Source: Lachnospiraceae bacterium
GTDB lineage: Bacteria; Bacillota; Clostridia; Lachnospirales; Lachnospiraceae
Direction of reading: 5' to 3'
Assembly (NCBI GenBank): GCA_021202715.1
Contig: JAJQCL010000192.1
Coordinates: 1 to 34,636, forward strand
DNA length: 34,636 bases
Shown here: one piece after another, positions 1 to 34,636 of the stretch
Layout of the letters: each line of letters begins with the position of its first letter
How positions within the stretch are numbered: position 1 is the first letter of the stretch
The notes under the pieces: model-generated
Told to the model about the DNA's origin: nothing
Seen by the model: only the letters and a program-made list of their open reading frames with translations
Databases searched by the model: none
Translations under genes and position numbers: made by a program

Positions 1-1008
1 GACATCATCATTTACATCGGCTGCGGTGAGCGCGGCAACGAGATGACGCAGGTGCTGGAGGACTTCAGCAAGCTGCAGGATCCCCGCACCGGCAATCTGC
101 TGATGGACCGCACGACGCTGATCGCCAATACCTCCAATATGCCGGTGGCGGCTCGGGAGGCCTCCATTTATACCGGCGTGACGCTGGCGGAATATTATCG
201 CGATATGGGCTACGATGTGGCCATCATGGCCGATTCGACCTCCCGTTGGGCCGAGGCGCTGCGTGAGCTCTCCGGCCGTCTGGAGGAGATGCCCGCCGAG
301 GAGGGCTTCCCGGCTTACCTGGCCTCGCGTTTGTCTGCTTTCTATGAGCGGGCCGGCATGATGCTGAATCTCAATGGGACCGAGGGCTCCGTGTCGATCA
401 TCGGCGCCGTGTCCCCGCAGGGCGGCGATTTCTCCGAGCCCGTGACCCAGAATACCAAGCGGTTTGTCCGCTGCTTCTGGGGTCTGGATAAGTCTCTGGC
501 GTACGCCAGACATTTCCCCGCCATCCACTGGCTGACCAGCTACAGTGAATATCTGAGCGATTTGGCGCCGTGGTATAAAAATATGGTCTCTCCGCGGTTT
601 GTGGATGACCGCAACCAGCTGGTGGCCCTCCTTAACACGGAGAGCAGCCTGATGGAGATCGTGAAGCTGATCGGCAGCGACGTGCTGCCGGACGATCAGA
701 AGCTGGTACTGGAGATCGCCCGCGTAATCCGGCTGGGCTTCCTGCAGCAGAATGCTTTCCACCCGGAGGAAACCTGCGTGCCCATGCAGAAGCAGTTCCT
801 GATGATGGAGACGATTCTCTATCTTTATCAGAAGTCGCGGGAGCTGGTCACGATGGGCCATCCCATGTCGGTGCTGAAAGAAAATAAGATCTTCGAGAAG
901 GTCATCGCCATCAAGTATGATGTGCCGAATGACAAGCCGGAGATGTTTGATGAATATCACAAAGCCATCGACGCCTTCTACGAGGACGTCCTGACGCGGA
1001 ATGCGTAA
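1..1008 (+). CDS. atpA: V-type (A/V) ATP synthase catalytic subunit A, C-terminal part (5' end lies outside the window)
   Basis: Frame 1 is open from base 1 (DIIIYIGCGERGNEM precedes the listed ORF at 43). The conserved A-subunit core is present: ANTSNMPVAAREASIYTGVTLAEYYRDMGYDV...STSRWAEALRE...EEGFPAYL. It is followed by the B and D subunit genes in canonical order. Confidence 0.9.
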   Translation, partial: DIIIYIGCGERGNEMTQVLEDFSKLQDPRTGNLLMDRTTLIANTSNMPVAAREASIYTGVTLAEYYRDMGYDVAIMADSTSRWAEALRELSGRLEEMPAEEGFPAYLASRLSAFYERAGMMLNLNGTEGSVSIIGAVSPQGGDFSEPVTQNTKRFVRCFWGLDKSLAYARHFPAIHWLTSYSEYLSDLAPWYKNMVSPRFVDDRNQLVALLNTESSLMEIVKLIGSDVLPDDQKLVLEIARVIRLGFLQQNAFHPEETCVPMQKQFLMMETILYLYQKSRELVTMGHPMSVLKENKIFEKVIAIKYDVPNDKPEMFDEYHKAIDAFYEDVLTRNA

Positions 1009-1071
1009 GGAAGCGCAGAGATGGAAAGTAACAGCGGAATTTGTTTGATAAGACAGAGGAGGGGATGAGCC

Positions 1072-2451
1072 ATGTCCATTGAATATCTGGGACTCAGCGA
1101 GATCAACGGCCCCCTGGTGGTGCTGGAGGGTGTACAGAACGCTTCGTATGAGGAGATTGTGGAGTTCACCGTGGACGGGAAGGAAAAGAAGCTCGGGCGA
1201 ATCGTGGCGCTCTATGAGGATAAAGCCATCATCCAGGTCTTCGAGGGGACGGATAATATGTCTCTGGTAAACACTCACACCCGGCTGACCGGACACCCGA
1301 TGGAGATTCCGCTTTCCCCCGACATCCTGGGCCGGACCTTTGACGGTATCGGGCGGCCGGCGGACGGGCTGGGACGCATTACCTCAGACATTTCCCGGAA
1401 TATCAACGGTCTGCCGTTAAATCCGGTGACCCGTGAATATCCCCGGAACTACATTCAGACCGGCATCTCGGCCATCGATGGTCTGACGACGCTGATCCGC
1501 GGCCAGAAGCTGCCGATCTTTTCCGGAAATGGTCTTCCCCACGACCAGCTGGTGGCGCAGATTGTCCGGCAGGCGACTCTGGGCGGAGAGTCGGATGAAA
1601 AATTCGCCATCGTCTTTGCGGCGATGGGCGTCAAATACGATGTGGCGGAGTTCTTCCGCCGTACCTTTGAGGAGAGCGGCGCCGCCGATCATGTGGTCAT
1701 GTATCTGAACCTGGCCAACGACCCGGTCGTGGAGCGTCTGATCACGCCCAAGGTGGCGCTGACCGCGGCAGAATATCTGGCTTTCGAGTGCGGTATGCAC
1801 ATCCTCGTCATCCTCACAGATATGACCTCGTTTGCTGAGGCCATGCGTGAGGTCTCTTCCTCCAAGGGAGAGATTCCTTCAAGAAAGGGCTATCCCGGCT
1901 ACCTGTACAGCGAGCTGGCGACCCTCTATGAGCGCGCCGGTATCGTCGAGGGCGTGGAGGGCTCGGTGACGCAGATTCCGATCCTCACGATGCCCAATGA
2001 CGACATCACGCACCCGATTCCCGATCTGACTGGTTACATCACCGAAGGACAGATCGTGCTGGAGCGTTCCCTGCACGGGCAGGCCATCTACCCGCCGATC
2101 AACGTGCTGCCCTCCCTGTCCCGTCTGATGAAGGACGGTATCGGCGAGGGTTATACCCGCAAGGATCATCAGGATGTGGCGAATCAGCTCTTCTCCTGCT
2201 ATGCCAAGGTGGGCGACGCCCGGGCGCTGGCCTCCGTCATCGGTGAGGATGAGCTCTCGGCGCTGGATAAGAAATATCTGGCTTTCGGCGAGGCCTTTGA
2301 GCATACCTTTGTCGGCCAGGGAGAGGATGAGAACCGGAGCATCACAGAGACGCTGGATCGGGGCTGGAAGCTTCTGGGCATGCTGCCCCGCGAGGAGCTG
2401 GACCGGATCGATACGAAGATTCTGGATGAGTTCTATCAGAGTGAGGAGTGA
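1072..2451 (+). CDS. atpB: V-type ATP synthase subunit B
   Basis: 459 aa. The N-terminus [17 protein letters not shown] and the central [16 protein letters not shown] and ITEGQIVL motifs are typical of the A/V-ATPase B subunit. An RBS (agaggagggg) lies upstream of the ATG at 1072. Confidence 0.92.
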
Positions 2452-2457
2452 TAGTTT

Positions 2458-3078
2458 ATGGATCCGAATACATTTCCCACAAAGGGAAATCTCATCGCGG
2501 CGAAGAATTCTCTGGCGCTGTCCCGGCAGGGCTTCGAGCTCATGGACAAGAAGCGCAATATTCTCATTCGGGAGCTGATGGAACTGATCGATCAGGCCCG
2601 GGATATCCAGGGGCAGATCGACACCACCTTCCGCCGCGCCTATGAGGCGCTCCAGAAAGCCAACATCGAGATGGGAATCAGCCGCGTGGAGGAAATCTCC
2701 TACACGGTGCCCGAGGAGACCTCGATCCGCATCAAAACCCGCAGCATCATGGGAACCGAAATTCCTCTGGTGGAGGCAAGCTCTTCGATGGCGACGCCTA
2801 CCTACAGCTATTACGGCACGAGAAAGTCGCTGGATGAGGCCCGGGAGGCTTTCGAGAAGGTGAAGGAGCTGACGATCCAGTTGTCCATGGTGGAGAATTC
2901 CGCCTACCGGCTGGCCGCCAACATCAAGAAGACCCAGAAGAGAGCCAATGCCCTGAAAAACATCACCATTCCTCACTACGAGACCCTGGTGACCGACATC
3001 GGCAGCGCGCTGGAAGAGAAGGAGCGCGAGGAATTCACCCGGCTGAAGGTCATTAAGAGGATGCAGGGGAAGGGGTAG
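2458..3078 (+). CDS. atpD: V-type ATP synthase subunit D
   Basis: 206 aa. The N-terminus PTKGNLIAAKNSLALSRQGFELMDKKRNILIRELM is the conserved D-subunit coiled-coil start. It begins 6 nt after the atpB stop and is the last gene of the operon. Confidence 0.88.
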   Translation: MDPNTFPTKGNLIAAKNSLALSRQGFELMDKKRNILIRELMELIDQARDIQGQIDTTFRRAYEALQKANIEMGISRVEEISYTVPEETSIRIKTRSIMGTEIPLVEASSSMATPTYSYYGTRKSLDEAREAFEKVKELTIQLSMVENSAYRLAANIKKTQKRANALKNITIPHYETLVTDIGSALEEKEREEFTRLKVIKRMQGKG

Positions 3079-3109
3079 GAGAGGACGGCAGCTGAATCTT
3101 ATAAAAATA

Positions 3110-3154
3110 AAAAAGTATGGCATTCAATGATGAGAGATTGATGCCATACTTTTT
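3110..3154. terminator. Bidirectional rho-independent terminator between the convergent atpD and plsC
   Basis: The 14-nt arm aaaaagtatggcat (3110-3123) is an exact reverse complement of atgccatacttttt (3141-3154), separated by a 17-nt loop. The A-run and T-run sit inside the arms, so the hairpin reads as a terminator on both strands. Confidence 0.75.
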
Positions 3155-3159
3155 GTTAC

Positions 3160-3882
3160 TTACAGGTTCTTCCGGTACATCTCCTCCACCGCCTGCTGCG
3201 TCCTCGCGGGGAGCTCTCTCTTGGCGGCGCGGTCCAGCGTGGCCGTCTCGATGGGAGCGCCGAATTCGATAGTGACGGCGTGGGGATGAATCCAGGGGAA
3301 ATGTTTCTCCAGAACATCGTCCGTATAGGTGAAGGCCACCGGGATGATCGGGCATCCGGCTTTTTCCGCGATCTTGAAGCTGCCCTCCTTAAAGGGAAGC
3401 AGCTCCTCGCCGTGATTGCGCGTCCCCTCCGGGCAGATCCAGATGGAGATGCCGTTTTTGATCTGGTCGATGGCGGCGAGGATGGTCTTCATGCCTTCCC
3501 GCATGTTCTCACGGTCCAGGAAGAGGCAGTGAAGGCGGACCATCCAGTGGGAGAGCAGAGGAATCTTGAGGAACTCTTTCTTGGCAACAAAACCGCAGAG
3601 CCCCTTCACCTGGCAGTAGCCGATGATGATATCGAAATAACTGCGGTGGTTGCTGACGTAGAGTACCGGGCGGTCGTCGGGGATATTCTCCCGGCCGATC
3701 ACCGTGAGCTGAATCCCGGAGAACCACTGGACGCCCCGGAGGATGAACTGGACGGCGGCGAGGCTGCTGCGATCCTTCAGGGATGGATTGAATTTCCCGA
3801 TGATCCACTCGATGAACAGCAGCGGGATGCCTACGGGCACCAGAAAGAGGATGACAAGGGTCAGAGACAGGACGGTTCTCAT
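3160..3882 (-). CDS. plsC: 1-acyl-sn-glycerol-3-phosphate acyltransferase (lysophospholipid acyltransferase family)
   Basis: 240 aa with an N-terminal TM helix, the HX4D acyltransferase motif (NHRSYFD) and a PEGTR motif. Its start codon overlaps the pncB stop (ATGA at 3879-3882). The RBS gaggagg lies inside the pncB 3' end. Confidence 0.8.
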   Translation of the reverse strand: MRTVLSLTLVILFLVPVGIPLLFIEWIIGKFNPSLKDRSSLAAVQFILRGVQWFSGIQLTVIGRENIPDDRPVLYVSNHRSYFDIIIGYCQVKGLCGFVAKKEFLKIPLLSHWMVRLHCLFLDRENMREGMKTILAAIDQIKNGISIWICPEGTRNHGEELLPFKEGSFKIAEKAGCPIIPVAFTYTDDVLEKHFPWIHPHAVTIEFGAPIETATLDRAAKRELPARTQQAVEEMYRKNL

Positions 3883-5351
3883 TGATCAGCCTCCTCGTTG
3901 ATCTCGTTCAGGTTGTCCAGCAACTGATACTTCATGTCAAACAGCTTCCGGGACAGATCGATGTAGACCTCATGAGGGTTGGCGAAACGCCGGGTCTCAT
4001 CCCACAGCGTATCCTGCTCTTTGCGGCAGATCTCGCGGATCTCCATGACGCTGGGGCTGGTGTAGACGCACTCGCCGTTCTTGAAAACAGGTTCCAGGAG
4101 CTTCCGCAGTGTGAAGGTGCCCGCGTCCAGATAGGTCTTCTTCCAGGTGTGGACCGGGTCGAAGATCATCAGGTTGTGGTCTTCGACGAAGATCTCGTCG
4201 TGGAGCGCCAGCAGATCGCCGATGATCTTGCCGGTGGATTTCTTATAAATACGGTAAATGATCTTATTTCCCGGGTTGGTGATCTTCTCCGAGTTCTCGG
4301 AGCGCTTGATCTTCGGCACGAAAGTGTCTGTTTTGCGGTCGTAGATGGCGGCCAGCTTGTACACGCCGCCGAAAGCCGGGCAGTCCTTGCTGGTGATCAG
4401 ATTGGTCCCCACACCCCAGGAGGTGATGGCGGCGTCCTGATCCTTCAGGCTGGCGATCAGATACTCGTCCAGGTCGCAGGAGGCAGAGATGACGGCGTCC
4501 GTGAAGCCCGCCTCATCCAGCATTTTCCGGGCCTCTTTGGAGAGATAGGCCAGGTCGCCGCTGTCCAGACGGATGCCATAGTAGCTGAGAGGAATGCCCG
4601 CGTCGCGCATTTCCTGGAAGACCTGAATGGCGTGGGGCACGCCGCTCTTTAGTGTGTTATAGGTATCAACCAGCAAAATGCAGGCCGAGGGATAGAGATG
4701 CGCGTAGGCACGGAAAGCCGTCAGCTCATCGTCGAAGCTCATGATCCAGCTGTGGGCGTGCGTGCCTTTGACAGGAATGTCGAATAGCTGCCCCGCCAGA
4801 ACGTTGCTGGTGCCGATGCAGCCTCCGATGACCGCGGCACGCGCGCCGTAGATGCCTGCATCAGGCCCCTGCGCCCGGCGCAGACCGAATTCCATGATGC
4901 CATCGCCTTCTGCCGCGTAGACAACGCGGGAGGCCTTGGTAGCGATCAGGCACTGGTGGTTCACGATGTTCAGCAAAGCTGGTTCCAGCAGCTGCGCTTC
5001 CATAACCGGTGCAACGACCTTGACCAGCGGCTCGTTGGGGAAGACCACGGTTCCCTCGGGAATCGCGTAGATATCGCCTGTGAAATGGAAATGTGCCAGA
5101 TAATCGAGGAAATCTTCGTGGAAAATGCCCAGAGACCGCAGGTACTCGATGTCTCCGTCGGTGAAGTGGAGGTTTTCGACATACTCGATGATCTGCGCAA
5201 GGCCTGCGCAGATCGCATAGCCGCTGCCGCTGGGATTGCTTCGGTAAAAGGCGTCAAAAACAACGGTTTCGTTAAATTTCTGCTCATAATAGCCCTGCAT
5301 CATCGTCAGTTCATACAGGTCGGTCAGCAGGGTCAGATTGCGTTTGCTCAT
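3879..5351 (-). CDS. pncB: Nicotinate phosphoribosyltransferase (NAD salvage)
   Basis: MSKRNLTLLTDLYELTMMQGYY... is the typical NAPRT N-terminus, and GTHAHSW is also present. I place the start at the ATG at 5351 (second Met of the listed ORF) because aaaggag sits 11 nt upstream. The 17-aa extension to 5402 runs into the repeat. Confidence 0.88.
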   Translation of the reverse strand: MSKRNLTLLTDLYELTMMQGYYEQKFNETVVFDAFYRSNPSGSGYAICAGLAQIIEYVENLHFTDGDIEYLRSLGIFHEDFLDYLAHFHFTGDIYAIPEGTVVFPNEPLVKVVAPVMEAQLLEPALLNIVNHQCLIATKASRVVYAAEGDGIMEFGLRRAQGPDAGIYGARAAVIGGCIGTSNVLAGQLFDIPVKGTHAHSWIMSFDDELTAFRAYAHLYPSACILLVDTYNTLKSGVPHAIQVFQEMRDAGIPLSYYGIRLDSGDLAYLSKEARKMLDEAGFTDAVISASCDLDEYLIASLKDQDAAITSWGVGTNLITSKDCPAFGGVYKLAAIYDRKTDTFVPKIKRSENSEKITNPGNKIIYRIYKKSTGKIIGDLLALHDEIFVEDHNLMIFDPVHTWKKTYLDAGTFTLRKLLEPVFKNGECVYTSPSVMEIREICRKEQDTLWDETRRFANPHEVYIDLSRKLFDMKYQLLDNLNEINEEADQ

Positions 5352-5400
5352 AAGATGGAGTTCTCCTTTGTGGGGCGGTGTGGATAACGGCACTGCCCGC

Positions 5401-5682
5401 ATGATGCTGGGTCATGAGTATTTTCGCATGAACGCGACCTCAAAACCTTCGGTTTTTCGGTGTTCGTTTGCACTCACATAGCTCCTGGAGCATTTATCTG
5501 CATGCAAGCATGCGCTAAATGCTCTGCGTCACTGCGTTCATGGTGCTGTGTCATGAGTATTTTCGCATGAACGCATACCTCAAAACCTTCGGTTTTTCGG
5601 TGTTCGTTTGCACTCACATAGCTCCTGGAGCATTTATCTGCATGCAAGCATGCGCTAAATGCTCTGCGTCACTGCGTTCATG
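5401..5682. repeat. Tandem direct repeat, two units of 139-140 bp, each containing a closed inverted-repeat domain
   Basis: 5441-5540 is identical to 5581-5680 (100/100). The first ~40 nt of each unit differ by 3 substitutions and 1 indel. Each unit is closed by catgaacgc(a)/(t)gcgttcatg (5427-5435 with 5534-5542; 5566-5575 with 5673-5682). Each also carries an inner 9-bp palindrome gagcattta/taaatgctc (unit 1: 5488-5496 with 5516-5524). Confidence 0.9.
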
Positions 5683-5695
5683 CTTATGCGTTCAT

Positions 5696-5723
5696 ATTAT
5701 ACCACGATTTTTTTTCCGCACAA
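5696..5723 (-). promoter_or_regulatory. Candidate sigma-A promoter with extended -10, reading toward pncB through the tandem repeat
   Basis: The minus strand reads ttgtgc-16 nt-tataat (-35 at 5718-5723, -10 at 5696-5701), with tgg immediately upstream of the -10 (TGnTATAAT). No other good promoter was seen between here and the pncB start. Confidence 0.5.
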
Positions 5724-5812
5724 CCGGTTTATGCGGGATTTCGGCAGAGAGATTTACAGGTGACAAGACAAATTCAGCTTTTCAGATATGTACGATATCG
5801 GGGGCGAAAGTC

Positions 5813-6319
5813 TTATTTCGCCCGTGCTGCAAACATATCTTCAAGAAACTGCAGCCCGGTGGCTGTGCAGAAGATGTGTTCCCGCGCCGCCGCGATCGCA
5901 TGCGCATCGGATGAACTTTCGTAGAGATTCACCAGAAAATCCGCCTCGACCAGGATCTGATAATCCATCCCATCGATGTTCTTATAGGTATGGTGATGTC
6001 CGATCAGATATTTGACCCTCTCGATCTCCTCCTCGGAATATCCGCCGAGCTCACGGAGCAGCTTCTCCGCCTCGGCCGGGCCCTCGATCTCCTGGTAATG
6101 ACCCGAACTGGAGCCGTATTTTTCTTCGCTCACATGGATGCCGATGTCGTGCAGGATGGCGGCTGTTTCCAGAGTGTGCTGTGTCTTCTCATCAAGCCCT
6201 TCCAGAATACCGATCGCGGCAGCCAGATCATGGACCTTTACAAAATGCTGAATGCGCGGCGTATCCCCGCGATCGTAACGGATCATGGCGGCCATCAGGG
6301 CGGCGGTTTGTCTATCCAT
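5813..6319 (-). CDS. HD-domain metal-dependent phosphohydrolase
   Basis: An HD signature (AAILHDIGIH) and a downstream GHHHTY are present. I prefer the start at the internal Met (MDRQTAAL, ATG at 6319) with the aaggaa/ggaaagg RBS-like sequence upstream. The 15-aa extension has no RBS. Confidence 0.72.
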   Translation of the reverse strand: MDRQTAALMAAMIRYDRGDTPRIQHFVKVHDLAAAIGILEGLDEKTQHTLETAAILHDIGIHVSEEKYGSSSGHYQEIEGPAEAEKLLRELGGYSEEEIERVKYLIGHHHTYKNIDGMDYQILVEADFLVNLYESSSDAHAIAAAREHIFCTATGLQFLEDMFAARAK

Positions 6320-6428
6320 ATGTTCTGGTTCCTTTCCCCGAAATATATTTGCATCATAGCACATTTCCGTTCAAAAGGGAACCGGCGAACGTCCCGGAAC
6401 ATAGAATAGAAGAAAACGGGAATTCGGT

Positions 6429-7571
6429 ATGGCAGTCTATGTGGTAAAAGCGGACGATTCCGTCGAGACGATCGCCGCTGCGGCGGGTGTTTCGGTGGAA
6501 CAGCTTGTCTCGGAAAATCAGATTCCGTATCCTTATCGCCTGGCGATCGGCCAGGCTCTTTATCTTCCGGCGGAAATGACCGTGCCCGGACGGGAAATCA
6601 ATACAAATGGTTACGCGTATCCCTTTATTGGAAATTATGTACTGCGGCGGACTCTTCCGTATCTGTCATCTTTGTCCGTTTTTTCCTACGGGTTTACCAC
6701 GGCGGGTGAGCTGGTGCCGCCGCGGCTTCCCGATGTGTGGATGATTCAGGCTGCGGAAGAGTATGGGACAGAGGCCATTCTGACGCTGACTCCTCTGGAT
6801 GAGGCCGGGCAGTTTAATAACTATCTGATTCATGCGGTGGTACAGAATCCGGAATCCCGGCGGTCCCTGGAGGAGAATCTCCTGGCGGAGGTTCGGGAGA
6901 AGGGGTATGCGGGCGTGGATGTGGATTTCGAATACATTCTGGCGGAGGATCGGGACGCTTTTTCCCTGTTTGTGAAGGAACTGACAGAGGCGATGCATGG
7001 GGAGGGACGTACCGTGTCGGTGGCGCTCGCGCCCAAGACCTCCGCGAATCAGCCGGGGCTCCTCTATGAGGGGAAGGACTATGCGGCTCTGGGTGCGGCG
7101 GCGGACCGTGTTCTGCTCATGACCTACGAGTGGGGCTACAAGTACAGCGAGCCCATGGCCGTGGCGCCTTTGCCGCAGGTTCGTCAGGTTGTGGAATATG
7201 CCGTCACGGAGATCGATCCGGCGAAGATTTTGCTGGGAATGCCCAATTACGGATATGACTGGCCGCTGCCCTATGTCCCGGGAGAGACGGCGGCACGGAC
7301 GATCGGGAATGTGGAGGCGGTGCAGATCGCCATCGAAAATGGGGCTGAGATTCGCTTTGACGAGACGGCGCAGTCGCCCTGGTTTTCCTATGAGAGCGGT
7401 GGAATCGCTCATGAGGTCTGGTTCGAGGATGTCCGCAGCGTTCAGGCGAAATGTGACCTGATCCGCGCTTCCTCTCTGCGGGGCGCCGGTATCTGGCAGA
7501 TTAACCAGCTTTTTCTGGCCGGATGGCTCCAGCTCGAAGAGAACTTTCACGTGTTGAGGAAAAAACAGTAG
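6429..7571 (+). CDS. LysM domain + glycoside hydrolase family 18 protein (YaaH/SleL-like peptidoglycan/cortex hydrolase)
   Basis: An N-terminal LysM is present (YVVKADDSVETIAAAAGVSVEQLVSENQI...LAIGQALYLP). The GH18 catalytic motif DxDxE is seen as GVDVDFEYI. The architecture matches Bacillus YaaH/SleL apart from having a single LysM. Confidence 0.8.
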   Translation: MAVYVVKADDSVETIAAAAGVSVEQLVSENQIPYPYRLAIGQALYLPAEMTVPGREINTNGYAYPFIGNYVLRRTLPYLSSLSVFSYGFTTAGELVPPRLPDVWMIQAAEEYGTEAILTLTPLDEAGQFNNYLIHAVVQNPESRRSLEENLLAEVREKGYAGVDVDFEYILAEDRDAFSLFVKELTEAMHGEGRTVSVALAPKTSANQPGLLYEGKDYAALGAAADRVLLMTYEWGYKYSEPMAVAPLPQVRQVVEYAVTEIDPAKILLGMPNYGYDWPLPYVPGETAARTIGNVEAVQIAIENGAEIRFDETAQSPWFSYESGGIAHEVWFEDVRSVQAKCDLIRASSLRGAGIWQINQLFLAGWLQLEENFHVLRKKQ

Positions 7572-7627
7572 AATTTTCTCATCGGAACGTGTAAGATAGA
7601 GAGGAGTACGAGCAGGGAGGCATGAAA

Positions 7628-8392
7628 ATGCTGATTCAGGAGGAGATCACGATACCGGTTCTGTCGGGAGAGACGCCGCGGAGGCTTTTTATCTGGCTTC
7701 CCGAGGAGGCGGAGGAGTCCGGAGACCGATATCCCGTGCTGTATATGTTTGACGGACACAATGTGTTCCTGGATGAGACAGCGACCTACGGCCGGAGCTG
7801 GCGGATGCAGGAGTATCTGGAGGAACAGGCTCTTCCGCTGATCGTGGTGGGCGTGGAATGCAACCACGAGGGAAACCGGCGTCTGGAGGAGTATTCCCCC
7901 TTCGATGCCCGGATGAACGGAATTGGACGGCTCCATGGTCAGGGAAATCTTACCATGGACTGGATCGTGGACGAGCTGAAGCCGGCGATCGATGCGCATT
8001 TCCCCACGCAGCCGGAGCGGGAGCATACGGCCATTGCCGGCAGCTCGATGGGAGGTCTCATGGCATTGTTTGCGGTGACAGCGTATAATTATACCTTTTC
8101 CCGGGCGGCGGCGCTCTCTCCCAGCATCTGGGTCGCGCCGAACAAGCTGGTGGAGGGGATCAAAAACTGTCCCATCGAGAAAAATACCCGCGTATATATG
8201 GATTACGGGACGCGGGAGCTGGGCAATCACAACCGGCAGCGGATGCTCCGCGGTCTGGAGCGGGTGCATCGGACGCTGCTGGAGAAGGATGTCGCGGCCT
8301 GTATGCGGATCGTGCCGGGAGGCACTCATTCGGAGGCGTCCTGGGAGAGACAGGTACCCATTTTCCTGCGTCATCTGGGGCTGCAGGAGTAA
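7628..8392 (+). CDS. Esterase family protein (alpha/beta hydrolase, PF00756-like)
   Basis: A GxSxG nucleophile elbow (AGSSMGG) is present, and the YPVLYMFDGHN start is typical of the putative-esterase family. The ATG at 7628 has GGAGG 7 nt upstream. The listed start at 7622 is only 1 nt from that RBS. Confidence 0.7.
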   Translation: MLIQEEITIPVLSGETPRRLFIWLPEEAEESGDRYPVLYMFDGHNVFLDETATYGRSWRMQEYLEEQALPLIVVGVECNHEGNRRLEEYSPFDARMNGIGRLHGQGNLTMDWIVDELKPAIDAHFPTQPEREHTAIAGSSMGGLMALFAVTAYNYTFSRAAALSPSIWVAPNKLVEGIKNCPIEKNTRVYMDYGTRELGNHNRQRMLRGLERVHRTLLEKDVAACMRIVPGGTHSEASWERQVPIFLRHLGLQE

Positions 8393-8500
8393 GAGGGGAC
8401 TGGAGCCGGAGACGGTGCGTGCCGGGGACACTTTATTGCTTTAAAGCGACGGCAGCGAGAGGACGGAAAAGAAGGAGAGGAAACGGGAGGAAGAGGAGAG

Positions 8501-9265
8501 ATGCAGAGTACGTATTTCAGGGAGTACAGCGGCTATCTGAACCGGGAAATGGAGTTCAAGGTCTACGGATATGCCGGAAAGCCGGTGCTGTTTATCCCCT
8601 GTCAGAACGGGCGTTTTTTTGACTTTGAGGATTTTCACATGGCGGATGTGCTGGCCGGACGGATCGAGGAGGGGGAGATTCAGGTCTTCTCCGCAGACAC
8701 CATCGACGGGGAGACCTGGTCGAACGAGGGTGGCGACGTCCGGGACCGCATGGAGCAGCACGAGCGGTGGTTCCTGTATATCACGGAGGAGCTGGTGCCG
8801 CGGATCCATGAGCTCAACGACCGGCGCGGTTTCTGGAATGCGGGGCCGGGAATTATGACCTTCGGCTGCAGTATGGGAGCCTATCACGCGGGGAATCTGT
8901 ATTTCCGGCGGCCTGACCTGTTCGATCGGAACCTGTCCCTGAGCGGGATGTACGACACGAAGGGGATGATGGGCGAGTACCACGATGATCTGACCTACGA
9001 CAATTCCCCGGCAGAGTTTCTGAACGGGATGCCGGAGGAGCACCCCTGGATGGAGCGCTATCGCCACGGCAAATGCGTGATCTGCGTGGGGCAGGGCGCC
9101 TGGGAGGGGCCGATGATCGAGTCGACCAGGCGGGTGGATGAGGTCGTGAAGCGCCGGAACCTTCCCGTCTGGGTGGATTATTGGGGGTATGACGTCAATC
9201 ACGACTGGCCCTGGTGGTACCGTCAGACCGAGTATTTTATGCCCTGGCTTCTGGACGAGCAGTAG
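8501..9265 (+). CDS. Esterase family protein (second PF00756-like paralog)
   Basis: GxSxG is present as GCSMGAY. KPVLFIPCQNG...WFLYITEELVP resembles the same esterase fold. A purine-rich RBS region lies at 8470-8500. Confidence 0.68.
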   Translation: MQSTYFREYSGYLNREMEFKVYGYAGKPVLFIPCQNGRFFDFEDFHMADVLAGRIEEGEIQVFSADTIDGETWSNEGGDVRDRMEQHERWFLYITEELVPRIHELNDRRGFWNAGPGIMTFGCSMGAYHAGNLYFRRPDLFDRNLSLSGMYDTKGMMGEYHDDLTYDNSPAEFLNGMPEEHPWMERYRHGKCVICVGQGAWEGPMIESTRRVDEVVKRRNLPVWVDYWGYDVNHDWPWWYRQTEYFMPWLLDEQ

Positions 9266-9334
9266 CTGACAGTCGAAGCCGAAAACGAAGAAGTGCAGGA
9301 AACCGGGCCGCAGCGAGCGGAGCGGCTGTCATTT

Positions 9335-9379
9335 ATGCGCAGGGCTGCGTAAGGAATTTTTCCGGCTGACGCCGGATGC
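9335..9379. repeat. Intergenic structured repeat, copy 1 (second copy at 33003-33046)
   Basis: atgcgcagggctgcgtaaggaatttttccggctgacgccggatgc matches 33003-33046 with 2 substitutions and 1 indel. It contains the hairpin tccggc-tgac-gccgga nested inside gcgcagggctgc/gcagcccgcgc. Confidence 0.65.
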
Positions 9380-9444
9380 AGCCCGCGCAGGCGAGTAAGA
9401 GGCGATAAAGCTGCCTCCTACTCGATTGAAAAGGAGAGGAAACC

Positions 9445-10629
9445 ATGAATTTTATTTTTATTTCACCGAATTTTCCCACGAACTATTATCATTTCTGTGA
9501 GGAGCTGAAGAAGAACGGCGTCAATGTCCTGGGCATCGGCGACTGCCCCTACGGGGAGCTGACGCCGGAGTGCCGGGGATCTCTGAACGAATACTATAAG
9601 GTGGATTCGCTGGAGGATTATGACGCGGTCTACCGGGCGGTGGCCTTTTTTGCCTTCAAATACGGTCGCATCGACTGGATCGAGAGCAACAATGAATACT
9701 GGCTGGAGCAGGATGCGGCGCTGCGGACGGATTTCCATGTGACCACCGGCTTCCAGACCTCGGACATGAAGAAGGTCAAGTATAAATCGGCCATGAAGGC
9801 TTATTATAAGAAGGCCGGGATCCCCACGGCCCGCTATCTGATGGTCAGCACACTGCTGGCGGTGAAGACCTTCGCCGAGGAGGTCGGCTATCCGGTCATC
9901 GTCAAGCCGGACAACGGCGTGGGCGCCAGTGACACGCATCGTATTGAAAATGAGGAGGAGCTTACGGCCTTCTTCGAGCGCCCGATCGATGTCCCCTACA
10001 TCATGGAGGAGCTGGTGCGCGGCGTGGTCTGCTCCTACGACGCGATCATCGACAGCGAGGGGCATCCGATCTTTGAGTCCGGCAATGTCTCCCCGATGAA
10101 CATCATGGATATCGTCAACGATCAGGACAACTGCTTCTTCTACATGGTAAAGAACCTGCCCGATGATGTGCGGGACGCCGGACGGCGCACGATCGCCGCG
10201 TTCGAGGTGAAGAGCCGTTTCGTGCATCTGGAATTCTTCCGTCTGCAGGAGGATCAGGAGGGGCTGGGGAAGAAGGGCGACATCGTCGGCCTGGAGGTGA
10301 ACATGCGTCCCTCCGGCGGCGTCAGCCCCGATATGCACAATTTCGCCAACAGCACCGATGTGTACAAGATCTGGGCAGATATGGTGACTTACGACAGTTC
10401 CCTCTACGGGCAGGGTGGCGAGCACTATTACTGCGGCTTCGGCAGCCGCCGGAAGGAGCACACATTCCGGCGCAGCCACGAGGAGATCATGGCGAAATAC
10501 GGCCCCCACATCTGCCAGGAGGGCCCCGTGCCGGAGGCTCTCTCCAGCGCCATGGGCGATTATATGTATCTGGTTCGCTTCAAGGAGGAGGACGAGCTGT
10601 TCAACTTTATCCGGGAGCTGTTCGAGTAA
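9445..10629 (+). CDS. ATP-grasp domain protein (carboxylate-amine/thiol ligase superfamily), substrate unknown
   Basis: 394 aa. There is a pre-ATP-grasp Rossmann-like start (MNFIFISPNFPTNYYHF...VNVLGIGD), and central YPVIVKPDNGVGASD and LEFFR...GLEVNMRP segments typical of ATP-grasp nucleotide-binding strands. The RBS is aaaggagagg. Confidence 0.7.
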   Translation: MNFIFISPNFPTNYYHFCEELKKNGVNVLGIGDCPYGELTPECRGSLNEYYKVDSLEDYDAVYRAVAFFAFKYGRIDWIESNNEYWLEQDAALRTDFHVTTGFQTSDMKKVKYKSAMKAYYKKAGIPTARYLMVSTLLAVKTFAEEVGYPVIVKPDNGVGASDTHRIENEEELTAFFERPIDVPYIMEELVRGVVCSYDAIIDSEGHPIFESGNVSPMNIMDIVNDQDNCFFYMVKNLPDDVRDAGRRTIAAFEVKSRFVHLEFFRLQEDQEGLGKKGDIVGLEVNMRPSGGVSPDMHNFANSTDVYKIWADMVTYDSSLYGQGGEHYYCGFGSRRKEHTFRRSHEEIMAKYGPHICQEGPVPEALSSAMGDYMYLVRFKEEDELFNFIRELFE

Positions 10630-10728
10630 AAAGAACTCCGGCCTGTAGCCGGAGAAGAGATACAATGTGGGAAACGGCCGCCGCAGGAGAACTTCGGGCG
10701 GCCGTTTCCGCAGGGAGGAGTACGAACG

Positions 10729-11484
10729 ATGGAATGGATCCTGGGAGCGGCAGGAGCTTTCTGCTTTGTATATTTTGTTGTGTGCGGCCTTTACGCCGGG
10801 TTCGGCGCGTCTTTTCTCGGCCTCTGGCCGGTACTGGGCGTCTTCCTGACGATATGGGCGTTGTCCATGCATCAGGTGAAGGCCGGGCATGTGCTGATCC
10901 ACCTGCCCCGGGGGCTGAAGATTGCCATCTCCGGCGTCCTCCTGTTGGGCGTTCTGGTTTTTGCCGTCATGGAGATCTTGATTGCCTCGCAGATGTTTGC
11001 TGCCGGGGAAGAGAATCTCGATTACCTCATCGTCCTCGGCGCGCAGGTGCGGGGCGACACGGTCAGTGTGGCTCTGGAGGCGCGGCTTGAGAGTGCGAAG
11101 GCCTATCTGGAGGAGAATCCAGACACGCAGGCGATCCTCTCCGGCGGTCAGGGATCCGGTGAGAACCTGACGGAGGCGAAGGCCATGTACGAGTGGCTGA
11201 CAGAGCGGGGCATTGACGGGAACCGTCTGATTCTGGAGGAGGCTTCTACCAGCACCTGGGAGAACCTGACCTTCAGCCGGGAACTCATCGGTTCCACGGA
11301 TGTCTCCGTGGGCATCGTCACCAACAATTTCCACGTTTACCGGGGGACGATGCTGGCCCGGTGCGCCGGTTTCACGCAGGTGTCCGGCATCGCCGCCGAA
11401 TCGCACACGGTCATGCAGCTGCACTTCCTCGTCCGGGAGGGGCTGGCTTTGGCGAAGGATCTGGTGAGGTACCGGATGCTATGA
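10729..11484 (+). CDS. YdcF/DUF218 family membrane protein (ElyC/SanA-like)
   Basis: N-terminal TM helices are followed by the DUF218 pattern LIVLGAQVRGD...ILSGGQGSGENLTEAKAM...EEASTSTWENL...IVTNNFHVYR. Confidence 0.75.
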   Translation: MEWILGAAGAFCFVYFVVCGLYAGFGASFLGLWPVLGVFLTIWALSMHQVKAGHVLIHLPRGLKIAISGVLLLGVLVFAVMEILIASQMFAAGEENLDYLIVLGAQVRGDTVSVALEARLESAKAYLEENPDTQAILSGGQGSGENLTEAKAMYEWLTERGIDGNRLILEEASTSTWENLTFSRELIGSTDVSVGIVTNNFHVYRGTMLARCAGFTQVSGIAAESHTVMQLHFLVREGLALAKDLVRYRML

Positions 11485-11600
11485 TGCAGCCATACGTGTG
11501 GACACTATAGTTTTTTTAGTGTTTAACACGAAAAACATGAAAAGAAAGAAGACTTTTTCAGGTTTGACCGTAACAAATATGAAAAACAGGGATAAAAATA

Positions 11601-11643
11601 CACCCCGGCCGCAGGTTTCAAAGGCCGGGGTGCCATCTTTTTC
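11601..11643. terminator. Bidirectional terminator between the convergent ydcF-like gene and metY
   Basis: A 10-bp GC-rich stem pairs caccccggcc (11601-11610) with ggccggggtg (11623-11632). It is followed by ccatcttttt on the plus strand and preceded by ataaaaata (a T-run on the minus strand). Confidence 0.72.
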
Positions 11644-11653
11644 TACTTGTTGT

Positions 11654-12958
11654 CTACCGCACCGCTTCAAAGGCGCTCTCCAGGGCGGCGATCAGGTCGT
11701 CCGCATTCTCGATGCCGATGGAGAGGCGGATGGTGTTCGGTTTAATTCCCTGATCTAACAGCTCTTCGTCTGTGAGCTGGGAGTGGGTGGTGCTGGCCGG
11801 GTGAATTACGAGCGATTTCACGTCGGCGACGTTGGCCAACAGGGAGAAGATGGGCAGATTGTCGATGAATTTCTTTGCCGTTTCGGCGTCTCCTTTGATT
11901 TCAAAGGTGAAGATCGAGCCGCCGCCGTGGGGGAAATACTTCTCATACAGCGCGTGGCTGGGTTCGCTGGGGAGGGACGGATGGTGAACCGCCTCCACCT
12001 GGGGATGGTTGTCCAGATAATCTACAACCTTCAGGGCATTTTCCACGTGCTTATTCACGCGCAGGGAGAGGGTCTCCAGGCCCTGGAGGAAGAGGAAGGC
12101 GTGGAACGGGGAGAGCGTCGCGCCGGTGTCCCGCAGCAGGATGGCCCGGATGTAGGTGGCGAAGGCCGCCGGGCCGACCGCCTCGGCGAAGGAGATGCCG
12201 TGGTAGCTGGGGTTCGGCTCCGAGATCCATGGATAGCGGCCGGAGGCTTTCCAGTCGAAGGTGCCGCCGTCGACGATGACGCCGCCGATGGCCGTGCCGT
12301 GACCGCCGATAAATTTGGTGGCGGAGTGGACGACGATGTCAGCGCCGTATTCGATCGGCCGCACCAGGTAGGGCGTGGCGAAGGTCGAGTCGATGACCAG
12401 CGGAATCCCGTGCCGGTGGGCGACCTGCGCTACGGCCTCGATGTCAATGATGTTGGAATTGGGATTGCCGAGGGTCTCGATGAAGAGCGCCTTGGTATTC
12501 TCCTGAATCGCCGCTTCGAAGGAACCCTCTTCGTCCGGATCCACGAAGGTGGTGGTGATGCCGGAGGTCAGCGGCAGCGTGTGCGCCAACAGGTTGTAGG
12601 TGCCGCCGTAAATGGTCTTCGAGGCCACGATGTGCTCGCCGCTTTTGGCCAGAGCCAGGAAAGCATACTCGATGGCTGCCGCGCCGGAAGCCGTCGCTAC
12701 CGCGGCTGAGCCGCCCTCCAGAGAGGCCATCCTCTCCTCAAAGACGCTGTCCGTGGGATTGGTCAGTCTCCCATAGATATTGCCCGCATCCCGCAGTCCG
12801 AAGCGGTCCGCTGCGTGCTGTGAATTGTGGAAGACGAAGGAGGTGCTGGCGTAAATGGGGACGGCCCGTGCGTCCGTCGCAGGGTCCGCCTGCTCCTGCC
12901 CGATGTGCAGCTGCCTCGTCTCAAAGCTCCAGTTTTTAGAATCACGAATGTCAGACAT
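11654..12958 (-). CDS. metY: O-acetylhomoserine sulfhydrylase (aminocarboxypropyltransferase), PLP-dependent
   Basis: WSFETRQLHIGQ...AVPIYASTSFVF...GNIYGRLTNPT and the PLP-lysine region HSATKFIGGHGTAIGG are present. I place the start at the ATG at 12958, preceded by gtaaggaggaattgaac. The listed 10-aa extension lacks an RBS. Confidence 0.88.
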   Translation of the reverse strand: MSDIRDSKNWSFETRQLHIGQEQADPATDARAVPIYASTSFVFHNSQHAADRFGLRDAGNIYGRLTNPTDSVFEERMASLEGGSAAVATASGAAAIEYAFLALAKSGEHIVASKTIYGGTYNLLAHTLPLTSGITTTFVDPDEEGSFEAAIQENTKALFIETLGNPNSNIIDIEAVAQVAHRHGIPLVIDSTFATPYLVRPIEYGADIVVHSATKFIGGHGTAIGGVIVDGGTFDWKASGRYPWISEPNPSYHGISFAEAVGPAAFATYIRAILLRDTGATLSPFHAFLFLQGLETLSLRVNKHVENALKVVDYLDNHPQVEAVHHPSLPSEPSHALYEKYFPHGGGSIFTFEIKGDAETAKKFIDNLPIFSLLANVADVKSLVIHPASTTHSQLTDEELLDQGIKPNTIRLSIGIENADDLIAALESAFEAVR

Positions 12959-13113
12959 GTTCAATTCCTCCTTACATATATTCCGCATGACTTCAGAAAA
13001 GCTCCCGCAGCGGCTTTGCTGAGTATGAGCTGATTCGTCCTGTAATATACCGAACCGTCAGGCGAATGATGTTTTCTGGCATTATTATACGGAATGGGAG
13101 GATGCCTGTCCAA
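12959..13113 (-). promoter_or_regulatory. metY promoter plus ~115-nt structured leader of unassigned class
   Basis: The minus strand reads ttggac (13108-13113)-18 nt-tataat (13084-13089). The leader contains two stem-loops (cattcgcc...ggacgaatc and agctc...cagc-aaagcc-gctg...gagct followed by tttt). I could not match it to SAM-I or T-box signatures. Confidence 0.4.
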
Positions 13114-13119
13114 TACGTG

Positions 13120-13158
13120 AAAAACATAGCGAGGTATAGCTTGAAACTATACCTCGCT
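13120..13158 (-). terminator. Rho-independent terminator ending the four-gene glycan-modification operon
   Basis: A perfect 12-bp stem pairs agcgaggtatag (13128-13139) with ctatacctcgct (13147-13158) around a 7-nt loop. On the minus strand it is followed by atgttttt. Confidence 0.78.
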
Positions 13159-13220
13159 GCCAGATCCTGTTCTATGACGATGATACCAGGGACGAGTGTC
13201 ATGAATGAAGCGCTTACATT

Positions 13221-14399
13221 TTAATCTACAGATATCTTGATGTTTTTCAGCGCCTCTTTGAGCGTCTCCTCGGCTTCGGTCAGCGTCCGTCCCTTGGTGA
13301 TCACATGCCCGATCCGGTCCGGTCCGACGTGGAACTTCCGTACGGAATCCCCGACGCCGTAATCGAAATGGATCTCGCAGAGATTCCCGCCCACGGTGTT
13401 CTCATTCTGAATCGAGGAGATGATTCCGGTCCGGTCGCTTCTCAGCAGCTTGCTGGCATTGGGAACGGCCATCTCGCTGGCGAAGGAGACATCCTCGCCG
13501 AGGGCCGCGCGGATCATTTTCTCATAATAATTGTAGCCGTAGTAGATCGATACCAGCTCTGCGAGGCAGGTGGCGCCGGAGCGCCCGCCGATTTCCAGCA
13601 CATAGACCTTACCCTCTGACAGAATGAAGTCGGCGTTGATGGCGCAGTTGTCGATCCCAAGGGCGGCCGCAGCTCCGGCCAGCTGACGGCGGGTATCTTC
13701 AATCACTTCGTCGCTTTGCTCATACGGCGCGAAATGCCCGGCCGGGACGCCGGTATCCCCGTGAAAGACATAATCTCCATGAGGCAGGATGAACTGAAGC
13801 TCATGATTCCGGATATAGGCCTGTGCGCCGAATTCTTCTCCTTCGATGAATTCCTCGACAATGTAATAATCGAGCCGCGTGTTCGCGCGTACATTTTCCC
13901 GCGCTGCGGCGAACTGCGTTTCGTCATCCACGCGCATGATGCCGCGGCTTCCCGACGTGTCCACCGCTTTGAACATCAGCGGCAGCCGGAGCCCGGCGAG
14001 CTTCCCGGCGAGATCCGCCTCATCGATCGCTACGCGGCGGAAACGGGCCGTGCGCACACCGGCGGCCTCGTATTTCTCCTTCATCAGGAACTTATTGGAC
14101 GCATTTTTCGCCGCTTCATAGCTCAGGCCGGTCAGACCGAGTGCGTCGCAGACCTTCCCGATCGTGACGACGGCGACGTCGGTTCCCGCCGTGAGGATGC
14201 CGTCGATCTGTTCTTCGCGGGCGATCTCCAGAATTTTATCAGCATCGACGGTATTTTCATAGTACACCTTGTCGGCCGCGGCAAAACCCGGATAGTTTCC
14301 GGGGATGCTGACGACGATGGTATACAGCCCCATCTGCCGGGCAGTCTCAATCAGCGGCAGCTGATAGATCCCCGCTCCCAGTATCATCAATTTCTTCAT
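13221..14399 (-). CDS. ATP-grasp domain ligase (carboxylate-amine ligase type common in glycan loci)
   Basis: 392 aa. MKKLMILGAGIYQLPLI...IVVS is a pre-ATP-grasp Rossmann start. LMFKAVDTSGSRGI, IVEEFIEGEEF and VYVLEIGGR are the ATP-grasp B/C-domain strands. It is the last gene of the operon, and its start overlaps the GT2 3' end by 53 nt. Confidence 0.75.
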   Translation of the reverse strand: MKKLMILGAGIYQLPLIETARQMGLYTIVVSIPGNYPGFAAADKVYYENTVDADKILEIAREEQIDGILTAGTDVAVVTIGKVCDALGLTGLSYEAAKNASNKFLMKEKYEAAGVRTARFRRVAIDEADLAGKLAGLRLPLMFKAVDTSGSRGIMRVDDETQFAAARENVRANTRLDYYIVEEFIEGEEFGAQAYIRNHELQFILPHGDYVFHGDTGVPAGHFAPYEQSDEVIEDTRRQLAGAAAALGIDNCAINADFILSEGKVYVLEIGGRSGATCLAELVSIYYGYNYYEKMIRAALGEDVSFASEMAVPNASKLLRSDRTGIISSIQNENTVGGNLCEIHFDYGVGDSVRKFHVGPDRIGHVITKGRTLTEAEETLKEALKNIKISVD

Positions 14400-15339
14400 T
14401 TCCTTTTTCTTTCCTCTCTATTCCGCAGGTTTCCCGCACGACGTACTGCGGATTCCGGTTCATTCCCAGGAACATCCGCCCCACATATTCACCGATCAGC
14501 CCCATGAAGAGAAGGTTGACGCCGGAGAAAAAGCAGATGGCGGCCATCATCGAGGGCCAGCCGATGGCCATGGAGGGATTCAGCAGTCTGCGGATGACGA
14601 TAAACAGGGCGCCCAGGATGCCCAGTACCGAGAATACATAGCCCACATAGGTGGCCAGTCGGAGCGGTACGACCGAGAAGCCGATGATGTTCGACCAGAG
14701 CCGCACGAGCTTCTTGAAGGTGTAGTTCGACTTGCCCACCTCGCGTTCGAAATGTTCGATCGGAATGCAGCTGATATTTCGGGTGGTCCGCAGGAACAGC
14801 CCCTGCGTATAGGCGTAGGCTCCTTTATACTGAATCACATAATCACGGACAAATTTGCGGGTCACCCAGTAGCTCGAAGAGCGCAGCCACTTTGGCTTGC
14901 CGATCAGAATCCGGGAGGAGATGTAATTGATATAGCTGCCGAAATTGCGGAAGCCGCTGTGTTTCTTCTCCGGATAATAGCCGTAAACCAGGTCATAGCC
15001 CTTCTCATATTCGGTCAGGAGCTTCCCCAGCTGCGAGGGATGCGTCTGCATGTCGTCATCCATGCCGATGATCGTATCGCCGGTGGCGAAGTTTAAGGCC
15101 GCCATGATCGCGTTGTGCTGCCCGGCATTGTGAGCCAGAAGGATGACTTTCACGTCACTGCGGGTGCGGCTCAGCTCCCGCAGCACCTGCGCGGTGGCGC
15201 CATCGTCCGGAGAGCAGTCGTCCACGAGGACAAATTCGTGCTCCGGATATCCCAGGCGGTCGAGCTCTTCCGCGGTCAGTGTGACAACCTTCCCGATCGT
15301 GCGGCTTGAATTGTAGCAGGGAATCACGACCGAGATCAT
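14347..15339 (-). CDS. Family-2 glycosyltransferase of the polyprenyl-phosphate sugar synthase type (ArnC/GtrB/CsbB-like)
   Basis: VVIPCYNS...VLVDDCSPDD...NAGQHNAIMAAL...GMDDDMQTHP is the GT-A DXD core. It is followed by two C-terminal TM helices and the GEYVGRMF...NPQYVVRE tail that marks the GtrB/ArnC subgroup. Its ATG overlaps the aminotransferase stop (ATGA at 15336-15339). Confidence 0.85.
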   Translation of the reverse strand: MISVVIPCYNSSRTIGKVVTLTAEELDRLGYPEHEFVLVDDCSPDDGATAQVLRELSRTRSDVKVILLAHNAGQHNAIMAALNFATGDTIIGMDDDMQTHPSQLGKLLTEYEKGYDLVYGYYPEKKHSGFRNFGSYINYISSRILIGKPKWLRSSSYWVTRKFVRDYVIQYKGAYAYTQGLFLRTTRNISCIPIEHFEREVGKSNYTFKKLVRLWSNIIGFSVVPLRLATYVGYVFSVLGILGALFIVIRRLLNPSMAIGWPSMMAAICFFSGVNLLFMGLIGEYVGRMFLGMNRNPQYVVRETCGIERKEKGNEEIDDTGSGDLSAAAD

Positions 15340-16478
15340 TTTGTGTGCCTCCCTGCGTAAAACTGTTTGATGCGTTCACAGACGGCGGTTACGTCGTCCT
15401 CGGTCAGCCCGTAGTACAGAGGAAGGCGCAGCAGCCGGTTACTCTCTCGGGTGGTATAGACGTCTTCCCCGTGGAAACGGCCGAACCGTTCACCGGCCGG
15501 GGCTGTATGCAGAGGAAGATAATGGAAGACCGCGGAGATCCCCGCTTCCTTCAGCCAGGCGATCAGCTCTGTCCGCTCCTCGATGTTGGCGGCCTTGATG
15601 TAAAACATATGTGCGTTATGGACGCAGCCCGCGGGAATGACGGGCAGTTCGATGGCTCCGGATGCGGCCAGAGCACTGAGCTGTTCCCGATACAGCTCCC
15701 AGCTGTGCATGCGGTCCTCATAGATTTCCTGTGCCAGCTCAAGCTGTGCCCAGAGATAGGCCGCATTCAGCTCGCTCGGCAGATAGGAGGATCCCAGATC
15801 CACCCAGGTATATTTGGAAATCTCTCCGCGGTAAAATTTGCTGCGGTTCGTCCCTTTTTCACGGATGATCTCGGCCCGTTCCACGGCCGCGGGATCCCGG
15901 ATCAGGATCGCGCCGCCCTCGCCCATGCTGTAGTTCTTGGTTTCATGGAAGCTGTAGCAGCCGAAGTCTCCGATGGCCCCCAGCGCCTGGCCTTTATATG
16001 AAGACATGACGCCCTGAGCCGCATCCTCGATCACGCAGAGATGGTATCGGCGGGCGATGTCCATGATCGTGTCCATCTCGCAGGATACCCCGGCGTAGTG
16101 CACCGGCACGATGGCGCGGGTCTTCGCGGTGACCGCGTCTTCGATGAGGTTCTCATCGATGTTCATGGTATCCGGGCGGATATCGACAAAGACGACCGTG
16201 GCCCCGCGGAGGACGAACGCGTCCGCCGTCGATACAAAGGTGTAGGAAGGCATGATCACTTCATCGCCCGGATGAATGTCCGCGAGCAGGGCTGCCATCT
16301 CGGTTGCATGGGTGCAGGAGGTGGTAAGCAACGCCTTCGCCGTTCCGGTCTTTTCCTCGATCCATCGGTTGCACTTCTGCGTAAAAGCGCCGTCGCCGCA
16401 GATCTTGTGGGATCTCACAGCCTCCATGATGTACTTGTCTTCCCGACCCGTATAGGGCGGTATGTTGAACTTGATCAT
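15336..16478 (-). CDS. wecE: DegT/DnrJ/EryC1-family PLP aminotransferase, WecE-like (NDP-4-keto-6-deoxyhexose 4-aminotransferase)
   Basis: MIKFNIPPYTGREDKYIMEAVRSHKICGDGAFTQKCNRWIEEKTG parallels the E. coli WecE N-terminus as I recall it (MIPFNAPPVVGTELDYMQSAMGSGKLCGDGGFTRRCQQWLEQRFG). The SFHETKN PLP-lysine region is present. Confidence 0.82.
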   Translation of the reverse strand: MIKFNIPPYTGREDKYIMEAVRSHKICGDGAFTQKCNRWIEEKTGTAKALLTTSCTHATEMAALLADIHPGDEVIMPSYTFVSTADAFVLRGATVVFVDIRPDTMNIDENLIEDAVTAKTRAIVPVHYAGVSCEMDTIMDIARRYHLCVIEDAAQGVMSSYKGQALGAIGDFGCYSFHETKNYSMGEGGAILIRDPAAVERAEIIREKGTNRSKFYRGEISKYTWVDLGSSYLPSELNAAYLWAQLELAQEIYEDRMHSWELYREQLSALAASGAIELPVIPAGCVHNAHMFYIKAANIEERTELIAWLKEAGISAVFHYLPLHTAPAGERFGRFHGEDVYTTRESNRLLRLPLYYGLTEDDVTAVCERIKQFYAGRHTK

Positions 16479-16540
16479 TGTTCACGGTCTCCCTGTGTTA
16501 TGTATCCGCGTCCTGTATGCTGCTCCCCCAAAGGGCGTTT

Positions 16541-17863
16541 TCAGTGTGTTTCACTGATCTCGCAGGCAAAGCAGCGCATCTTGCCGTTCTTATCCGGCGG
16601 AATCACATCCATCCAGTCGAAGAGCAGCTGGAACTCATCGCCGAAGAGCTCCGCCATCTTTTTCGCGAAGAAATCCTCGATTTCTTCACGGGTGTGTTCG
16701 TGATTGTCCGGATCGGCGACCAGCTGCACCCTCATGTCATGCCAGGATTCCTGAATGAACTTAAACTGGGCGATGCCGGTGATGCCGTTCGGGATCTTCA
16801 TCAGATACAGCGCCGAGGTTTCGGGGCCGTTTTCATGTCGGACGAGGTCGTTCACCCGCCCCTGGATGCTCTTTAAATATCTCACGCCGTCCAACGTCAC
16901 GCTGGAAGCCCGGGCGCCGATCTCATAATTGATGAACGGGAAGTCCTTCTTGAAAAGCGTGGTGACGATCACGCGGCCGTCGTCCGTCAACTGGTTTTGT
17001 TCATTATAGATATTCACTACATGCGTATCGCTGTGAATGTAGAATAGGTCAGCGCCGGGAAGTTTCACGGCGATGCTGCCGGTCTCCGAGCTTCCATAGG
17101 CATCGAAGAGTCCGTCGCCAAAGGCTTCCGTCAGGATGCTGCGCGTCATCTCGTCCACCATCTCGCTGACCGGCGTATACAGCTTTGGCTTATAAATAGT
17201 CAGCCCATGCTTCTTCGCATAGAGAGCCATGCGCACCAGACAATTCCGCCGGAAACAGAGCACGTCCGGTTTGTATTCATTCAGCTCGCGGATGACATCC
17301 CCGATGCCGTCGCCGACACAGTTGTCCTCGGAGACCACTCTGCGCCGCATCAGACCGAACTTCTGGATGATCGAATCACCTTTCTTCGGATCGATCTTCT
17401 TATGGCTGGTGACAAAGGAGAACATCTTCCCGCGCAGGGGATGATAGCCCGCAAACATCAGCACCCGGATCCAGTTCGCGTCCACACAGGCACATTCTCT
17501 CTGGGTCTGCATGAACTTGAGCGGGATACCCGAAGAACCGCTGGTGGCAAAGAGCGTCCAGCTGTCATGCTTCTCCGGATGGGCGTCATATTCCTCCTGC
17601 ATCCAGGTGCGGATATCCGCCCGGGAAGTGGTGGGAAATTTCGCCAGATCCTCCGCGGAATGGAAATCCTCCGGGGTGAGATGGTTCTCATCAAAACGTT
17701 TCCGGTAAAAAGGAATCTCATAAGCCCGTTTCATCAGCTCATGGACCTTCTTCCCCTGGCGGCGGCGAATAAAATCCCGATCTTCCGGAATCTTCCGGTC
17801 CAGCTTCATCAGGTAGTAAAAGGTCATCACATTTTTCAGTTTTTTCTCGGGTACAAAAGCCAT
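16541..17863 (-). CDS. Adenylate-forming enzyme of the phenylacetate-CoA ligase / CapK / F390-synthetase family
   Basis: The acyl-AMP P-loop-like motif is present as TSGSSGIPLKF. IPFYRKRFDENHLTPEDF...LAKFPTTSRADI is the typical PaaK/CapK N-terminal region. A strong RBS (ggaggag) lies 4 nt upstream. It is the first gene of the minus-strand operon. Confidence 0.75.
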   Translation of the reverse strand: MAFVPEKKLKNVMTFYYLMKLDRKIPEDRDFIRRRQGKKVHELMKRAYEIPFYRKRFDENHLTPEDFHSAEDLAKFPTTSRADIRTWMQEEYDAHPEKHDSWTLFATSGSSGIPLKFMQTQRECACVDANWIRVLMFAGYHPLRGKMFSFVTSHKKIDPKKGDSIIQKFGLMRRRVVSEDNCVGDGIGDVIRELNEYKPDVLCFRRNCLVRMALYAKKHGLTIYKPKLYTPVSEMVDEMTRSILTEAFGDGLFDAYGSSETGSIAVKLPGADLFYIHSDTHVVNIYNEQNQLTDDGRVIVTTLFKKDFPFINYEIGARASSVTLDGVRYLKSIQGRVNDLVRHENGPETSALYLMKIPNGITGIAQFKFIQESWHDMRVQLVADPDNHEHTREEIEDFFAKKMAELFGDEFQLLFDWMDVIPPDKNGKMRCFACEISETH

Positions 17864-17924
17864 CTTACTCCTCCAAATATCGGCCTGACTATTCTATCAT
17901 ATACCGTCGTGAAACTCAAGCTCC

Positions 17925-17952
17925 TTGCAAATCACTTTCTTTCGTGTATAAT
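17925..17952 (+). promoter_or_regulatory. Candidate sigma-A promoter for the flippase gene
   Basis: ttgcaa (17925-17930)-16 nt-tataat (17947-17952). It is followed by a 5'-UTR hairpin cagcccc...ggggctg and GGAGG 5 nt before the ATG at 18011. Confidence 0.45.
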
Positions 17953-18010
17953 AGGGACAGGGTTCAGCCCCCTCTTACCGGCAGGGGCTGCCCCGTTCCG
18001 GGAGGCACAG

Positions 18011-19450
18011 ATGCAGAATGACAGGCTGAACCGGCTTGCCCTCAAGGCCGGCTTTTTTTATATCGTAGGACAGATGTTTATCCGGGGACTGACGTTCCTT
18101 ATCACACCGATCCTCACCCGGCTGCTCACGCAGGCGCAATACGGGCAGATTCGAGTCTATGAGTCCTGGCTCCTGATCATGGAGCCGGTCATGTCGCTCT
18201 GCCTGTGGCGCAGTGTCGACCGGGCCAAATATGACAGCGGCGTGGATTACGAGGCCTATGTCTCCAGCGTTCACACGCTTTCCTACCTTTCCATCGCCGG
18301 ATTTTTTATCCTTTCGCTGATCTTTAAAAGTCCGCTGCAGGCTTTCCTGTCGATGAATGACCTCATGTTTTACATCGCTTTCCTGTACGTTTTTGCCTAC
18401 ACGAGCATTCTCTTTCTGCAGCGCCGTGAAAAGCAGATGATGCGCTATAAGACCAGTCTTCTGGTCACGACGCTGACGATCGTTCCGGCCACGCTGTTGT
18501 CGATCGTGATGATCTGGCTCGGCCGCAGGATGGGACTCACCGAGAGACTGGTCGATCTGCGCGTTCTGGGCTTCTACATCCCTCAGATCATCGGCGGCTT
18601 CGCGGTGGCGATCCTCCTCTGGGTGCAGGGACGGAAGTTTATCAGCAAAGCCTACTGGAGCTACGCCGTCCGCTACAGCGTTCCCCTGATCCCGGAGGCC
18701 CTGTCCATCCAGATCATGAACCAGTCGGATAAGATCATGATCCAGTTTCTGATCGGCAACGAATATACCGGCATTTTTTCTCTCGGAACGACGATCTCCT
18801 ATATTATCTGGGTGATTGAGGATTCCGTCTGGAACGCTTTCCTGCCTTGGATGTATGAGAAGATCTCCCGCGACGAGGCGGACGAGATCGAAGAGCCATG
18901 GCTGGCTCTGATGCACGGCTTCGGTCTGATCTCCTGGCTGATCACAGCCATGGCGCCGGAGCTGGTGATGATCCTCGGATCAAGCAAATATCATGCGACC
19001 GTCTATCTGATCGCGCCCATGGTCACCGGGACGCTGTTCCGGTTTTACAGCTATATCTACACGGCCGTGCAGAATTACAACAAAAAAACGCAGTATGTCG
19101 CAGCGGGAACCGTGGGCGTGATGTTCGTCAACATCGCCCTCAATTACATCTGCATCCTGCGTTTCGGATATATGGCGGCGGCCTATACGACGGCCTTCAG
19201 CTACTTCCTGCTGCTCCTCCTTCAGGGCTTTCTGGAAAAAAGAGTCACCGGTATGCGGGTGACCTCTCTGAGGAAAAATGTGTTGATCGCAGTGGGCTAT
19301 CTGGCCGCGAACCTCGCCACGATGAAGCTCTTTGACCTGAAATGGTATGTCCGCTATGCGGCGATCCTTCTCGTGGCGGCCGTCGCCGCGCGGCTCGTGC
19401 TTCCCCGGCTGCTGAAGGTGCTGCGTTCCTTCCGTTCGAAGAAAAACTGA
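18011..19450 (+). CDS. wzx: Oligosaccharide/polysaccharide flippase, MOP superfamily PST (Wzx-like)
   Basis: 479 aa and polytopic. The N-terminus NRLALKAGFFYIVGQMFIRGLTFLITPILTRLLTQAQYG is the PST-family signature region. The listed ORF from 17207 is an antisense read-through. The ATG at 18011 is in frame and has GGAGG at 18001-18005. Confidence 0.8.
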   Translation: MQNDRLNRLALKAGFFYIVGQMFIRGLTFLITPILTRLLTQAQYGQIRVYESWLLIMEPVMSLCLWRSVDRAKYDSGVDYEAYVSSVHTLSYLSIAGFFILSLIFKSPLQAFLSMNDLMFYIAFLYVFAYTSILFLQRREKQMMRYKTSLLVTTLTIVPATLLSIVMIWLGRRMGLTERLVDLRVLGFYIPQIIGGFAVAILLWVQGRKFISKAYWSYAVRYSVPLIPEALSIQIMNQSDKIMIQFLIGNEYTGIFSLGTTISYIIWVIEDSVWNAFLPWMYEKISRDEADEIEEPWLALMHGFGLISWLITAMAPELVMILGSSKYHATVYLIAPMVTGTLFRFYSYIYTAVQNYNKKTQYVAAGTVGVMFVNIALNYICILRFGYMAAAYTTAFSYFLLLLLQGFLEKRVTGMRVTSLRKNVLIAVGYLAANLATMKLFDLKWYVRYAAILLVAAVAARLVLPRLLKVLRSFRSKKN

Positions 19451-19462
19451 ACCTCAGACAGA

Positions 19463-19497
19463 ATCGGCTCCCGAACCTTCGGGAGCCGATGACTTTT
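19463..19497. terminator. Terminator between the convergent wzx and the YfhO-fusion gene
   Basis: A 13-nt inverted repeat pairs atcggctcccgaa (19463-19475) with ttcgggagccgat (19478-19490). It is followed by gactttt. Confidence 0.75.
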
Positions 19498-19505
19498 CAG
19501 GATGA

Positions 19506-22500
19506 TCAGGAGCCGATTCCCGTTCGGGATGGACGCTTCCTCCGACCGTAAAGAACCAGAATGACAAACAGAACGACGGCCAGGACGGTGATTGCCAGCC
19601 CGATCTTTAACCCTGGCATTTCATAGACCAGCACGATGCTGTGCTCGCCGGGTTCCAGTTCGAGCCCCATATACATGATGTTCACGGTGAGAAGCTCCGT
19701 CTCCTCACCGTCCACCCAGGCTGTCCATCCACTCTGAGAGGGGATGCTTAAGGCAAGCAGTTTGGACTCTGTCAGGGAAATGGTCCCGCTGAGGCCGTTG
19801 TCCCGGATCTCCACATTTTCCAGGACATCCTCTGTCAGCGCCGCGATCTGGGACGGATAGTCGTCCATCGGCTGGCAGTAGAGAGACAATTCATCATAAT
19901 AAATGGTACCGGCGGTCCTGAAGGTCAGAGTGATCTTGCTGAGTCCCTTCTCACTGTAGCCGCAGTTGATCAGATGTTCATCGAGCTCCAGATAATAGGT
20001 GTTTTCAGGGCTTCTCATAAGATAGGTGTATTTCCCGCAGTCGTCCTTGATCCGGATCTTGAGAATCGGGTTCCCATCATCCTCGAGAGGAATGCAGGAT
20101 CCGTCCAGCACCAGATATGTCTCTGAATTTGGCAGACCCTCGAAATACAAGGTGATACTGCCTCCCTCCTGCGCGGTAATCACGCCGTCTTCCCAGGTCA
20201 CGTTCTTACATTTAAAAGAATCAATCGGTATTTCTTGACTGGTAACCACCGGTTCGATTTCTGTCGCCTGATCCTCTGTTTCTTCTGTATCTATTACGGC
20301 AAATGACATCATGAGCTCCTGTCTTTCCAGGGGGCTGTATTCCAGAAAGCTGTCAAGACTGATTGTCTCAGTGTACGTGTACCCCAGCGGCAGGCTGTAC
20401 TGATTTTCATAAATCGTATAGTTTTCTCCTTCGTACTCGGTCTCCTGAAGGATTGTATATCCATAAGGAGTCATCCAGTTGTCCGTCTGTTTTTCTGCGA
20501 CACTGCAGTATTTGACACAGGCGAGGGCATTCAGACTGGTCCGGTTGTTGTAGCTGATCTGCTTGACAGAGGTCGTCATGATATTGCCCAGCAGGCTGTT
20601 AAAATCCTGAATATTCCCGTTGATGGTACTGTTGAAATACGAGATACTGTTTAATCCCAGAGCCATGGAAGCACTCAGCTGGAGTTCACTGGGATGACTT
20701 TCGGTGACTCTGTAAAAACTGTCGTCCTCGAGGGTCGTCAGGGCCTGAATGGCTGCACCGTTGGCTGCTTCGTCGCTGGTGCCGATCTCTGTATATTCGC
20801 TGACTGCGTTTCCTTCGGACAGGCCGTAATACACATCTCCGCTCACATACAGGGAGACCGCCAGGAGAAGTCCGAAGGCAGCCGTCATCCCCCGTCGTCC
20901 CAGAATATCGGTGCTGTCTGCTGAAAAGATCATAAGAAGGAGCGAAGTCAGCAGCAGGACGGAGGCTTTTAAAGTATAGGTCGTGCTGTAGTCAATAAAG
21001 AGGACGGCGATCAGAATATAGGGCAGGACAGCCAGGGACAGGACCTTTATGTCTTTCTGCGTCAGGCCTCTGACGGCGGGCAGCATCTCCGCCGTGATGA
21101 CCGCAGACAATAACACCAGGATATAGCTCCAGCGGTTATTGACATTTGACAGGCCGCCGAGCGCATAGCCGACCATGGGAAACAGAAGGCAGAGCACACC
21201 GATCACTGTCAGGATTTTGAGAACGCGCCGGTCCTTTTTCAGGAACAACAGGATCTGGCAGAGGTAGACCGTGGGGATCAGCCCTGTCCGGAGACCGTAT
21301 CCGGCACCGTCCCCGGTCGTCAGATAGAACATATAGACAGAAGTAGGCCAGGATGCCCGGTAAAACATCAGGGAATCCGTTGTGATCACTCCGGCTGCGG
21401 TACGGCCCGAACTGGCATAGGAGGAGAAGGTGGTGACGAGTCCCATGCATCCCATCGCCACGCCGAGAAGATAGGCCCCCGCAAAAAGCCCCAGGTAGCT
21501 GAAGAATGTCGCAAGAGTTCGCCTGCTCTTCTCCATGCAGAAAAAGCGCACCAGAAAATATACGATCAGAGCGATCGTGTTCATATAGAGGAAATAATAA
21601 TTGCTGAGCAGCGACAGCGCGATCAGGACGCTTCCGAGGGCCCATTTCTTTTCACGGAGAATCTGTTCGACCGCAATCACCAGTAGGGGCAGAAAGATCA
21701 TTCCGGCCGAGAACTGGGGATGATGCGCCACGGAAAACAGGGCATAGCCGGAAAATGCATAAATATAACTGCAGAAAAGGGTCAGCTTTACCCCTTTTTT
21801 CAGATAGATAAACAGAGCTGAGGCACTCAGACCGATCAGCCAGAAGCGGACCAGAGTCAGAGCCGTATAGCCGGTTTCCATGTTGTCTGGTGAAAAAAGC
21901 GCATACAGCCAGTAGACCGGATAGAGACTGAACTGCACCCGGTTGCCCATACCGATCGTGAAATCATAGGTTTTCAATGAAAAACTGCCCTGTAAAACAG
22001 ACTGAAGAAAATCGCGGACATACTGTGAGAAATAAATGGCTTTGGGATAATATTGCGCGATCGCATCGGGACTCCATACAAGCGAGATACCATTCTCCAG
22101 AAAAGGAAGAAATACAGCGGCCGCCAGCAGACAAAAGCCCAGTGTGTAAAGAAGGATATACTGCCAGCAGCGGATCCGGTTCTTTTCAAACCAGATCTTT
22201 GTAAGCTGTTTTCGAACCTGTGTTGCCAGCAGATCGATCACGGCAGCAACGACCCAGACGAGGAGGAAGAGAAAAGGTCGCAGGATCATTTTCAGCTCGC
22301 TGTATCCGCCAACTGTTTTCAGGATATACAGAGCCAGGATCATCACGGCTGTGCGCGGCCATGCTCGGCCTGTCAGCCACCTTGCCCTGCTTAGAGGCCG
22401 AAGCAGATATTTTTGTCCGATATATGCGAAAGCGAGGACGATACCAAATGGAAACAGGACTTCCCAGTAGCGGGTGGGGAAAGTCAGCGCACTGGCAAAC

Positions 22501-23177
22501 GCGCGGAATTTCCACAGGCAGAGAGCCGCTGTGAGGAGGAGCCCGGCGAGAAGAAGCGGCAAGGGCAACCCTTTGCTCTCCGATTGTTTCTCCGCAATGG
22601 TATAACCAAGAAAATAGTAAAGGGAAAAAGCGAGCAGGGGGATACAGCTGTAGGTGTTCGTTCCGAGCCATACGCCGAGAAAGGAATACCCAAACAGGTT
22701 GGACGGAAGCCACAGAATGCCCAGCAGAATGATTCCTGCCGCTGCGGCCGCTGCTTTGTGGTGCATCAGACGCTGGAGCGGACGGCCGACCGCAGCGGAG
22801 AGGAGGAGCGCCGCCATGGAAAAATAGATTTCCGCATACATGGGAATGTGTCTGAGAAGAAGCAGGTTGAACAGGCTGCTTACGACTCCGTTTCCGGTCT
22901 CAAGACAGCGCCGGCACATTCCTGTCAGGAGAAATAATCCAAAGTAACAGACGGCAAGCCGCACATGGCGCAGGGGAACTTTCCCGGCGAGGTCCTCCTG
23001 CACCTGATAGCCCGTCAGGGTGACCAGACCGGCAAAAAGTACATAATAGACACAACGAACGACGGCATGCGTCACAGCCGTATAATCTCCGAAAAGCCGC
23101 AGGCATAACAGAAAAACACTGCCGTATAAAAGCAGTGCCTGTATATCTGAAGAAGTACAGGAATCCTTCTTTTTCAT
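19506..23177 (-). CDS. Large polytopic membrane protein: unassigned ~330-aa N-terminal multi-TM domain fused to a YfhO-family (GT-C-like) glycosyltransferase with an extracytoplasmic C-terminal region and a terminal TM anchor
   Basis: 1223 aa in one uninterrupted frame. From about aa 335, CWQYILLYTLGFCLLAAAVFLPFLENGISLVWSPDAIAQYYPKAIYFSQYV...YDFTIGMG matches the YfhO start region. About 890 aa follow, close to B. subtilis YfhO length. The RBS is agaggtg. Confidence 0.78.
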   Translation of the reverse strand: MKKKDSCTSSDIQALLLYGSVFLLCLRLFGDYTAVTHAVVRCVYYVLFAGLVTLTGYQVQEDLAGKVPLRHVRLAVCYFGLFLLTGMCRRCLETGNGVVSSLFNLLLLRHIPMYAEIYFSMAALLLSAAVGRPLQRLMHHKAAAAAAGIILLGILWLPSNLFGYSFLGVWLGTNTYSCIPLLAFSLYYFLGYTIAEKQSESKGLPLPLLLAGLLLTAALCLWKFRAFASALTFPTRYWEVLFPFGIVLAFAYIGQKYLLRPLSRARWLTGRAWPRTAVMILALYILKTVGGYSELKMILRPFLFLLVWVVAAVIDLLATQVRKQLTKIWFEKNRIRCWQYILLYTLGFCLLAAAVFLPFLENGISLVWSPDAIAQYYPKAIYFSQYVRDFLQSVLQGSFSLKTYDFTIGMGNRVQFSLYPVYWLYALFSPDNMETGYTALTLVRFWLIGLSASALFIYLKKGVKLTLFCSYIYAFSGYALFSVAHHPQFSAGMIFLPLLVIAVEQILREKKWALGSVLIALSLLSNYYFLYMNTIALIVYFLVRFFCMEKSRRTLATFFSYLGLFAGAYLLGVAMGCMGLVTTFSSYASSGRTAAGVITTDSLMFYRASWPTSVYMFYLTTGDGAGYGLRTGLIPTVYLCQILLFLKKDRRVLKILTVIGVLCLLFPMVGYALGGLSNVNNRWSYILVLLSAVITAEMLPAVRGLTQKDIKVLSLAVLPYILIAVLFIDYSTTYTLKASVLLLTSLLLMIFSADSTDILGRRGMTAAFGLLLAVSLYVSGDVYYGLSEGNAVSEYTEIGTSDEAANGAAIQALTTLEDDSFYRVTESHPSELQLSASMALGLNSISYFNSTINGNIQDFNSLLGNIMTTSVKQISYNNRTSLNALACVKYCSVAEKQTDNWMTPYGYTILQETEYEGENYTIYENQYSLPLGYTYTETISLDSFLEYSPLERQELMMSFAVIDTEETEDQATEIEPVVTSQEIPIDSFKCKNVTWEDGVITAQEGGSITLYFEGLPNSETYLVLDGSCIPLEDDGNPILKIRIKDDCGKYTYLMRSPENTYYLELDEHLINCGYSEKGLSKITLTFRTAGTIYYDELSLYCQPMDDYPSQIAALTEDVLENVEIRDNGLSGTISLTESKLLALSIPSQSGWTAWVDGEETELLTVNIMYMGLELEPGEHSIVLVYEMPGLKIGLAITVLAVVLFVILVLYGRRKRPSRTGIGS

Positions 23178-23228
23178 GAGTCACCTCTGAATCTGTTTGA
23201 TTGATCGGGCGGGAGCCGTATGCCGCAA

Positions 23229-23266
23229 AGAGCAGGAGAGGATATGATCTGTCCGTCTCCTGCTCT
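23229..23266 (-). terminator. Hairpin after the L,D-transpeptidase gene, separating it from the YfhO-fusion gene
   Basis: An 11-bp stem pairs agagcaggaga (23229-23239) with tctcctgctct (23256-23266) around a 16-nt loop. The minus-strand 3' flank ttgcggc is only weakly T-rich. Confidence 0.5.
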
Positions 23267-23278
23267 GGGATAAACGAT

Positions 23279-25069
23279 TTAATAGATGATGATTTTTGAT
23301 CCCAGCGGAACCTTGTAATAGATAAACTGCGCCATCGAATCCGTGGTTCGGACACAGCCGTGCGAGACCGGTCTCCCAAGTGTGGAGTTCACATATGCTC
23401 CGTTGCTGTAATACTTGCCCCTCTGATGAATCGCATTCGTAGACTGGAATTTGCTCCAGTATGAATAGGAACAGGTATTATATTTTTTGGTAGACATATG
23501 GGCATAGATGGTATAGACCCCCAGTGGAGTCGGGGTGTAGGTCAGGCCGGTGCCGCACTGAGCGGTCTTATAAAGCTCCCAGTTGCCTTCACTGTTCTTT
23601 TTAAACACATTGATTCTCTGTGTATAGGTGCTTACCCAGACCAGATATTTCGATGAACTGGTATATCCTTTCCCATTGACAAAGATTTCTTTTTCCTCTG
23701 TTGTATAATCGCTGGTGGTATAATCCTGAGAGGTCATATTCAGATATTTGCTGTTCATATAGTAGGTTTTGCCTTTGATTTTGACCGTACTCAGGTATTT
23801 GGTGGAACGCCTGTAGGTGACCGTGACCTTTGTTCCCGCAGAGACGGTCATCGCCTGTTTCTTGCCGCTCGACGAGGTATATACGGGAGCCGTTTTCTTG
23901 ACGGTGGCGCTGTAATACATGGCGTGAACCTTGCTGAGGACGGCATCCACCGCATCCTCATCATAGACCGTCATGGTGACGGCCGGAGACCTGTATGTTT
24001 CGCCTTCGTATTTTCTGTAGGCGACGACTTTGTACTTATAGTATGTTGCCTCCTTGACGTCGGTGTCCGTGTATGTCTTATCAGATTTGACCTTGGCGAT
24101 TCTGGTATATTTCCCGGTCTTACTGTTATATCTGTAAACCAGATAGCCTGTCGCATTGGTCACACCGGACCAGGTTAGCGTGATTCCGTTGTCGGTGACC
24201 GTAAGCTCCAGAGACTTGGGGGCTTTCAGATCCGCGAATTTCGGAGTCGCTGATACTTTTTTGGATTTTTTCCCTGTCTCATACTTTCCTTCGGTGCCGT
24301 ATTTCCGGTAGGCACGAATGACATACGTATAGGTCTTCCCGTTCGTAAGATCCTTCACGGTATATTTGAGCTTTTTGGTAGATTTAATGCGGGTGTATTT
24401 TCCGGTTTTGGTATTGTATGAATAAATGAGATAGCCGGTGGCGTCCTCGACCTCATTCCACGTAAGCGTGATCCGCGTATCGCCGGCCTTTGCCTTAACG
24501 CCGGTCACTTTTGCAGGGATGACGCTGTACGGAGTGGCAGATACCTTCTTGCTGTATTTCGCATACACTTTTTTGCCGTCGGATTTTACATAGGCTGCCA
24601 CGACAAAGGTGTATTCCGTATCGGCCTCCAGATCCTTTACGGTATAGGAGGTTTTCTTTGTGGAGGCAACGGGGGTATATGTCTCGTCGGACGAGTTATA
24701 CGTGTATATCCTGTATCCATCCGCGTCGTCGGATGCTTTCCAGGTCAGCTTTACGGCGTGCTCTTTACTGACCGCTTTCAGTCCGGTCACTTTGGCAGGG
24801 GCGGCTGCCGTGGTGGTCTCTTCTGTGCTCGCTTCTGTGCTTTCCGCGGCCGTCGTCTCCCGGATCGCCTCTACGGCTTCCGTGCTCTCTGTCTCTGGCG
24901 TCTTCGTGATTTCTTCTGTTTCTTCTTCGGTGGTCTCCGCAGTTTCTGTTTCCTGAACAGCCTCCACGGCTGTCTCCAGCGCAGAGGCAGCGACGGGCCT
25001 GGATCCTCCCAGTGTCAATACGGTCAGCACAAGAAAAAGCAGAAGCGACATGTTAAAGTTTTTTTTCAT
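23279..25069 (-). CDS. Secreted L,D-transpeptidase (YkuD domain) with a Thr/Glu-rich linker, three FN3 repeats and an SH3-like module
   Basis: A signal peptide (MKKNFNMSLLLFLVLTVLTLGG) is followed by an ETETAETTEEETEE linker. Three ~95-aa repeats carry the LTW...DATGY.IY.YN pattern (FN3). The C-terminal catalytic motif is GRPVSHGCVRT. I place the start at the ATG at 25069 (third Met of the listed ORF), which gives a proper signal peptide. Confidence 0.85.
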   Translation of the reverse strand: MKKNFNMSLLLFLVLTVLTLGGSRPVAASALETAVEAVQETETAETTEEETEEITKTPETESTEAVEAIRETTAAESTEASTEETTTAAAPAKVTGLKAVSKEHAVKLTWKASDDADGYRIYTYNSSDETYTPVASTKKTSYTVKDLEADTEYTFVVAAYVKSDGKKVYAKYSKKVSATPYSVIPAKVTGVKAKAGDTRITLTWNEVEDATGYLIYSYNTKTGKYTRIKSTKKLKYTVKDLTNGKTYTYVIRAYRKYGTEGKYETGKKSKKVSATPKFADLKAPKSLELTVTDNGITLTWSGVTNATGYLVYRYNSKTGKYTRIAKVKSDKTYTDTDVKEATYYKYKVVAYRKYEGETYRSPAVTMTVYDEDAVDAVLSKVHAMYYSATVKKTAPVYTSSSGKKQAMTVSAGTKVTVTYRRSTKYLSTVKIKGKTYYMNSKYLNMTSQDYTTSDYTTEEKEIFVNGKGYTSSSKYLVWVSTYTQRINVFKKNSEGNWELYKTAQCGTGLTYTPTPLGVYTIYAHMSTKKYNTCSYSYWSKFQSTNAIHQRGKYYSNGAYVNSTLGRPVSHGCVRTTDSMAQFIYYKVPLGSKIIIY

Positions 25070-25204
25070 ACGTTTTATATCCTCGATCGTTTCCTGCCAG
25101 CACATGCGTTTCAGACAAGGTGCTGTAAAATAATGATAAAACAAATGTCAATTCAGTATAGCAAATAATTTGCCTGTGTGTCAATATGCATGAAAAGGGA
25201 TGTC

Positions 25205-25233
25205 TTGCAGACCGCAGATTTAGGATATATAAT
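25205..25233 (+). promoter_or_regulatory. Candidate sigma-A promoter for the MATE gene
   Basis: ttgcag (25205-25210)-17 nt-tataat (25228-25233). Confidence 0.45.
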
Positions 25234-25286
25234 AATGAAACGACGCTCGCGAAACGGGTCGGTTTACTGAAAGAGGATAAGCAGAT

Positions 25287-26663
25287 ATGGCAGCAATGAG
25301 TGAACAGGATAAGATTGAACTTTTTGAGCGGACGCCTGTGCCGCAGGCCATCGTGCGGATGGCGATTCCGACCGTGGCAAGCTCTCTGGTGATGGTGCTC
25401 TACAGCCTGGCGGATACATATTTTGTGGGGATGCTGAATGATTCGGTCGCCACGGCAGCCGTGACGCTGGCGGCGCCGGTGCTGCTGGCCTTCAACGCCC
25501 TGAATAATCTGTTCGGTGTCGGCAGCTCCAGCCTGATGAGCCGTTCTCTGGGGCGAAAAGATTACGACACGGTGCGGCGCACCTCCGCGCTCGGCTTCGC
25601 CTGCGCGCTGGTCTGCAGCCTGCTGCTTTCCCTGGGCTGCACGGTGTTCAAGACGCCGCTGCTGAATCTGCTGGGAGCCGATGCGGAGACCTGGTCGGCC
25701 ACAGCGGACTATATGTTCTGGACCGTCACCTGCGGCGCGCCGCCGGCGATCCTCAATGTGGTCCTGGCCAATATGATCCGCTCGGAGGGGGCGGCCATGA
25801 ATGCCAGCATCGGCACCATGAGCGGCTGTCTGCTGAACATCGTCCTCGATCCGATCTTCATTCTGCCCTGGGGGCTGAACATGGGGGCGGCCGGCGCGGG
25901 TCTGGCGACCTTCCTTTCCAACTGCGTGGCCTGCCTGTATTTCTTCGTGCTGTTGTACCGGCGGCGGGGGAATACCTTCGTCAGTCTCTCGCCGCGGGAT
26001 CTCCGCTGGGACGGGAATATTCTCCGTCAGATCTGCGGCGTTGGTATCCCGGCGGCCATCCAGAACCTGCTCAATGTCACCGGCATGACGGTACTCAACA
26101 ATTTCACTGCGGTCTACGGGGCGGATGCCGTGTCAGCCATGGGGATTTCCCACAAGATCGCCATGGTGCCCATGTATATCGCTATGGGAATTTCCCAGGG
26201 CATCATGCCGTTGGTCAGCTACAACTATGCGAGTAAGGCGAGTCAGCGCATGAAGAGGATTATCGTCTGTGCCGGAGCCGCCTCCCTGGTGCTGATGGTG
26301 GTCGGAACAGTCCTCTGCGTCGCCGGAGCCGGTCCGATCATCCGCCTGTTCATGGATTCGGACGCGGTGGTCGCCTACGGCCGGGCCTTCCTGCGGGGCA
26401 TGGCGCTGGCGATGCCCTTCCTGGCTACCGATTTCCTGGCGGTGGGCGTTTTCCAGGCCTGCGGCATGGGGCGCAGTGCTCTGATCTTCGCTATCCTGCG
26501 GAAGGTCGTGCTGGAGATTCCCGCGCTGGTCATCCTCAATCATATCTGGCCTCTGTACGGTCTGGCCTATGCGCAGCTGGTGGCAGAGGTCGTCCTGGCG
26601 GTCGCCGCACTGGTCATGCTGGGACGGATCTTTCGGTCCCTGGAGGTGCCGGAGAGAACGTGA
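25287..26663 (+). CDS. MATE family efflux transporter
   Basis: 458 aa with about 12 TM helices. The N-terminal PVPQAIVRMAIPTVASSLVMVLYSLADTYFVG is the canonical MATE start, and the second-half repeat ILRQICGVGIPAAIQN is present. Confidence 0.88.
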   Translation: MAAMSEQDKIELFERTPVPQAIVRMAIPTVASSLVMVLYSLADTYFVGMLNDSVATAAVTLAAPVLLAFNALNNLFGVGSSSLMSRSLGRKDYDTVRRTSALGFACALVCSLLLSLGCTVFKTPLLNLLGADAETWSATADYMFWTVTCGAPPAILNVVLANMIRSEGAAMNASIGTMSGCLLNIVLDPIFILPWGLNMGAAGAGLATFLSNCVACLYFFVLLYRRRGNTFVSLSPRDLRWDGNILRQICGVGIPAAIQNLLNVTGMTVLNNFTAVYGADAVSAMGISHKIAMVPMYIAMGISQGIMPLVSYNYASKASQRMKRIIVCAGAASLVLMVVGTVLCVAGAGPIIRLFMDSDAVVAYGRAFLRGMALAMPFLATDFLAVGVFQACGMGRSALIFAILRKVVLEIPALVILNHIWPLYGLAYAQLVAEVVLAVAALVMLGRIFRSLEVPERT

Positions 26664-26696
26664 GGACCATCCTTATTTTCGGATTTTCATTGATAA

Positions 26697-26741
26697 AAGA
26701 ACCGCCGGGTGCAGATCTGCATCCGGCGGCTGTCTGTCTGG
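26697..26741 (-). terminator. Terminator hairpin of the 484-aa gene; also the left copy of a 45-bp direct repeat
   Basis: A 12-bp stem pairs ccgccgggtgca (26702-26713) with tgcatccggcgg (26718-26729), including one G-U pair, around the loop gatc. On the minus strand it is followed by ttctttta. The whole 45 nt recurs at 28935-28980. Confidence 0.72.
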
Positions 26742-26742
26742 A

Positions 26743-28197
26743 CTATTTCTTAGTAGTGACCGTCTTGGCCGAGCTCCAGCTGGAATAATACCTCGTTCCG
26801 CTTACGGTCTTGTAAGTGCGGACCCTCACATAATATTTCTTCGAAGCCTTCAGTTTGGAGAGCGTATAGGTCTTCTTGCTGCTGCCGCTGACCGTGACCG
26901 TCTTCTTGTTGCTTGTAAACGATTTGTTTGTCGCGTACTGGATCTGATAGCCGCTCGTCTGCGTGGTCACCTTGCTCCAGGTCACTTTGAAGCCCTTGCT
27001 CTTCGCGGTGAGTTTGGAGATGCTGGTGGCTTTGGGCTTGATCGTAAAGGTCTTCGTGACCGTCCCGCTGTAATTGCCCTTGAAGGTGATCGTCACCTTG
27101 TAGGTGCCGACCTTCTTCCGGCCCGAGGCATATTTCACGGTATAGTAGCTTGAGGAGATCGTGTTGCCCTTCGAATCCTTCACGGTGACCGTGGGTTTTC
27201 TGGCCTTCCCGTTGTAAGTGTAGGTGGTCGTCGAGAGCTTGACGGTCTTGATCTTGTAAATGGTTGAGGTCTTTGTATAGCCGCAGCCGCTGCAGATCTT
27301 CTTGATGGTGCCGTTCGCACTGGTAGTCGCTGCGGTGATATTCGTCGTATAGCTATGAGTGTGCTGGCTGACTTTGAAATTGAAGATGCCAGTTGTTACT
27401 TCATTGTAGTATGAGGCGGCAAAATAGTAAATGCCCGCTTCGAGGTAGATCGGTTCATTGACAACACTGCAGCCGATGGATGTATCCCATTCAATACCCG
27501 GCTTTGACCAGATCTTTGTACCAATGCTGTCATAGAGATTATAATGCAGCTTCCAGAAATAGGCAACAGAATAGAGGTCATAGTAACCGTCCGAGCTTAT
27601 GGTGAATTTATAGACGTCATTTGAATCGTTTGTCGCCAGTTGCCCGGTGTAGGTTGTTCCTACAGAGATCGTGCTTGCAGCGGCAAGGCTGTTATTGGTT
27701 CCGTTCCCGGTTTCCGTGAAACTTTCTCCCGCTGATGTGAAGCTGTAGGAGAAAGTATAGGTGCCAGTGTAGTTGTACGGTTCAACAACTAGATAGTAGA
27801 TGCCTTTCGTCAGATCACGATCAAAGGTGTTGGTGATCTGACCGGCTGAGGAGTCCCAGCTCAAAGCGCCACTGTTATACATCTGTTCTCCACTGCTGTC
27901 AAGCAGATAAATGTGTGCTCTTTGCATGAGTGCTATGATAGTAAAGGAGACACGTCCAGAGCTTGAGAGTTCAAATTTAAAATAGTCTGCTCCCGTGCTG
28001 GGTAGGGGATCTGTAATGCTGTCGCTATAGGATGTTCCGGCGCTGATGGTATATGCGGAGGCCATGTTGCTTCCGCCCTGGGCTTCTTCCGCGTGAACCG
28101 TAGTGGCCGCGGCCAGGGCGCAGATCAGTGCCAGAGCCAGGGTAAGTACCAACCCTCCCCAGGTACGTGTCAGTTTCCGATCGTTTTCCATATACAT
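26743..28197 (-). CDS. Secreted multidomain protein: two pre-peptidase-C-terminal (PPC)-like domains, an Ig-like module and an FN3 domain; no anchor motif seen
   Basis: A signal peptide is present (LVLTLALALICALAAATTVHAEEA). Two ~115-aa repeats carry the PPC-like pattern (AYTISAGTSYSDSI...ADYFKFELSSSGRVSF and ASTISVGTTYTGQL...DVYKFTISSDGYYDL). The C-terminal FN3 reads GFKVTWSKV...GYQIQYATN...YYVRVRTY. GC is lower than the surroundings (25/60 at 27541-27600). Confidence 0.68.
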   Translation of the reverse strand: MYMENDRKLTRTWGGLVLTLALALICALAAATTVHAEEAQGGSNMASAYTISAGTSYSDSITDPLPSTGADYFKFELSSSGRVSFTIIALMQRAHIYLLDSSGEQMYNSGALSWDSSAGQITNTFDRDLTKGIYYLVVEPYNYTGTYTFSYSFTSAGESFTETGNGTNNSLAAASTISVGTTYTGQLATNDSNDVYKFTISSDGYYDLYSVAYFWKLHYNLYDSIGTKIWSKPGIEWDTSIGCSVVNEPIYLEAGIYYFAASYYNEVTTGIFNFKVSQHTHSYTTNITAATTSANGTIKKICSGCGYTKTSTIYKIKTVKLSTTTYTYNGKARKPTVTVKDSKGNTISSSYYTVKYASGRKKVGTYKVTITFKGNYSGTVTKTFTIKPKATSISKLTAKSKGFKVTWSKVTTQTSGYQIQYATNKSFTSNKKTVTVSGSSKKTYTLSKLKASKKYYVRVRTYKTVSGTRYYSSWSSAKTVTTKK

Positions 28198-28419
28198 GCG
28201 ATACTACTTTCGTATGGAAATTCTATGATGTGAGCCGTGAAATATGTTCTTTAACTCACAATATTTACAAATTCAGTTTATCATCCGATCAGATTCCCGT
28301 CAATCATTTTATTTCCGGAACATCGCGGATGGTGCGGAAGAAAATCCCGGAGAAAAGGAACCGGGCACGGCTCAAATTAAAATAAGGAAGAAAAATCGCT
28401 CCTCTTATTTCAAGTTCGA

Positions 28420-28448
28420 TTGCTAAATTGAAATAACTAGGGTATAAT
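28420..28448 (+). promoter_or_regulatory. Candidate promoter of the decayed toxin-antitoxin module
   Basis: ttgcta (28420-28425)-17 nt-tataat (28443-28448). The RBS aaggag lies upstream of the ATG at 28481. Confidence 0.5.
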
Positions 28449-28480
28449 GAAAGCAATGTAGATTTGAAGGAGATAAAAAG

Positions 28481-28720
28481 ATGAGCAATAAAGAAAGAAT
28501 CGTACAATTATTAGATATTATTCCGGAATATAAGATCGGCTATGTGCTGGCATATATCCAGGGACTGGTAGCTGATGAAGAAGCAGACAATGCATTCTGT
28601 GAAAAACTGGTCAGGGACTATGAAAACGATACGGACCCTGAGAAGGAGGAAGAGTATACGCTGGAAGAATGCAAAAAACATACCAGATTGTTATTAAGAA
28701 GAGAGCGAAGAAGTTTATAG
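28481..28720 (+). CDS. Small acidic antitoxin-like protein; its 3' end runs 52 nt into the toxin frame
   Basis: 79 aa with an acidic C-terminal half (DEEADN...DTDPEKEEEY), located immediately upstream of a RelE/ParE-type reading frame. I did not recognise the family. The last ~13 residues (TRLLLRRERRSL) look like out-of-frame read-through after an A6 run at 28672-28677. Confidence 0.4.
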   Translation: MSNKERIVQLLDIIPEYKIGYVLAYIQGLVADEEADNAFCEKLVRDYENDTDPEKEEEYTLEECKKHTRLLLRRERRSL

Positions 28721-28928
28721 AAGCATTGCCCAGAAACGAGCGCGCCAGAATTGTTGCGGAGATTGAAAAGCTTCCGGCGGAGAGGACATCAAAAAGTTAA
28801 AGGGGCACAAAGATTATTTTCGGCTGAGAGTGGGAAGCTACAGAATTATCTACACTGTAGATAACGGGAAATGTGTTGTATGTGTCATTGACGCCGGGAA
28901 TCGAGGCGAAATTTATAACAGGTATTAA
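28669..28928 (+). pseudogene. RelE/ParE-family toxin gene disrupted by a frameshift
   Basis: Frame A (28669-28800) gives MQKTYQIVIKKRAKKFIEALPRNERARIVAEIEKLPAERTSKS*. Frame B (from 28785) gives DIKKLKGHKDYFRLRVGSYRIIYTVDNGKCVVCVIDAGNRGEIYNRY*. Joined, they form a complete RelE/StbE-like sequence. One nucleotide is missing near 28783-28785. Confidence 0.65.
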
Positions 28929-28934
28929 TGAATG

Positions 28935-28980
28935 AAGAACCGCCGGGTGCAGGTGCCGCATCCGGCGGCTGTCTGTCGGG
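28935..28980. repeat. Right copy of the 45-bp hairpin direct repeat
   Basis: aagaaccgccgggtgc-aggtgcc-gcatccggcggctgtctgtc has the same flanks and stem arms as 26697-26741. Only the loop (gatc vs aggtgcc) and the last 3 nt differ. No minus-strand gene ends here, so it is not acting as that strand's terminator. Confidence 0.7.
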
Positions 28981-29091
28981 GTTATAGGAAAGCATCTCTT
29001 TGGAGGTGCTTCTTTTCATATGGGAAAATGGATAAAAACGACCGGATGCGGACAAACTGAAGCAGAGAAGATCATGAAGGAGGACAACAGG

Positions 29092-29655
29092 ATGTCAATG
29101 ATCAACAAGGAAATTGCAGATTTTTCCGTGCAGGCGTTTCAGGACAATGCATTCAGGACGGTGACCCGGGCAGATGTGCTGGGGAAATGGAGTGTGTTTT
29201 TCTTTTATCCGGCGGATTTCACCTTTGTGTGCCCGACGGAGCTTGAGGATCTGGCGGAGAAGTATGAGGCCTTTCAGGCGGCGGGGTGCGAGATCTATTC
29301 CGTCTCCTGCGATTCGCATTTCGTTCATAAGGCCTGGCATGACGCTTCTGAGCGGATCAAGAAGATTCGTTACCCGATGCTGGCGGATCCGACGCACGCG
29401 CTGGCACGGGATTTCGATGTGCTGATCGAGGCGGACGGCATGGCGGAGCGGGGCAGCTTCATCGTGAATCCAGAAGGGCGGATCGTGGCCTATGAGGTGA
29501 ATGCAGGCAACATCGGGCGTAATGCGGAGGAGCTGTTCCGCCGTTTGCAGGCCAGTCAGTTCGTGGCAGCGCACGGCGATGAGGTCTGCCCGGCGAAGTG
29601 GCAGCCCGGCGCCGAAACATTGAAGCCCAGCCTGGATCTGGTGGGGCAGCTGTAA
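29092..29655 (+). CDS. ahpC: Peroxiredoxin, typical 2-Cys (alkyl hydroperoxide reductase subunit C)
   Basis: MSMINKEIADF...WSVFFFYPADFTFVCPTEL carries the peroxidatic Cys, and the C-terminal EVCPAKW carries the resolving Cys. The ATG at 29092 has aaggagg 8 nt upstream, so the listed 24-aa extension is rejected. Confidence 0.9.
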   Translation: MSMINKEIADFSVQAFQDNAFRTVTRADVLGKWSVFFFYPADFTFVCPTELEDLAEKYEAFQAAGCEIYSVSCDSHFVHKAWHDASERIKKIRYPMLADPTHALARDFDVLIEADGMAERGSFIVNPEGRIVAYEVNAGNIGRNAEELFRRLQASQFVAAHGDEVCPAKWQPGAETLKPSLDLVGQL

Positions 29656-29712
29656 GGATCCTTCGTTTCTTCCGGAGGCGGATAGGGCATCGTAGTGAAA
29701 GGCGGAAAAGTC

Positions 29713-31347
29713 ATGGATGAACAGGACAATCTGTATGATGTTGTGGTGATTGGCGGGGGTCCGGCGGGGCTCACCGCCGCCCTCTATCTGGCCCGGGCGC
29801 GGTACCGCGTGGTGGTGCTGGAGGAGGAGAGCTTCGGCGGGCAGATCGCAATCACGGAAGAAGTCGTGAATTACCCCGGCATCGCCCGGATCAGCGGTCG
29901 TGAACTGACGGAGATCATGCGAAGACAGGCGGAGAGCTTTGGCGCGGAGTTCCTCCTGGCCCGGGCCGAGCGGCTGGAGATGGAGGACGACGTGAAGACG
30001 GTGCACACCAGCCGCGGGCCGTTGAGCTGCTTCGGTGTGCTGCTGGCCACCGGCGCGCATCCCCGGAAGGTGGGATTCTCCGGGGAAGAGGAATATCGTG
30101 GGAGGGGCGTGGCCTACTGCGCGACCTGCGACGGCGAGTTTTTCACCGGGCAGGATGTCTACGTCGTGGGAGGCGGCTTCGCCGCGGCGGAGGAGAGCCT
30201 GTTCCTGACAAAATATGCCAGACAGGTGACGATCCTGATCCGCCGCGGAGATTTTTCCTGCGCGCAGAGTGTGGCCGATGAGGTGCGTGCGCATGAGAAG
30301 ATCACGGTGCGGCCCTTTACGGAGATCGAGTCAGTCTCCGGGGACACATATGTGCAGACGCTGCGGATGCGCAATAATCAGACCGGCGAGGTCACGGAGG
30401 TGCGGGCGCAGGAAGGGGAGCGTCTTGGCGTTTTCGTCTTCGCCGGGTACGAACCGGCCTCTTCTCTGGCGGAGGGACTGGCGGAGCGGGACGCGCAGGG
30501 TTATGTGGTGACGGACCGGAGTCAGAAGACCCGCACGGAGGGGCTTTATGCCGCGGGGGACGTTTGCGTCAAGCCGCTGCGCCAGGTAGCGACAGCCGTA
30601 GGAGACGGGGCGCTGGCGGCGACGGAGCTGGAGCGCTATGCGGCTATCATGCAGAGAAAGACCGGATTGCGGCCGAAGGTGGCAAAAAGAACAGTTGGAG
30701 CGGAGCGAAGAGAAGAGAGCGAAGAAGGAAGCAGATCGAAAACAGCGGATGGCCTCTTCACAGAGGAGATGCTGGCGCAGCTGCATACGGTATTCTCCCG
30801 GATGGAGCGGCCGCTTTTGCTGCGCCTGCAGCTGGATGAGCGCCCCGTTTCCTACGAACTGCGGCACTATATGGACAGCCTGGCGGCACTGACCGACCGC
30901 CTGCGGGTGGAGATCGACGATACAGGTGTCGCGGAGGAGCTTCCCTGCGTGCGTATCTGCACGGAGGACGGCGCAGAGACCGGGCTGGTCTTTCACGGCG
31001 TCCCCGGCGGCCATGAATTTACCTCCTTCGTGCTTGGCCTCTACAATGCGGCCGGTCCCGGCCAGCCCGTGGAGCCGGAGACCCTGGAGCGCATCCGGGC
31101 CATCGATCGCCGAAGGGATTTGAAGATTCTGGTCTCTCTCTCCTGCACGATGTGCCCCTCACTGGTCGCCGCCGCCTGGCGCATCGCGGCGGTAAATCCA
31201 CTGGTCACGGCGGAGGTCTACGACATCAACCATTTTGGTGCGCTGAAGGAGCGCTATCAGGTCATGAGTGTACCGTGTCTGGTGATCGATGAGGAAACGG
31301 TCACATTTGGAAAGAAGGATATCCGGCAGCTCCTCGAGCTGCTATAG
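29713..31347 (+). CDS. AhpF-like NAD(P)H peroxiredoxin reductase with permuted domain order (thioredoxin-reductase module first, AhpF-N-terminal-like double thioredoxin fold last)
   Basis: The N-terminal half carries DVVVIGGGPAGLTAALYLARA (FAD), CATCDG (redox CxxC) and VVGGGFAAAEE (NAD(P)H). The C-terminal ~200 aa carry FHGVPGGHEFTSFVLGLY and SLSCTMCPSLV...VNP...MSVPCLVI, which parallel the AhpF N-terminal domain (GSPLGHEFTSLVLALL, SLSCHNCPDVV) as I recall it. The ATG at 29713 is preferred over the GTG at 29695. Confidence 0.8.
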   Translation: MDEQDNLYDVVVIGGGPAGLTAALYLARARYRVVVLEEESFGGQIAITEEVVNYPGIARISGRELTEIMRRQAESFGAEFLLARAERLEMEDDVKTVHTSRGPLSCFGVLLATGAHPRKVGFSGEEEYRGRGVAYCATCDGEFFTGQDVYVVGGGFAAAEESLFLTKYARQVTILIRRGDFSCAQSVADEVRAHEKITVRPFTEIESVSGDTYVQTLRMRNNQTGEVTEVRAQEGERLGVFVFAGYEPASSLAEGLAERDAQGYVVTDRSQKTRTEGLYAAGDVCVKPLRQVATAVGDGALAATELERYAAIMQRKTGLRPKVAKRTVGAERREESEEGSRSKTADGLFTEEMLAQLHTVFSRMERPLLLRLQLDERPVSYELRHYMDSLAALTDRLRVEIDDTGVAEELPCVRICTEDGAETGLVFHGVPGGHEFTSFVLGLYNAAGPGQPVEPETLERIRAIDRRRDLKILVSLSCTMCPSLVAAAWRIAAVNPLVTAEVYDINHFGALKERYQVMSVPCLVIDEETVTFGKKDIRQLLELL

Positions 31348-31460
31348 CGGGACGATCCGGGCTATGAGCGGCAGAAGAAGAGCCCGGGAGCAGGGAGATC
31401 GGTTGTTTGAAATTTAGTGAGATATAAATTAGTAAATCGTAATTGACTAAATCCTGATCG

Positions 31461-31511
31461 AAGGGTATATTATAGGAAACGTCTTTATGTCGTTTACTAT
31501 AATATACCCTT
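31461..31511. promoter_or_regulatory. 51-bp near-perfect palindrome overlapping a candidate promoter, immediately upstream of the ATPase gene RBS
   Basis: The arms aagggtatattataggaaacg (31461-31481) and cgtttactataatataccctt (31491-31511) have 20/21 complementary positions and a 9-nt spacer. ttgact (31443-31448)-17 nt-tatatt places a -10 inside the left arm. GGAGG follows at 31516-31520. Confidence 0.6.
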
Positions 31512-31527
31512 TCTCGGAGGTGATGGC

Positions 31528-32937
31528 ATGTTTGTTGGCAGAGCGTGCGAGCTGGAAGCCCTGAACCGGCTGTATCAATCGGATCATTTTGAGTTCGCGG
31601 TGATTTATGGGCGGCGTCGGGTCGGGAAAACGGCGCTGATCAACCATTTTCTTCAAGGCAAAAAAGCGATTTACTTTATGGGTGTGGAGAGTAATGCCAG
31701 GCAGAATCTTGAGAACCTCAGCAGAAATATCCTTGAATATAGCATGCAGGTGGAGACGGAGACGGCATTTCTCTCCTTTCAGGCGGCTCTGGAGTATGTC
31801 TTTCAGCTCTCAGAGAAAGAACGACTGGTTTTTGTGATGGATGAGTATCCTTACGTGGCTCGCGCCTCGAAAAGTCTGGCCTCCACGCTGCAGCTTCTGA
31901 TTGATAAGTACAAGGACTCCTCCCGGCTTATGCTGATTCTCTGCGGTTCTTCCATGTCTTATATGGAGGATGAGGTTCTGGCCTATAAAGCGCCGCTGTA
32001 TGGCAGGCGGACAGCGCAGATGAAACTTTTACCGTTTGATTTTGAGGAGGCCTGCCACTGTCTTACGTACTTTTCGGCAGAGGATAAAGCATTGGCTTAT
32101 GGGATGGCGGGCGGCACACCGCAATATCTTTTGCAGATGGATGACCGGCGGAGCATCGAAGAGAATGTGAAAAATACATTTCTGAATCCGACCTCGTTCC
32201 TGTTTGAGGAACCGGAAAATCTACTGAAGCAGGAGGTGCGGGAACCGGCGATCTACAACGCCATCATCACAGCGATTGCGACCGGTGCTTCCCGTATGGC
32301 AGAGATCTCTGTAAAAGTCGGCGAGGACACCAGCGTGTGCGCTTCGTATCTGAAAAATCTGATCTCGCTGGGTCTGGTGCAGAGAGAGACCCCCTACGGC
32401 GAGAAGGCGTCCCGAAGATCGGTGTATAATATAGAAGATCCGATGTTCCGGTTCTGGTATCGTTTTGTCCCGGCGCAGCGTTCTGTCATCACCCGCGGGG
32501 CTGCCGACCTGGCCTGGCGGCGGATTGCGCCGCATTTATCGGAATACATGGGAAAAGCATTTGAAGAGATCTGTCGGCAATATCTCTGGAAACGGCTGCT
32601 GGAGGACAGGTCTCCGGTCGAATTTGATGATCTTGGACGCTGGTGGGGAACCGATGCGGCGACGCACAGTCAGGTGGAGATTGATATCATGGGCGCGCAG
32701 GATGTAGAGACAGCGTTGTTTGCTGAGTGCAAATGGACGAATGAAAAGGTTGATCTGGGTGTCCTGGAAACGTTACTTTATCGCAGCAGGCTGTTTCACT
32801 ATGAAAACACGCATCTGTACCTGTTTGCCAAAAACGGATTTACAAAGGGATGCGCCGAAGCGGCGGAGCAGATGGGAAATGTTACACTGGTTACTTACCC
32901 GGAAATGTTGGAAGATTTTCTGACCGGGCAGGAATGA
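31528..32937 (+). CDS. ATP-binding protein of the archaeal-ATPase (PF01637-like) + DUF234 type
   Basis: The Walker A motif reads IYGRRRVGKTALI and Walker B-like reads LVFVMDEYPY. The C-terminal segment VEIDIMG...ALFAECKW resembles a PD-(D/E)xK-like D...ExK arrangement. Confidence 0.72.
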   Translation: MFVGRACELEALNRLYQSDHFEFAVIYGRRRVGKTALINHFLQGKKAIYFMGVESNARQNLENLSRNILEYSMQVETETAFLSFQAALEYVFQLSEKERLVFVMDEYPYVARASKSLASTLQLLIDKYKDSSRLMLILCGSSMSYMEDEVLAYKAPLYGRRTAQMKLLPFDFEEACHCLTYFSAEDKALAYGMAGGTPQYLLQMDDRRSIEENVKNTFLNPTSFLFEEPENLLKQEVREPAIYNAIITAIATGASRMAEISVKVGEDTSVCASYLKNLISLGLVQRETPYGEKASRRSVYNIEDPMFRFWYRFVPAQRSVITRGAADLAWRRIAPHLSEYMGKAFEEICRQYLWKRLLEDRSPVEFDDLGRWWGTDAATHSQVEIDIMGAQDVETALFAECKWTNEKVDLGVLETLLYRSRLFHYENTHLYLFAKNGFTKGCAEAAEQMGNVTLVTYPEMLEDFLTGQE

Positions 32938-32957
32938 CGCAGCAGTCATGGAAAATG

Positions 32958-32995
32958 AAAACACCGCAGAGAAAAGGAACTCTCCGCGGTGTTTT
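32958..32995. terminator. Terminator between the convergent ATPase and DUF134-NifX genes
   Basis: A 10-bp stem pairs aaaacaccgc (32958-32967) with gcggtgtttt (32986-32995). The T-run continues as gtcttt. The A-run on the left gives minus-strand function as well. Confidence 0.65.
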
Positions 32996-33002
32996 GTCTT
33001 TC

Positions 33003-33046
33003 ATGCGCAGGGCTGCATAAGGATTTTTTCGGCTGACGCCGGATGC
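33003..33046. repeat. Intergenic structured repeat, copy 2 (see 9335-9379)
   Basis: atgcgcagggctgcataaggattttttcggctgacgccggatgc has the same inner hairpin (t)cggc-tgac-gccg(a). The outer right arm has diverged. Confidence 0.6.
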
Positions 33047-33057
33047 CGTCTGCCCGA

Positions 33058-33852
33058 TCAGTCCACACAGTGTCCGTGCCGGCACACGTGACCTTCGCCG
33101 TGGTGATGCCCATGACCGCCGCAGTTTCCGTCATGCTCTCCGCCGTGGTGATTGCACTGGACATCCGGGATGTAGGTGAGGCGTCCGGCCAGCAGGGATT
33201 CCACGGCGGCGTCCGCATCGCCGATGACGCCGCCGTACAGCTTGATGCCGACGGAGGCGAGCGCGGCCTGAGCGCCGCCTCCGATGCCGCCGCAGATGAG
33301 GACGTCGGCCTGCAGGGCGTTCAGGACCTCGGCCAGTGCGCCGTGTCCCTGACCGTTGGTGCTGACGACCTCCGAGGACACGATCTTTCCGTCCTCCGCG
33401 TCATAAACCTTAAACTGTCCCGTGTGGCCAAAATGCTGATAGATCTGGCCATTTTCATACGTGACAGCAATTCTCATGATGTTCTCTCCCTTCGATTTTT
33501 GGAAAATCCGCTCGATTTCCTGTTTGAAGCATCCCTCCAGACTGCAGTACCGGTTCGCGCCGCGGCAGAGCCGGACTTCGCCGCCCTCGATCTTCAGAGG
33601 GAGTCCCTCCACCAGGACGTCGGCCAGCTTCCGGCGTGCGGAATCATAAATCTTCTGCACGGTGGTCCGGGCGACCTGCATGCAGAGGCTGCATTGTTCC
33701 TGAGACAGGCCTTCGCGGTCGATCAGGCGGATCGTCTCATATTCATCGACGGTCAGAATGACGGGTTCTCTTCCGTCTTCATCCTTCGCAGGAATAAATT
33801 CCAGAGTCTGCGGGAACCGGCAGATTGTCCGGCATTTGGTTGGCCTCGGCAT
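33058..33852 (-). CDS. Fusion protein: DUF134 (UPF0251, sigma-70 region-4-like HTH) + NifX/NifB-like dinitrogenase FeMo-cofactor-biosynthesis-type domain + His/Cys/Gly-rich tail
   Basis: MPRPTKCRTICRFPQ...LTVDEYETIRLIDREGLSQEQCSLCMQVARTTVQKIYDSARRKLADVLVEG is the DUF134 pattern. MRIAVTYENGQIYQHFGHTGQFKVYD...VLICGGIGGGAQAAL...GIKLY is the NifX-like fold pattern. The tail is CNHHGGEHDGNCGGHGHHHGEGHVCRHGHCVD. The RBS is aaggagg. Confidence 0.75.
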   Translation of the reverse strand: MPRPTKCRTICRFPQTLEFIPAKDEDGREPVILTVDEYETIRLIDREGLSQEQCSLCMQVARTTVQKIYDSARRKLADVLVEGLPLKIEGGEVRLCRGANRYCSLEGCFKQEIERIFQKSKGENIMRIAVTYENGQIYQHFGHTGQFKVYDAEDGKIVSSEVVSTNGQGHGALAEVLNALQADVLICGGIGGGAQAALASVGIKLYGGVIGDADAAVESLLAGRLTYIPDVQCNHHGGEHDGNCGGHGHHHGEGHVCRHGHCVD

Positions 33853-33884
33853 GCGGATACCTCCTTGGGGGTGCTTCTTCCTGT

Positions 33885-33913
33885 ATCCTACTCTTGTTTA
33901 TGACATATGTCAA
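33885..33913 (-). promoter_or_regulatory. Candidate promoter of the DUF134-NifX gene with a 12-bp perfect palindrome over the -35
   Basis: The minus strand reads ttgaca (33908-33913)-17 nt-taggat (33885-33890). TGACATATGTCA (33901-33912) is a perfect palindrome overlapping the -35 box. Confidence 0.45.
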
Positions 33914-33967
33914 GAATAAATTCAGAGAACAAAATCAGAGCGGAAGAGGCTGTATGAGCGAGAAGAT

Positions 33968-34297
33968 TTATAATCCATATTTATTGCGACGCTTTGCGGC
34001 CTCTTTGTACACTTTTTGATCGGAACGCGCAGAGATAATAATGATTTTCATAACAGCGTTTTCGCGGATGACTTTATAGACGACGCGAATTCCGAGGTCT
34101 CTGAATTTGATTTTCAGGAGATTTGTAAGATCTGTTCCTTCCTGGTTCCCAAGAGGTTTTCCGTAACCGCCCTGCTGCCTGGAAAGAGGATTCTGACTGA
34201 CTTTTTGGATGCCTTTTAATACCTGTCGTTTCGCCGAGCCATCCAGATCACGTAAATCCTGATCAGCTTCGGGAAGAAATTCGATTTCCCAGTTCAT
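33968..34297 (-). CDS. Type II toxin, RelE/ParE superfamily
   Basis: 109 aa. WEIEFLPEADQDLRDLD...LKIKFRDLGIRVVYKVIRENAVMKIIIISAR follows the RelE/ParE pattern. A 4-nt ATGA overlap joins it to the upstream antitoxin gene. GC is low (24/60 at 34021-34080). Confidence 0.8.
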   Translation of the reverse strand: MNWEIEFLPEADQDLRDLDGSAKRQVLKGIQKVSQNPLSRQQGGYGKPLGNQEGTDLTNLLKIKFRDLGIRVVYKVIRENAVMKIIIISARSDQKVYKEAAKRRNKYGL

Positions 34298-34617
34298 TCG
34301 ATCGCGACCTCCTGCATGTGATCGAGTTCTTCCTGTGTGATGTTGTGGCGCGCCATAATTTCAGACATGGAAAGAGCGGGTTTACCGTTGTTCTTTTCGA
34401 GACGTTCATAGGCTTCTGCCAACAGAACATAATCCTCTTCCAGTTCGGTCAGTCGTTCATATTCGTCTGGAGAAAGAATAAATGCCGTAGGCTGATTGTT
34501 TTTCAGAACGATTAATTGAGATTCGCTATGGAGACGATCAAAAATACGGGATGCCTGCCCTTTGTTGAACTGTGAAATCGGGACAAGACTTTTAGCAATA
34601 TTTGTTATTGTTGCCAT
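34294..34617 (-). CDS. Type II antitoxin, Phd/YefM family
   Basis: 107 aa. The N-terminal VPISQFNKGQASRIFDRL...LIVLKNNQPTAFILSPDEYERL is the Phd/YefM fold signature. It is translationally coupled to the toxin. Its promoter lies beyond the window end. Confidence 0.8.
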   Translation of the reverse strand: MATITNIAKSLVPISQFNKGQASRIFDRLHSESQLIVLKNNQPTAFILSPDEYERLTELEEDYVLLAEAYERLEKNNGKPALSMSEIMARHNITQEELDHMQEVAIE

Positions 34618-34636
34618 GATATCACCTGCCTTTATT

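Follow-up and report, generated by a model that had tools for sequence, protein, structure and literature searches.

The two near-identical units in the leader of pncB, in a stretch of Lachnospiraceae DNA of 34,636 nucleotides (the window), are very probably tandem copies of a co-transcribed, structured intergenic repeat of the MITE/REP/bcr1-like kind, which was inserted in this lineage, then duplicated, and does not sense NAD (probability about 0.8). In the proposed sequence of events, one copy would have entered the pncB 5' UTR directly after the -10 box, displacing some 12-34 nt of native leader sequence. Recombination between the start of the unit and a similar stretch immediately downstream would then probably have produced the head-to-tail duplication. 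The element would be co-transcribed with pncB from the native promoter, and its RNA is predicted to have three stems: a helix that closes the unit (P1), a hairpin with the cap GCAUG-CUUG-CAUGC (P2), and a small hairpin (P3) with a GAA loop and tandem G-A pairs on its flanks. NAD metabolites would not be sensed by it. Its spread may have been helped by a trans-acting factor recognising the conserved apex, and its effect at pncB may be at most generic, in that a stable structure set back some 6-8 nt from the predicted 5' end could alter mRNA stability or translation.

Two tandem units occupy the leader of pncB

The gene downstream of the units was confirmed by its Pfam domains as a nicotinate phosphoribosyltransferase gene, as the initial annotation had proposed. 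Its true start is the ATG at 5351-5349, which gives a product of 490 aa, as in all homologs. The exact PncB sequence of the window had no database record, and the comparison was built on homologs. The promoter claimed upstream of the units held up in its extended -10, which is present and kept in relatives, but the consensus scan did not call the site at 5696-5723 because its -35 is weak. Since the promoter is present and conserved in relatives, transcription from it through the units is plausible. A NiaR-like box, also conserved in relatives, lies upstream of pncB.

The units, of 140 and 139 nt, occupy positions 5404-5682 of the minus strand and separate this promoter from the pncB RBS. Tandem Repeats Finder reported 5400-5682 with a period of 140, 2.0 copies, 97% matches and a score of 536. 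This and the pairwise alignment of unit 1 (5543-5682) with unit 2 (5404-5542) bore out the tandem arrangement described before; the identical run measured 106 nt, where 100 identical nucleotides per unit had been counted. The differences had been placed at or just outside the closing stem. One indel and one substitution are indeed at the junction with the 3' arm of P1, but two further substitutions sit in the spacer. The array consists of a leader, two repeats of core, 10-nt tail and 13-nt spacer, and the degenerate start of a third copy (Table 1), which possibly provided the microhomology behind the duplication. Neither blastn nor a covariance model with filters off detected copies in the window beyond the two leader units. 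The model (R1) was built from the units and close homologs, the homologs being from other organisms, and with the scores that they obtained (Table 1) the units are not chance matches.

In the MFE fold, each unit formed a stem-closed three-way junction. The closing stem, described previously as 9-10 bp, was found with 11 bp in unit 1 (GCATGAACGCA/TGCGTTCATGC, 5565-5575 with 5673-5683) and with 9 bp in unit 2 (CATGAACGC/GCGTTCATG, 5427-5435 with 5534-5542). Both enclosed hairpins were likewise recovered in both units, namely the inner hairpin GAGCATTTA-19 nt-TAAATGCTC and the small AAAACC-GAA-GGUUUU hairpin, and the extra stem arm reported at 5686-5693 was found as ATGAACGCATA at 5685-5695. The whole leader had thermodynamic z-scores of -4.9 (sense strand) and -4.7 (antisense strand), which were uninformative on strand and function. 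Two small ORFs over the units, of 57 and 41 aa, were rejected because the covariation pattern keeps pairing rather than coding.

Table 1. Features of the pncB locus and its leader array in the window.
Feature	Position	Strand	Basis
pncB, nicotinate phosphoribosyltransferase	3879..5351	-	Pfam NAPRTase_N, NAPRTase, NAPRTase_C
pncB RBS AAAGGAGAA (5361-5369) and start codon ATG (5349-5351)	5349..5369	-	Kept in all relatives; 490-aa product matches homologs
Lineage-specific segment, 317 nt, holding the complete array; 34 nt in related genomes instead	5379..5695	-	blastn and alignment
Degenerate third-copy start CATGCGGGCAGTGCCG, 12/16 bases as in the unit start	5388..5403	-	Direct repeat D2, 5388-5435 / 5527-5574, 88%
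Unit 2 tail and spacer CATGACCCAGCAT	5404..5426	-	Sequence, pairwise alignment
Unit 2 core, architecture as unit 1, P1 of 9 bp	5427..5542	-	R1 match 5411-5549, 109 bits, E 1e-31; inverted repeats I6, I7
Unit 2 P3 hairpin AAAACC-GAA-GGUUUU	5442..5456	-	Identical to unit 1
Unit 2 P2 apex GCGCAUG-CUUG-CAUGCAG	5498..5515	-	Identical to unit 1
Unit 1 tail CGAAAATACT and spacer CATGACACAGCAC (the next copy's leader, degenerate)	5543..5565	-	Tail kept in L099; alignment
Unit 1 core: closing stem P1, hairpin P2, junction, hairpin P3	5566..5682	-	MFE fold; R1 match 5550-5697, 130 bits, E 4e-38
Unit 1 P3 hairpin AAAACC-GAA-GGUUUU, CGA/GAG flanks	5582..5596	-	Sequence; stem covaries in homologs
Unit 1 P2 apex GCGCAUG-CUUG-CAUGCAG, hallmark of Clostridiales-1	5638..5655	-	Match to RF01699 consensus hairpin; 18-mer recovers family members in genome contigs
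Element 5' leader ATGAACGCATAAG, family motif ..TGAGCGATAAG; contains the extra stem arm	5683..5695	-	Aligns with the leaders of L099, L025, L045 and L078; inverted repeat I2
Native pncB promoter: -35-like TTGTGC (5718-5723), 16-nt spacer, extended -10 TGGTATAAT (5696-5704)	5696..5723	-	Sequence; conserved in relatives that lack the units; putative function

The array is absent from the pncB leaders of related species

Nine related pncB loci, with 84-98% protein identity, had the same promoter and RBS and kept the NiaR-like box, with 34 nt in place of the 317 nt of the window. The loci compared come from sister species rather than from strains, at about 91% DNA identity: L001-L006 share 97-98% protein and 87-93% DNA identity with the window pncB locus, and L095-L098 share 84-86% protein identity with the window pncB. 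In blastn, homology with L001, L005 and L006 ended at 5378 and restarted at 5696, and a covariance-model search did not find the element in L001, L005, L006, L095, L097 and L098. These alignments show that the 317-nt segment is lineage-specific. The pattern of presence and absence could formally also be produced by repeated loss instead of gain.

The units are a short variant of the Clostridiales-1 motif

At the gathering cut-off, Rfam had no match in the whole window. The best match below it was Clostridiales-1 (RF01699) at 5506-5685 on the minus strand, with 33.3 bits (E 1.7e-5; gathering cut-off 48 bits), and this alignment takes part of unit 2 to close P1. When all 4227 Rfam families were run on 5250-5900 with cmscan at E<=10, only Clostridiales-1, mir-998 and RAGATH-8 were reported.

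The relation to Clostridiales-1 was supported by graded intermediates. Copies elsewhere with the architecture of the window units scored 38.3-49.2 bits on RF01699, and four-stem copies scored 96-125 bits. Reciprocally, R1 matched four-stem copies at E 1e-7 to 1e-9 and gave 33-41 bits on the RF01699 members L064, L047 and L032. Both kinds share their occurrence in Clostridiales of the gut, a closing stem, a long hairpin capped by the conserved GCAUG-CUUG-CAUGC apex, to which both window units match exactly, and a second hairpin with G-A-rich internal loops on its flanks. The window units differ in having three stems (P1, P2 and the inner P3) instead of four. They lack both the outer P3 and the hairpin at the 3' side (P4), the third hairpin of RF01699 is aligned to a 36-nt insertion, and the lower P2 helix is degenerate. 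Taken by these matches, the units are a three-stem, truncated variant of Clostridiales-1 and belong to that family in the broad sense.

Rfam types RF01699 as "Gene; sRNA". Weinberg et al. 2010 (PMC2864571) judged the motif not to be cis-regulatory and its function to be unknown, and the part of their text considered here has no description of mobility, tandem arrays or stop-codon-adjacent placement.

Covariation preserves the stems of the family

A 7-sequence seed with a structure set by hand was used for the alignment; MAFFT on 13 diverse copies misaligned the stems. In 29 family sequences, 92.3% of the cells were paired, versus 59.2% for shuffled and 24-43% for slid controls, and these pairing counts are inflated because the alignment was fitted to the structure of the model. 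Double changes occurred in 43 of the 46 pairs. The sense strand had 46 G-U against 10 A-C combinations (p ~1e-6). Most family sequences were retrieved via the exact 18-mer of the apex, so the conservation of the apex is partly ascertainment. The alignment shows structural covariation in the family, and we infer that the conserved structure acts in RNA.

All nine pairs of P1 had double changes, with arm sequences that differ between copies and pairing that is kept. The 10-bp terminal inverted repeats named in the initial annotation are thus this closing helix. An example is L099, a single copy about 80% identical to the units, found in an unrelated metagenome between hflX and an unrelated gene. 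By compensatory changes relative to the units, its P1 has CACGAACGC/GCGTTCGTG in place of CATGAACGC/GCGTTCATG, and its P3 has AAAATGC/GCATTTT in place of AAAACC/GGTTTT. L099 is flanked by an 11-nt direct repeat, TGTGATAACAT, which may be a remnant leader.

Dispersed copies are found in unrelated transcription units and are unstable

L007-L094 (88 of the 94 loci) were fetched by the apex 18-mer, for which about 17 chance matches are expected in 596 Gb. Matches in Burkholderia, Methanoperedens and similar organisms were set aside as unrelated; coding-like flanks were common to them. Among L001-L094, blastn with the unit gave only 20-24-nt apex matches and no near-identical sibling in species-representative genomes. 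L099 was the one other copy found of the window's own subtype, and no near-identical copy beyond the two units was found in the 34.6 kb of host DNA in the window. The search of viral contigs returned one irrelevant 1.5-kb match and no phage link.

In the wider family, the metagenome-assembled genome (MAG) UMGS96 had at least 14 RF01699 matches in 10 loci, several of them at contig ends or in tandem, and RUG381 and P6B14 had 2 or 3 copies each. The copies at contig ends indicate that these repeats break MAG assemblies. Copies were found in the pheS-pheT, pgk-tpiA and rpsL-rpsG spacers and beside hflX, and tpiA, gap, rpsG, pheT, rnr, nth, ribD, panD and trpB, all unrelated to NAD, were among the neighbouring genes. 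Many copies span the distance between the preceding stop codon and the next RBS in housekeeping operons, and many come directly after terminator T-runs or stop codons. Of the short variants, 17-18 of 19 were in sense orientation relative to the downstream gene, in a curated subset on which the orientation counts rest, since a crude greedy ORF caller misjudged some genes. The copy in L016 was antisense to both neighbours. A promoter carried by the element was rejected, as no consistent -10/-35 was seen upstream of the copies.

One copy was present, decayed or absent among strains of Roseburia inulinivorans. Contigs with identical TpiA had pgk-tpiA spacers of 18 nt (empty), 46 nt (holding a 3' remnant), 146 nt (with the apex deleted), 158-160 nt (full) and 225 nt. 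Presence/absence polymorphism and multi-copy dispersal were thus found at the level of the family, and the repeat family is widespread in gut Lachnospiraceae, multi-copy, often tandem, and easily gained and lost. The orphan motif of 2010 is now tied to a shorter, three-stem variant below the Rfam cut-off, to insertion/deletion polymorphism both inside gut species and between close relatives among them, and to tandem arrays and a characteristic placement between a stop codon or promoter and the next RBS.

Comparison with known intergenic repeats

A MITE-like inserted element had been one of two readings offered at first. Its inserted character stands, in the lineage-specific 317-nt segment and the dispersed, multi-copy, often tandem family, but transposase-type terminal inverted repeats do not. 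Classical MITEs have conserved terminal inverted repeats and target-site duplications, whereas the units are closed by a covarying helix, and no target-site duplication was seen at either the window or the Roseburia site. The search brought up no terminal inverted repeat that is conserved, and no partner transposase among the scanned ORFs of the window.

The family resembles REP and bcr1 elements, being intergenic, located inside transcription units, and subject to compensatory changes that preserve structure. REP elements can affect mRNA stability. The bcr1 repeats (PMC3184786; expression in PMC3446304) are likewise intergenic repeats of about 150 nt whose distribution is not conserved between related genomes, are transcribed in UTRs and intercistronic regions, and keep their RNA structure by compensatory changes. 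They differ in their hosts, the Bacillus cereus group, share no sequence similarity with the units, and have 5-bp direct repeats, whereas the short variant here was without target duplication. REP/BIME, ERIC, Correia (NEMIS), RUP and BOX elements are also multi-copy, intergenic and co-transcribed, with stable hairpins and tandem clusters, and can alter the expression of neighbouring genes (PMC3184786); REPs are about 35 nt, unlike the units here. Repeats such as those described here may influence how housekeeping operons are expressed in abundant bacteria of the gut.

Alternative explanations of the units

The family might instead be a generic, host-beneficial cis-acting RNA rather than a selfish or neutral repeat. 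It could mark a site of processing in intercistronic regions or 5' UTRs, stabilise mRNA, or provide a platform to which an RNA-binding protein attaches, with the pncB copies regulating mRNA fate. A structure close to the 5' end is a geometry known to stabilise Firmicute mRNAs, and in the window some 6-8 nt separate P1 from the predicted 5' end. The strong covariation with its G-U asymmetry on the sense strand, the conserved apex sequence, the sense orientation of the short variants and the many copies that span the interval from stop codon to next RBS in housekeeping operons would also fit such a role. We nevertheless regard it as unlikely. Between strains whose flanking proteins are identical, copies have been gained, lost or shortened by internal deletion, and at the pncB of sister species they are absent, so each individual copy is dispensable. 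The contexts are heterogeneous, with at least one copy (L016) antisense to both neighbours, and the lower P2 and outer P3 helices of the window units are lost or degenerate compared with better-conserved copies, which looks like decay.

Similarly doubtful is a REP/RAYT-like or IS200/IS605-derived (PATE-like) element, in which a Y1 transposase would recognise the apex in single-stranded DNA and the RNA fold would be incidental. The three-way junction, the tandem G-A motifs and the CUUG tetraloop are typical of RNA, and a non-systematic inspection showed no TnpA, RAYT or TnpB genes beside the copies. The sense bias relative to genes fits RNA, but a replication-strand bias could give it too. Since DNA hairpins tolerate G-T wobbles too, the asymmetry between strands is compatible with single-stranded DNA. 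The four-stem copies of UMGS96, which have TTTAC at both ends, fit this explanation in their boundaries: they always follow ...TTTAC, end in a further hairpin and ...GTTTAC, lack terminal inverted repeats, and often directly adjoin one another or the T-run of a terminator. The absence of target duplication at the Roseburia and window sites points the same way.

Slightly less probable than either is that the Clostridiales-1 superfamily, this three-stem variant included, is a distinct class of mobile structured element in gut Lachnospiraceae, which spreads without terminal inverted repeats or target duplications, lands in transcribed spacers, and uses the CAUG-CUUG-CAUG hairpin as a handle for a dedicated protein or RNP acting in mobility, in operon mRNA processing, or in both. 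If so, the tandem pair at pncB would be a recent, datable event of insertion and duplication, and the typical landing site would be after a stop codon or promoter, just before the next RBS.

It is very unlikely that the units are independent genes of trans-acting small RNAs located upstream of pncB by accident, even though RF01699 is classed in Rfam as sRNA and Weinberg et al. judged it not cis-regulatory. The units carry neither a promoter nor a terminator and sit between the conserved pncB promoter and RBS, and other copies fill gaps from stop codon to RBS in operons, where there is no room for separate promoters.

The other reading offered at first, a duplicated cis-regulatory RNA in which tandem aptamers sense a metabolite of the NAD pathway and control pncB, can practically be dismissed, although the units have a compact multi-stem fold on the sense strand in the interval from promoter to RBS of a NAD salvage gene, and the class I NAD+ riboswitch is known to occur with its domains in tandem. 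The units are missing from all nine related pncB leaders examined, and their homologs have no association with NAD genes and adjoin unrelated ones, including sites inside the pheST, pgk-tpiA and rpsL-rpsG operons. No riboswitch family, including the nadA (class I) and pnuC (class II) NAD+ motifs, which the initial annotation had also been unable to match, was found in the cmscan of 5250-5900. The near identity of the units points to a recent duplication, not to a conserved tandem design. A self-cleaving ribozyme, a T-box, a retron and a type III antitoxin repeat were rejected as well, with no Rfam support and with their core motifs absent. With the inserted, duplicated repeat as the preferred reading, a false riboswitch lead at pncB would be removed and its long leader would be an accident of repeat insertion; repeats of this kind can pass for riboswitches. 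The conserved NiaR-type operator upstream already accounts for niacin control, and control of pncB most likely stays with it.

Tandem units in the pncB leader

Tandem Repeats Finder reported a repeat of period 140 at 5400-5682 of the window (2.0 copies, 97% matches, score 536), confirming that tandem, near-identical units lie in the leader of pncB, whose product is NAPRTase. Both units are carried on the minus strand, the sense strand of pncB. Pairwise alignment of unit 1 and unit 2 gave an unbroken identity of 106 nt; one indel and one substitution separate them immediately 5ʹ of the closing-stem 3ʹ arm, and the spacer holds two further substitutions.

The stem-closed multi-stem domain proposed for each unit in the initial annotation was borne out. 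A repeat finder detected the closing stems (P1; 11 bp long in unit 1, 9 bp in unit 2), 9-bp hairpin arms placed 19 nt apart, and a further stem arm at 5685-5695, where a partial arm had been noticed near 5686-5693. AAAACC-GAA-GGTTTT was seen in the unit sequence, and the predicted fold of each unit is a three-way junction closed by the stem. The whole leader folded more stably than shuffled sequences whichever strand was taken (z = -4.9 for the sense and -4.7 for the antisense strand); folding energy alone is uninformative on its strand or function. A scan of the unit for terminator-like hairpins with a T-run behind them found none. The array end CATGCGGGCAGTGCCG is similar also to the native TTTGCGGGCGGCAGCC of pncB relatives. 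Tandem Repeats Finder also listed a weak repeat of period 16 nt elsewhere in the window, at 29563-29611 (2.9 tandem copies with 73% matches).

An in-frame ATG at 5402-5400, within the third-copy remnant, gives a 507-aa ORF (window 5349-5402). We rejected this ORF as an artefactual extension, since homologs place the start at 5351, and automatic annotation might wrongly take the upstream ATG as the pncB start.

Features of the pncB leader in window coordinates
Feature	Position	Strand	Remark
Candidate NiaR-type operator, AATTTGTCTTGTCACCTGTAAA	5753-5774	minus	Upstream of promoter; kept in all related pncB loci
Plausible pncB promoter: TTGTGC, 16-nt spacer, TGGTATAAT	5696-5723	minus	Block kept in relatives
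Array 5ʹ leader, ATGAACGCATAAG	5683-5695	minus	Abuts -10 box
Unit 1	5543-5682	minus	
Unit 2	5404-5542	minus	
Two repeats: core of 117/116 nt, tail CGAAAATACT, 13-nt spacer	between leader and CATGCGGGCAGTGCCG	minus	
Array end, CATGCGGGCAGTGCCG	5388-5403	minus	Unit start matched at 12/16 positions
pncB start codon, ATG	5351-5349	minus	Agrees with 490-aa homologs

pncB leaders of related genomes

The pncB loci of three Lachnospiraceae MAGs and three Logan assemblies (L001-L006; pncB protein identity 97-98%) retain the upstream box, promoter, RBS and start codon of the window pncB. Beyond TATAAT their leader consists of 34 nt and then the RBS, without the units. The DNA identity of 87-93% (blastn) makes them sister species, not strains. 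Because their homology to the window ends at 5378 and restarts at 5696, the 317 nt at 5379-5695 are lineage specific. Three more distant pncB loci (L095, L097 and L098; 84-86% identity) likewise have short leaders without the unit, and our covariance model of the element, R1, had no match in the six pncB loci searched (L001, L005, L006, L095, L097 and L098). Judged from these sequences, the units are not a conserved feature of pncB leaders.

The GH18 and LysM gene of the window (6429-7571, plus strand), between an HD-domain gene and esterase genes, is absent from L001 and L006, which have only ~130 nt in place of the 6338-7556 interval. Between the genes for the acyltransferase and V-ATPase D, L001 in turn has an LRR/Big_2 gene of 6.3 kb that is missing from the window. 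The region is indel-rich between the sister species.

Kinship with Clostridiales-1

At gathering thresholds, Rfam had no match anywhere in the window. In a permissive search the sole meaningful match was Clostridiales-1 (RF01699). This match owes its 33.3 bits (E 1.7e-5; cut-off 48 bits) to the hairpin ..CGCAUGCUUGCAUGCAG.. and the one after it; no NAD riboswitch family matched the unit region at E<=10. In describing this motif, Weinberg et al. (PMC2864571) report a large four-stem structure, very common in human-gut sequences, for which covariation was shown and RNA is probable, and which they class as neither cis-regulatory nor riboswitch.

A scan of one genome per GTDB species with the 18-mer of the hairpin apex returned 88 loci; by an arithmetic estimate, ~17 hits would be expected by chance. 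Matches in Burkholderia, Methanoperedens and a few others were rejected as unrelated, with coding-like flanks common to them. In Burkholderia (L012, L015, L022, L033, L042, L050, L071, L083, L084 and others), GCGCATGCTTGCATGCAG occurs once per genome within highly conserved, apparently coding sequence that is not related to the element, a caution for searches by pattern alone.

The remaining loci were mainly from Lachnospiraceae or other Clostridia, and their copies were of two types. The first comprises four-stem RF01699 members of 96-125 bits; the MAG UMGS96 has at least 14 of these in ten loci, and several of them lie at the end of a contig or form tandem copies ~200 nt apart. The second is a shorter form below the Rfam cut-off with the architecture of the window units, in the order leader ..(TGA)GCGATAAG, P1, apex-bearing P2, GYGCAACGNGAACGA, P3 (a small hairpin, usually with a GAA loop), GAG and P1 3ʹ arm. 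With 38.3 to 49.2 bits against RF01699, the short forms bridge the window units and canonical members. Two helices of better-conserved short forms, the lower one of P2 and the outer one of P3, are missing from the window units, which look partly decayed or minimal.

Scanned with a 27-mer specific to the unit, metagenomes yielded one more copy, in a brushtail-possum gut assembly (L099, 2410-2559), single and flanked by hflX and an unrelated gene. It is ~80% identical to the unit by eye, with compensatory changes in P1 (U-A to C-G) and P3 (AAAACC/GGTTTT to AAAATGC/GCATTTT); in P2, a G-C pair has become G-U. R1, seeded with the two window units, L099 and four short forms, reached 130 and 109 bits on the window units and 116 bits on L099, and with filters off found no further match in the rest of the window. 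It gave 98 bits for a copy ascertained without the 18-mer (L055, 2805-2957), whose apex covaries (ACGCGUG-CUUG-CACGUAG), and 30-65 bits for many further copies, RF01699 members included. L055, from Lachnospiraceae bacterium P6B14, holds three short-variant copies or fragments in 8 kb (1612-1667, 2805-2957 and 4069-4211), between successive co-directional genes.

Clostridiales-1 is the nearest family by sequence and structure; a common apex, graded intermediates and reciprocal model matches speak for homology. The window units fall below its curated score and lack its four-stem architecture, and for both reasons we call them a three-stem variant rather than a member. The pncB units are a previously undescribed variant of a known, functionally orphan motif.

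Covariation and strand

Covariation favoured the stems: among the 29 best R1 matches, standard pairs filled 92.3% of cells (59.2% in column shuffles, 24-43% with slid partners) and two-sided changes occurred in 43 of 46 pairs, in an alignment fitted to the model structure whose sequences were mostly retrieved via the apex. G-U/U-G cells exceeded A-C/C-A cells (46 vs 10, p ~1e-6; 13 vs 5 for G-U vs A-C in the seed MAFFT alignment), indicating that selection acts on the helices of the sense strand. Such a pattern fits RNA, and is compatible too with a DNA intermediate that is single-stranded and strand-specific. In copies found without the 18-mer, conservation is highest in the apex core CAUG-CUUG-CAUG, yet this core varies too: its stem can read, for example, CGUG/CACG or GUGUG/CACAC, and its loop CCUG or CUGG.

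Genomic context of the short forms

The genes 3ʹ of short forms (tpiA, gap, rpsG, pheT, rnr, nth, ribD, panD, trpB, ABC transporters and others) are mutually unrelated and unrelated to NAD. The riboswitch reading, in which the duplicated units would control NAD salvage in cis, is refuted as far as the comparative data reach, by these neighbours, the unit-free leaders of relatives and the absence of an NAD riboswitch match.

Several copies lie between cistrons of housekeeping operons (pheS/pheT, pgk/tpiA, rpsL/rpsG, argS/next gene). In many of them the upstream stop codon falls within or just 5ʹ of the conserved leader, and 10-40 nt separate the 3ʹ end of the element from the next RBS. A TGA or TAG in or just before the leader ..TGAGCGATAAGG, which has stop codons in two frames, was seen at L025 6326, L045 7399, L078 4971, L055 2805 and 4069, and L024 1060; by inserting, the element may provide a new stop codon or take the place of an existing one. 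In a curated subset, 17-18 of 19 copies were sense to the downstream gene. A clear exception is the short variant at L016 3611-3755, antisense to both neighbours in a secE/nusG-like region upstream of an L10 leader. Many copies lie directly 3ʹ of terminator T-runs, and no recognisable promoter brought by the element was found in the sequences upstream of copies.

Gain, loss and proposed mobility

In Roseburia inulinivorans contigs encoding identical TpiA (L101-L110, ~1275-1500), the pgk-tpiA spacer is empty (18 nt), holds the 3ʹ end of the element alone (46 nt), an element with the apex deleted (146 nt), a complete element (158-160 nt; R1 29-41 bits), or a complete element together with a second copy of the pgk 3ʹ end (225 nt). 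Some alleles have the final pgk codon and stop altered, from ..NDK* to ..NDR*. No target-site duplication was visible there or at pncB.

The view that an inserted repeat occupies the leader was right in substance, given the lineage-specific 317 nt and a dispersed, often tandem family. Its strict MITE form was not borne out: classical MITEs have terminal inverted repeats of conserved sequence, which are missing here, and duplicated target sites, of which none was visible at pncB or in the Roseburia spacer. The four-stem copies of UMGS96 (L010, L023, L029, L051, L060, L065, L077, L081 and L082) run past the Rfam model ends; each is preceded by ...TTTAC and has a terminal extra hairpin (GTCTGCGTCAGCAGAC) followed by ATGTCCGTTTAC, and copies occur in abutting tandem, 3ʹ of terminator T-runs and at contig ends. 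These flanks suggest target-specific insertion without inverted repeats. A possible single-strand mechanism of the IS200/IS605 or REP/RAYT kind is suggested by the TTTAC flanks and 3ʹ hairpin, features of four-stem copies only. The nearest analogue in behaviour is bcr1 of the Bacillus cereus group, a structured intergenic repeat of ~155 nt that is transcribed, shows compensatory changes and is not conserved in distribution between related strains (PMC3184786); REP/BIME and Correia elements are further comparable systems.

Probable origin of the array and control of pncB

The array would have arisen by a single insertion directly 3ʹ of the -10 box and then a head-to-tail duplication via microhomology between CATGCGGGCAGTGCCG and the unit start; tandem copies are frequent in the family. 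Transcription is predicted to start ~6-8 nt 5ʹ of P1, which would place ~320 nt of stable structure before the unchanged RBS. The insertion most likely has either a generic effect, on how stable the mRNA is, how it is processed or how efficiently it is translated, or none, as the known behaviour of 5ʹ-proximal structures in part leads us to expect. REP, bcr and Correia elements also point this way (PMC3184786; PMC3446304). What stays new is the family's way of moving and what recognises the apex, rather than pncB regulation.

The promoter assigned to pncB in the initial annotation was not called by a consensus scan because its -35 is weak; it is plausible, although unproven, because the entire block is kept in related genomes. 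The window ORFs scanned included no niaR gene. A TGTCTTGTCACCTGTAA-like sequence (window 5753-5770) is common to all these pncB promoters, in the window and in relatives, and AATTTGTCTTGTCACCTGTAAA is likely, on sequence grounds, a niacin-repressor site. Its core TGTCTTGTCA is that of the type I NiaR operator of Fusobacterium nucleatum nadABC (PMC2330245), and since this published core is shared, pncB regulation is explained most economically by niacin control through a protein repressor.

Follow-up and report, generated by a model that had tools for sequence, protein, structure and literature searches.

The locus examined here, from a gut Lachnospiraceae bacterium, probably encodes a transmembrane glycosylation module that decorates an extracytoplasmic envelope acceptor with a modified 4-amino-4,6-dideoxyhexose. 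The genes found most often beside its CapK-like gene in relatives are a glycosyltransferase and ATP-grasp ligase pair and a Wzx-type flippase. The features below are numbered by position in the window, the whole stretch of 34.6 kb of DNA that was analysed.

13128..13158, minus strand: intrinsic terminator at the end of the four-gene operon, stem-loop AGCGAGGTATAG...CTATACCTCGCT then ATGTTTTT
13221..14399, minus strand: ATP-grasp ligase of L-amino-acid-ligase type, 392 aa (LAL_C2 and ATP-grasp_4)
14347..15339, minus strand: membrane-anchored GT2 of the ArnC/GtrB/CsbB class, 330 aa (Glycos_transf_2, 88 bits)
15336..16478, minus strand: WecE-type dTDP-4-keto-6-deoxy-D-glucose 4-aminotransferase, 380 aa (DegT_DnrJ_EryC1; WecE equivalog models)
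16541..17863, minus strand: CapK/PaaK-like adenylate-forming enzyme, 440 aa (PaaK-like; CapK_C in homologues)
17864..18010, no strand: divergent control region, 147 nt, with back-to-back promoter-like sites
18011..19450, plus strand: PST/Wzx-type flippase (MOP superfamily), 479 aa (Polysacc_synt, 64.7 bits; cut-off 28.2)
19464..19489, no strand: hairpin of 10 bp separating the convergent Wzx and YfhO genes, TCGGCTCCCG-aacctt-CGGGAGCCGA
19506..22127, minus strand: YfhO-family GT-C domain, residues 351-1223 (PF09586 YfhO, 332.6 bits)
22128..23177, minus strand: additional membrane domain at the N-terminus of the YfhO protein, residues 1-350, some 8-10 helices (outside the YfhO model)
23279..25144, minus strand: L,D-transpeptidase (YkuD) with fn3 repeats, start codon uncertain (fn3 and YkuD domains)

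Layout of the locus

The genes for the CapK-like enzyme, the aminotransferase, the GT2 and the ATP-grasp ligase form, in this order, a minus-strand operon running from 17863 down to 13221. The first two are 62 nt apart (16479-16540), the aminotransferase and GT2 genes overlap by 4 nt (15336-15339), and the GT2 and ATP-grasp genes, which are proposed to be translationally coupled, overlap by 53 nt (14347-14399). The operon terminator lies 63 nt past the ATP-grasp stop codon and can be drawn with 14 pairs and a 3-nt loop, as in our scan, or as a perfect 12-bp stem with a 7-nt loop. Promoter-like sites, by consensus match only, are present in the control region on the plus strand (TTGCAA-16-TATAAT, 17925-17952) and on the minus strand (TTGAGT-17-TAGAAT with an extended TG, 17919-17891). 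The flippase's mechanical open reading frame begins at 17207; since the Pfam match starts only at residue 279 of that frame, and a GGGAGG Shine-Dalgarno sequence precedes an ATG at 18011, the gene was assigned to 18011-19450. The YfhO gene (19506-23177, minus strand, 1223 aa) converges on it, and the terminator-like hairpin between the two may act bidirectionally. The coordinates, intergenic gap, both overlaps, terminator, divergent region and converging YfhO gene described in the sequence-only reading were all reproduced to the base.

Capsule and O-antigen-type loci typically contain a PST/Wzx protein together with a GT2 and a sugar aminotransferase, so that the genes might mark the edge of an ordinary Wzx/Wzy locus in which Wzx flips an Und-PP-linked repeat unit. 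We regard this as very unlikely. No priming transferase (phosphoglycosyltransferase), Wzy, Wzz or other chain-length regulator, tyrosine kinase or further glycosyltransferase was found in the 34.6 kb window, as had been noted earlier for the first three, and the flanking genes are housekeeping ones (Cys/Met PLP enzyme, MATE transporter, AhpC/F, V-ATPase). In addition, the GT2 carries the C-terminal transmembrane pair of Und-P monosaccharide synthases, a YfhO GT-C protein is present, and the small module recurs without capsule genes.

Predicted enzymes and pathway

The aminotransferase matched the models NF008687 (634.5 bits, cut-off 375) and TIGR02379 (634.1 bits, cut-off 434.85) and the solved enterobacterial WecE structures 6BLG and 4PIW (E 1e-166, 67.6% identity over 367 columns), which upholds its earlier assignment as a WecE-type sugar enzyme. 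It contains the PLP-lysine motif SFHETKN. The ArnB model gave just 190 bits, well short of its cut-off of 631. The product is most likely a dTDP-4-amino-4,6-dideoxyhexose, with Fuc4N favoured; the galacto configuration is assumed because the protein is 68% identical to WecE. The substrate, dTDP-4-keto-6-deoxy-D-glucose, would come from RmlA and RmlB encoded beyond the window, and the aminotransferase would convert it to dTDP-Fuc4N. That neither rmlA nor rmlB lies in the window counts against an aminosugar module.

ArnC enzymes act on 4-acylamino sugars. The GT2 matched the ArnC and PgfS NCBIfam models over their full length with 153 bits each, both below the equivalog cut-offs, and its nearest solved relatives were ArnC (9HWJ, 9BHC and 8VXH; 140-149 bits), followed by GtrB (5EKP; 113 bits) and DPMS. 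These best matches, together with two C-terminal hydrophobic helices (residues 228-254 and 263-286), agree with its earlier placement in the polyprenyl-phosphate class; DDxxxDD and DDD motifs are also present. We propose that it is an undecaprenyl-phosphate sugar synthase, which by class-level homology would move the aminosugar onto undecaprenyl phosphate.

The ATP-grasp protein exceeded the Pfam cut-offs for LAL_C2 (46.3 bits, cut-off 29.4) and ATP-grasp_4 (39.6 bits, cut-off 27) and stayed under the cut-off of all NCBIfam equivalogs. Its top solved relative, 4DIM (E 4e-80), was deposited as 'Phosphoribosylglycinamide synthetase' and is followed by the L-amino-acid ligases BL00235 and BacD, and then by PurD. 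The proposed role is the formation of an amide between the carboxylate of an amino acid or other compound and the sugar. The enzyme would attach an amino acid or a small acid to the 4-amine just before or after lipid transfer, a step that could be the thermodynamic and recognition counterpart of formylation in the Arn pathway.

For the CapK-like protein, NCBIfam searches gave partial PaaK, F390-synthetase and FlxY matches, all far under their cut-offs, and the solved structures matched were PaaK (2Y27, 3.6e-8), AjiA1 and PaaK-like ligases. Close homologues carry PF27533 CapK_C in precomputed annotation, and the adenylation motifs TSGSSG.P, YG..ETG, GR.ND and NGK are invariant among CapK-like proteins and are kept in this one. 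We propose a second amide- or ester-forming ligase, whose substrate may be the lipid-linked sugar. A precedent is VpsH, a CapK/PaaK-like relative required for a glycine amide on a lipid-linked uronic acid (PMC13463779). By analogy, the CapK-like enzyme would add a second acyl or amide group at the cytoplasmic face, probably to the lipid-linked intermediate. An ApbA-type ketoacid reductase gene adjoins that for CapK in many relatives, although none is present in the window; there, the acid could be a 2-hydroxy acid from an adjacent ApbA- or Ldh-type reductase.

Conservation of the gene set

Through alignment of CapK, 80 species-representative loci were gathered, in which CapK is therefore present by construction; 42 have full 10-kb flanks, many locus contigs are incomplete, and ORF calling and clustering were crude. 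They span Lachnospiraceae, Marvinbryantia, Anaerovoracaceae, Mogibacterium, Oscillospiraceae, Coriobacteriaceae and Atopobiaceae. Among the 42 full loci, the GT2 and ATP-grasp pair occurs in 31, a Wzx-type flippase, mostly adjoining CapK, in 32, and all three together in 27. The module is retained in at least ten different gene orders, which occur in Lachnospiraceae, Anaerovoracaceae and Coriobacteriia; elsewhere CapK is accompanied by ApbA alone or Wzx alone. Because the same genes recur jointly in dozens of species and in several gene orders, chance does not account for their arrangement. The six-gene neighbourhood posited by the sequence-only reading is co-conserved with shuffled order, but does not form a fixed set of six: the aminotransferase is present in 15/42 and a long YfhO in 13/42 full loci. 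None of the outcomes that this reading had named as speaking against it (lack of co-conservation, a capsule-cluster edge, a processive or soluble GT2, a non-sugar aminotransferase) was observed.

L-amino-acid-ligase-type ATP-grasp and PaaK-like enzymes frequently make small molecules, and the two ligases might produce a small peptide or metabolite and adjoin the glycosylation genes by coincidence. This is the least probable of the readings considered: GT2 and ATP-grasp were found together in 47 loci and are directly consecutive, overlapping or abutting, in 37 of 44 pairs (most commonly with a 4-nt overlap), and in most loci the neighbour of CapK is a Wzx-type gene, which holds across families, in two phyla and in many gene orders.

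The aminotransferase is missing within 10 kb in about two thirds of the related loci, so the GT2 and ATP-grasp pair may carry something other than an aminosugar in some of them. Some ATP-grasp amidoligases act on sugar carboxylates, and VpsH, the sole CapK-like enzyme with genetic evidence, amidates the carboxylate of a uronic acid. The pair, CapK and Wzx could accordingly handle a carboxylate sugar such as a uronic acid, the ligases amidating its carboxyl group and WecE being an accessory for another glycan or a lineage-specific variant. We give this a small share of the probability. The aminotransferase stop codon overlaps the GT2 start in one operon, its gene directly adjoins CapK or GT2 in 24 loci of several arrangements, an RmlA-like NTP_transferase follows it in one locus (L088), the closest solved relatives of the GT2 are 4-acylamino-sugar users, and the window showed no UDP-sugar dehydrogenase. 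Identity to the window's GT2 is 67% both in Dorea loci with the aminotransferase and in two loci without it (L006 and L016), and thus follows taxonomy, not aminotransferase presence. RmlB-like dehydratases occur in eight loci, and in other taxa RmlA- or RmlB-like genes accompany the module inside teichoic-acid clusters.

Export, acceptor and relation to known systems

The favoured aminosugar module would be completed by a Wzx-type flippase, which by class-level homology would flip the lipid-linked sugar. The flippase contains many hydrophobic helices, and GacK is a precedent for a Wzx-type flippase in such lipid-linked-sugar systems (PMC8035078). The GT-C domain of YfhO would then hand the sugar to an acceptor outside the membrane. 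PF09586 positions 9-835 align with residues 352-1197, confirming the earlier YfhO call, which had however overlooked the extra 350-residue membrane domain. The GT-C domain has a large extracytoplasmic portion and a C-terminal transmembrane helix, gave no sequence match to solved structures, and carries D371, kept in 27 of 28 long YfhO proteins. Residues 1-350 have no Pfam match, and an exhaustive search returned just 20 representatives, the strongest mostly N-termini of proteins of about 1160-1250 aa. An AF2 model of this domain (pLDDT 79, pTM 0.80) best matched the folds of the membrane acyltransferases GWT1 and HGSNAT, though only at TM 0.40-0.41 and E 0.16-0.5, and comparison of long YfhO proteins revealed no conserved polar residue in it.

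The acceptor is most likely wall teichoic acid, lipoteichoic acid or some other secondary polymer of the wall, judging from context in other taxa: 21 of the 42 full loci contain at least one teichoic-acid-type gene, and Anaerovoracaceae-type loci have TagF-like, TagG/H and LCP genes around the module. Against this, the window contains no teichoic-acid gene, and YfhO relatives also glycosylate proteins. The same machinery could instead act in a Pgf-like manner and O-glycosylate disordered linkers, rich in Ser/Thr, in proteins that are secreted or membrane-associated, to which we assign a modest probability, above that of the carboxylate sugar. One report describes such linkers as targets of streptococcal GT-C enzymes (PMC12041528). 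Among NCBIfam models YfhO touches only PgfM2 (71.7 bits) and PgfM1 (45.7 bits), and the GT2 scores equally on PgfS and ArnC; these Pgf scores are, however, far below the equivalog cut-offs (72 versus 1500, 153 versus 500), a PgfE-type epimerase is missing, and the module sits within teichoic-acid clusters in other taxa. A possible target is the fn3-YkuD L,D-transpeptidase, which has a long Thr/Glu-rich linker behind its signal peptide. Its gene lies immediately upstream of YfhO and has a separate hairpin (23229-23266), and the pairing is repeated on the only other contig with the exact YfhO. The YkuD gene is possibly linked to the glycosylation module: homologues lie within 10 kb in 15 of the 42 full loci, in varying arrangements, but this count has no background frequency for comparison and Clostridia have numerous YkuD paralogues.

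In Gram-negative bacteria, the Arn pathway, which includes a formylation step, adds aminoarabinose to lipid A. The earlier Arn-like reading stands for the logic only; equivalents of ArnA, ArnB, ArnD, ArnE/F and ArnT are either missing or have unrelated families in their place. One related locus (L089) has consecutive Polysacc_deac_1, GT2, ATP-grasp and two small EamA genes, again an Arn-like logic. The module works like CsbB/GtcA/YfhO, yet is not a member of that system. No description of it was found in the literature. The gene set is conserved and of a kind already known, lipid-carrier glycosylation, within which it constitutes a module that is itself uncharacterised.

Gene organization of the module

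The six genes are best read as a multi-component transmembrane glycosylation module, as all three parts of such a system appear from homology to be encoded: a GT-A C55-P-sugar synthase, a flippase and a GT-C glycosyltransferase. The ORF table reproduced all coordinates of the sequence-only reading, and the spacings proposed for the minus-strand operon were confirmed: one gap of 62 nt and two overlaps, of 4 nt (ATGA) and 53 nt.

Features of the module and its borders (coordinates, strand, description; operon genes from the ORF table)
13158-13128, minus strand, strong hairpin with T-run at the operon end
13221-14399, minus strand, ATP-grasp ligase gene
14347-15339, minus strand, GT2 gene
15336-16478, minus strand, aminotransferase gene
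16541-17863, minus strand, CapK-like gene
18011-19450, plus strand, flippase gene with Polysacc_synt match, ATG at 18011 after GGGAGG
19464-19489, 10-bp hairpin between the converging wzx and yfhO genes
19506-23177, minus strand, yfhO gene (1223 aa) with its own GAGGTG ribosome-binding site
22128-23177, minus strand, extra membrane domain of YfhO, residues 1-350, 8-10 helices, outside the YfhO model
23229-23266, hairpin of the upstream ykuD gene

The mechanical ORF of the flippase starts at 17207. Because its Polysacc_synt match begins only at residue 279 and an ATG follows GGGAGG at 18011, we place the gene at 18011-19450, which gives a divergent region of 147 nt; promoter-like hexamers occur there in both directions. 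An Rfam search of the window returned no RNA family, and a repeat search found no insertion-sequence, island or repeat boundaries around the locus. The exact YfhO sequence is recorded elsewhere on a single 6.3 kb contig only, and an exact-sequence look-up of the CapK-like protein gave no match.

The remaining genes of the window are housekeeping or unrelated genes. One flank contains V-type ATPase subunits, PlsC, NAPRTase, a GH18-LysM protein, two esterases and a Cys/Met PLP enzyme; the other contains fn3-YkuD, a MATE transporter, an fn3/Big_3 protein, AhpC/AhpF, a DUF234 ATPase and a ParE/Phd pair. The ORFs across these 34.6 kb encode no priming phosphoglycosyltransferase, Wzy, Wzz or tyrosine kinase, nor any additional glycosyltransferase. 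The argument of the sequence-only reading against a capsule locus thus stands, and we reject the interpretation of the module as the edge of such a locus, since a priming transferase, a polymerase and a chain-length regulator are all absent from the window.

Three further observations concern the surroundings of the module. A second, unrelated ATP-grasp gene with weak Pfam matches only, followed by a DUF218 membrane protein gene, is located at 9445-11484 (plus strand); no counterpart of this pair was found in the related loci. An intact ParE-toxin/Phd-YefM-antitoxin pair is found at the window end (33968-34617, minus strand). An 820-nt stretch of low GC content (0.44) without a long ORF, at 28198-29019, contains a 79-aa ORF and two short ORFs in different frames. 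By eye these look like an antitoxin with a frameshifted toxin of the RelE/ParE type, possibly a decayed toxin-antitoxin pair.

Predicted functions of the encoded proteins

The aminotransferase is predicted to be WecE at the equivalog level. It scored above both WecE equivalog cut-offs (NF008687, 634.5 bits versus 375; TIGR02379, 634.1 bits versus 434.85) with matches spanning residues 1-374, is 67.6% identical over 367 columns to the solved enterobacterial WecE (6BLG), and contains the PLP-lysine motif SFHETKN. Scores for ArnB (NF008658, 190 bits versus a cut-off of 631), PseC and DesI were well below the cut-offs. Homology thus provides strong evidence for dTDP-4-keto-6-deoxy-D-glucose as the predicted substrate and a dTDP-4-amino-4,6-dideoxyhexose as the predicted product, with Fuc4N as the probable sugar. 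Neither rmlA nor rmlB was found in the window. An identity of 67.6% to WecE of Klebsiella and E. coli exceeds what is usual between clostridial and enterobacterial proteins, which suggests that the gene may have been gained by horizontal transfer.

Homology assigns the GT2, Wzx and YfhO proteins to their enzyme classes. The GT2 (Glycos_transf_2, 88 bits) is predicted to be a polyprenyl-phosphate monosaccharide synthase of the GtrB/CsbB/ArnC class, because it has two hydrophobic C-terminal transmembrane helices, aligns over its whole length with ArnC and PgfS (approximately 153 bits each, both under the equivalog cut-offs), and has as its best solved relatives three ArnC structures (140-149 bits), followed by GtrB (113 bits) and then DPMS. 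These nearest structures agree with the GtrB/ArnC type, rather than a processive or soluble GT2, that had been assumed from the sequence. The candidate flippase gene, divergently adjacent to the operon, encodes a PST-family MOP protein (Polysacc_synt, 64.7 bits versus a cut-off of 28.2). The YfhO protein matched PF09586 with 332.6 bits (cut-off 28.5), residues 352-1197 covering profile positions 9-835 of 835; D371, at the start of this domain, is conserved in 27 of 28 proteins.

The extra N-terminal domain of YfhO gave no Pfam match at E values up to 10, and a word-indexed homologue search gave no matches either. An exhaustive search with this domain found only 20 representatives, and it occurs almost exclusively at the N-termini of the YfhO proteins of approximately 1160-1300 aa from related loci; 19 of 21 of these long YfhO proteins occur with a Lachnospiraceae-type Wzx. 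In a fold search with a reasonable AF2 model of the domain (pLDDT 79, pTM 0.80), the sole distinctive matches were the membrane acyltransferases GWT1 and HGSNAT, with TM scores of 0.40-0.41 and non-significant E values of 0.16-0.5, and an alignment of 28 long YfhO proteins contained no conserved polar residue in the domain. Because these matches are weak and polar residues are not conserved, we did not adopt a function as acyltransferase.

The ATP-grasp protein is predicted to be of the L-amino-acid-ligase type, with LAL_C2 (46.3 bits versus 29.4) and ATP-grasp_4 (39.6 versus 27) matches above the cut-offs and scores under every equivalog cut-off tested (BacD, DdaF, PurD, PurT and Ddl). Its closest solved relative is 4DIM (E 4e-80), deposited as 'Phosphoribosylglycinamide synthetase', followed by the L-amino-acid ligases BL00235 and BacD and then by PurD and PurT. 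4DIM is probably orthologous to this ligase family, which comprises at least 2042 clusters, and hence misnamed. We also considered that the enzyme is a PurT-like formate ligase and thereby a direct analogue of ArnA formylation. The PurT alignment covers the full length of the protein but reaches only 48 bits and ranks below the L-amino-acid-ligase matches; we treat a formate ligase as a possible but not favoured reading.

The CapK-like protein is, judged from its profile scores, not a PaaK equivalog: NCBIfam matches were partial and below cut-off (PaaK, 56.8 bits versus 646), and PDB matches to PaaK, AjiA1 and PaaK-like ligases were distant (approximately 1e-8). A local Pfam search at E values up to 10 gave no family match. 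Homologues that are 58-93% identical carry PF27533 CapK_C in precomputed annotation, and the protein falls within this closely knit family. With 93-94% identity, proteins of Lachnospiraceae MAGs are its closest relatives, together with those of Dorea species (83%), which makes the host a Gram-positive clostridial gut bacterium. Invariant in 17 sequences are T107-S108-G109-S110-G112-P114, Y256-G257-E260-T261-G262, G335-R336-N338-D339 and N426-G427-K428, which we take to be the ANL set of a TSGSSG P-loop-like motif, YGxxE, the GRxxD hinge and the C-terminal catalytic Lys.

Among relatives, a ketopantoate-reductase-family (ApbA) gene is commonly found directly beside the CapK-like gene, as in the related loci L001 (11357-13458) and L004 (11347-12267), sometimes followed by an Acyl_transf_3 gene; in another related locus, L088, an Ldh-type gene takes this position (9014-9979). 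The window contains no such reductase gene. Because a 2-ketoacid reductase adjoins CapK in many relatives, a 2-hydroxy acid is suggested as the CapK substrate in those relatives.

Conservation of the module across related loci

CapK-homologue neighbourhoods and 80 species-representative genome loci were mapped by tblastn and by unbiased ORF clustering. ORF calling in this CapK-derived sample was crude and many contigs were incomplete. In the 42 loci with complete 10-kb flanks, in all of which CapK is present by construction because it was the query, GT2 and ATP-grasp genes were found together in 31, any Wzx-type gene in 32, and all three in 27. The aminotransferase, the long YfhO and fn3-YkuD were present in 15, 13 and 15 of these loci, respectively, and a TagF, TagH or LCP gene in 21. 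In 37 of 44 pairs the stop codon of GT2 overlaps or directly adjoins the ATP-grasp start, with 4 nt as the most frequent overlap, and the module is kept in at least ten different gene orders. The loci come from taxa that include Lachnospiraceae, Marvinbryantia, Jingyaoa, Muricoprocola, Anaerovoracaceae, Mogibacterium, Oscillospiraceae, Coriobacteriaceae and Atopobiaceae. Comparative genomics thus shows a functional linkage of both ligases to the GT2 and the flippase. A coincidental adjacency of the ligases was rejected, as they are tied to these two genes across loci.

The composition of the loci varies. Dorea-type loci contain all six genes and the ApbA-type reductase, with Acyl_transf_3 sometimes present after CapK. 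Loci of the L006/L061 type contain five genes, lack the aminotransferase and adjoin uppS. L088 encodes Ldh, CapK, the aminotransferase, an RmlA-like NTP_transferase, Wzx, ATP-grasp and GT2 between LCP genes and TagF/TagGH, and L004 encodes CapK, ApbA, GtrA, GT2 and a short YfhO in a teichoic-acid context. RmlB-like dehydratases occur in eight loci. Many related loci lack the aminotransferase, but across the loci the identity of GT2 and ATP-grasp to those of the window follows taxonomy, not the presence of this gene, which would fit an aminotransferase encoded elsewhere in genomes without a local copy. A second GT2 and ATP-grasp pair is found in the related locus L089 (5148-9970), preceded by Polysacc_deac_1 and followed by two small EamA proteins (124 and 111 aa). 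ArnD is a member of the former family and ArnE/ArnF of the latter, and this arrangement is closer to ArnD, ArnC and ArnE/ArnF than that of the window is.

Several neighbouring genes were also recorded. In approximately 20 Lachnospiraceae-type loci (L016-L021, L052 and L057-L086 flanks), the module is located beside a conserved pyrH, frr, uppS, cdsA, dxr, rseP block and thereby beside the undecaprenyl-pyrophosphate synthase gene. The Dorea-type loci L001-L003 contain a ToxN_toxin gene between ATP-grasp and Wzx (7853-8371); ToxN is the toxin of type III toxin-antitoxin abortive-infection systems. In the fn3-YkuD L,D-transpeptidase of the window (23279-25144, minus strand), the signal peptide is followed by a long Thr/Glu-rich linker; homologues of the protein lie at most 10 kb from the module in varied positions and taxa, including L001, L004, L008, L011, L031, L032 and L089. 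The window protein may be a substrate of glycosylation or act together with the module.

Proposed mechanism and relation to known systems

In the proposed mechanism, WecE would produce dTDP-Fuc4N, whose sugar the ArnC-class GT2 would load onto undecaprenyl phosphate. On the cytoplasmic side, the sugar would then be acylated or aminoacylated by the ATP-grasp ligase, coupled to the GT2, and by the CapK-like adenylating enzyme, after which Wzx would flip the lipid-linked sugar and YfhO would move it to an extracytoplasmic acceptor. We infer this order of steps, the carboxylate activated by each ligase, the state of the amine (free, aminoacylated or capped) and the acceptor.

The module works like the Arn, CsbB/GtcA/YfhO or GacI-L systems, but falls outside Arn, Pgf and Wzx/Wzy loci. 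The Arn likeness put forward in the sequence-only reading holds for the shared logic, in which a nucleotide-4-keto sugar receives an amino group that is then masked by acylation, a GT2 loads Und-P, and flipping is followed by GT-C transfer to the envelope, and for the ArnC structures as nearest solved relatives of the GT2. It does not extend to membership, as ArnA, ArnB, an ArnC equivalog, ArnD, ArnE/F and ArnT were not found in the window. The Arn sugar is UDP-Ara4N, whereas that of the module would be a dTDP-6-deoxyhexose from WecE, and no ArnA (UDP-GlcA decarboxylase/formyltransferase) or ArnD (deformylase) domains occur among the window ORFs. With 153 bits against the NF007986 cut-off of 529, the GT2 shares the structural class of ArnC without being its equivalog. 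Two ATP-dependent ligases take the position of the formyltransferase, and a PST/Wzx protein and YfhO take those of ArnE/F and ArnT. Lipid A cannot be the acceptor, because the host is Gram-positive. In the enterobacterial common antigen pathway, the WecE product is N-acetylated by WecD and moved by WecF to an Und-PP-linked disaccharide; WecD- and WecF-type genes are not present in the window.

Judged from the context in other taxa, a teichoic acid or a different secondary wall polymer is the most likely acceptor. A protein acceptor, as in the Pgf system of Streptococcus mutans (PgfS, PgfM1, PgfE and PgfM2), is a real rival, since that system likewise combines a GT2 with C-terminal transmembrane helices and YfhO-like GT-C enzymes, and PgfM1 and PgfM2 are the only NCBIfam models touched by the YfhO protein. 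However, the scores are far under the cut-offs (PgfS, 152.8 versus 500; PgfM1, 45.7 versus 1400; PgfM2, 71.7 versus 1500), the window has no PgfE epimerase, and Pgf has no aminotransferase, ligases or Wzx.

LTA or WTA is glycosylated by the CsbB/GtcA/YfhO and GtlA/GtcA/GtlB systems of Bacillus, Listeria and Staphylococcus, which likewise consist of a membrane GT-A making a C55-P-sugar, a flippase and a YfhO-family GT-C (PMC5836110, PMC8035078). Every tabulated row shown in the 2021 review has Gal or GlcNAc, common sugars without modification, as the added sugar, and since the words 'aminotransferase' and 'ligase' are absent from it, no system of these types appears to include either enzyme (PMC8035078). 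The module further differs in its flippase, which is of the Wzx and not the GtrA type, and in the extra 350-residue N-terminal membrane domain of its YfhO. The GacI/GacJ/GacK/GacL system of the Streptococcus pyogenes group A carbohydrate also combines a C55-P-sugar synthase, a Wzx-type flippase (GacK) and an extracytoplasmic GT-C, but adds a GlcNAc side chain, uses GacL, which is not a YfhO, and lacks sugar tailoring by aminotransferase or ligases (PMC8035078).

A hint on the step of the CapK-like enzyme comes from VpsH of V. cholerae, a PaaK/CapK-like adenylate-forming enzyme in a glycan locus, which is genetically needed for glycine on a bactoprenyl-linked uronic acid before flipping (PMC13463779). 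VpsH belongs to a Wzx/Wzy repeat-unit pathway and acts on the carboxylate of the uronic acid. Because a 6-deoxy aminosugar has no carboxylate, the chemistry of the module must differ, with N-acylation or amidation of a first-added acid. Our literature searches on the enzyme combination, Fuc4N and teichoic acid found no paper describing the module; the Lipocone paper was checked as a candidate and is unrelated.

A more far-reaching scenario is one that we consider rather unlikely as a whole: gut Clostridia and some Coriobacteriia would possess a Gram-positive counterpart of aminoarabinose modification, in which an acyl- or aminoacyl-capped Fuc4N, built by both ligases, is flipped and placed on teichoic acid by YfhO, tuning surface charge and antigenicity and adding to or replacing D-alanylation. 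In its boldest version, the recurrent neighbour fn3-YkuD may use the amino-acid part as a handle and cross-link the decorated polymer to peptidoglycan. The coupling of GT2 and ATP-grasp and the aminosugar branch are unexpected and directly testable; everything beyond the enzyme class is what we infer.

By combining a dedicated aminosugar branch with two ATP-dependent ligases, a conserved version of this kind would open a new way to build chemically complex, possibly zwitterionic or cationic wall decorations. Judging from other wall decorations, these would be expected to affect cationic-peptide resistance, phage adsorption and immune recognition. The carriers are abundant gut commensals, including Dorea, Marvinbryantia, Jingyaoa, Anaerovoracaceae, Mogibacterium and Coriobacteriia. 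Through its tight coupling to the GT2, the very large unnamed ATP-grasp family that includes 4DIM gains a testable function, as does, through the module, the CapK_C family, for which VpsH is the sole genetic clue found so far. Two large unnamed enzyme families are attached to a module that is widespread in gut anaerobes.
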